Assembly: GCA_023265235.1 (NCBI GenBank) | Contig: JAHFUF010000002.1 | Location: forward strand, 1-32,393 | Reading direction: 5' to 3' | DNA length: 32,393 nt | Source of the DNA: Blastocatellia bacterium | GTDB lineage: Bacteria > Acidobacteriota > Blastocatellia > Chloracidobacteriales > JADJPF01 | Shown here: positions 1-32,393 of the stretch, piece by piece | Position numbering within the stretch: the first letter of the stretch is position 1 | How the letters are laid out: every line of letters begins with the position of its first letter | Notes under the pieces: generated by a model | The model's input: the letters and a program-made list of their open reading frames with translations, nothing else | Database searches by the model: none | Told to the model about the DNA's origin: nothing | Translations under genes and position numbers: made by a program

Positions 1-1200
1 CTTTAACAACTACAGCAGCTTGTTTAATAGCGTTATAGCTATTTAAGACTGTTTCAATTTCTCCTAGTTCGATACGAAACCCTCTAACCTTTACTTGATT
101 GTCAATTCGTCCTAGAAACTCTATATTTCCATCTGCTAAGTAACGAGCTTGATCCCCTGTTGAATAAAGCCTTTCACCCAGCTTGTTACTAAATGGATTA
201 GGGATAAACCTTTCTGCTGTAAAGTCTGGACGATTGTAATATCCTCGCGCTAATGAAATGCCTCCAATATATAGCTCTCCTATTACTCCTATAGGAACAA
301 TTTTGTAGTTTTTATCAAGAATATAAGCTTTTGTATTAGCAATAGGCTTACCAATTGGTACTCTTTGTTTTTTGGCTTCACTAATACATTGATAGTAAGT
401 AGCATCTATAGTTGTTTCTGTTGGGCCATAAAGATTATAAAGCTCTGCTTTAGAAGACTTAAAGAAAAGCTCTTTTAATTGTGGACTTAAGGCTTCACCA
501 CCACAAAAAATTCGTTTTAGCTTGTTATTTGCAAACTCTTTTTCTTCAACAATTAGGCTTAAAAGCGATGGAACAAACTGAACTGTAGTAATGTTATTAC
601 TGCTAATAGTTTCTAATAAGTATTTTATATCCGAATTAAAGTCAGGTTTGGTTATTACTAGCTTTGCTCCAACAATTAGTGGAAGATAAAACTCACACAC
701 AGAAGCATCAAAACTAATAGGGGTTCTTTGTAATGTTGTATCTTCTGATGTTATAGAAAATCTGTCTTTCATCCAAATCATATGATTAGCTATAGCTTCT
801 TGGGTAATCATCACCCCTTTAGGCAAACCTGTAGACCCTGATGTATGAATTATATAGGCTATTTCCTGACCACTAATATTAAGTTTAGGGTTGTGTTTTG
901 CTGATGTGTTAAATATTGAGTCTTCTTTATCAAGATAGAGCTTAGCTACTTTTAGCTCAGAGGTTTGCTCTTTTAGCTCAGAATGAGTTATCAAAAGCTG
1001 TAGGTTTAAGTCATTAATAATAAAGTTTAGTCTATCTATTGGGTAATAAAGACTTAACGGTACATAAGCAACACCAACTTTTAGACTTGCTATCATAGCA
1101 ACAACTATTTCCAAACAGTTTTGCATATAAATGCCTACTACAGATTGTCTTTCTATTTGCGCTTTAAGATAGTTTGCAAGTTGATTAGCTTTCTCATTTA
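1..1200 (-). repeat. Tandem module duplication, distal A-domain copy (period 3162 nt)
   Basis: Aligns with 3163..4362 at a constant offset of 3162 nt (1054 codons). There is an 84-nt perfect match at 386-469 = 3548-3631. The translated A domains are nearly identical from NQLANYLK through GRIDxQVKxRGFRIELGEIE. The copy is truncated by the window edge. Confidence 0.85.
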
Positions 1201-4200
1201 ACTCTTGATAGGTAAGTACTTTGTTTTCAAAACTTACAGCTATAGATTCAGGAGTAAGTGCTACTTGTTTTTCAAATAGTTGATAAACAAACACATCTTT
1301 TGGATAGTTAACATCTGTTTGGTTAAACCCTTCTAATAGAATACTTTGCTCTTTATCATTTAATATTGGTAAGGTAGAAACCTTGTGACTAGGGTTATTT
1401 ATTAGTGACTCAAGTAAAACTTGATAATTTTCAAGCATCCTTGTTATGGTGTCATCTTCAAATAAACTAGTATTGTATGTTAATGATACTTCTAGTCCAT
1501 TGGATGTTTGAGTCATAGAACATGTTAAATCAAACTTTTCAATATTTGTCTCAATATCAAAGTAAGATAGTTCTAAATCATTGAGATTAAATGTTGATAA
1601 GTTATCTTCTTGGAGTAAAAACATAATTTGAAATATAGGAGAATAGCTTAAGCTTCTCTCAGGCTGGAGTAACTCAACTAGTTTTTCAAAAGGAATTTCT
1701 TGATGTGTATAAGCTTCTAAACAAGTTTCTCTTACTTTTTCTAACAACTCTAGAAATGAATCATTAGCCGAAAAACTAGTTCTTAATATCAGCGTATTAA
1801 GAAAAAAACCTATTAAACCTTCTGTTTCAGGATGGTTCCTTCCTGCTATTGGGCTGCCTACTATTATGTCTAGCTCTCCGCTATAACGATATAGCAAAAG
1901 CTTAAAGCTAGCTAACATTGTCATAAACAAAGTTGTGCTTGCTTTTTTACTTAAAGAAACTACCTTTTGACTTAACTCTTTTGAAACAATAGTTTGCTGT
2001 CGTCTGCCATGATGTGTTTGGTTTGTAGGTCTAGGTTTATCTATTGGTAAACTATGCAGAGGTTTAATACCTGAAAGCTTTTTCTCCCAATACTTAAATT
2101 CTTTTTCTAAAACCTCTCCTGATAACCTATCACGTTGCCATAAAGCATAGTCTACATATTGTATTGGTAATGGGTCAAAGCTAGGGGGTTGACCTGAAAT
2201 AAAACCTTGATAAAAGGAGCATAATTCTTGTAAAAAAATATTTATTGACCAAGCGTCTGAAACTATATGATGTGTGCTAAGTAATAAAATAGCAGACTCT
2301 TTTGACAATAAAAATAACATCACTCTTATTAAAGGCAATTTAGACAGGTCAAAAGCTTTACTGGCAACCTGTGTGATTAATTCTACACTTTTTTGTTTAC
2401 TTTCTACTTCTGATAAATGGGTTAAGTCTATTGTTTCTAGAGCAATATAAAAATCATCTTCTATTATTTGCACTGGTTGTTCTAAAAGAGTGCTAAACCT
2501 AGTACGTAGGCTTTTGTGTCTCTTTATAATTTCATTAACACTTTTTTCTAGGGCTGTTATATTTATAGTACCTGTTATTAATCTTGTTGTAGAGGTGTTA
2601 TAAACAGGACTATCAGGTTCAAACTCAGCCAAAAACCATAACCTTTGTTGGGCAAATGATAAAGGTAGCGATTTGGTTCTATCCACCACTATAGAGCTAA
2701 ATTCGTTAGCAGACCCAGAATAAAGCATTACTTTTTCTGCTAGGCTAGCCACAGTAGCCGAATCAAAAATATCTCGAATAGTCATTTTTATATTAAAGTT
2801 TTTTTGTATTCTAAAAATAATTTGTAAAGCTAAAAGCGAGTGACCTCCTAAAGCAAAAAAATTGTCATAAACTCCTATTTTTTCTCGTTTTAGTATTTCA
2901 GACCAAATTTTAACAACCTTTTCTTCTATGGTATTTCGAGGAGCAACAAAACCTTCTGATACTTCTATATCAGGGGTTGATAGTGCATTTCGGTCTATTT
3001 TCCCGTTTGGCATTAATGGAAAAAAGGGTAAAAAAACATAGCCTGTAGGGATCATATAACTTGGTAACTTAACTCTTAGTATCTGTTGAACTTCTTGTAA
3101 TGTCATCTCTATTGACTTTGTAACCAAGTAAGCAACTAAACCTTTATCCCCTTTACTATTTTCTTTAGCAAGGACTACAGCGTCTTTTATAGTTGGGATT
3201 TCTAAAAGTGCTGATTCAATTTCTCCCAACTCTATCCTAAATCCTCTTATTTTTACTTGACTGTCAATTCGTCCTAGAAACTCAATATTTCCATCAGTTA
3301 AGTAGCGAGCTAAGTCTCCTGTTGAATACAGCCTTTCACCTAGTTTGTCACCAAAAGGATTAGGGATAAACCTTTCTGCTGTAAAGTCTGGACGGTTGTA
3401 ATACCCTCGTGCTAATGCAACACCTCCAATAAACAACTCTCCTACTACTCCAATAGGCACAATATTTAAGTGTTTATCTAAAATATAAGTCTGTAAACCA
3501 TCAATAGGCTTACCAATTAGTACTGGCTGTTTTTTAGCATCATTAACACATTGATAGTAAGTAGCATCTATAGTTGTTTCTGTTGGGCCATAAAGATTAT
3601 AAAGCTCTGCTTTAGAAGACTTAAAGAAAAGTTCTCTTAATTGTAAGCTCAATGCTTCACCACCACAAAAAACTCGTTTTAGCTTGCTATCAGTAAACTC
3701 TTTTTCTTCAACAATTAGGCTTAAAAGTGATGGGACAAACTGAACTGTAGTGATGTTATAGCTGCTAATAGTTTCTAGTAAATATTTTATATCAGCATTA
3801 AGGTCAGGTTTGGTTAAAACTAGCCTTGCTCCAACAATTAGCGGAAGATAAAACTCCCATACAGAAGCATCAAAACTAATGGATGTTCTTTGTAATGTTG
3901 TATCTTCTGATGTTATAGAAAATCTATCTTTCATCCAAACCATATGATTAGTTATAGCTTCTTGGGTAATCATTACTCCTTTAGGCAAACCTGTAGACCC
4001 TGACGTGTGAATGATATAGGCTATTTCCTGACCACTAATATTAATTTTGGGGTTGTGTTTTGCTGATGTATTAAATATTGAGTTTTCTTTATCAAGATAG
4101 AGCTTAGCTACTTTTAGCTCAGAGACTTGCTCTTTTAGCTCAGAATGAGTTATCAAAAGCTGTAAGTTTAAGTCATTAATAATAAAATTTAATCTATCTA

Positions 4201-7200
4201 TTGGATAATAAAGACTTAGTGGGACATAAGCAATACCTGACTTTAGACTTGCTATCATAGCAACAACTATTTCCAAACAGCTTTGCATATAAATGCCTAC
4301 TATAGCTTGTCGTTCGATTTTCACTTTAAGATAGTTTGCAAGTTGATTAGCACGCTCGTTAAGTTGTTGATAAGTAAGCGACTTTCCTTCTAAGATCACA
4401 GCTATATTATTAGGTGTTTGTAAGGCTTGTTCTTGCAAAAGTTCAGGTAAAAATTTTTCTACACAATAACCCTTTTGCCAACTATTAAACCCCACTATTT
4501 GATTATATTCACTTTTATCTAAAAATGAGATTTGAGAAATAGGAGTTTTTCTATCAACTAATATTTTCTCTAACAAAGTTTGATAGTGTTTTGACATTCT
4601 TAAAATAGTGTTTTGATCAAAAAGGTCAGAATTATATTCCCACACTAAAGAAATCTGTTTTACATTAGAAGAAGAATTTGCTCCAATAGATTGTTCAAAA
4701 TGAGGGATAACAATAGCGGTAAGATCAAACTTAGAAGAGCCATTACTTAATGCTTCTGTTAGGTTTATGTCTACTTCAGGGAACTCTAGTTTTGGAATTT
4801 GCGCGTCATGGAAACTAAAAAACACTTGGCATATTGGAGAATAGCTTAAACTACGTGCTGGATTTACTGCATCAACAACCCTATCAAAAGGAATGTCTTG
4901 GTTTTCATAAGCTGCTAGTGTTGTGTGTTTTATTTTTTCTAATAAATCGTCAAACCTTTCTTCTTCTGACAAGATACTTCTTAGGACTATATTATTAACA
5001 AACATGCCTATAATATTTTCTACTTCTTGTAAGCGTCGATTAGCAATTGTTGAGCCTAAAGCTATATCTTTTTGACCACTATAACGATAAAGCAGGATTG
5101 TAAAAGCGGCAGACATCACCATAAATAATGTAGTTTCTTTCTCCCTGCTTAAATTACGTAGCGATTGACAAAGCTCTTCTGATAAGTGCTGTCTAAAGCT
5201 ACTACCTTGAAAAGTTTGCAGACTAGGGCGCACACGATCATAAGGAAGTGTTAGTAATGGAGGGCAACCTGTTAAATTGTTTTTCCAGTAAGCAGATTGA
5301 GCCTTGGCAGCTTGAGTTTCTAACCATTGATGTTGCCAAGCAGCAAAATCAACAAACTGTATTTTAAGCTCTTCTAATTTTGGATTCTGGCCTAAGTAGT
5401 AAGCTTGATAAAGAGTTACTAGCTCTTTAAGAAATACATTAAAAGACCAACCATCATGAACTATATGATGTTCACTATGAATTAAAACATGCTCTCTATG
5501 GCTTAAACGTATTATCAGCCAACGAATCAAATATAACTCTGATATATCAAACTCTTTAGAAATTTGATCATTAATTAATTTTTCTAACTTAAGTGTTTTT
5601 TCTGCTTCTGGTATTTCGCTTAAATTAATAACAGGAACACTATTAAAGTGATGTGGATGAATAATTTGTACTGGTTCTTCACCAACTATACTAAATGTAG
5701 TACGAAATATTTCATGTCTATTTATAATCTCATTAAAACACTTTTCTAGAATGTTAATGTTTAAGTTACCTTTTAACTCTAACTTAGAATGAAAAGTATA
5801 GGCTAAAGGGTTTGATGCTAGTTGTTGAATAAACCAAACTCTTTTTTGGGAAAACGATAGAGGTAAGGGCTGATGGCGAGGGATAGGAGTAATTTTTTCT
5901 ACAACTGACAAAGATTTTGATTTTGATAGGTCGAGTTTTTTGGCAAGCTGAGCTAAGGTTTCTGAGCTAAAAAAAGTACTTAAAGATAGTTCTACTTGAA
6001 AGTGTTCACGAATTCGACTAACTACCCTAGTTGCTAGTAAAGAATGTCCCCCTAGTTCAAAAAAATTATCAGACCTGCTTACATTTCTTACAGCTAAAAC
6101 TGTTTCCCAAATATTGGCTAATATTTTTTCTTCTTCTGTAGCAGGTGGGTCATAATCTCTAGCTTCACTTAATTCTTGGCTTAGAGCTAAAAGTGCTTTT
6201 CTATCTACTTTTTCATTTGCCGTTAGAGGAAACTCATCTATTTTAATAAATCGGCTAGGCACCATATGCTCTGGTAATTGTTTGCCCAAAAACTCTTTTA
6301 TCTCGTTTACAATAAAACCTACATTTTCTTTAACCCCTAGATATGCAATTAATTGTTTGTCTCCTAAAGGTGTCTCGCCTACTAATACAACACTTTGTTT
6401 AACTACAGGGTGTGTGTCCAAAACAGTTTCTATTTCACCCAATTCTATACGATAGCCTCTAACTTTTACTTGATTGTCTTTACGTCCAAAAAATTCAATA
6501 TTCCCATCTGGTAGATAACTAGCCAAATCTCCAACTTTATAAAGCCTTGCACCTGGTTTAGAGCTAAAAGGATTAGGAAGAAACCTTTCTGCTGTTAAGT
6601 CTGCTTTGGCTAAATATCCTCTTGCTAACCCGTCTCCTGATGTATAGAGTTCTCCCATAACTCCTATTGGTACAATATTAAAGTCTTCATCTACTATATA
6701 AATCTCTGTATTAGAAACAGGACATCCAATAGAAACTGTTCTACCTACTTGGCTTACATCTGTCATAACATAGCAGGAAGTAAAAGTAGTGTTCTCTGTT
6801 GGCCCATAGCCGTTAATTAGTGTTATTCCTGGTACTTGCTCTAGTAACTTCTTTACCTGTTTTACTCCTAGTACATCGCCTCCTGAGAATAGATATTTTA
6901 ACCCTCTAAAACAATCTATTTGTTCTTCTACCATTTGGTGAAATATGGCTGATATTAGCCAAAGAACTGTTATTTTGTATTCTTTTATTTTTCTTCCTAG
7001 ATCATTTAACGAAGGTTTGTAAGCAGGAAACACTACGAGTTTTGCACCATTGAGTAGGCTACCCCATATCTCAAAAGTAGAGACATCAAAAGAAATAGGT
7101 GTAAATTGTAAAAATACGTCCTGTGATTGGATTTTTATATAGTTAGTTTCTTTGATTAACCGAACTATTGATTGGTGACAAACAATCACTCCTTTAGGAT

Positions 7201-7594
7201 TACCCGTTGAACCTGACGTATATATAACATACGCCATATTTTCTGGTCTTACTAAAACGCTAAAATTACTGGTAGACTCTTTTTCTATTTCTTCCCAATC
7301 TTGGTCTAAACAAATAGTATTATTGCTTATAGCTTCTATTTTATCTCTTAACCTTTTTTGCGTTAAAATAACCTCTGCCTTAGCGTCTTTAATTAAGTAT
7401 TCTAGTCTTTTTTCAGGGTAAGCAGTTTCTAAAGGTAAGTATCCTGCACCTGCTTTTATAATAGCTAATACAGCAATTATCATTTCTAAGGAACGCTCTA
7501 AGCAAACTCCTACTAAGGTTTCTTCTTTTATTCCTTGTTTTCTTAAATAACTTGCTAATTGATTTGCTTTCTCGTTTAGCTCTTTATAGGTCAA
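1..7594 (-). CDS. Non-ribosomal peptide synthetase, 3' end runs off the left window edge: A-T-C-A-T-C-A(partial)
   Basis: Absent from the supplied ORF track because it has no stop inside the window. Hand translation of the minus strand (codon first bases at positions equal to 1 mod 3) is stop-free from 7684 to base 1. Motifs read directly, in order: first A domain YTSGSTG 7202-7222, NGYGPTE, GRKDNQVKVRGYRIELGEIE, NEKVDRK ~6200-6220. Carrier FELGGHS (Ser 6041-6043). C domain HHIVHDGWS 5444-5470. Second A domain HTSGSTG 3989-4009 with 10-residue code DAWQFGLIDK (Gln-type). Carrier ALGGHS (Ser 2837-2839). C domain HHIVSDAWS 2246-2272. Third A domain (code so far DACQFGLID) readable through GRIDNQVKVRGFRIELGEIE at ~60-120. 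Coordinate 7594 is the first canonical in-frame start (TTG) after the last upstream stop. The true start is uncertain. Confidence 0.9.
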   Translation of the reverse strand, partial: MTYKELNEKANQLASYLRKQGIKEETLVGVCLERSLEMIIAVLAIIKAGAGYLPLETAYPEKRLEYLIKDAKAEVILTQKRLRDKIEAISNNTICLDQDWEEIEKESTSNFSVLVRPENMAYVIYTSGSTGNPKGVIVCHQSIVRLIKETNYIKIQSQDVFLQFTPISFDVSTFEIWGSLLNGAKLVVFPAYKPSLNDLGRKIKEYKITVLWLISAIFHQMVEEQIDCFRGLKYLFSGGDVLGVKQVKKLLEQVPGITLINGYGPTENTTFTSCYVMTDVSQVGRTVSIGCPVSNTEIYIVDEDFNIVPIGVMGELYTSGDGLARGYLAKADLTAERFLPNPFSSKPGARLYKVGDLASYLPDGNIEFFGRKDNQVKVRGYRIELGEIETVLDTHPVVKQSVVLVGETPLGDKQLIAYLGVKENVGFIVNEIKEFLGKQLPEHMVPSRFIKIDEFPLTANEKVDRKALLALSQELSEARDYDPPATEEEKILANIWETVLAVRNVSRSDNFFELGGHSLLATRVVSRIREHFQVELSLSTFFSSETLAQLAKKLDLSKSKSLSVVEKITPIPRHQPLPLSFSQKRVWFIQQLASNPLAYTFHSKLELKGNLNINILEKCFNEIINRHEIFRTTFSIVGEEPVQIIHPHHFNSVPVINLSEIPEAEKTLKLEKLINDQISKEFDISELYLIRWLIIRLSHREHVLIHSEHHIVHDGWSFNVFLKELVTLYQAYYLGQNPKLEELKIQFVDFAAWQHQWLETQAAKAQSAYWKNNLTGCPPLLTLPYDRVRPSLQTFQGSSFRQHLSEELCQSLRNLSREKETTLFMVMSAAFTILLYRYSGQKDIALGSTIANRRLQEVENIIGMFVNNIVLRSILSEEERFDDLLEKIKHTTLAAYENQDIPFDRVVDAVNPARSLSYSPICQVFFSFHDAQIPKLEFPEVDINLTEALSNGSSKFDLTAIVIPHFEQSIGANSSSNVKQISLVWEYNSDLFDQNTILRMSKHYQTLLEKILVDRKTPISQISFLDKSEYNQIVGFNSWQKGYCVEKFLPELLQEQALQTPNNIAVILEGKSLTYQQLNERANQLANYLKVKIERQAIVGIYMQSCLEIVVAMIASLKSGIAYVPLSLYYPIDRLNFIINDLNLQLLITHSELKEQVSELKVAKLYLDKENSIFNTSAKHNPKINISGQEIAYIIHTSGSTGLPKGVMITQEAITNHMVWMKDRFSITSEDTTLQRTSISFDASVWEFYLPLIVGARLVLTKPDLNADIKYLLETISSYNITTVQFVPSLLSLIVEEKEFTDSKLKRVFCGGEALSLQLRELFFKSSKAELYNLYGPTETTIDATYYQCVNDAKKQPVLIGKPIDGLQTYILDKHLNIVPIGVVGELFIGGVALARGYYNRPDFTAERFIPNPFGDKLGERLYSTGDLARYLTDGNIEFLGRIDSQVKIRGFRIELGEIESALLEIPTIKDAVVLAKENSKGDKGLVAYLVTKSIEMTLQEVQQILRVKLPSYMIPTGYVFLPFFPLMPNGKIDRNALSTPDIEVSEGFVAPRNTIEEKVVKIWSEILKREKIGVYDNFFALGGHSLLALQIIFRIQKNFNIKMTIRDIFDSATVASLAEKVMLYSGSANEFSSIVVDRTKSLPLSFAQQRLWFLAEFEPDSPVYNTSTTRLITGTINITALEKSVNEIIKRHKSLRTRFSTLLEQPVQIIEDDFYIALETIDLTHLSEVESKQKSVELITQVASKAFDLSKLPLIRVMLFLLSKESAILLLSTHHIVSDAWSINIFLQELCSFYQGFISGQPPSFDPLPIQYVDYALWQRDRLSGEVLEKEFKYWEKKLSGIKPLHSLPIDKPRPTNQTHHGRRQQTIVSKELSQKVVSLSKKASTTLFMTMLASFKLLLYRYSGELDIIVGSPIAGRNHPETEGLIGFFLNTLILRTSFSANDSFLELLEKVRETCLEAYTHQEIPFEKLVELLQPERSLSYSPIFQIMFLLQEDNLSTFNLNDLELSYFDIETNIEKFDLTCSMTQTSNGLEVSLTYNTSLFEDDTITRMLENYQVLLESLINNPSHKVSTLPILNDKEQSILLEGFNQTDVNYPKDVFVYQLFEKQVALTPESIAVSFENKVLTYQELNEKANQLANYLKAQIERQSVVGIYMQNCLEIVVAMIASLKVGVAYVPLSLYYPIDRLNFIINDLNLQLLITHSELKEQTSELKVAKLYLDKEDSIFNTSAKHNPKLNISGQEIAYIIHTSGSTGLPKGVMITQEAIANHMIWMKDRFSITSEDTTLQRTPISFDASVCEFYLPLIVGAKLVITKPDFNSDIKYLLETISSNNITTVQFVPSLLSLIVEEKEFANNKLKRIFCGGEALSPQLKELFFKSSKAELYNLYGPTETTIDATYYQCISEAKKQRVPIGKPIANTKAYILDKNYKIVPIGVIGELYIGGISLARGYYNRPDFTAERFIPNPFSNKLGERLYSTGDQARYLADGNIEFLGRIDNQVKVRGFRIELGEIETVLNSYNAIKQAAVVVK
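3163..4362 (-). repeat. Tandem module duplication, proximal A-domain copy (period 3162 nt)
   Basis: Same evidence as 1..1200. Similarity decays upstream of about 4350, at the N-terminal part of the A domain and the C-A linker. Confidence 0.85.
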
Positions 7595-7712
7595 TTGTCG
7601 AGATTCAAATTCAATTGCTATAACTTCTGGAGTTGTTCTTACTACTTCTTCAAATAGTTCTACAATAGTCTTATCCTTTGGATAATTAGTAGCAGTATTA
7701 TTAATTTGCAAT
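6164..7712 (-). repeat. Starter A-domain cassette, copy 1 (direct repeat of 14723..16281)
   Basis: Colinear with the 5' end of the neighbouring NRPS gene at an offset of 8559-8569 nt. There is a 140-nt perfect match at 6633-6772 = 15192-15331, and 2 mismatches in 58 nt at 7383-7440 versus 15951-16008. Similarity ends exactly after the codons for SQELSE (6164 / 14723). Confidence 0.9.
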
Positions 7713-7756
7713 GGCAAGTCTTGCTTATCACAATGAGCTAGTTTTTTCTCTAACAT
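7595..7756 (-). other. Frame-broken 5' leader of the left NRPS gene (possible frameshift, pseudogenisation or sequencing error)
   Basis: ATG 7754-7756 has an AAAGG motif at 7762-7766 and is in the same frame as the gene body. That frame contains TGA 7727-7729 and TAA at 7724-7726, 7700-7702, 7697-7699 and 7685-7687. Segment 7681-7740 reads LAHCDKQDLPLQINNTATNY only in another frame, where it matches the paralogue (LSLQVNNTATNY). Left copy TATCAAAG (7676-7683) versus paralogue TATCCAAAG (16244-16252) shows a 1-nt deletion. Confidence 0.6.
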
Positions 7757-7876
7757 AAATACCTTTAAGTTTTAGAATTTATTAGAATGCTTAAAACTGT
7801 AAATTTTAGCTAAGGAGAGTCTTTAAAACCATATTAACCCACTAGGAAAAACATAGTAGGGGCGAACAGTTCACCC

Positions 7877-16611: not shown

Positions 16612-19600
16612 ATGACAGATTTTTCACATTTATCATTAACAGAGAAAAGAGAACTTCTAGCAAAATTATTACAAAAACCCTTAAAGGACAAAATATTTCC
16701 TTTGTCCTTTGCCCAACAACGTCTTTGGTTTTTGGATAAATTAGAGCCAATGAATTCTGCTTATAATATTTCTACAGGCTTTCTTTTAGAAGGAAACTTA
16801 AATGTAGAATACCTAGAACAAAGTATTAATGAAATTATTAAGAGACACGAAAGCCTAAGAACTAGTTTTGAAACAATTTCTGGCCAACCTAAACAAATTA
16901 TTAAAGAAGCGCGAAACCTGTCTTTAACAAAAGTGGATTTAGGACAAACCCCGTTAAATCAACAACAAGATGAAATAGCAGCAATTGCCTTAAAAGATGC
17001 TAAAGAACCTTTTGAACTCTCAGAGTGGCCATTGCTAAAAGTAAAACTACTTTATTTCTCAGAAAACAAACATGTACTACTCCTAGTAATTCATCACATT
17101 ATTAGCGACAATTGGTCTATTTCATTATTTCTACAAGAGTTACAAGAGTTTTATCAAGCTTTTTATTATAAAAGAGACCCTAAAATAAAACCTTTAAGAA
17201 TCCATTATGGCGATTTTTCGGTTTGGCAAAGAGAATATTTACAAGGAGAGGTTTTAGAAAAAGAATTAAGTTACTGGAAACAAAAACTAAGTAAAAACCT
17301 ACCTGTATTAAACTTAGCCTTAGATCACCCAAGGCCACCATTACAAAGCTACAAAGGGGCTAATATATTTATAGAAGTCCCAAAAGAAATCTTTGAGAAG
17401 CTAAAAAATATTTGCACCCAGCAACAAGTTACTTTATTTATCTTATTACTAACCGCTTTTAGTACACTGCTTTACAAATACACAGGACAAACAGATTTAC
17501 TTATAGGATCTCCTGTTGCTAATCGTAACCGTAGTGAATTTGAAGACTTAATTGGGCTACTAATTAATATGTTAGTCCTAAGAATAGACCTATCAGGAGA
17601 ACCAACTTTTCTTGAAATGCTCAAGCGTGTACGTGAAATTGTACTAGATGCTTGTGCTCACCAAGAAGTTCCTGTAGAAAAATTGGCTGAAGAAATACAA
17701 CCCCGACGAGATTTAAGCACCCCATTTGTACAAGCAAGTTTTTCTCTCAATGAAGGTGTGTCAAACTTGGTGTTACCAGAACTGGCAGTCACTAGATTAG
17801 TCATTCATAACAACACAGCAAAAGTAGACTTAAACCTAGAATTAAAAGAAGCTAATGGAGTGTTAACAGGAATTTTTAACTATAACTCTGATTTATTTGA
17901 TGAAAGTACGGTTAAACAAATCTCGTTAGACTTTGAAAACCTATTAACTTTTGTAACAAATAATCCAGAACAACATATTAATTTATTACCTAATTTAATA
18001 TTGCCCGCAGACAAAAAAAATTATGTTAATAATGAAGAAAAAACAAACTTAAGTTCTAATCAATTACTAGTTTGGTTAGGACAAAAATTACATCCTAATG
18101 TCCCGCTTTATAATATTCCAATCTTTGCCATTATTTCTGGTCAAATAGACATAGACAATTTACGACAAGCCTTTCAAATCTTGGTTAACTCTGCTGACAT
18201 GCTTAGAACAGTAATTGAAGAGGTTCAAGGAGTAGCACAACAAAAAGTGTTGTCAGAATTAAATTACTTACTTGATTATTTTGATTTTTCAAACCTTACT
18301 TCAGAGTCGCAACTACAAGATTGGATGGTGGAAAAGTCACAATATATTTTTAATAACAACGAAGTCCTCTTTTACTCTGCCCTAGTGAAACTGCCTAATA
18401 ATAGCCTAGCATGGTATCTCAATATGCATCATTTGATTGGAGATGGTTGGTCAGGGCCATTAATTTTTGAGCGTGTATCAGAGATTTACCAACAATTGGT
18501 ATCTGATAGCTTTGAGACTTTTTCACTACCTCAATTTCAAGATTATTTGTTAAAAGAAAAACAAGAAAAAGCTTCTAAACGTTATTTATCTGCTCTGAAT
18601 TATTGGCAGAAAAAGCTATCAATAACTGCTGAACCAATTGTTTTTTATGGGCAAAAAAATGAAAAAATATCTACAAAAATTAAGCGTATTAAATATAACA
18701 TTAATACTGAAAATACTAATAAGTTAAAAGCTATTACTACAGAAGAAAATATCTCGATTCTTAATATTTTTACCGGGCTGCTTTTTACTTATTTGTACCG
18801 TATTAGCGGACACTCGTTAATTTCTATTGGCGTACCTTTTCATAACCGCCGTAGTAAAGCTTTTAAGCATACCATTGGGCCGTTTATGGAAGTATTGCCA
18901 TTACAAGTTAGTATTTCTAAGGAAGAAACTTTTGCTTCACTAATTAAAAAAGTAAAATTAGAGACTTTTGAAATACTTCGCCATGATATTTCTGTAAATA
19001 ATCCTATTAATCGTAAACATTACGATGTTTTTCTTAATTATCATAGTGAGGGACAATACAAGTTCAATTTTAATAACAAGGCTGTAGATGTTGGTTGGGT
19101 AGCAACTGGTTATGAAACCTACAATTTAGCCTTACAGGTTCATGATTTTGGGCTACTAGGGAATTTTGTTATAGATTTTGACTTCAACACAGAGCTTTTT
19201 GATCAGGAGCAACAAACTTGGGTAATAAATCATTTTACTCAACTGCTAAATATTTATTTAACTCAAGGTAGCCAAACAAGTCTAAAAAATACTAGCTTAC
19301 TTCTGCCAGAAGAACGAGAGCATATCTTATTAGGTTTTAATCAAAGTCAGCAAAATGTTCCTTTTGAACAAAACTTTGCACAGCTTTTTACCCAACAAGT
19401 AGCTAAGAATAGAGAAAAAATTGCTGCTGTTTATGGCAAAGAACAACTAACGTATCAAGAGCTAAACTTTCGTGCTAATAAATGTGCTCAGCAGCTTATA
19501 GACAAAGGAATTGGCCTAGACAACATAGTAGGATTGTTTGCACGACGGGGCTTAGAGCTACTTATTTCTATTTTAGCTGTGTTTAAGGCTGGTGCAGCCT

Positions 19601-21300
19601 ATTTACCGCTAGATCCAAATTATCCAGCCAAAAGACTTAGCTATATCCTTAATCATAGTGAAACAAAAACCATTCTAGTTACTAGGGAGATGAAAACTAG
19701 TTTAATTACTAGTCTACAAGAATTACCTAAAACAGAATGGCCAGAAATTATTGAAATAGAAGAATTATTAGAACAAACCATTGATGTTAAAGAAATAACC
19801 TCTCCTGTCCAACCGGATAATCTTGCTTATGTAATATACACTTCTGGTTCAACAGGGCTGCCAAAAGGTGCAATGGTAGCTAGTAAAGGGATGATAAACC
19901 ACTTATATGCTAAAGTTTTTGACTTAAAACTTACAGAAAAAGATTATATCGCACAAACTGCTTCACAATGTTTTGACATCTCTGTTTGGCAATTTCTCTC
20001 AGCATTAATTGTAGGTGGCAAAGTAGAAATTATTGACGATGAAATAGTGCTAGATCCTTTAAGACTACTTAACTTAGTGGCTAGCCAGCAAATATCTATC
20101 CTAGAAGTAGTTCCATCACTACTTAGCGCGATGTTAAATAGTATTACTGTTCAAAAACCAAATCTATCTCTTTTAAGATGGCTGGTTGTAACTGGAGAAG
20201 CCTTTGCTCCAGAACTCTGTCGTCAATGGATGTTAGACTATCCAGAAGTTCTAGTAATGAATGCTTATGGCCCAACAGAGTGTTCTGATGATGTTACTCA
20301 TTATTTAATTACTTCTACATTGCCTAAAGAAATGACTTATATGCCAATAGGCTGTCCAGTAATTAATATGCAGCTTTATATACTAGACCAGCATTTATCT
20401 CCTGTACCTATTGGAGTTGTAGGAGAAATCTATGTAGGAGGAATTGGAGTAGGACGAGGTTACTTAAAAGATCCTGAAAAAACTGCCAATGTCTTTTTGC
20501 CTAATCCTTTTGCAATGTCATCAGGAGAAAGACTTTATAAAACAGGTGACCTAGGAAGATGGTTAATAAACGGCGAAATAGAGTTTTTAGGCAGAATAGA
20601 CCATCAAATAAAAATACGCGGTTTCCGTATAGAGCTAGGAGAAATAGAATCTGTATTAAGAGAATATCCTGAAGTTAAAGACGTTGTTGTAGTAGCCAAA
20701 TCTTTAGATACTACCGAAAACACCGAAAACACTAATAGCTTAAAAACTAGCCAAGATAACGTAATTGTTGCTTATTTAGTGGCAAGAAGCTCACAATTCC
20801 TTATTAGCAGCTTACGTGAGTTTATGCAGGAAAAATTGCCTGACTATATGGTGCCAGGGTTGTTTATGTTCTTAGACACTTTACCTCTTAACCCTAATGG
20901 TAAAGTAGATCGCGCTCTACTTCCTGAACCAAAAAGGGATCGTGAGCAAACACAAAACCATTATATCGCCCCTAGCACAGAGGTTGAGCAACAGATTGCT
21001 AATGTTTGGGGAAGGTTATTAAAAATAGATAAAATAGGGGTTAATGACAATTTTTTTGACCTAGGAGGACATTCACTTTTACTTGTCCAGGTGCAAAACA
21101 AACTAAAAGAGCTTGTAGGAAAAGAAATACCTTTAGTGGAAATGTTTCGCCATCCTACAGTAAGTTCTCTAGCTAATTATTTTACTCAGCTAACTCAGAC
21201 TCTTAAGCAAGTTGACCAGGAAGATTTTTCAGAAGTTAAAGAACGTGCAAGAAAACGTACAACTACAAAACGCCAAAGACCGCAGGGGGCTTATGAATAA
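16612..21300 (+). CDS. Non-ribosomal peptide synthetase, 1562 aa: C-C-A-T
   Basis: ORF track entry. Domain order:
- N-terminal helix LSLTEKRELLAKLLQK.
- C1, aa 27-455: LSFAQQRLWFL, HHIISDNWS at nt 17092-17118.
- C2, aa 478-895: EntF/DhbF-like N-terminus LSSNQLLVWLGQKLHPNVPLYN, HHLIGDGWS at nt 18427-18453.
- A, aa 920-1435: YTSGSTGLPKG, NAYGPTECSDD, YKTGD, NGKVDR. Code DIWEVTADDK.
- T: DLGGHS Ser1488, nt 21073-21075.
- Basic tail KERARKRTTTKRQRP. Confidence 0.95.
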   Translation: MTDFSHLSLTEKRELLAKLLQKPLKDKIFPLSFAQQRLWFLDKLEPMNSAYNISTGFLLEGNLNVEYLEQSINEIIKRHESLRTSFETISGQPKQIIKEARNLSLTKVDLGQTPLNQQQDEIAAIALKDAKEPFELSEWPLLKVKLLYFSENKHVLLLVIHHIISDNWSISLFLQELQEFYQAFYYKRDPKIKPLRIHYGDFSVWQREYLQGEVLEKELSYWKQKLSKNLPVLNLALDHPRPPLQSYKGANIFIEVPKEIFEKLKNICTQQQVTLFILLLTAFSTLLYKYTGQTDLLIGSPVANRNRSEFEDLIGLLINMLVLRIDLSGEPTFLEMLKRVREIVLDACAHQEVPVEKLAEEIQPRRDLSTPFVQASFSLNEGVSNLVLPELAVTRLVIHNNTAKVDLNLELKEANGVLTGIFNYNSDLFDESTVKQISLDFENLLTFVTNNPEQHINLLPNLILPADKKNYVNNEEKTNLSSNQLLVWLGQKLHPNVPLYNIPIFAIISGQIDIDNLRQAFQILVNSADMLRTVIEEVQGVAQQKVLSELNYLLDYFDFSNLTSESQLQDWMVEKSQYIFNNNEVLFYSALVKLPNNSLAWYLNMHHLIGDGWSGPLIFERVSEIYQQLVSDSFETFSLPQFQDYLLKEKQEKASKRYLSALNYWQKKLSITAEPIVFYGQKNEKISTKIKRIKYNINTENTNKLKAITTEENISILNIFTGLLFTYLYRISGHSLISIGVPFHNRRSKAFKHTIGPFMEVLPLQVSISKEETFASLIKKVKLETFEILRHDISVNNPINRKHYDVFLNYHSEGQYKFNFNNKAVDVGWVATGYETYNLALQVHDFGLLGNFVIDFDFNTELFDQEQQTWVINHFTQLLNIYLTQGSQTSLKNTSLLLPEEREHILLGFNQSQQNVPFEQNFAQLFTQQVAKNREKIAAVYGKEQLTYQELNFRANKCAQQLIDKGIGLDNIVGLFARRGLELLISILAVFKAGAAYLPLDPNYPAKRLSYILNHSETKTILVTREMKTSLITSLQELPKTEWPEIIEIEELLEQTIDVKEITSPVQPDNLAYVIYTSGSTGLPKGAMVASKGMINHLYAKVFDLKLTEKDYIAQTASQCFDISVWQFLSALIVGGKVEIIDDEIVLDPLRLLNLVASQQISILEVVPSLLSAMLNSITVQKPNLSLLRWLVVTGEAFAPELCRQWMLDYPEVLVMNAYGPTECSDDVTHYLITSTLPKEMTYMPIGCPVINMQLYILDQHLSPVPIGVVGEIYVGGIGVGRGYLKDPEKTANVFLPNPFAMSSGERLYKTGDLGRWLINGEIEFLGRIDHQIKIRGFRIELGEIESVLREYPEVKDVVVVAKSLDTTENTENTNSLKTSQDNVIVAYLVARSSQFLISSLREFMQEKLPDYMVPGLFMFLDTLPLNPNGKVDRALLPEPKRDREQTQNHYIAPSTEVEQQIANVWGRLLKIDKIGVNDNFFDLGGHSLLLVQVQNKLKELVGKEIPLVEMFRHPTVSSLANYFTQLTQTLKQVDQEDFSEVKERARKRTTTKRQRPQGAYE

Positions 21301-24300
21301 CGAAAATGACACTCTAGACACAGCAATTGCAATTATAGGGATGGCTTGCCGCTTTCCTGAAGCAAACAATATTGCTGAGTTATGGCAAAACCTAAAAAAT
21401 GGTATTGAGTCAATTAAGTTTTTTTCTAAAGAAGAATTGTTAGCCGTTGGTATTGAAGAAACTTTACTTGATAATCCTAACTATATTAGAGCCAAAGCAT
21501 TTTTGTCACACATAGACAAATTTGATGCCTCCTTTTTTGGCTATAGCCCAAAAGAAGCTGAGTTAATTGACCCACAACAAAGAATTTTCTTAGAACTTGC
21601 TTGGCAAGCTCTAGAAATAGCTGGTTATGATAGTGAACAATACCCTGGCCAAATAGGAGTTTATGCTGGAATCGGCTTAAATACTTACTTATTAAATAAT
21701 CTAATTAATAACACAGATATATTTACTTCATCTCGTAGACATCAAGCGGTTTTAGGTAATGACAAAGATTTTCTCCCTACAAGGGTTTCATATAAATTAA
21801 ACCTAACTGGGCCAAGTATGACTGTACAAACAGCCTGTTCAACTTCCCTAGTAGCAACCTGTTTAGCCTGCCAAAGCTTGTTAGACTACCACTCAGATAT
21901 AGCACTAGCCGGAGGAGTAAGTGTTACTATTTGGCAAAAGAAAGGCTATTTTCATGAAGAAGGAGGAATTTATTCTCGTGATGGGCATTGTCGTGTTTTT
22001 GATGCTCAATCTACAGGCACAGCAGCAGGAGAAGGAGCAGGAATTGTAGTATTAAAACGCTTAAAAGAAGCCCTAGCAGATGGAGACAGTATTTATGCAG
22101 TAATCAAAGGGTTCGCACTTAATAATGATGGCTCAGAAAAAATTGGCTATACCGCCCCAAGTGTTGATGGTCAGGCTAATGTAATCGCCGAGGCTCAAGC
22201 AGTAGCAAATGTTACTCCAAAAGAAATTACTTACGTAGAGACTCATGGCACAGGGACAATTTTAGGCGACCCAATAGAAATTGCAGCATTAACAAAAGCT
22301 TTTCGCGGTAGTACAGATAAAACCTGTGCTATTGGCTCAATAAAAAGTAATTTTGGTCATACAGACACTGCCGCAGGCGTAGCAGGTTTGATAAAAACTG
22401 CCTTGGCGTTACAAAACAAGCAAATTCCTCCTACTCTACATTTTGAAACCCCCAACCCTAATATTGATTTCACCAATAACCCTTTTTATGTAAACAAAAC
22501 ACTTATACCTTGGGAAACCTCTATGTTACCTCGACGTGCTGGTGTTAGTTCTTTTGGTATCGGTGGTACTAACGCACATTTAGTACTAGAAGAAGCACCA
22601 GAAAGCATAAATAGCCCAACTAAAAAACCTTGGCAATTACTAGTGCTATCAGCTAAAACAGAAAATGCTTTGGAAATGGCTAGTAAAAACTTAGCAGAAT
22701 ATTTAATTGCAAACCCTGAAAGCAACTTAGCAGATATTGCTTATACTTTACAAATTGGACGACGAGCCTTTTCACACCGGCGAATAATAGCTAGTAATAG
22801 CACTAGTCATGCTATTGAAACACTTAAAGTTAATAACCCTCAACAGGTCTTTACTAGCCATAACATAGATAGTAAACCGCCTGTAGTGTTTATGTTTTCT
22901 GGACAAGGTTCACAATATATTGGAATGGCTAAAGAGCTTTATCAGAACGAACCTATTTTCCAAAAATATCTAGACAAATGTTTTGCAATACTTAAAACCA
23001 ACCTAGATATGGACTTACATAGTATAATTTACCCTAATGAACAGAATAAATTGGCCTCAGCAATCGAACTAGACCGTATTTTGTTTACATTACCTGCCTT
23101 ATTTTCTATAGAGTATTCCCTAGCCAGGTTTTGGATAGAATTAGGAGTAAAGCCTTGGGCAATGATAGGTTACAGCCAAGGAGAATATATAGCGGCTTGT
23201 CTTTCAGGAGTATTTTCCTTAGAAGACGCATTAGCTTTGGTTTTAGCCAGAGGTAGGTTAATGGAAACTTTGCCTAAAGGAGCTATGTTAAGTGTAGCAA
23301 TGTCAGAAACAGAACTACTTAATATACTCCCTTCTGAACTATCCTTAGCAATTGTTAGCTCTGATAACCTATCCATAGCGTCAGGAGATATTCAAGCAAT
23401 AGAAGACTTTTTTAATTTTCTTACTAATAAAGAAATAGAGTGTAAAAAACTAAACGTCCACCATGCTTATCATTCGCATATGGCTAAGCCTATTTTGGAG
23501 CATTTTACCCAAGAGGTAAAAAAAATCAGCCTACATCCTCCACAAATACCTTATTTATCAAATGTTACAGGGACTTGGATTACTAAAGAGCAGGCTACTG
23601 ATCCTAGTTACTGGTCTAAACACTTACGTCAAACTGTTAGATTTTCTGATGGCTTAATTGAGCTATTTAAACAAAAAGAGTTGTTACTCTTAGAAGTTGG
23701 CCCTGGAAAAAGATTAACAGCTTTAACACAACTGCATATTAACAAAAAGCCTCAACATACAGTGGTAGCTTCTTTACCTCCTCCAAGTTTTACCGAATCT
23801 GAACACGCTTTTTTTCTTAATTCACTAGGAAAGCTCTGGTTATCAGGAGTAAAAATTAGCTGGTTAAAATATTATGGTGATGAACAAAGACACCGAATTA
23901 ACTTACCTACATACCCATTTGAGCGCGACAGTTATTGGATAAATGCACCAAATCAAACTAATAATTCAAAGGCTAATAGTTTAGTTGATGACTTAGCACC
24001 TAAACCAAACATAAGTGATTGGTTTTATTTTCCTAGTTGGAAACAAATGCCTTATTTGCTGACAAATAGCGAAGATGTCGAATTTAGTCCTAAAAATTAC
24101 TTGGTTTTTGCAAATGAAACGCCTCTTTGTGAGAGGGTTTTAACCGAGCTAAACTTTTTAGGTCATCAAGTAACTTCAGTAAAACTAGGAGAGGGGTTTT
24201 CCAAACTCCTAGATAATTACTATGTTAATTTTTCTCAAAATAGCTATGAGCAATTGTTTCCATCTCTCGCTAGTAACAATAAATCGCCTGATATTATTAT

Positions 24301-27300
24301 CCATTTTTGGTTATCAGACTCTTCAGACTCTAAAACTATTGACGTTTTATCAGAGATTAATTTTGACGAAATCCAACAATTAGGATACGTTAGTTTACTT
24401 AATACTGTAAAAGCTTTATCAAGAGAGGGTTTTACTCACAAGATTAAGTTATTTTTTATCTCAAACAATATATTTTCAGTAACTGGACAAGAAACGCTTT
24501 GTCCAGCAAAAGCAACCACTGTAGGGCTTTGTCGGGTTATTTCTCAAGAAAACCCTAATATTTATGCTAGCAATATTGACATATCTGGAGACTTGCCACT
24601 AGAAACCCTGGCCAAAGAAATAATTTTTTCTACAACCTCCCCAACTAAAGAATTAACTATCGCATATCGTGGACGTTACCGTTGGTTACCGGACTACCAG
24701 CCATTTTTGTTAAACACAAAAATGCTACCATTAAAAGAAAATGGAGTTTATTTAATTACTGGTGGTTTAGGGGGTTATGGGCTAGAAATTGCTGAATATT
24801 TAGCTCATAAAGTAAAAGCAAAATTAGCCCTAGTAAACCGTAGTAGCTTTCCACAAAAAAGTGAATGGCAAAGCTATCTAAATAATCTAGATAGCTCAAA
24901 CAATCCAAACAATGAGGTTAGCCAGAAAATTAAACGGCTACAAGCTTTAGAATCTTTAGGCGCGACCATATTAACCTTTTCTGCTGATGTTACTAATTTT
25001 CACGAAATGCAGTCAGTAGTTGAGCAAGTAACAAATAAATTAGGCAACATCAATGGTGTATTACATTTAGCAGGTTTAGTAGGTGGGGGGTTAATTGAAA
25101 TCAAAGACTGGTCAGATATGGCCAATGTTATTAATACCAAAGCAAAAGGGACAATAACATTAGCAAAGTTATTTCTAGCACAAAAATTAGACTTTTTTAT
25201 TTTATTCTCTAGCATTAACGCTATTTTAAGCAGGTATGGTCAATCAGATTACTGTGGTGCCAACGCCTTCCTAGACGCTTTTGCTTATTATTTCAACCAA
25301 TTTACCCTAACAATATCAATTAATTGGGAAACTTGGCAAGATACTGGTATGGTCGCAGTTAAACAACCTATCAATGAAAGAGCTAATTTATGGAAAGAGG
25401 AAATGGAGACTCTGACTAGCACAATGTCTGTTAAAGAAGGAGTCAAAGCATTTGAAAGAGCCTTAACAGTTCAAGTACCTCAAGTAATAGTGTCTAGTAG
25501 AAACTTTTCTTTATTATGGAAATATTACCAGGAAAAATTAGCAAAGATAGAATTACAAAATACTCCAACAACTATAACCCAAACCTATTCCCGTCCAATA
25601 TTAGCTACTAAGTATGTTGAGGCTAGCAATGATACAGAACAAAAATTAGTGGAAATCTGGCAAGAAGCTTTAGGTTTTACACCGATAGGTATTTATGATA
25701 ATTTTTTTGACTTAGGTGGTGATTCAGTTATAGCTATTCAACTAGCAGCAAAAGCCAATAAAAAAGGGTTGAAAATTAGCTCAAAACAATTTTTTGAACA
25801 CCAAACCATCGCTGATTTAGCTAATAATATTACCCATAGCCAAACCAAAATAGACCAAGAGGTTGTTACAGGTTTTGTCCCATTAACCCCAATTCAAAAA
25901 TGGTTTCTTAATCAAAATTACCATAATCTTAATCATTTTAACCAAGCAGTAAGGCTAAAGGCTAGTCAACCAATAGATTCAGCTTTACTAGGAAAAGCCC
26001 TTCAAATCCTAGTTACACATCACGATGCGTTACGGATGAGATTTTTTCAAGAAAATGGTGAATGGCAGCAATTTAACGCTGAAGTAGACAATAATGTTGA
26101 TTTTTTAACCACCATTGATTTAATTAACTTATCAGACTCAGAGCAATCGAAAGCCATTGAATCAGCAGCAAACAAAGCTCAAAAAAGCCTAGATATAAGA
26201 CAAGGAAAGGTTTTCTCTGCCCTACTTTTTTCCTTAAGTAAACTAGACTATCAGTTACTAATAATTGCTCATCATTTAGTCATTGATATAATTTCTTGGC
26301 CAATATTATTAGAAGATTTAGAAACAGCTTACCAACAACTTAGTCAATCCTCACCTGTTTTATTACCTAATAAAACTACTTCATTTAAGAATTATGCTGA
26401 AAAATTATTAGTCTATTTAGAGTCAATAACAGAAGAACAAAACTATTGGTTAACCCTTGCTTGGGAACGTTTTTCTCCATTATTTGTTGATTATCCAGAT
26501 CAAGATAATAATTTTTCTAATCTAGAACAAATAAACCTATCCTTTAGTGTTGAAGAAACTAATAGTTTAATAAAAGAAATAACCAAAACTTACAAAATAC
26601 GAGTCCAAGATCTATTAATAGCAATTTTGGCAGAAAGCTTTTCTCGTTGGGCTGATATTTCTACTGTGGCTATTGATGTAGAAATGCATGGTAGAGAAGA
26701 AATTGCTCCAGAAATAGACCTATCACGCACAGTAGGTTGGTTTACCAGTGTTTTCCCACTTGTAATAGATTTTAGTAAAGCTAATACATTAAATGAGCGT
26801 GTTAGTTATGTAAAATGGTACATCAATAACATTCCAGCTAACAATGGTATTGGTTATGGTTTACTCCATTTGTCTTCAGACAAAGAGCTACTAAAAAAGC
26901 TACTGCTACTGCCAACCCCTGAAATTAATTTTTTATATTTAGGACAAACTAGAAATACTAATGACCAAGAAAAGCTCTTTTTTACTACGTCAGACTCTTG
27001 TGGAGAAACTATTGATAGAAAGCAAAAACGCAGATATTTATTTGAGATAGTTGGGAAAGTTATAGAAAATAAATTACAAATAAATGTATTTTATAATCAA
27101 AGGCAATACAAAAAATCAACAATTGATTTACTGTCTCAAAGCTTAACTAATGTAGTTAAAGAATTAATTTTTAATGCTCCAAAAAATATTTTATTAGAAA
27201 ATAATAATAATGAAATAGAGCAAAATAAAATAGAATTTTTAGATATTTCACAGCAAAAACAAATCGCTACACAGCTAGGTTATCAGCCTACAGAGGTTTA

Positions 27301-32393: not shown

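Follow-up and report, generated by a model that had tools for sequence, protein, structure and literature searches.

A trimodular NRPS gene cut by the window edge in an orphan NRPS/PKS locus of a Blastocatellia bacterium

The window analysed here is a stretch of 32,393 nt from a Blastocatellia bacterium (contig JAHFUF010000002.1, positions 1 to 32,393). It is low-GC DNA (about 33.5%) and, according to Pfam, contains four megasynth(et)ase genes, the number already proposed in the initial annotation. Two of them, called g1 and g2 here, follow each other on the minus strand, and g3-g4 form a PKS/NRPS pair on the plus strand. There is no compositional break between g1-g2 and g3-g4, with GC3 at 0.19–0.23 in all four genes, and no RNA family was matched by Rfam on the whole window. 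The listing of open reading frames (ORFs) has no entry left of 7877, even when the threshold is lowered to at least 60 aa. The ORF lister omits frames running off the window ends, and g1 is missing from the list because it has no stop inside the window, which is the only reason, as had been supposed at first. In this work, g1 is confirmed as a real NRPS gene on the minus strand which is cut by the window edge (Table 1).

The minus-strand frame of g1 from 7756 to 2 contains 2585 codons and not a single stop upon translation. In the same 7756 bases, 138–311 stops are found in the other five frames, in which the longest open run is 99 codons. Given the base composition, a codon is a stop with a probability of 0.079, and the probability of 2585 stop-free codons by chance is about 1e-92. 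The initial annotation described an uninterrupted frame of about 2,560 codons from 7684. Its open frame stands, and no in-frame stop exists in 1–7684, but the start has to be moved to the ATG at 7756, since 7684 falls on a Tyr codon inside the gene and the frame is open from 7771, just behind an in-frame TAA. In an ENA contig, where genes were called independently, g1 starts 121 nt after the end of g2, which is also 7756, and the orthologue P0362 described below has the same N-terminus, MLEKKLAHCDKQ, as g1.

Using Pfam, three stretches of AMP-binding (PF00501; E 4e-261), two of Condensation (PF00668; E 7e-208), two of PP-binding (PF00550; E 2e-31) and two of AMP-binding_C were detected in g1, and the domains were mapped by phmmer with the gene's own domains as queries. 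The first three families are those expected by the initial annotation, whose domain order A-T-C-A-T-C-A (read to the A8 motif) is right wherever Pfam, motifs and phmmer can test it, and whose motif coordinates are all exact on the translated frame. A third HTSGSTG, which is not in its motif list, lies in the last adenylation domain. The catalytic motifs of g1 are intact, including the A3/A8/A10 motifs, GGHS in both T domains (GGHSL at aa 569 and aa 1637) and the active sites of both C domains. Hence g1 possesses the A, T and C domains with core motifs by which an NRPS is recognized. The consensus forms of these motifs are xTSGSTGxPKG (A3), GRxDxQVKxRGxRIELGEIE (A8) and NGK/NEK (A10) for A domains, GGxS for T domains and HHxxxDG for C domains. 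Only a 34-aa leader precedes A1, and there is no N-terminal C domain, so that the gene begins with A-T like an initiation subunit.

Table 1. Coordinates of genes, domains and repeat in the window
Feature	Position	Strand	Evidence and motifs
g1, trimodular NRPS gene, 5' 2585 codons	2..7756	-	open frame; Pfam A/C/T matches; 2786-aa ENA call; dN/dS 0.14
g1 start codon ATG	7754..7756	-	first ATG after in-frame TAA (7772-7774); AAGG 6-9 nt upstream (7762-7765)
A1 adenylation, aa 35-540	6137..7654	-	YTSGSTG 7202-7222; A8 6464-6487; A10 NEKVDR 6200-6217
T1 carrier, aa 541-615	5912..6136	-	GGHSL 6038-6052; phosphopantetheine Ser 6041-6043
C1 condensation, aa 627-1091	4484..5878	-	HHIVHDGWS 5444-5470
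A2 adenylation, aa 1109-1601	2954..4432	-	HTSGSTG 3989-4009; A8 3251-3274; A10 NGKIDR 2990-3007
T2 carrier, aa 1611-1678	2723..2926	-	GGHSL 2834-2848; Ser 2837-2839
C2 condensation, aa 1691-2145	1322..2686	-	HHIVSDAWS 2246-2272
A3 adenylation, aa 2161-2585, edge-cut just after A8	2..1276	-	HTSGSTG 827-847; A8 GRIDNQVK 89-112
Repeat, second copy	1..1220	-	3162-nt spacing; first copy ~3163-4382
g2, paralogous NRPS gene, 2815 aa	7877..16324	-	A-A-T-C-A-T-C-(A9/A10 remnant)-T-tail

The domains of g1 are related to each other and to those of g2 to different degrees. A3 and A2 are 83% identical, C1 and C2 are 41% identical, and C1 shares 51% identity with the first C domain of g2. The active site is HHxxxDG in C1 and HHxxxDA in C2, in which Ala takes the place of Gly; the HHxxSD form seen in C2 is presumably associated with LCL-type domains. 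Among solved structures, the best matches of C1 are Txo1/Txo2 (E 3e-74 to 5e-73), together with C domains of TycC, all of them generic C domains and none diagnostic for the LCL, DCL or dual E/C subtype. Inspection by eye found no second His motif HH[IL]xxxxGD in C1.

The end of g1 can be estimated from two sources, a gene-length record and an orthologue. On the ENA contig (20,522 bp), which belongs to the independent assembly ERZ27296333, the g1 product is called at 2786 aa directly after an identical g2, and a convergent gene of at least 714 aa is situated left of g1. The orthologue P0362 (KAF0250108.1, automatically named 'lgrC') comes from the MAG GCA_009773835.1 (contig WSNY01000045.1, locus L004), with 89% protein identity to g1 over 1674 aa and 93% DNA identity. 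Its last 198 aa contain the AMP-binding_C remainder and one PP-binding domain, and neither a thioesterase nor a further module was found in them. From these two sources, we infer that about 200 codons (201) of g1 are missing, encoding A9, A10, a third T and a tail of ~50 residues, that the stop codon lies ~0.6 kb left of the window, and that the window holds the first 93% of the gene. With a product of 2786 aa and an orthologue tail of this composition, g1 should end there without additional modules, and its full architecture is probably A-T-C-A-T-C-A-(T), the third T being read only in the orthologue. The initial annotation was thus correct in placing the gene end outside the window, but the remaining modules that it also placed there are not expected in g1, as the orthologue tail brings no module and no thioesterase.

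In comparison with its orthologue, g1 is under purifying selection, with dN/dS at 0.14 over 1300 codons and dS at 0.16. For the internal paralogous A domains, dN/dS is 0.20–0.27.

The specificity codes of the A domains were read by alignment to the GrsA PheA segment, a reference that itself returns the expected DAWTIAAICK. The A1 code, DVFWFGGTFK, is an exact match to no published code. PMC12283262 lists DVFWLGGTFK as an Ala code, from which the A1 code differs by one residue (9/10), and the A1 code is grouped with the Val/Ala set xxxGGTFK, so a small aliphatic residue (Ala/Val-like) is the predicted substrate. The A2 code, DAWQFGLIDK, is identical to the Gln code of Rausch 2005 as quoted in PMC8313283, and the A3 code, DACQFGLIDK, agrees with this quoted code at 9 of 10 positions. 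In other words, compared with Gln-activating A domains described there, A2 has the same code and A3 differs only by Cys for Trp at position 239. On the basis of these codes, Gln is predicted for both A2 and A3.

A part of g1 is repeated at a spacing of 3162 nt, and the two copies are 92–96% identical around the A3 core motif. P0362 shares with g1 the identical N-terminus, the A1-T-C1 domains, the Gln-type A domain, as well as the 3' end of g2 and the intergenic region upstream. However, P0362 contains only two modules (1727 aa; A-T-C-A-T) where g1 has three, and it is short of exactly one 3162-nt unit, which comprises the 3' part of A2, T2, C2 and the 5' part of A3. The single Gln-type A domain of P0362 is chimeric, changing from A2-like to A3-like at about the A3 core motif. 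Judging from these alignments, the repeat is the recombination substrate for the one-module length difference between g1 and its orthologue, which may be a deletion or an insertion. Insertion or deletion of modules by recombination inside a cluster is known from nodularin and microcystin (review PMC13500794). Likewise, g1 and P0362 are one whole module apart, with the junction within homologous A domains. Unlike in that pair, the two states of g1/P0362 are found in uncultured relatives with ~93% DNA identity. Natural one-module recombination has been documented before as a phenomenon, while the g1/P0362 pair offers a clean natural case of the recombination route by which NRPSs are engineered.

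Upstream of g1, the paralogue g2 ends 120 nt before the g1 start, no terminator-like site was found in this gap, and for these reasons the two genes are likely co-transcribed. The N-termini of g1 and g2 are homologous, and the T-plus-tail end of g2 is 61% identical to the end of the g1 orthologue. The N-terminal A domain of g2 (35–538), 83% identical to A1 of g1 with a dN/dS of 0.20, has no carrier of its own and is directly followed by a second A domain (560–1040). Val is the substrate expected for this N-terminal A domain. At the other end of g2, the last module is A-less and consists of a C domain (2214–2654), a 36-aa A9/A10 remnant and a T domain (2699–2765). By its sequence, g2 thus shows the features of a putative trans-loaded module, namely a C-T without A core plus a carrier-less A domain. 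Loading of carriers in trans by A domains is known, for example, from HMWP2/HMWP1 (yersiniabactin) and SyrB1/SyrE (syringomycin). No relevant precedent for the tandem-A or A-less arrangements was found in the literature search.

On the plus strand, g3 starts with a tandem C-C module and is the only gene in the window with an N-terminal C domain. The code of its A domain, DIWEVTADDK, has an acidic pocket, which suggests a basic, possibly diamino, acid as the substrate. The architecture of g4 is KS-AT-KR-T-E-C-T, ending in an A-less C-T module. In another assembly (locus L003), g4 is split, and unrelated genes instead of g2/g1 are located upstream of g3-g4; the four genes may or may not belong to a single pathway. 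No thioesterase or reductase family was matched in the four megasynthase genes, and within the window we saw neither a release domain nor a gene for a phosphopantetheinyl transferase or an MbtH-like protein. Since the four genes and the C-terminal 198 aa of the orthologue contain neither a thioesterase nor a reductase, chain release must be encoded elsewhere, and the membership of g1 in the NRPS class is unaffected by this.

Taken together, g1 very probably encodes an intact three-module NRPS subunit, maintained by selection, that starts a peptide chain and passes a tripeptide on in trans. According to standard NRPS logic, each A domain would adenylate one amino acid and load it onto the phosphopantetheine arm of the T domain behind it, and C1 and C2 would form two peptide bonds, leading to an X-Gln-Gln thioester on T3. 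The subunit would initiate the chain because it starts with A-T and not with a C domain. Since g1 ends with T plus a tail and no thioesterase or reductase, a C domain on a different protein would have to accept the tripeptide in trans. The only candidate acceptor in the window is the N-terminal C domain of g3. The evidence for this hand-off is circumstantial, and in the related assembly g3-g4 are not adjacent to g2/g1.

The gene order could also be read in a different way, with g1 as the collinear continuation of g2. One module would then be split over the two proteins (C-T of g2 plus A1 of g1), the terminal carrier of g2 would be loaded in trans by A1 of g1 or by the N-terminal A domain of g2, and one longer peptide would result. 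In agreement with this, g2 stops at C-(A9/A10 remnant)-T without an A core and g1 opens with an A domain 120 nt downstream, with no terminator-like site in between; the carrier-less A domain of g2 is under purifying selection (dN/dS 0.20), and A domains acting in trans have the precedents named above. However, A1 of g1 already has its own T domain, and a chain transfer from g2 to g1 would have no catalyst because no C domain exists between the last T of g2 and the first T of g1. With their homologous N-termini and 61%-identical T-plus-tail ends, g1 and g2 resemble paralogues working in parallel more than successive partners. Moreover, the related MAG is homologous to the window only from the last 185 nt of g2 onwards, with an RRXRR/HNH gene upstream of that point. 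We consider a module split between g2 and g1 unlikely.

Much less probable is a g1 that is decaying or non-functional, left over in a cluster undergoing rearrangement, with a long frame that would only reflect a recent origin. Signs of rearrangement do exist: the orthologue is without a whole module, in g2 one A core is gone and another A domain has been added, the relative has the RRXRR/HNH gene right next to its g2 remnant, g4 is split in one assembly, and no release domain is found in the window. Against decay, 2585 codons are stop-free in DNA of ~33% GC, all catalytic motifs are intact, and dN/dS of 0.14 over 1300 codons at a dS of 0.16 means substantial divergence under constraint. A chance frame, or an assembly artefact such as the collapse or duplication of a repeat that produces a false third module, has a negligible probability: assemblers can be misled by repeats such as A2/A3 (83% identical, 92–96% in the core), of which the related MAG has one copy only, but the copies differ at ~17% of residues between distinct flanks (C1 before A2, the 41%-identical C2 before A3), the 2786-aa product of the second assembly fits three modules, and chance is excluded at ~1e-92.

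The reading of g1 as a chain-initiating subunit may be extended to the whole locus, although we rate the extension as a doubtful one. In such a scheme, g1 and g2 would act as parallel tripeptide initiators which feed the tandem C-C of g3, giving a branched two-armed peptide that g4 extends, and the carrier-less A domain of g2 would serve the A-less C-T modules of g2 and/or g4. If true, the assembly line would be convergent and would have its own dedicated roaming A domain, fused in cis.

No close relative of g1 was found in the GTDB representative genomes and JGI metagenomes scanned. Its relatives by sequence are NRPSs of cyanobacteria, myxobacteria, Acidobacteria and Ktedonobacteria; the nearest non-orthologous ones are 42–49% identical, and full-length relatives are only 36–49% identical, so that no characterised pathway can be assigned to g1. 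Compared with canonical linear multimodular NRPSs such as teixobactin Txo1/Txo2 and tyrocidine TycC, g1 shares the families, core motifs and module order, but unlike them it carries neither a C domain at the N-terminus nor a terminal TE. In general, g1 is an ordinary, orphan member of a well-known enzyme class. The product of the locus is probably undescribed, because the nearest relatives outside the related MAGs are below 50% identity. By the dropping of edge-cut genes from the ORF list, a quarter of the window looked empty, yet it is fully coding, and any reading of the locus must take in g1. What emerges with this gene included is an orphan NRPS/PKS region of a low-GC Gram-negative organism.

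The left end of the window is filled by an edge-cut NRPS gene on the minus strand (g1), whose translation from 7756 to 2 gives 2585 stop-free codons, and each of the five other frames of the same 7756 bases contains 138–311 stops, with a longest open run of 99 codons. With about one stop per 13 codons expected from base composition, the chance of an open frame of this length is about 1e-92. The initial annotation began the frame at 7684; its uninterrupted course to the window edge is real, but 7684 is a Tyr codon inside g1, and the start is the first ATG at 7756, with AAGG upstream and an in-frame TAA (7774–7772) before it. The same start is used in the gene call of an independent assembly (ERZ27296333; 20.5-kb ENA contig) and by P0362 (KAF0250108.1), the g1 orthologue at locus L004 (WSNY01000045.1, MAG GCA_009773835.1). 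In the ORF listing the first entry is at 7877, and everything to its left is empty even for ORFs of at least 60 aa, because the lister leaves out ORFs running past the source end; the omission had rightly been put down to the want of a stop in the window.

All three families anticipated for g1 were matched in Pfam, namely AMP-binding (three), Condensation (two) and PP-binding (two), together with two stretches of AMP-binding_C. The window's four large proteins were mapped by searching them with g1's own domains. Every motif coordinate given in the initial annotation matches exactly, the catalytic residues of g1 are intact, and the window edge cuts the third A domain (A3) after its A8 motif.

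Coordinates of the megasynthetase genes and of their domains, motifs and repeats
Feature	Window position	Strand	Content
g1	7756->2	minus	A1 35-540, T1 541-615, C1 627-1091, A2 1109-1601, T2 1611-1678, C2 1691-2145, A3 2161-2585 (aa)
YTSGSTG	7202-7222	minus	g1
Carrier Ser	6041-6043	minus	g1
HHIVHDGWS	5444-5470	minus	g1
HTSGSTG	3989-4009	minus	g1
Carrier Ser	2837-2839	minus	g1
HHIVSDAWS	2246-2272	minus	g1
A8 motif	89-112	minus	g1
g1 repeat copies	1-1220 and 3163-4382	minus	counterpart in orthologue at L004:4078-5415
g2	16324->7877	minus	A, A, T, C, A, T, C, 36-aa A9/A10 remnant, T, tail
g2 parts (domain search)	16222-14711; 14647-13205; 9685-8030	minus	A; A; C, remnant, T
g3	16612-21300	plus	C, C, A, T
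g4	21293-28987	plus	KS, AT, KR, T, E-like, C, T

Specificity codes were read by alignment to the GrsA PheA segment, and the reference itself yields the expected DAWTIAAICK. The A1 code (DVFWFGGTFK) is one residue off an Ala code, DVFWLGGTFK, and falls in the Val/Ala xxxGGTFK group (PMC12283262), the A2 code (DAWQFGLIDK) is identical to a published Gln code (PMC8313283), and A3 has DACQFGLIDK. Compared with known modular NRPSs, g1 shares every defining feature of such a subunit that can be tested in sequence, and its best full-length relatives beyond the orthologue are NRPSs 36–49% identical from cyanobacteria, myxobacteria, Acidobacteria and Ktedonobacteria. No close relative was found in the scanned GTDB representative genomes or JGI metagenomes.

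The ENA contig carries an identical g2 (the NRPS gene upstream of g1), then 121 nt on a 2786-aa gene, the g1 counterpart, and after it a gene in convergent orientation, at least 714 aa long. Judging from this gene call, only 201 codons (~0.6 kb) of g1 are therefore missing. P0362 is 89% identical to g1 in protein, and the DNA of L004 is 93% identical to window 8062–3211 and 92.5% to 1244–1. Past the point where the window ends, its 198 aa comprise what remains of AMP-binding_C, one PP-binding and a tail of ~50 aa, and nothing else; g2 ends in a stretch 61% identical to this T-plus-tail. From the orthologue's end and the ENA length, full g1 reads A-T-C-A-T-C-A-T, its last T taken from the orthologue, with no further module or release domain, contrary to the remaining modules once placed beyond the window.

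P0362 is shorter by exactly one 3162-nt unit (two modules; 1727 aa vs 2786 aa). Its one Gln-type A domain is chimeric, resembling g1 A2 on the 5' side and g1 A3 on the 3' side, and the switch lies within a 92–96% identical core around HTSGSTG. Gains and losses of modules by within-cluster recombination are documented, for example in nodularins (PMC13500794), and these near-orthologues likewise differ by one module. The difference may reflect either a deletion or an insertion.

The dN/dS ratio is 0.14 between g1 and its orthologue (1300 codons; dS 0.16), 0.27 between g1 A2 and A3, and 0.20 between the A1 domains of g1 and g2; these low values and the intact motifs favour a functional enzyme over a relic. 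By standard NRPS logic, T1 would receive a small aliphatic residue from A1, T2 and T3 would receive Gln from A2 and A3, and C1 and C2 would form X-Gln-Gln on T3. The architecture suggests that g1, having no N-terminal C domain, would initiate the chain and, having no TE, would have to pass the tripeptide to a C domain of another protein. Only g3 among the window proteins starts with a C domain, and the case for it as acceptor is circumstantial. Matches of C1 to solved structures do not discriminate a C-domain subtype.

By its sequence, g2 is a paralogue of g1: direct repeats join them at offsets of ~7000 and ~8560 nt, their A1 domains are 83% identical, and their condensation domains 51% (C1-C1) and 52% (C2-C2). 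No terminator-like site was found in the 120 nt between them. Relative to g1, g2 has an additional A domain inserted behind A1, and in its last module the A core is deleted down to an A9/A10 remnant homologous to the A-domain end of P0362. The resulting order is non-canonical, with a first A domain (Val-like code DALWLGGTFK) that lacks a carrier of its own, is under purifying selection, and may, fused in cis, load a distant carrier.

The plus-strand pair contains further irregularities. In g3, two C domains stand in tandem ahead of A-T; the first is similar to ordinary elongation C domains, and the second is divergent (22–29% identity to others). Among the best solved relatives of the second are 7c1k/7c1h, surfactin synthetase and the first C domain of CDA synthetase, which we take to be starter-type domains. 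The code of the g3 A domain is DIWEVTADDK, with an acidic pocket; none of the published codes in the literature searched matches it. The TTG listed as the g4 start (21212) is probably not the true one; from ATG 21293, which overlaps the g3 stop by 8 nt, the product has 2564 aa, the length called in other assemblies. In g4, the T domain after KR carries GGDS and the E-like domain HHLVIDxxSW, the domain order places this epimerase-like domain after the PKS module, and the final C-T is again without an A domain. The four megasynthase genes in the window yielded no release domain, whether thioesterase, reductase or another kind. The carrier-less A domain, the A-less modules, the tandem C domains and the one-module polymorphism are more unusual features, to be taken as leads rather than results.

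Two plus-strand genes follow g4, one for a CcbP-type calcium-binding protein (29011–29688; 225 aa) and one for an 838-aa protein (29861–32377) whose matches to beta-propeller/lactonase and cytochrome c are weak. Past the latter gene, the ENA contig continues with an outer-membrane efflux protein (OEP, 557 aa) and a 1302-aa protein without known family. The host GC is 33.5%, and Rfam families gave no match anywhere in the window.

Relatives of g3-g4 occur in GCA_964536575.1 (L003:4711–17177 vs window 16565–28986; 93–95% DNA identity), in which g4 is split into 2237 + 335 aa near window 28004–28011, and AraC, two aldo-keto reductases and an RRXRR gene stand upstream in place of g2/g1. In L004, homology to the window begins only 185 nt before the g2 end, and an RRXRR+HNH gene (L004:1–542) abuts these 185 nt with its 3' end, a trace of a mobile element. 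Such genes, read as IscB-like (444 aa at full length), sit where each of the two related assemblies is rearranged (L003:109–531 in the other). The four megasynth(et)ase genes proposed for the locus are physically present, but their membership of one shared pathway is uncertain, since L003 has g3-g4 without g2/g1 upstream. The main finding is g1 itself, which had been correctly caught in a blind spot of the annotation within an orphan cluster.

What the first reader, a model, noticed from the sequence alone, without database searches (positions are those of the whole stretch)
6164..7712. Near-identical starter adenylation cassette heads both minus-strand NRPS genes, with mosaic identity centred on the specificity pocket
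About 1.55 kb at the 5' ends of the two genes (6164-7712 and 14723-16281) form a direct repeat 8.56 kb apart.

The flanks are almost identical, with 140 nt perfect at 6633-6772 = 15192-15331. The central A3-A5 segment is far more diverged. For example, 7081-7140 versus 15641-15700 has roughly a third of positions different by eye.

The divergent core carries the changed pocket residues. The codes are DVFWFGGTFK (left) and DALWLGGTFK (right), differing at positions 236, 239 and 299.

Both copies share odd motif variants, PLETAYP instead of PLDPxYP and NEK instead of NGK in A10, so they are true duplicates.

This pattern is what is expected from gene conversion of the flanks, or from exchange of the specificity subdomain. 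The repeat is also a substrate for deleting the entire 8.5-kb gene.
Basis: partly seen in the sequence, partly recalled or inferred. Interest (0 to 1): 0.65.

Follow-up and report, generated by a model that had tools for sequence, protein, structure and literature searches.

The report
Duplicated, recombined NRPS adenylation domain
Two neighbouring peptide-synthetase genes of an uncultured groundwater bacterium both begin with a copy of the same amino-acid-activating domain; the two copies have been patched together by recombination so that only the substrate pocket differs, and in one gene the copy has no carrier domain of its own.

Summary
A direct repeat of about 1.56 kb (6161-7717 and 14720-16285, minus strand, 8.56 kb apart) encodes a complete adenylation (A) domain at the head of both NRPS genes. 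Identity is 83.8% overall, with a 140-nt perfect tract and a core between motifs A3 and A5 that differs at 27% of positions.

Synonymous divergence differs about ninefold between zones (0.13 to 1.2) while dN/dS stays near 0.15. Site patterns against a relative switch topology (p = 6.5e-17). The mosaic therefore reflects recombination, not selection on the pocket. This is the known kind of Acore subdomain exchange and gene conversion.

In gene B the copy has no carrier domain and is fused directly to a second A domain. Gene B is A-A-T-C-A-T-C-[A9/A10 stub]-T, so its last module has lost its A domain. The two genes are old collinear paralogues on which the A1 domain, T2 and the tail are younger patches.

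My leading guess (about 0.45) is that the orphan A domain is active and charges a non-adjacent carrier. It could also be a dispensable relic.

A deletion between the repeats is plausible, and relatives show module gain or loss of that type, but none was observed here.

The parts
1..7756 (-). Gene A (5' part; runs off the window). Domain order A1-T1-C1-A2(Gln code)-T2-C2-A3(Gln-like)-..., 2786 aa in full on an ENA contig.
6161..7717 (-). Left copy of the repeated A domain (gene A residues 14-532). All motifs A1-A10 are present. Code DVFWFGGTFK.
6791..7240 (-). Left copy, divergent Acore segment (motif A3 to just past A5). It is 68-77% identical to the right copy and is of the same type as L007 and L008.
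6633..6772 (-). Left copy, 140-nt tract identical to 15192-15331 (the stretch from just after motif A5 to motif A6).
5939..6121 (-). T1 carrier domain of gene A, directly after its A1 copy. This makes a true A-T initiation module.
7757..7876 (-). Gene B - gene A intergenic spacer (120 nt). No terminator-like site, no similarity to the region upstream of gene B, and conserved in L008.
7877..16324 (-). Gene B, 2815 aa. Domain order A1-A2'-T1'-C1'-A3'(Gly code)-T2'-C2'-[A9/A10 stub]-T3'.
14720..16285 (-). Right copy of the repeated A domain (gene B residues 14-535). All motifs A1-A10 are present. Code DALWLGGTFK. No carrier domain follows.
15350..15799 (-). Right copy, divergent Acore segment (gene B residues 176-325). 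It is the outlier relative to gene A, L008 and L007. No closer donor was found.
15192..15331 (-). Right copy, 140-nt tract identical to 6633-6772.
13205..14692 (-). Second A domain of gene B (A2', code DASIIAGICK), fused about 35 residues after motif A10 of the A1 copy. About 45% identical to every other A domain here.
12956..13147 (-). T1' carrier domain, the first carrier domain in gene B. It follows A2', not A1.
8375..9676 (-). Last condensation domain of gene B (C2'), 52% identical to C2 of gene A.
8285..8371 (-). Stub of a deleted A domain (LPTHITPSAFVFLEEPPKNSNGKIDQQSL, motifs A9-A10 only). Homologous to the end of the last A domain of L008's gene.
8039..8224 (-). T3', the terminal carrier domain of gene B, with no A domain in its module. 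The gene B tail (8353-7898), which contains T3', is 75% nt / 61.5% aa identical to the tail of L008's gene.
9719..10118 (-). Second younger patch shared with gene A (= 2717-3113; A9/A10 plus T2; 73-78% nt; T2 dS 0.68).
16325..16611 (.). Divergent intergenic region between gene B and gene C. Homologous to the gene C-like / A1-headed-gene intergenic region of L007. Contains TTGACA-17-GATTAT at 16398-16370 (minus strand).

Best explanation
WHAT IT IS (shown). One adenylation domain (A1) is present in two paralogous copies, at the heads of two tandem, probably co-transcribed NRPS genes. The source is an AT-rich uncultured groundwater bacterium; a flanking gene points to Acidobacteriota.

Gene A uses its copy in a normal initiation module (A1-T1). 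Gene B carries its copy as a carrier-less A domain fused to a second A domain. Gene B's last module (C-T) has lost its own A domain except for an A9/A10 stub. Gene B therefore still has 3 A, 3 T and 2 C domains, but in the permuted order A-A-T-C-A-T-C-T.

HOW THE MOSAIC AROSE (shown that it is recombination; the order of events is inferred). The two genes are old collinear paralogues. C1, the middle A domain and C2 are 50-52% identical, with saturated dS. The A1 domain, T2 and the C-terminal tail are younger patches on that background.

Inside A1, the N-terminal part (dS 0.32), the A5-A6 tract (dS 0.13, including 140 identical nt) and the C-terminal subdomain (dS 0.60) have been homogenised at different times by gene conversion between the copies. 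The A3-A5 Acore segment of gene B's copy has a separate, older ancestry (dS 1.2, at least as far from gene A as the relative L007 is). That segment either escaped conversion or was swapped in from an unsampled A domain. The breakpoints sit at the conserved A3 and A5 motifs.

CONSEQUENCE (inferred). The segment changes pocket positions 236, 239 and 299. Gene B's copy becomes a near-consensus Val code. Gene A's copy is nearest to a code reported in an Ala-activating domain. The two copies are thus predicted to activate different small aliphatic amino acids.

FUNCTION OF THE ORPHAN COPY (inferred, about 0.45). It is catalytically active and aminoacylates a carrier domain that is not its neighbour. 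The most likely target is gene B's own A-less terminal T3'. Alternatives are T1', or the A-less terminal T of gene D. Genes A and B would then be alternative or parallel initiation synthetases with related C-terminal docking tails.
For: Repeat, mosaic and codes.

Recombination rather than selection:
- dS for A versus B is 0.32, 1.22, 0.13 and 0.60 in the four zones, with dN/dS 0.05-0.16.
- Heterogeneity of synonymous differences across zones: chi-square p = 6e-9.
- Three-taxon site patterns [A=B, A=L7, B=L7] are 82/18/18, 25/64/32, 33/2/4 and 42/30/30 by zone, p = 6.5e-17.

Architecture of gene B:
- Motif map.
- Pfam order A, A, PP, C, A, PP, C, PP on an independent ENA contig.
- The linker sequence.
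- The A9/A10 stub and T3'.
- An independent zero-mismatch contig across both junctions.

Collinear paralogy and younger patches.

Gene B's head is in the ancestral position. Its intergenic region is homologous to that of L007, where a gene C homologue faces an A1-T-C-A-T gene and there is no gene B (Smith-Waterman 45 against null 23.6 +/- 2.8). Its first 15 codons pattern with L007.

The orphan copy looks active:
- All ten A motifs are intact, including the P-loop and the A10 lysine. Its A7 and A9 motifs are closer to consensus than gene A's.
- Pfam AMP-binding 1-384/384 and AMP-binding_C 1-76/76, with the same score as gene A's copy.
- By my own three-point split of the counts, dN/dS on the branch to gene B is about 0.18-0.22.
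- DALWIGGTFK is reported as the commonest Val code (PMC12283262).
- A 151-nt piece of gene B's core recurs with one mismatch in a freshwater metagenome from a different study.

Need for remote loading: the cluster has more carrier domains than A domains, because gene B's last module and gene D's last module are both C-T without an A domain.

Known framework:
- Acore subdomain swaps are the dominant natural route of NRPS diversification (PMC8097286).
- A carrier loaded by a non-adjacent A domain is proposed for thalassospiramide (PMC10510592).
- Tandem alternative starter synthetases AptA1/AptA2 (PMC8402340).
Against: - No donor for gene B's core was found. The best match outside the family is 65-67% aa, against 71% to gene A's orthologue. 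'Swap' and 'old paralogue that escaped conversion' therefore cannot be separated. With only four sequences no formal GARD/RDP analysis was possible.
- dS values near 1 are close to saturation and have wide errors.
- The low dN/dS of the orphan copy could be borrowed. Gene conversion from gene A's working copy, and a recently imported working core, would both make a dead domain look constrained. There is no orthologue of gene B with which to measure constraint since the fusion.
- In both documented tandem A-A cases (PyrG, AurA) the first A domain is inactive or dispensable.
- Natural recombination strongly preserves the Asub-T interface, and the orphan copy lacks that interface.
- In the L008 lineage the gene-B-type tail is cut by an inserted ORF, which suggests gene B can be lost.
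- The substrate calls rest on 9-of-10 code matches only.
Confidence: 0.6

Rival explanations
1. The orphan A1 copy of gene B is a dispensable relic. A rearrangement placed (or left) it in front of a complete A2'-T1' starter. It is kept open only because it lies in frame upstream of working modules, and it looks healthy because gene conversion from gene A keeps repairing it. The A-less T3' is charged in trans by another A domain, for example gene A's Gln-type A3, whose own tail is the closest paralogue of gene B's tail.
For: In the tandem A-A precedents the first A domain is inactive (PyrG) or dispensable (AurA). The Asub-T interface is the part nature preserves, and it is absent here. The A9/A10 stub and T3' derive from a gene-A-type last module. 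Gene conversion tracts cover most of the domain. The gene-B-type tail is disrupted in L008.
Against: Unlike PyrG, all catalytic motifs are intact, including the A3 P-loop and the A10 lysine. The non-converted core also shows dN/dS 0.15 and encodes a coherent near-consensus Val pocket. Gene B's domain count is balanced at 3 A: 3 T.
Confidence: 0.35
2. There was no recombination. After one duplication, the pocket region of one copy diverged quickly under positive or relaxed selection, while the rest stayed similar under purifying selection.
For: The divergent segment coincides with the specificity-conferring residues. dN in the core is four times that of the N-terminal flank.
Against: Synonymous divergence rises in step (dS 1.2 against 0.32, 0.13 and 0.60), so dN/dS is flat at about 0.15. 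Third-position differences alone pick out the same segment. Site patterns against L007 change topology between zones. A 140-nt perfect tract within 84%-identical sequence is not expected without conversion.
Confidence: 0.05
3. Assembly artefact. The assembler collapsed or mis-joined two similar A domains in a metagenome, creating a false A-A fusion or a false second copy.
For: The source is a low-depth metagenome (about 7x). Contigs break inside the repeat, at 7388 and 15221.
Against: The A1|A2' junction (14704-14720) and the C|stub|T junction lie in unique sequence. A zero-mismatch independent contig, 7388-15221, spans both. An ENA assembly gives the identical 2815-aa protein followed by gene A. 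L008 from a different assembly confirms gene A's copy end to end, together with a gene-B-type tail upstream of it.
Confidence: 0.03

Closest known systems
Acore subdomain exchange / gene conversion between NRPS A domains (Baunach et al. 2021, PMC8097286; hormaomycin and microcystin examples cited there)
   Same: Breakpoints lie inside Acore at conserved motifs (A3 and A5). The Asub subdomain and the N-terminal part are retained. The exchanged piece carries the pocket residues and changes the predicted substrate. The partners are modules of the same cluster or family.
   Different: No donor module could be identified. The two partners are copies at the heads of two tandem genes, not orthologues in different strains. 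One partner is not part of a normal module.
Tandem A domains in PyrG (pyridomycin) and AurA (auriculamide) (review PMC10510592)
   Same: Two A domains in a row precede a single carrier domain at the start of a synthetase.
   Different: In PyrG the first A domain lacks the A3 motif residues and the catalytic lysine. Here all ten motifs are intact, and the same protein also has an A-less C-T module.
A-less modules served by a non-adjacent or separate A domain (thalassospiramide, WS9326A; review PMC10510592)
   Same: C-T modules without an A domain (the ends of gene B and gene D), in a cluster with one A domain that has no carrier partner.
   Different: Loading has not been demonstrated. Here the A-less state is visibly recent, because an A9/A10 stub remains. 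No shuttling thioesterase-like enzyme or free-standing A-T protein is seen in the window.
Alternative starter synthetases AptA1/AptA2 of Anabaena sp. 90 (Rouhiainen et al. 2010, as summarised in PMC8402340)
   Same: Two tandem paralogous initiation NRPS genes whose first A domains differ in specificity. Their C-terminal tails are related, judging gene A's tail by its proxy in L008.
   Different: AptA1 and AptA2 keep the same architecture and the same second residue. Here the downstream modules differ (Gln-Gln versus Gly plus an A-less module), and one starter is permuted.

Membership tests
NRPS adenylation domain (ANL superfamily) | Full-length AMP-binding plus AMP-binding_C domains | tested here: met
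   Both copies match PF00501 over 1-384/384 (302 bits each) and PF13193 over 1-76/76.
NRPS adenylation domain (ANL superfamily) | Core motifs A1-A10, including the A3 P-loop, Asp235 and the A10 lysine | tested here: met
   All ten motifs were found in both copies. Family-specific variants are PLE for PxD in A2 and NEK for NGK in A10. Gene A's copy has YKVGD in A7.
Canonical NRPS initiation module (A-T) | A carrier (PP-binding) domain directly follows the A domain | tested here: met
   This row concerns gene A's copy. T1 has its GGHSL motif at residue 569, and PF00550 matches 546-606.
Canonical NRPS initiation module (A-T) | A carrier domain directly follows the A domain (gene B's copy) | tested here: not met
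   About 35 residues after A10 the next A domain begins. The first carrier domain is at residues 1060-1123, after A2'.
Natural Acore subdomain swap (Baunach et al. 2021) | Breakpoints within Acore, with Asub and the neighbouring parts retained | tested here: met
   The best segment is codons 177-319/331, from motif A3 to A5, with 0 of 200 permutations reaching it. The zone-wise dS values agree.
Natural Acore subdomain swap (Baunach et al. 2021) | The exchanged piece is closer to another module (a donor) than to its own orthologue or paralogue | tested here: inconclusive
   Gene B's core is the outlier relative to gene A, L008 and L007. No closer donor was found: 65-67% against 71%. The search for homologous proteins returned only hits of roughly the query's length.
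PyrG-type tandem A domains (inactive first A) | The first A domain lacks the A3 residues and the catalytic lysine | tested here: not met
   TSGSTGEPKG and NEKVDR (with the lysine) are present in gene B's first A domain.
A-less module loaded by a remote A domain (thalassospiramide-type) | A C-T module with no A domain | tested here: met
   Gene B's last module is C2', then a 29-residue A9/A10 stub, then T3'. Gene D ends in C-T.
A-less module loaded by a remote A domain (thalassospiramide-type) | The carrier is aminoacylated by an A domain of another module | not testable with these tools
   This needs biochemistry.
Alternative starter synthetases (AptA1/AptA2-type) | Tandem paralogous initiation genes with no N-terminal C domain, whose first A domains have different pockets | tested here: met
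   Both genes start with the A1 copy. The codes differ at three positions. The genes are collinear paralogues.
Alternative starter synthetases (AptA1/AptA2-type) | Otherwise equivalent modules feeding the same downstream synthetase | tested here: inconclusive
   The downstream modules differ in pocket codes (Gln/Gln-like versus Gly plus A-less). The tails are related only via the L008 proxy (61.5% aa). Gene A's own tail is outside the window.

The most novel reading that the evidence does not exclude
Gene B is a naturally domain-permuted NRPS. Its N-terminal carrier-less A domain is active and charges the carrier of the A-less C-terminal module of the same protein (or of a partner subunit) about 2,200 residues away. 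The subunit would then make a tripeptide even though one A domain has in effect moved from the last module to the front. That would be a natural demonstration that an A domain need not be contiguous with its carrier. It would also be an evolutionary intermediate showing how modules are rewired.
Probability: 0.3. Interest if true: 0.65.

Novelty: new variant of a known kind. Interest (0 to 1): 0.45.

Why it matters
The mosaic itself is one more clean natural example of the rule that NRPS specificity evolves by recombination inside Acore. It has unusually well-resolved layers: four zones of different age within one 1.56-kb domain. It comes from a poorly sampled lineage rather than from cyanobacteria or Pseudomonas.

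The more interesting point is the architecture. A motif-complete A domain without a carrier sits in the same protein as a module that has just lost its A domain, with the stub still visible. If the orphan domain works, this gives engineers a natural template for remote or in-trans loading and for A3-A5 fusion points. If it does not work, it is a dated snapshot of how assembly lines decay and are rebuilt.

The relatives L007 and L008 show that module-sized gains or losses between A-domain repeats have occurred in this family. Product diversity within the population is therefore likely.

Tried and rejected
- Search for orthologous clusters. The genome-contig scan with gene B gave only relatives of 35% identity or less. 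The metagenome-contig scan with the A1 copy gave 54% or less. Only L007 and L008 are informative, so no GARD/RDP-style analysis with many taxa was possible.
- Search for the donor of gene B's core. The word-indexed search returned only short proteins of 67% identity or less. The exhaustive representative search ranks by summed score over many A domains. Re-BLASTing its 150 hits gave nothing above 65% apart from gene B itself.
- Search for other A-A-T proteins. In the A1-A2'-T1' search only one hit covered more than 54% of the query (P0105, 65%, not examined), and the hits were all 1299-1978 aa long. Absence is therefore not established.
- Deletion or inversion variants in reads. Only Logan contigs at about 7x depth or less were available. 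No 8.56-kb joint was seen. One 'joint' in X3 (6070 to 13275) has a 20-nt side and 184 unmatched letters, and I regard it as spurious.
- Promoter and terminator scans around both gene starts were not above shuffled expectation. The TTGACA-17-GATTAT site upstream of gene B is noted because the hexamer-containing stretches also stand in L007's intergenic region, by eye in the alignment.
- Literature search for the exact ten-letter codes found nothing. Only one-off neighbours were found.
- A simple tandem duplication of an L007-like two-module gene followed by replacement of the interior with foreign DNA was my first model. I dropped it as the sole model once the interior of gene B proved collinear with gene A at 50-52% aa (C1 with C1, C2 with C2, T2 with T2).
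- The ORF that cuts the gene-B-type tail in L008 gave no Pfam hit. I do not name it.
Full report
LAYOUT OF THE WINDOW

The window carries a hybrid NRPS/PKS cluster at 33.5% GC.

On the minus strand there are two genes:
- Gene B is 16324..7877 and encodes 2815 aa.
- Gene A starts at ATG 7756 and runs off the left edge. On an ENA metagenome contig that carries the identical gene B, gene A is 2786 aa.

On the plus strand there are four genes:
- Gene C (16612-21300) has the order C-C-A-T.
- Gene D (21212-28987) has the order KS-AT-KR-ACP-E-like-C-T.
- There is a CcbP-like protein.
- There is an 838-aa beta-propeller/cytochrome c protein.

All named homologues of the 838-aa protein come from Acidobacteriota/Blastocatellia MAGs. 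The sequencing runs that hold the locus are groundwater metagenomes.

CHECKING THE OBSERVATION

Similarity begins at codon 14 of both genes (7717 / 16285). It ends 14 residues after motif A10 (6161 / 14720). Beyond those points identity drops to 35-53%.

Over 1581 aligned nt there are 256 differences (83.8% identity) and a 9-nt indel. The longest identical run is 140 nt, at 6633-6772 = 15192-15331.

The profile is strongly non-uniform. A two-breakpoint maximum chi-square picks codons 177-319 (177-331 with third positions alone). That segment has 27% differences against 16% overall, and none of 200 permutations reaches the value.

The odd motifs (PLETAYP, NEK) are in both copies. They are also in the relative L007, and L008 has NEK with PLEAAYP, so they are family traits. 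'Almost identical flanks' is too strong: most of the flanks are 82-93% identical.

IS IT AN ASSEMBLY ARTEFACT?

No. Three independent lines agree:
- A Logan contig of run X1 covers 7388-15221 without a mismatch. It spans gene A's start, the spacer, all of gene B's tail and the A1|A2' junction. It stops inside the identical tract, as expected for a repeat.
- An ENA assembly gives the same 2815-aa protein with Pfam order A, A, PP, C, A, PP, C, PP, followed by gene A.
- L008, from a different NCBI MAG assembly, matches gene A's copy at 94-100% through all zones. Upstream of it L008 carries a remnant of a gene-B-type tail.

WHAT THE TWO COPIES ARE PART OF

Gene A is A1-T1-C1-A2-T2-C2-A3..., so its copy is a normal initiation module.

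Gene B is A1-A2'-T1'-C1'-A3'-T2'-C2'-stub-T3'. About 35 residues after motif A10 of A1, the next A domain starts. There is no carrier domain between them.

At the other end of gene B, the last C domain is followed by only 29 residues of an A domain (LPTHITPSAFVFLEEPPKNSNGKIDQQSL, motifs A9-A10). A carrier domain and a docking-type tail follow.

Gene B thus has three A, three T and two C domains, the count of a normal three-module starter synthetase, but with one A domain at the wrong end. Gene D also ends in a C-T module without an A domain.

RELATIVES AND HISTORY

Only two close relatives were found.

L007 (Logan, 12.4 kb):
- A gene C homologue faces an A1-T-C-A-T gene, with no gene B between them.
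- Its intergenic region is homologous to the gene B - gene C spacer of the window (Smith-Waterman score 45 against 23.6 +/- 2.8 for shuffles, 0 of 300 reaching it).
- The region upstream of gene A matches neither.
- Gene B's head therefore sits in the ancestral, promoter-proximal position.

L008 (6.2 kb):
- It is 92.8% identical to gene A but has only two modules.
- Its second A domain is a hybrid. The 5' part matches the window's A2 (90-94%) and the 3' part matches the window's A3 (96-100%).
- So a module-sized deletion or insertion by recombination between A-domain repeats has occurred in this family.
- Upstream of L008's gene lie the last 63 codons of a gene-B-type tail, cut by an unrelated ORF.
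- The tail of gene B (stub + T3' + stop) is 75% nt / 61.5% aa identical to the tail of L008's gene.

Domain by domain, gene B is collinear with gene A:

| Gene B domain | Gene A partner | aa identity | Background to other domains |
|---|---|---|---|
| C1' | C1 | 51% | 36-40% |
| A3' | A2 | 49% | 40-46% |
| T2' | T2 | 71% | 39-62% |
| C2' | C2 | 52% | 37-42% |

These values are. dS is saturated (1.3-1.5) in the C domains and the middle A domain, but is 0.68 in T2.

My reading is that the two genes are old tandem paralogues, and that A1, T2 and the tail are younger patches on them. A2' has no specific partner (about 45% to every other A domain).

I cannot order the events that inserted A2' (or A2'-T1') behind A1 and removed the last A domain.

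WHY THE MOSAIC MEANS RECOMBINATION

I used Nei-Gojobori estimates for gene A's copy against gene B's copy:

| Zone (codons) | dS | dN/dS |
|---|---|---|
| 16-175 | 0.32 | 0.15 |
| 176-325 (core) | 1.22 | 0.15 |
| 326-395 | 0.13 | 0.05 |
| 396-530 | 0.60 | 0.16 |

The difference in synonymous changes among zones is significant (p = 6e-9). Selection on the pocket would raise dN, not dS.

With L007 as a third taxon, I counted sites supporting A=B, A=L7 and B=L7:

| Zone | A=B | A=L7 | B=L7 |
|---|---|---|---|
| Codons 16-175 | 82 | 18 | 18 |
| Core | 25 | 64 | 32 |
| A5-A6 tract | 33 | 2 | 4 |
| C-terminal subdomain | 42 | 30 | 30 |

Heterogeneity across zones gives p = 6.5e-17. In the core, gene B's copy is at least as distant from gene A (dS 1.2, dN 0.19) as L007 is (dS 0.81, dN 0.09). 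L007 and L008 both carry the gene-A-type core.

Two histories fit:
- The core of gene B's copy was imported from another A domain.
- The duplication is older than the split from L007, and everything except the core has since been homogenised in several conversion events.

I could not find a donor. The best outside match is 65-67% aa, against 71% to gene A's orthologue.

In the near-identical tract, A-B, A-L8 and B-L8 are all about equally close (dS 0.09-0.13). That conversion therefore dates to around the split of the window and L008 lineages.

CONSEQUENCE FOR SPECIFICITY

The core carries positions 235-301 of the code. The remaining positions (322, 330, 331, 517) are identical in the two copies.
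- DALWLGGTFK is one residue from DALWIGGTFK, reported as the commonest Val code.
- DVFWFGGTFK is one residue from DVFWLGGTFK, listed within an Ala-activating domain (PMC12283262).

I take this only as a prediction that the two copies prefer different small aliphatic substrates.

IS THE ORPHAN COPY FUNCTIONAL?

For:
- All ten motifs are intact. Gene B's copy is closer to consensus than gene A's in A7 and A9.
- The Pfam matches are full length with equal scores.
- By my own three-point split of the counts, dN/dS on the branch to gene B is about 0.2.
- The pocket is coherent.
- Gene B's domain count is balanced.
- The cluster has more carriers than A domains.
- Part of gene B's core recurs almost unchanged in a freshwater metagenome from another study.

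Against:
- In the two documented tandem A-A cases the first A domain is inactive or dispensable (PyrG, AurA; PMC10510592).
- Natural recombination conspicuously preserves the Asub-T interface (PMC8097286), which this copy lacks.
- Gene conversion from gene A could keep a dead copy looking healthy.
- The L008 lineage appears to have lost an intact gene B.

I put about 0.45 on 'active, charging a non-adjacent carrier, most likely T3''. I put about 0.35-0.4 on 'dispensable relic'. The rest goes to other roles.

COMPARISON WITH WHAT IS KNOWN

- The mosaic is a further instance of Acore subdomain exchange and conversion, which Baunach et al. showed to be the main natural route of NRPS diversification.
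- Two tandem initiation genes with different first-A specificities recall AptA1/AptA2. Here, however, the downstream modules differ.
- Tandem A domains and A-less modules each have precedents.
- I found no described case of a motif-complete, carrier-less A domain together with a freshly A-less module in one protein, but my search for such architectures was limited.

I therefore rate the whole as a new variant of a known kind, of moderate interest.

THE REPEAT AS A DELETION SUBSTRATE

A crossover in the 140-nt identical tract would remove 8,559 bp. It would leave a promoter-proximal hybrid A1 (gene B's core, gene A's Asub) in front of T1-C1-.... That arrangement has the same layout as L007.

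The A2/A3 hybrid in L008 shows that such events happen in this family. No such joint was seen in the contigs available, which are shallow and drop rare variants. The prediction stands untested.

Noticed in passing
window 21212-28987 (+): Gene D reads KS-AT-KR-ACP, then an epimerase-like condensation-family domain (TIGR01720, 71 bits, just under the cutoff), then C-T with no A domain and no A remnant. An E-like domain after a PKS ACP, and a second A-less terminal module in the cluster, are both unusual.
   Followed up: partly
window 16612-21300 (+): Gene C begins with two condensation domains in tandem (C-C-A-T). Its A domain has the code DIWEVTADDK, which I could not assign. L007 has a 1561-aa homologue at 74% nt identity.
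   Followed up: partly
window 4363-3598 versus 1201-436 (-); L008 4000-5415: A2 and A3 of gene A are about 90% identical over roughly 770 nt. The single second A domain of L008 is a 5'-A2 / 3'-A3 hybrid. This indicates a whole T-C module gained or lost by recombination between A-domain repeats.
   Followed up: yes
L008 1-542 and 530-718: An unassigned ORF (no Pfam hit) ends 12 nt into a 63-codon remnant of a gene-B-type carrier/docking tail lying upstream of L008's gene A orthologue. It looks like an insertion that truncated gene B in that lineage.
   Followed up: partly
window 9719-10118 versus 2717-3113 (-): A second patch of raised similarity between genes B and A covers motifs A9/A10 and the T2 carrier domain (73-78% nt; T2 71% aa, dS 0.68). 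The surrounding domains are at saturated divergence.
   Followed up: partly
window 21212-21300: The longest ORF of gene D (TTG start) overlaps the end of gene C by 89 nt. The real start of gene D is probably further downstream.
   Followed up: no
window 29011-32377 (+): Next to the cluster lie a CcbP-like calcium-binding protein and an 838-aa beta-propeller/cytochrome c protein. All named homologues of the latter are from Acidobacteriota (Blastocatellia) MAGs. This hints at the source organism, despite the low GC of 33.5%.
   Followed up: partly
window 7756-7718 versus 16324-16286 (-): The first 13 codons of the two genes are unrelated to each other. Gene B's pattern with L007's N-terminus, while gene A's are conserved only in L008. 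Gene A therefore acquired a new start when the copies arose.
   Followed up: partly

Follow-up and report, generated by a model that had tools for sequence, protein, structure and literature searches.

The window, a 32,393-nucleotide stretch of DNA from a Blastocatellia bacterium that was analyzed as a whole, encodes a nonribosomal peptide synthetase (NRPS) subunit, orfC, in which two condensation (C) domains, C1 and C2, are directly adjacent in one polypeptide and are followed by a single pair of adenylation (A) and carrier (T) domains. The features of orfC, and those of its neighbors that bear on it, are as follows.

16612..21300, plus strand: orfC, a 1562-aa NRPS subunit, with a putative docking N terminus followed by C1-C2-A-T (ORF list, translation, Pfam, phmmer).
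16612..16689, plus strand: first 26 aa (MTDFSHLSLTEKRELLAKLLQK...), which probably form a docking helix for an upstream subunit and are kept in the relatives L004 and L003.
16690..17982, plus strand: C1, LCL-type condensation domain (solved-structure matches, PvdL model, tree, dN/dS).
17983..18045, plus strand: C1-C2 linker of ∼21 aa, with INLLP at its start (sequence).
18046..19326, plus strand: C2, embedded starter-like condensation domain (family alignment, profile, tree, dN/dS).
19387..20904, plus strand: A domain with the code DIWEVTADD, a predicted Dab loader (code extraction, PvdL model).
20977..21201, plus strand: T (carrier) domain, the sole acceptor carrier for C1 and C2 (Pfam, residues 1460 to 1523; phmmer, residues 1456 to 1530).
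21293..28987, plus strand: orfD, KS-AT-KR-ACP-E-DCL-T, the downstream partner (Pfam, phmmer, NCBIfam/PvdL model).
8030..9670, minus strand: terminal C-T of orfB (C, 8375 to 9670; T, 8030 to 8236), with an A10 remnant between the two (domain map).

Pfam identified two Condensation stretches in orfC, with a whole-protein E value of 2.5e-167, followed by AMP-binding (residues 926 to 1285), AMP-binding_C (1344 to 1431), and PP-binding (1460 to 1523); phmmer placed C1 at residues 27 to 457, C2 at 479 to 905, A at 926 to 1431, and T at 1456 to 1530. With E values that low, chance is no concern for these domain calls, and the two programs agree on what a sequence-only reading of this DNA had described, a 1562-aa protein with two full C domains before one A-T pair. 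The motifs quoted in that reading were all found in the translation where it had placed them: LSFAQQRLWFL (aa 31 to 41) and HHIISDNWS (aa 161 to 169, nt 17092 to 17118) in C1; (H)INLLP, the usual C-A linker motif, at aa 455 to 460 (nt 17974 to 17991); and, in C2, the N-terminal stretch LSSNQLLVWLGQKLHPNVPLYN (aa 480 to 501) and HHLIGDGWS (aa 606 to 614, nt 18427 to 18453). Both C domains of orfC thus have the HHxxxD motif, and the DxxxxD signature of tandem heterocyclization (Cy-Cy) domains, as in VibF and AngN, is absent from them. The 21-aa linker contains no remnant of an A or T domain in its sequence.

C1 gave its best matches among solved structures with Txo2 (5e-87) and TycC (1.9e-72), and it aligns with positions 1725 to 2163 of the PvdL model PRK05691, where the second C domain of that model, an LCL domain, is located. 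In a neighbor-joining (NJ) tree of 409 columns, calculated from Poisson distances with 100 bootstraps and a reference set that holds neither IcoA CI nor NaPDoS sequences, C1 and eight other C domains that precede a C2 nest in the LCL clade (98% bootstrap). It matches C2 with a mere 71 to 74 bits, against 270 to 350 bits for other elongation C domains of the window. Its motif reads HHxxxDN, the Gly of HHxxxDG being replaced; the same Gly is also replaced in ordinary C domains at T-C-A positions in the window (HHIVSDAWS, orfA). In L010, P0178, and P0194, where an E domain precedes the didomain, the first C is of the DCL type, which indicates that the first C handles the upstream chain and that C2 is the extra domain. 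Judged by these comparisons, C1 is an ordinary LCL-type elongation domain.

For C2, a profile made from the C2 family alignment A1 was scanned against genomes, which gave 73 loci, and an exhaustive HMMER protein search was also carried out; the latter ranks proteins by summed megasynthetase scores, and the domains were re-mapped with our own HMMs. A plasmid collection held no member of the C2 family, its best match being 26% identical. The family was monophyletic in the NJ tree, with 100% bootstrap support, and sister to C domains at N-terminal starter positions (88%), a comparison set that was chosen partly by C2-profile score, so that this placement is partly circular. The C2 family is also separate from LCL and DCL domains (86%). 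The two C domains of orfC therefore differ in subtype, as had been proposed from their motifs alone, with C1 among the LCL domains and C2 in a clade of its own.

The C2 profile, when compared with C domains of known structure, scored highest against RzmA-Cs (175 bits), a modest lead over McyB (162 bits); the scores on EntF and VibH were 107 and 49 bits. The earlier likening of the C2 N terminus to the EntF/DhbF class holds only approximately; RzmA-Cs, a starter domain that uses acyl-CoA donors (PMC7804268), is the closer match. Alignments cover the C domains of SrfA-C, McyB, and RzmA-Cs from end to end, so C2 is a complete domain, and in the PvdL model it aligns with positions 671 to 1118, the initial C domain, which accepts acyl groups. 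The top single-sequence match in the PDB was 8XJZ. At the position of R148, the chain-length gate of RzmA, the alignment shows Gly in C2. An AlphaFold2 model of C2, calculated from a 6-sequence alignment, had a mean pLDDT of 62, too poor for a fold search. The lipo-initiation starters (RzmA-Cs, PDB 7C1H/7C1K; SrfA-A; CDA-C1; and the first C of PvdL) thus give, through RzmA-Cs, the best solved-structure match of the C2 profile. C2 resembles them in the acyl-CoA-type context of its N-terminal relatives and, less surely, in the placement of its clade beside C domains at N-terminal positions. Unlike them, it lies behind C1, with its first residue at aa 479, and does not open an assembly line; its identity to characterized starter domains is only ∼25%, and the window contains no acyl-activating gene. 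On phylogeny and profile scores we regard C2 as a member of a distinct, well-conserved, starter-like clade.

The position of C2-type domains follows a rule. In 148 proteins, the C2 profile was the best match for 29 of 35 C-like domains located directly after another C domain and for 27 of 118 at protein N termini, but for just 4 of 605 located directly after a T domain. The near absence of C2-type domains behind a T domain of the same polypeptide argues that the C2 donor is not carried on an upstream T in cis. N-terminal C2 loci contain a stand-alone acyl-CoA-ligase-like gene and an acyl-CoA dehydrogenase, with no carrier protein. The N-terminal C2 domains of L022, L029, and L032 sit after a protein that ends in T; in these cases C2 may elongate in the ordinary way, from one subunit to the next.

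Both L004, a 95%-identical relative, and L003, which is 69% identical, retain the didomain. Values of dN/dS against L004 and L003, respectively, were 0.13 and 0.14 for C1, 0.135 and 0.22 for C2, 0.11 and 0.15 for the A domain, and 0.13 and 0.19 for the T domain; purifying selection on the two C domains (0.13 to 0.22) thus matches that on A and T. HHxxxD was intact in the first C of 47 of the 50 didomains. Among 108 C2-type domains at any position the motif was found in 92, and 11 had HQxxxD/E; as ∼10% of the clade have Gln for the second His, catalysis may not extend to all of its members. In orfC, C1 and C2 both look functional by motif and by selection.

C-C2-A-T or a free-standing C-C2 was found in more than 20 of the 73 genome loci, from species-level genomes of about ten phyla, which include Acidobacteriota, Binatia, Planctomycetota, Omnitrophota, Dadabacteria, Gammaproteobacteria, Chloroflexota, and others. 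The same order occurs in ∼30 of the 148 new proteins, taken from the 150 best matches in a library of 1.84 billion proteins. Linkers of the C1-C2 type were 0 to 30 aa long in ∼50 other C-C2 didomains. Some relatives have C2 behind a full E-DCL pair, giving E-DCL-C2-A-T, and some uncultured Acidobacteriota, Binatia, Planctomycetota, and Omnitrophota have three C-C2-type modules in series.

The nine-residue code of the orfC A domain, DIWEVTADD, is Dab-like. The best alignment of the orfC A-T pair was with positions 3726 to 4319 of the PvdL model (639 bits), its final module, which we take to load Dab with the code DIWELTADDK; a literature search with this code gave no match, and the PvdL Dab module is not among the PDB alignments of the orfC A domain. 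From code and alignment, the A domain is predicted to load 2,4-diaminobutyrate (Dab). Across the family, 82 of the 89 codes behind C2 were Dab-like, Orn (DVGEIGSID), Ser (DVWHISLID), Lys/Orn-like, or Asx-like, compared with 30 of the 82 codes that, within this set of proteins, stand behind ordinary C domains. The enrichment is not phylogenetically independent, since a C2 and the A domain behind it are usually inherited as a unit. By these codes, most A domains behind C2 have the kind of pocket that is typical for residues bearing a second nucleophile.

Domain maps of orfA and orfB confirmed that two genes of the locus begin with A domains. The leading A domain of orfB is a duplicate of that of orfA (84% DNA identity over 1.6 kb), and orfB carries an A-A tandem made by duplication. 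At the C-T junction of orfB, INLLP is followed by an A10-motif remnant, SAFVFLEEPPKNSNGKIDQQSL, so an A domain has truly been lost there. The sequence-only reading had counted other sites in the locus where such a linker lacks its A domain; orfB is a real case, and the apparent C-C of orfD is an E-DCL pair, with an E domain that contains HHLVIDIISW and matches TIGR01720, and so not another instance of the orfC didomain. The orfD gene is translationally coupled to orfC through a start-codon overlap (ATGAATAA); in L005 the orfC-orfD order is found within a single fused protein, and L004, with which synteny breaks at 16565, has it with 95% conservation.

The tail of orfB is homologous to that of an A-T-C-A-T protein of L003 (...LNELSDKDVDKWLK and ...QLPDEEVEKLLKK); these upstream C-terminal tails and the orfC N terminus are probable docking elements. 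In P0207, a distant homologue, ...C-T-C1-C2-A-T lies in one polypeptide, which is colinear with orfB residues 544 to 2764 and orfC residues 20 to 1542. Only one upstream NRPS is present in L003, and none is adjacent in L004. Taken together, the duplicate origin of the orfB/orfA A domain, the L003 and L004 contexts, and the P0207 fusion argue that C1 receives the orfB chain, and the terminal T of orfB is its probable donor carrier. For C2, an acyl thioester supplied in trans is the more likely donor. Pfam found no FAAL, acyl-CoA ligase, or free ACP in the 32-kb window, and the surroundings of the in-line loci showed no recurrent accessory gene (51 neighbor proteins from 17 loci, for the first 25 of 53 families); acyl-CoA or acyl-ACP of primary metabolism could possibly feed C2.

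The icosalide synthetase of Burkholderia gladioli was reportedly also the subject of a study by Dose et al. in 2018. In this system, IcoA module 3 has the organization LCL-CI-A-PCP (Jenner et al. 2019, PMC6553374), and a CI-A-PCP construct N-acylates Ser-PCP with 3-hydroxyacyl thioesters, an activity abolished by mutation of the catalytic His (PMC6553374; review, PMC10510592). orfC has the same order, an LCL domain, then a second C domain (starter-type in IcoA, starter-like in orfC), then one A-T pair; in both, the embedded C domain has the catalytic His and the residue has a side-chain nucleophile (Ser in IcoA, by prediction Dab in orfC), and a second acylation takes place on one carrier-bound residue in IcoA and is proposed for orfC. 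The two differ in that C2 is distant from the characterized starters and belongs to its own clade; that the predicted residue of orfC is Dab rather than Ser, so that the second linkage could be a side-chain amide in place of an ester on a 3-hydroxyacyl group; that orfC hands on to a polyketide synthase (PKS) module and not to an NRPS module with a TE; and that its host is an acidobacterium.

Other systems resemble orfC in part. The E-DCL pairs of T-E-C-A-T assembly lines also have two C-fold domains between T and A, but the first domain of orfC is LCL and not an epimerase; the true E-DCL pair of the locus is in orfD. MxcG (Lys) and VibH/VibF (norspermidine) use C-domain chemistry and trans donors to make branches on di- or polyamines, and the MxcG model scored 99.9 bits on C2 versus 85 bits on C1. 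These systems reuse one C domain or employ a free-standing one, with aryl donors, and have no fusion of an LCL with a starter-like domain.

On balance we lean toward reading orfC, by analogy, as a dual-condensation branching module of the IcoA module 3 type, one that would most likely set a branch point at a diamino acid. The A domain would charge the single T with a residue that has two nucleophiles, for which Dab is predicted. C2, which occupies the normal C-A-T slot, would acylate one nucleophile with a donor other than a chain on the upstream T in cis; an acyl-CoA or acyl-ACP thioester is the likeliest donor, ahead of a chain bound to the carrier of another subunit such as orfA. C1 would take up the peptide that orfB holds on its terminal T and join it to the other nucleophile of this intermediate, still bound to the T of orfC, and the doubly acylated residue would then pass to the PKS module of orfD. 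The architecture with its two subtypes, the conservation of both domains and the purifying selection on them, the positions taken by C2-type domains, and the link of orfB with C1 are observations; the catalytic activity of both domains, the C2 donor, the acylated atoms, and the order of the reactions are inferred.

Of the two possibilities raised earlier from the motifs, action of both C domains on one acceptor is therefore the better fit, with IcoA as precedent; the suggestion that went with it, that they join two separately initiated chains, fits less well. In that arrangement two peptide chains would meet on both Dab amines, C1 taking the chain of orfB and C2 that of orfA, which we consider unlikely. 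Two subunits do start with A domains, orfC is the sole C-first subunit in the window and has two C domains, and orfB and orfD both end in T with a docking-type tail; the C2 domains that follow T-ending proteins in L022, L029, and L032 suggest, moreover, that the clade probably accepts carrier-bound donors. However, the first A domain of orfB is a recent duplicate of that of orfA, L003 has a single upstream NRPS and L004 no adjacent one, and P0207 and most in-line loci show no second initiating subunit. The C terminus of orfA lies outside the window.

Condensation by one domain, with C2 performing all transfer and C1 serving as a silent scaffold or docking platform, or the reverse, appears improbable. 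The altered Gly in the HHxxxDG motif of C1 would agree with a silent C1, but Gly is also replaced in the ordinary orfA domain; the HQxxxD/E variants suggest that one partner may have lost catalysis in some lineages, but the first C keeps both His and Asp in nearly all didomains, and C1 and the A domain have equal dN/dS. In addition, the first C switches to DCL exactly where an E domain precedes it, a pattern to be expected only of a domain that takes up the upstream donor.

The interface domain was reportedly described by Reitz et al. in 2019 in beta-hydroxyaspartate siderophore NRPSs. Like C2, it belongs to the C superfamily and lies directly before an A domain, often in a siderophore cluster, but it occurs in modules for Asp or His, together with a TauD-type hydroxylase that is part of the upstream NRPS or the product of a nearby gene, whereas the orfC code is Dab-like and the window has no such hydroxylase. 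A noncondensing role for C2 in recruiting or positioning a tailoring enzyme, as interface domains do with siderophore beta-hydroxylases and X domains with P450s, is very unlikely. The slot just upstream of A recalls the interface domain of beta-OH-Asp siderophore synthetases (PMC12628792; antiSMASH 8), a TonB gene adjoins the L003 relative, and TonB receptors occur in the N-terminal C2 clade. Against this, most C2-type domains retain HHxxxD, the closest solved structure is that of an active starter C domain, the in-line A codes are Dab-, Orn-, Ser-, or Lys-like and not those of Asp or His, and no TauD-type hydroxylase or recurring tailoring gene was found in the window and the 17 in-line loci, for the families listed. 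The other possibility raised in the earlier reading, that an A-T pair was lost between C1 and C2 and left one C stranded, is highly improbable: the locus has been rearranged (the A10 remnant and A-A duplication of orfB, the L004 synteny break) and C1 does end with INLLP, but the linker is free of A or T remnants, both C domains are under purifying selection with HHxxxD intact, and the arrangement, which is shared with L004 and L003, is old and widespread over many phyla.

Tandem C domains break the colinearity rule on which structure prediction in genome mining depends. The only characterized tandem case that we found in the literature is icosalide synthetase, described in 2019 as unprecedented; the pairing of an LCL with a starter-like domain is also present in a distant lineage, within a clade that occurs in dozens of genomes, mostly from uncultured phyla, and is associated with amino acids bearing a second nucleophile. 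If dual acylation by orfC is correct, there would be a sequence signature for branch points, and C2-A-T would be a portable unit for engineering a second acyl chain into peptides. We suggest more tentatively that the C2 clade marks a branching module that spans phyla, in which a C2 embedded behind an elongation C would mean that its residue (Dab, Orn, Lys, or Ser) is acylated twice. Sequence would then serve to predict branched or two-tailed peptides, and the dual priming of icosalide would be a rare cultured example of a widespread logic, whose main users would be uncultured Acidobacteriota, Binatia, Planctomycetota, and Omnitrophota.

Two observations concern the origin of the DNA. Pfam detected a CcbP domain encoded in the window, and the cyanobacterial origin that CcbP might suggest is not supported. 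Nor is the "Clostridia" label of the metagenome-assembled genome L004; the named homologues of orfF are from Blastocatellia and other Acidobacteria.

The synthetase genes (orfA to orfD) and their neighbors in the window, which has a GC content of ∼33%, are arranged as follows.

2-7771, minus strand: orfA, A-T-C-A-T-C-A..., C terminus cut by the window edge
7880-16324, minus strand: orfB, A-A-T-C-A-T-C-T
16612-21300, plus strand: orfC, C1-C2-A-T
21293-28987, plus strand: orfD, KS-AT-KR-ACP-E-DCL-T
29011-29688: CcbP calcium-binding-domain protein, 225 aa, downstream of the synthetase genes
29861-32377: beta-propeller/cytochrome-c protein, 838 aa, adjoining the CcbP-domain gene; last gene

Pfam mapping of orfC gave two Condensation domains followed by one AMP-binding, one AMP-binding_C, and one PP-binding domain, which bears out the sequence-only reading of two C domains ahead of a single A-T; the motifs quoted in that reading were all found in orfC where it had placed them. 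C1 and C2 show remote kinship (∼72 bits), compared with 270 to 350 bits between C1 and the other elongation C domains of the window. The solved structures nearest to C1 are Txo2, Txo1, and TycC, with E values as low as 5e-87, and in the PvdL-based model PRK05691 its match is the LCL domain; we assign it to the LCL type. C2 is a complete C domain that aligned with solved C domains over its full length, and as a single sequence it gave weak PDB matches (E value of 1e-22). Its position in the PvdL model is that of the first C domain, which accepts an acyl chain from a loading AL-T pair. An alignment of close C2 relatives (A1) scored highest against RzmA-Cs (175 bits), followed by EntF (107 bits) and VibH (49 bits); the proposed EntF/DhbF-like character of C2 is thus approximate, RzmA-Cs being matched better. 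RzmA-Cs is a starter domain with acyl-CoA donors, in which small residues at gate position R148 let in longer acyl chains (PMC7804268). C2 aligns a Gly at this position.

A neighbor-joining tree was calculated from 74 domains of the C superfamily over 409 columns, with 100 bootstraps. The C2 family was monophyletic (100%), and C1 fell within LCL together with eight other domains that precede a C2 (98%), so that the difference in subtype suggested earlier withstood a phylogenetic check. The relation of C2 to the starter (CI/Cs) clade is read from a tree without curated IcoA or NaPDoS references: the sister group of the C2 family (88%) consists of C domains at the N termini of large NRPSs, a set chosen partly by better C2-profile score, and the two together split from LCL+DCL (86%).

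The didomain is widely conserved. Scanning one genome for each species with a C2 profile gave 73 loci, in which domain mapping placed C2 in two contexts, at a subunit N terminus or directly behind another C; the latter, as C-C2-A-T or free-standing C-C2, accounts for more than 20 of the 73 and spans Acidobacteriota, Binatia, Planctomycetota, Omnitrophota, Dadabacteria, Gammaproteobacteria, Ktedonobacteraceae, Syntrophobacteraceae, and others. When 1.84 billion representatives were searched exhaustively, strong C2 domains in the best 150 proteins lay between C and A (22), at the N terminus (8), or at the end of a C-C2 protein (2). The homologue P0002 is colinear with orfC as C1-C2-A-T at 69% identity; a group at 41 to 42% identity holds the likewise colinear C1-C2-A-T protein P0102 and the free-standing C1-C2 proteins P0060 and P0093, the last from a Pyrinomonadaceae MAG. 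The C-C2 linker is 0 to 30 aa long. HHxxxD is kept by the first C in 47 of 50 didomains and by C2-type domains in any position in 92 of 108, with HQxxxD/E in a further 11. Against the relatives L004 and L003, dN/dS was 0.13 and 0.14 for C1, 0.135 and 0.22 for C2, 0.11 and 0.15 for A, and 0.13 and 0.19 for T, respectively.

The C-like domains of 148 new proteins among the best 150 matches were then sorted by position, a domain being counted as C2-type if C2 was its best-scoring profile. C2-type domains made up 4/605 of those directly behind T, 27/118 of those at the N terminus, and 29/35 of those directly behind another C; they thus shun the one position in which a cis upstream carrier holds the donor. 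Where an E domain lies upstream, the domain before C2 is DCL-type (L010, P0178, P0194), which argues that the first C deals with the upstream chain and that C2 is an added function.

The N-terminal branch of C2 lies in a conserved cluster (L054, 2686-17083; L013, 2983-15601; L049; L030; and ∼25 other loci) in Bacteroidota, Cyanobacteria (Dapis, Crocosphaera), Chloroflexota, and Planctomycetota. Its genes encode, in this order, HupE/UreJ, an ornithine-cyclodeaminase-family protein, a protein of 535 aa, an acyl-CoA dehydrogenase, a stand-alone enzyme resembling acyl-CoA ligases, C2-A-T(-E), and a TonB-dependent receptor; the A domain has the code DLTKIGEVG and a ∼330-aa insert with a weak QueC match. 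It looks like a metallophore cluster. In loci such as L054 (Leptobacterium) and L013 (Dapis) the acyl-CoA-ligase-like and acyl-CoA dehydrogenase genes are present and a carrier protein is absent, which fits acyl-CoA as the donor for this clade.

Of 89 A-domain codes behind C2, 82 were Dab-like (DIWExTADD), Orn (DVGEIGSID), Ser (DVWHISLID), Lys/Orn-like (DAEDIGTVV, DTEDIGTV, DAWEFGTVD), or Asx-like; in the same proteins, such codes made up 30 of the 82 that follow ordinary C domains. The cases are linked by phylogeny, yet several codes occur within sub-clades. The code of orfC is DIWEVTADD, and in the PvdL model its A domain aligns best with the last module, which we take to load Dab with the code DIWELTADDK. 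The predicted acceptor in orfC is a diamino acid.

P0207 (3847 aa), a distant homologue, carries ...C-A-T-C-T-C1-C2-A-T as one chain, which is colinear first with orfB (residues 544-2764) and further on with orfC (residues 20-1542). In L003, the single upstream subunit has a C-terminal tail homologous to that of orfB; together these observations suggest that orfB feeds C1. The ATG of orfD overlaps the orfC stop codon, and locus L005 encodes C-C2-A-T-KS-AT-KR-T-E as a single protein, which points to orfC feeding the PKS module.

We lean, with modest confidence, toward dual acylation in orfC: a single T-bound Dab would be acylated twice, by C1 with the chain from orfB and by C2 with a donor delivered in trans, a chemistry that we infer throughout. 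The joining of two separately initiated peptide chains at orfC is doubtful. The leading A domain of orfB (14683-16285) is a recent duplicate, an 84%-identical DNA copy over 1.6 kb of the first A of orfA (6121-7717), which accounts for the odd A-A tandem opening orfB, and close relatives are without a second initiating subunit; L003 (74 to 78% identical) has one such subunit only, A-T-C-A-T. That one C domain is a silent scaffold appears improbable. We give still less credence to C2 as a recruitment domain, since no tailoring gene recurs among the first 25 of 53 families listed for 51 neighbor proteins of 17 loci with C2 directly behind another C; those that recur are transporters and thioesterases. 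A C stranded by loss of an A-T pair, as the sequence-only reading had also considered, is very unlikely at orfC, because inspection of the C1-C2 linker revealed no A or T remnant, C-C2 is conserved across many phyla with HHxxxD kept, and dN/dS of C1 and C2 is low (0.13 to 0.22).

Dual acylation has its closest precedent, by analogy, in module 3 of the icosalide synthetase IcoA, where a CI domain directly follows an LCL domain (PMC6553374). The embedded CI uses a 3-hydroxyacyl thioester to N-acylate Ser-PCP, an activity that a His-to-Ala mutant lacks, and the LCL is proposed to place the upstream lipopeptide on the hydroxyl thus introduced (PMC6553374). A 2023 review still cites IcoA as the example of tandem condensation domains (PMC10510592), and phrase searches of the literature found no further case. 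orfC resembles IcoA module 3 in architecture, in an LCL domain ahead of a probably starter-like one, and in its intact motifs. It differs in that C2 forms a separate clade, with only ∼25% identity to characterized starter domains, the predicted acceptor is a diamino acid, a PKS module follows, and the lineage is another.

Several other features of the locus were observed. In orfA, A domains two and three (49-1244 and 3211-4406) are 88% identical in DNA, with Gln-like codes (DAWQFGLID, DACQFGLID), indicating a recent internal module duplication. At the junction of the last C and last T of orfB (8237-8374, minus strand), INLLP is followed by an A10-motif remnant (SAFVFLEEPPKNSNGKIDQQSL) and then T; this C-T module is the A-less remainder after in-frame loss of an A domain. 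Since the distant P0207 also has the order C-T-C-C2-A-T, an old and functional arrangement is possible, in which T would be loaded in trans. In orfD (25898-28855), the PKS module KS-AT-KR-ACP leads into an E domain whose own HHLIGDGWS-type motif is intact (HHLVIDIISW); behind it lie a DCL domain and a T that lacks an A and has a docking-type tail. It would be unusual for an epimerase to act on a polyketide-extended intermediate bound to an ACP. No release domain was seen within the window.

The closest genome record, L004, at 95% identity, carries the label of a Clostridia MAG, probably wrongly, as the named homologues of the beta-propeller/cytochrome-c protein are all from Blastocatellia or other Acidobacteria (50 to 64% identity). 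By these homologues, the window probably derives from an acidobacterium. The CcbP family was described from cyanobacteria. Synteny with L004 begins sharply at 16565, by an AT-rich repeat (ctagttaataaactagtttattaactagtttatt) in the orfB-orfC intergenic region (16525-16565); the left flank of L004 has an AraC regulator, two aldo-keto reductases, and an RRXRR protein in place of orfB and orfA. The orfC-orfD pair thus behaves as a unit with recently changed neighbors.

Two Omnitrophota MAGs (L043, 4909-19425; L072, 6833-21349) carry three consecutive C-C2-A-T modules with the codes DAESLGTVV, DLKNVGSDV, and DVWH...; a product acylated at several sites would be expected if every module introduced a branch. 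Among L001 (9648-17160), L009 (8282-15841), and L002 (7314-11867), two have a free-standing C-C2, a DUF3326 protein, and an A-T-E subunit in that order, and the third has a PLP-dependent decarboxylase immediately upstream, a hint that the substrate of some C-C2 didomains is a free amine or an amino acid made for the purpose.

Follow-up and report, generated by a model that had tools for sequence, protein, structure and literature searches.

Among described systems, the myxoglucamide synthetase MxgC of Cystobacterineae sp. MCy9003 (GenBank accession OR000721), published in 2026, combines a polyketide synthase (PKS) module with an epimerisation (E) domain and a D-donor (DCL) condensation (C) domain (PMC13638107). 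The PKS module of MxgC extends an amino acid bound to the nonribosomal peptide synthetase (NRPS) with malonate, and the gamma carbon of the myxoglucamides is inverted relative to L-Glu, an inversion that the authors assign to the E domain of MxgC (PMC13638107). Fungal PKS-NRPSs with the order ACP-E-C have been described from Cladobotryum mycophilum and Ramalina farinacea, as has the XyaA/XyaB pair (PMC11731387). Our literature search for a KR-ACP-E type order returned only a fungal paper on PF1163A, and in the papers on HDAC depsipeptides, megapolipeptin, didemnin and cyanochelins B and C no E domain was found after a PKS module. In this study, we report the analysis of a hybrid gene with the order KS-AT-KR-T-E-C-T in a 32,393-nucleotide stretch of a Blastocatellia bacterium genome (contig JAHFUF010000002.1, positions 1 to 32,393; hereafter the window). 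Sequence comparison suggests, as the best explanation, that its E domain is a functional representative of a widespread and previously undescribed subclass of NRPS E domains, coupled to KS-AT(malonyl)-KR modules.

Methods

Domains were assigned using Pfam, motif checks and alignments, and the E and C domains were compared with PDB sequences using phmmer. Residue numbers (aa 1498-1510, His1688, Glu1824) are counted from the TTG at 21212. The PKS-coupled subclass was defined by KR-T-E order, a malonyl-type AT, no dehydratase (DH) and an upstream A-T module; its signature was taken as a GGDSV or GGDSL carrier, a residue other than Gly after the Asp of HHxxxD, Leu in E7, and the His/Glu pair kept.

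Organisation of the hybrid gene

The KS-AT-KR-T-E-C-T order is encoded by a single gene on the forward strand (21293..28987, 2564 aa counted from the ATG), running from an ATG at 21293 to a stop at 28987. The reading frame is already open from a TTG at 21212; translation probably starts at ATG 21293, a codon that overlaps the upstream gene's stop and is also the start of an identical database protein (P0001). The Pfam content of the protein is KS, AT, KR, two PP-binding and two Condensation domains. The KS (21317..22591, +; PF00109 and PF02801) is followed by an AT (22877..23866, +; PF00698 and motif survey) with a malonyl-type signature, its motifs reading GYSQGE at 23168-23185 and HAYH within 23459-23476. 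The KR (24095..25342, +; PF21394, PF08659 and alignment) has both its structural and its catalytic subdomain and is intact, with the NADPH motif GGLGGYG and the catalytic K/S/Y/N. The gap of about 290 aa between AT and KR holds the KR structural subdomain only, and about 100 aa separate the KR from the carrier. A DH was not found in the module, either as a match to PF14765 or PF21089 or between AT and KR, and Pfam found no C-methyltransferase domain in the hybrid protein.

The carrier after the KR (25640..25825, +; Pfam and motif check) is an E-type peptidyl carrier, with the motif FFDLGGDSVIAIQ at aa 1498-1510 (nt 25703-25741) and the phosphopantetheine Ser codon TCA at 25724-25726. The E domain (25865..27256, +) is followed by a C domain (27293..28567, +) that carries YPLSPQQEGML (27299-27331) and HHILVDG (27692-27721). 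The terminal carrier (28652..28888, +; second stretch of PP-binding in Pfam), with FFELGVHSL and its Ser at about 28748-28750, has neither a cognate A domain nor a thioesterase.

The upstream NRPS gene (16612..21300, +; Pfam and domain map) encodes an LCL-type C domain, whose best matches are the LCL domains Txo2, Txo1 and TycC6, a divergent second C-like domain, an A domain with the code DIWEVTADDK, and a GGHSL-type T domain; it feeds the KS with an aminoacyl or peptidyl chain. A neighbouring gene carries a CcbP domain (Pfam), a domain typical of cyanobacteria.

Identity of the E domain

All seven E motifs could be located after the carrier: PLTPIQKWF (25880-25906), HHLVIDIISW (E2, 26270-26299), DLLIAIL (26609-26629), EMHGRE (E4, 26681-26698), RTVGWFTSVFP (26726-26758), NGIGYG (26843-26860) and FLYLGQ (E7, 26930-26947). 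In phmmer searches of the PDB the domain matched the T-E structures of PvdL and GrsA at 2.7e-110 and 1.9e-98 and the E domains of TycA, TycB and BacC at 1e-68 to 1e-87. By these matches the domain that follows the PKS module is a genuine E domain, far beyond chance, and the reassignment as an ordinary C domain that the first-pass annotation had named as the outcome against its reading is ruled out, as ordinary C domains matched at 1e-24 or worse. The complete E domain, the GGDS-type carrier before it and the absence of a DH, all proposed in that annotation, were confirmed; its interval of 25628-27181 spans the carrier and most of the E domain, which extends to about 27256. The DCL type that it had read from the N-terminus of the C domain was likewise borne out, the best PDB matches being C domains located downstream of E domains (McyB at 6.8e-91 and PvdL at 4e-83, with BacC, SrfA-C and TycB1 among the further best matches), while the LCL domain TycC6 matched at only 1.4e-29.

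The catalytic second His of HHxxxD (His1688) and the Glu of EGHGRE (Glu1824, in E4) are both present. The canonical E7 sequence FNYLGQ and the Gly of HHxxxDG are absent, the window reading FLYLGQ (Leu1908 for Asn) and HHLVIDI (Ile1693 for Gly), and the E-specific C-terminal region scores 70.8 bits against NCBIfam TIGR01720, narrowly below the curated cutoff of 74.2. Aligned to 5ISW with E892 as anchor, the E7 Asn position corresponds to GrsA Asn975. This residue is reportedly among those whose mutation impairs epimerisation, which counts against an active epimerase here; a literature search returned no confirmation of this role. The dN/dS of the E domain is 0.23, compared with 0.19 for the neighbouring C domain and 0.18 for the AT, indicating purifying selection on E.

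Predicted substrate on the carrier

An E domain normally acts on an alpha-aminoacyl thioester with a C-alpha stereocentre. Judged by architecture alone, this substrate is not provided here: the carrier is loaded by KS-AT-KR and has no A domain, so no alpha-amino acid sits on the thioester. From its domains, the module is expected to extend the chain by one malonate unit and to reduce the 3-keto group while it is bound to the GGDSV carrier. The A-T end of the upstream gene, the intact KR residues and the lack of a DH together predict that the tethered species is an aminoacyl chain extended by a ketide unit and bearing a beta-hydroxy group (statine-like), in agreement with the first-pass annotation. 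Since the AT is of the malonyl type and no C-methyltransferase is present, C2 is an unsubstituted CH2, and the stereocentre that matters would be C4, which was the alpha-carbon of the amino acid before extension.

Occurrence and signature of PKS-coupled E domains

The KR-T-E order was found in about 140 other proteins, mostly KS-AT-KR-T-E proteins of about 2000 aa from Nostoc-type cyanobacteria. One set consists of 26 KR-T-E fragments, which come from Acidobacteriota, cyanobacteria and metagenomes; in a second set of 116 proteins, 99 have the order KS-AT-KR-T-E and lack a DH, and 17 also contain a DH. The arrangement is therefore common in public genomes, not rare; the earlier statement that no characterised example was known, with the rarity that it implied, does not hold, MxgC being a published case (PMC13638107). 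The malonyl signature HAFH was present in the AT of at least 103 of the 116 proteins. In the three independent cases with readable upstream sequence, namely P0102, L007 and the window (with L002, a copy at 95% identity, not counted separately), an A-T module precedes the KS, and C4 is a stereocentre in these three because their A domain codes are not those for Gly; by Pfam, L008-L010 also have A-T before the KS. In 94/116 relatives only some 40 aa follow E before the protein ends, and they form a TPSDF...LSQxDLDxL tail resembling the communication domains of GrsA and TycA.

Sequence signatures were compared between 125 PKS-coupled E domains (the no-DH relatives) and 333 canonical E domains, the latter drawn from whole-protein and representative searches whose hits were mostly very large multi-module PKS or NRPS proteins. 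The E7 Asn is present in 322/333 canonical but only 14/125 PKS-coupled domains, and Leu at this position in none of the 333 versus 97 of the 125. Gly after the HHxxxD Asp is likewise found in 270/333 canonical and 6/125 PKS-coupled domains, its replacements in the latter being Val, Ala or Ile. Of the 125, 113 have the catalytic His and 114 the E4 Glu; at a median identity of 47%, this pair and the E7 Tyr are conserved in 91-98%, and among 35 representatives below 55% identity they are retained in 33 (His), 32 (Glu) and 33 (Tyr). The His of EGHGRE, present in the window, is lost in 93/125 relatives. PKS-coupled carriers retain the E-type Asp-Ser (GGDSV or GGDSL), with GGDSV in 19/26 KR-T-E carriers and GGDSI in 336/348 A-T-E carriers. 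The window protein fits both the architecture and the signature of the subclass (GGDSV, Ile, Leu, His1688 and Glu1824). A neighbour-joining tree of E domains was star-like, with nearest neighbours at 0.4-0.55 identity that mixed PKS-coupled and canonical domains.

Among the 17 DH-containing relatives, 12 lack the catalytic His and five retain it; three of these five have FLYLGQ (P0400, P0481 and P0495) and two do not (P0441 and P0504). Its retention in 113/125 proteins without DH versus 5/17 with DH gives a Fisher p of 1.2e-7, uncorrected for relatedness and with the DH-containing set made up of a few lineages only. The idea of a complementary decay of DH and E was dropped, as in an alignment all 17 retain the His and Asp of the DH and differ only at a Gly. 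Decay of the E domain itself, proposed earlier as an inert relic of a module whose C-A had been replaced, was rejected in view of its dN/dS and the motif retention in relatives, about 90% of the 125 having the catalytic His/Glu.

Possible functions of the E domain

We estimate a probability of about 0.6 that the window E domain is a catalytically active, substrate-adapted epimerisation domain, a best guess that draws on its identity as E, its DCL partner, the recurring architecture, the signature, the retained His/Glu and purifying selection. As to the reaction, our tentative preference, held at clearly less than even odds, is that it inverts C4 at the 3-oxo stage. The E domain would retain base-catalysed proton abstraction, the carrier would offer it a 4-acylamino-3-oxoacyl thioester, and C4, being alpha to the ketone, would be equilibrated; the KR would afterwards reduce one of the two C4 epimers, and the DCL domain would pass on a D-configured gamma-amino-beta-hydroxy unit. 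Such a role would mirror that proposed for the MxgC E domain in myxoglucamide biosynthesis, an assignment that is itself a proposal. Against C4 inversion, the E domain would have to compete with the KR for the 3-oxo intermediate, and loss of the E7 Asn could mean lost epimerase activity. This Asn would be expected to stay useful if C4 occupied the normal place of C-alpha, and its replacement is explained equally well or better by C2 lying at the catalytic centre. The frequent loss of the EGHGRE His in relatives also counts against it, and loss of the catalytic His from most DH-containing relatives is unexpected if enoyl thioesters were epimerised vinylogously.

It is also conceivable, though less likely than not, that the E fold is kept merely as a docking or hand-off adaptor that presents the carrier to the DCL domain, the T-E unit and its C-terminal communication helix having been inherited from an A-T-E / C junction upon insertion of a KS-AT-KR cassette. 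With C2 a CH2 the canonical reaction would be without consequence, any proton exchange at this methylene being chemically silent, and the GrsA/TycA-like tails, the sub-cutoff TIGR01720 score, the DH-containing relatives without the catalytic His, and the change of three of four hallmark positions in most relatives (E7 Asn, HHxxxDG Gly and EGHGRE His) would all suit such a role. However, the His/Glu pair and the E7 Tyr have persisted in the relatives, although a mere scaffold should have lost them in the way that X and interface domains of the C superfamily did, and the replacements seen are specific (Leu; Val, Ala or Ile) and non-random. The carrier, moreover, retains its E-type signature, the fusion of E to C in the window makes a docking helix unnecessary, and other PKS-to-NRPS hand-offs work without a 450-aa domain.

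The E domain might instead substitute for a DH, a role also raised in the first-pass annotation, the subclass being a C-superfamily dehydratase in modules that never carry one: the His/Glu pair would deprotonate C2 and the 3-hydroxyl that the KR had generated would be expelled (E1cB elimination), so that a gamma-amino-alpha,beta-enoyl thioester (a vinylogous amino acid) would arise with no PKS DH domain involved. Beta-elimination on thioesters is known for C-superfamily domains, for example the dehydroamino-acid-forming C domains and NocB C5, which favours this reading, as do the active-looking KR in all 125 relatives without DH and the association between catalytic His and DH absence; loss of Asn and Gly would suit a C2 carbon without an amino substituent at the catalytic centre. 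We nevertheless judge it improbable, since five DH-containing relatives from a set spanning few lineages still keep the E2 His, dehydration is not known for any E domain, DH domains are readily accessible to these organisms and such a unit has been linked to no product of these clusters. Epimerisation of an alpha-branched unit, as the first-pass annotation had suggested, or of an alpha-substituted one (from a methyl-, hydroxy- or aminomalonyl extender), is very improbable and was rejected on the AT motifs and the absent C-methyltransferase. The window AT is slightly unusual in having GYSQGE and HAYH rather than HAFH, and the cluster of relative L010 has an FkbH-type cassette for a glycolate-derived extender, but the Tyr of HAYH is as bulky as Phe, HAFH predominates among the relatives, and neither the window nor its 35-kb parent contig contains extender-unit genes.

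Genome-mining software reads an E domain as a D-amino acid at the position of its own module, a rule inapplicable to the window and the roughly 140 related proteins because their carrier holds a malonate-extended chain. If C4 inversion or dehydration is true, structure predictions for many cyanobacterial and acidobacterial clusters, at least some of them siderophore-like, would need correcting; if the domain is merely an adaptor, it matters for the engineering of PKS-to-NRPS junctions. Leu in E7 together with the missing HHxxxDG Gly would offer a simple sequence test for the PKS-coupled subclass, and both substitutions suggest specific mutants for probing substrate binding in E domains.

Comparison with known systems

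The canonical A-T-E / DCL junctions compared were those of GrsA, TycA, TycB, PvdL and BacC (PDB 5ISW, 2XHG, 6TA8, 9LCQ and 9RDE). The window E domain shares their fold family by sequence (1e-68 to 1e-110), has recognisable counterparts of the seven core motifs, and keeps the HHxxxD His, the EGHGRE Glu, a GGDS-type carrier before it and a DCL C domain after it. It differs in that its carrier is loaded by a KS-AT-KR module, in the E7 Leu, which no canonical domain has, in Ile for the HHxxxDG Gly, in EMHGRE for EGHGRE and GGDSV for GGDSI, and in its slightly sub-cutoff TIGR01720 score.

The stand-alone KS-AT-KR-T-E proteins of Nostocales and other cyanobacteria, found for example in Nostoc sp. 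NIES-4103 (cluster at about 8.31-8.33 Mb of AP018288.1), N. punctiforme, Fischerella thermalis and Dulcicalothrix desertica PCC 7102, show the same order as the window, with about 40% identity over AT-KR-T-E, a malonyl-type AT, a GGDSV or GGDSL carrier, FLYLGQ, no Gly after the Asp, an A-T module upstream and a C-starting NRPS downstream. Unlike the window protein, which continues into C-T, they terminate in a docking tail behind E, and mostly have EGNGRE in place of EGHGRE. Two of the three cyanobacterial loci examined lie in siderophore-type clusters, beside an AMIN-TonB receptor and a FAAL-ACP-C-A-T gene, and TauD genes occur at two of the three; siderophore-type genes were not seen within the window.

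By description, the fungal ACP-E-C enzymes and the XyaA/XyaB pair resemble the window in placing E immediately behind a PKS carrier or PKS partner and ahead of C domains, but these are iterative, highly reducing fungal PKSs with MT, ER and DH. MxgC has an essential DH, so the species bound to its carrier is an enoyl and not a 3-oxo or 3-hydroxy thioester, whereas the KR is the only beta-processing domain of the window module; in the myxoglucamide pathway E and C belong to two different proteins, and in the window they are fused. On its published description alone, MxgC is like the window in its course, malonate extension of an amino acid being followed by E and then by a DCL C domain.

Methods

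A total of 409 E domains were placed on one profile (333 following A-T, 26 following KR-T and 50 of unknown context), and 116 were added later. The sets compared were canonical A-T-E domains (n = 333), KR-T-E domains without DH (n = 125) and a non-redundant set at <55% identity (n = 35). Relatives were searched for with a KR-T-E query, matches being limited to at most about 1.75 times the query length, and the search was repeated with an AT-KR-T-E query. Domains were compared with PDB entries using phmmer.

Results

The window (G+C 33%) carries two minus-strand NRPS genes, one at 7877-16324 and a second at 2-7771 that runs past the left end, followed on the plus strand by ORF2 (16612-21300; NRPS, C-C-A-T) and ORF3 (KS-AT-KR-T-E-C-T). 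ORF3 is open from a TTG at 21212, but translation probably begins at the ATG at 21293. The two genes share 21293-21300 (TTATGAATAA), where this ATG meets the final codons and stop of ORF2, an overlap that fits translational coupling. ORF2 opens with a C domain of the LCL type, which places the pair within an ongoing assembly line and not at its start. No DH, methyltransferase or thioesterase was found in ORF3, and the genes 3' of it, for a CcbP-domain protein (a domain typical of cyanobacteria) and a beta-propeller/cytochrome c protein, are unrelated to it.

ORF2 has two tandem C-superfamily domains before its A domain (16690-19293, plus strand), of which the first is clearly LCL and the second, which retains HHLIGDG, has diverged (E-value 2e-22 for its best PDB match); a C-C-A start was also seen in the downstream NRPS of a relative (locus L005, 3440-11983). 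The gene at 7877-16324 opens with tandem A1, A2-T, in which A1 (Val-like code DALWLGGTFK) has no carrier of its own, and terminates in C-T without an A domain, while the gene at 2-7771 has at its start an A domain that shares 83% identity with A1. ORF3 itself ends in a DCL-type C domain and a T domain (GVHSL; 27293-28987, plus strand), with neither A domain nor thioesterase. Together, the carrier-less A1, its 83%-identical counterpart and the A-less C-T ends allow the speculation that A domains act in trans. A similar E-C-T, then followed by TE, occurs in MgpD of the megapolipeptin pathway (PMC11411415).

Every motif quoted in the first-pass annotation for the E domain (25865-27256) and its flanking domains was found in place: the Ser of the GGDSV carrier is encoded at 25724-25726, the seven E motifs span 25880 to 26947, YPLSPQQEGML begins at 27299, and His1688 and Glu1824 are correct when counted from the TTG. 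Searches against PDB matched the domain to the T-E structures of PvdL (2.7e-110) and GrsA (1.9e-98) and to the E domains of TycA, TycB and BacC (1e-68 to 1e-87), whereas ordinary C domains reached only 1e-24, confirming the proposed complete E domain on an E-type carrier. As judged by fold and motifs, the window domain is thus an E domain, which deviates from the canonical definition in the E7 Asn, the Gly of HHxxxDG and the substrate class, and narrowly fails TIGR01720. The D-donor assignment of the following C domain was likewise upheld, its best matches being the D-donor-accepting domains of McyB (6.8e-91) and PvdL (4e-83), then BacC, SrfA-C and TycB1, against 1.4e-29 for the LCL domain of TycC.

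Canonical and PKS-coupled domains were best told apart by two columns, that of E7 and that following the Asp of HHxxxD. E7 Asn was present in 322/333 canonical domains, 14/125 KR-T-E domains without DH and 3/35 of the non-redundant set, and E7 Leu in 0/333, 97/125 and 28/35, respectively. Gly after the HHxxxD Asp (270/333, 6/125 and 4/35) was mostly replaced in the PKS-coupled domains by Val, Ala or Ile. The catalytic second His (330/333, 113/125 and 33/35), the E4 Glu (328/333, 114/125 and 32/35) and the E7 Tyr (326/333, 123/125 and 33/35) were kept in most domains of all three sets. Carriers had GGDSI in 336/348 A-T-E units versus GGDSV in 19/26 KR-T-E units, with GGDSV or GGDSL in most remaining KR-T-E carriers. 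With Glu892 as anchor, the E7 Asn corresponds to residue 975 of GrsA, reportedly among those mutated by Stachelhaus and Walsh. The complete signature (GGDSV, Ile, Leu, His, Glu) is found in the window protein, a typical member of a large PKS-coupled subclass.

With the KR-T-E query, about 25 fragments aligned over all three domains at once; they came from Blastocatellia, other Acidobacteriota, Aminicenantes, Rhizonema and many metagenomes. With the AT-KR-T-E query, KR-T-E was present in 116 of the 120 best matches, 99 of them proteins of about 2000 aa that are exactly KS-AT-KR-T-E. Sources included Nostoc punctiforme, Nostoc sp. NIES-4103, Desmonostoc, Scytonema, Fischerella, Calothrix, Anabaena, Westiellopsis, Microcoleus, Dulcicalothrix and Richelia, as well as Herpetosiphonaceae and Symbiobacteriaceae. 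The arrangement, correctly described in the first reading, is therefore not rare as had been supposed, and the novelty lies in the subclass signature. A TPSDF...LSQxDLDxL tail about 40 aa past E, resembling the donor communication helices of GrsA and TycA, ends 94 of the 116 proteins, and the next gene begins with a C domain wherever the relatives' context is readable. One full-length homologue (P0002) is 70% identical to the window protein. The two-gene cassette (16565-28986) recurs at 95% identity in a MAG that bears the label 'uncultured Clostridia bacterium' (L002, CAZHXL010000127.1). This copy has an AraC-type regulator on its left flank in place of the divergent minus-strand NRPS genes, and its frame is disrupted at about window position 28004-28011.

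An extra DH after KR, an unusual order, was found in 17/116 relatives (KS-AT-KR-DH-T-E; P0400, P0441-P0444, P0464, P0469, P0477, P0481, P0494-P0495, P0502-P0504, P0508, P0510, P0514-P0515). The DH His and Asp are kept; in the E-like domain, the catalytic His is replaced by Tyr, Asn, Gln or Ala in 12/17, and E7 is Ser in 10/17. Two further variants were seen. In protein P0257 (1504-2929), KS-AT-KR-T precedes three tandem C-superfamily domains, the first with a canonical E signature (Gly, FNYLGN) and the second with FLYHGR, although blast typing of the last two may mislabel them. At locus L007 (6652-12464; ENA ERZ27258529 NODE_99), C-A-T-C-A-T-KS-AT-KR-T-E closes a co-directional gene run with the E-like domain last; beyond it lies neither a C domain nor a thioesterase, and the next gene is on the opposite strand.

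In the KR, the NADPH motif and all four catalytic residues (Lys, Ser, Tyr, Asn) are retained, and the gap of about 290 aa between AT and KR holds only the KR structural subdomain, hence no DH. The window AT has GYSQGE (GYSxGE is common in its clade) and HAYH; the malonyl signature HAFH occurs in every KR-T-E relative with a visible preceding AT and in at least 103/116 of the larger set. From the malonyl-type AT, active-looking KR and lack of DH, the tethered chain is predicted to be a 4-(acylamino)-3-oxoacyl thioester that is then reduced to the 3-hydroxyacyl form, with an unsubstituted CH2 at C2. The KS is preceded by an A-T module in three independent cases read directly (the window with its copy L002, P0102 and L007), and by Pfam in the cyanobacterial loci L008-L010. 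The A codes of the three (DIWEVTADDK, the Ile/Val-like DAFFLGVTYK and DPWDFGMIDK, respectively) do not specify Gly, which makes C4 a stereocentre.

Discussion

We tentatively favour, at a probability of about 0.35, an active and substrate-adapted E domain that would invert C4. With no DH, C4 would be acidic only at the 3-oxo stage, so the action of E on the 3-oxo chain would have to precede that of KR. Epimerising KRs act comparably on 2-methyl-3-ketoacyl chains. The sole empirical anchor is the myxoglucamide pathway, in which MxgC has a PKS module, then E, then a DCL domain; the gamma carbon of the product, which derives from L-Glu, is inverted, and the authors assign this inversion to the MxgC E domain (PMC13638107). 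This analogy is indirect, however, and most DH-containing relatives lack the catalytic His. An adaptor role in hand-off without chemical consequence, only slightly less probable, would suit the docking tail of most relatives, the three altered hallmark positions and the fact that canonical chemistry at C2 would be silent, but the catalytic pair is kept across 35 lineages at <55% identity and the replacements are specific.

That the domain stands in for the missing DH is improbable. The catalytic His is kept in 113/125 domains without DH versus 5/17 with DH (p = 1.2e-7, uncorrected for relatedness), and loss of the Asn and Gly suits a C2 bearing no amino group; yet five DH-containing relatives retain the His, three of them with FLYLGQ as well, and we know of no E domain that dehydrates. 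Epimerisation of an alpha-branched unit, offered in the first-pass annotation, is removed by the malonyl-type AT signature and is now very unlikely. The relic that it also suggested is ruled out by dN/dS against the 70% homologue, where E has 0.23, C 0.19, AT 0.18, the catalytic part of KR 0.17 and KS 0.11, dS being near saturation so that only the comparison between domains is meaningful. The remaining probability falls to something else.

In the cyanobacteria Nostoc sp. NIES-4103 (L008, AP018288.1) and Dulcicalothrix desertica PCC 7102 (L009), the KS-AT-KR-T-E gene has a FAAL-ACP-C-A-T gene on one side and more NRPS genes on the other, and it adjoins an AMIN-TonB receptor; TauD hydroxylases are present in the Nostoc cluster. 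In Microcoleus sp. F4-D5 (L010, 616-4005), an FkbH-type cassette upstream of another KS-AT-KR-T-E gene (HAD-like protein, ACP, 3-hydroxyacyl-CoA dehydrogenase and acyl-CoA dehydrogenase) yields a glycolate-derived extender unit, although the AT of the E-bearing module is nonetheless HAFH. No product of the Nostoc and Dulcicalothrix clusters is described in the literature checked, which included the cyanochelin papers. Both resemble cyanochelin clusters, a siderophore-type setting, and in logic the closest published relative of the window module is MxgC.
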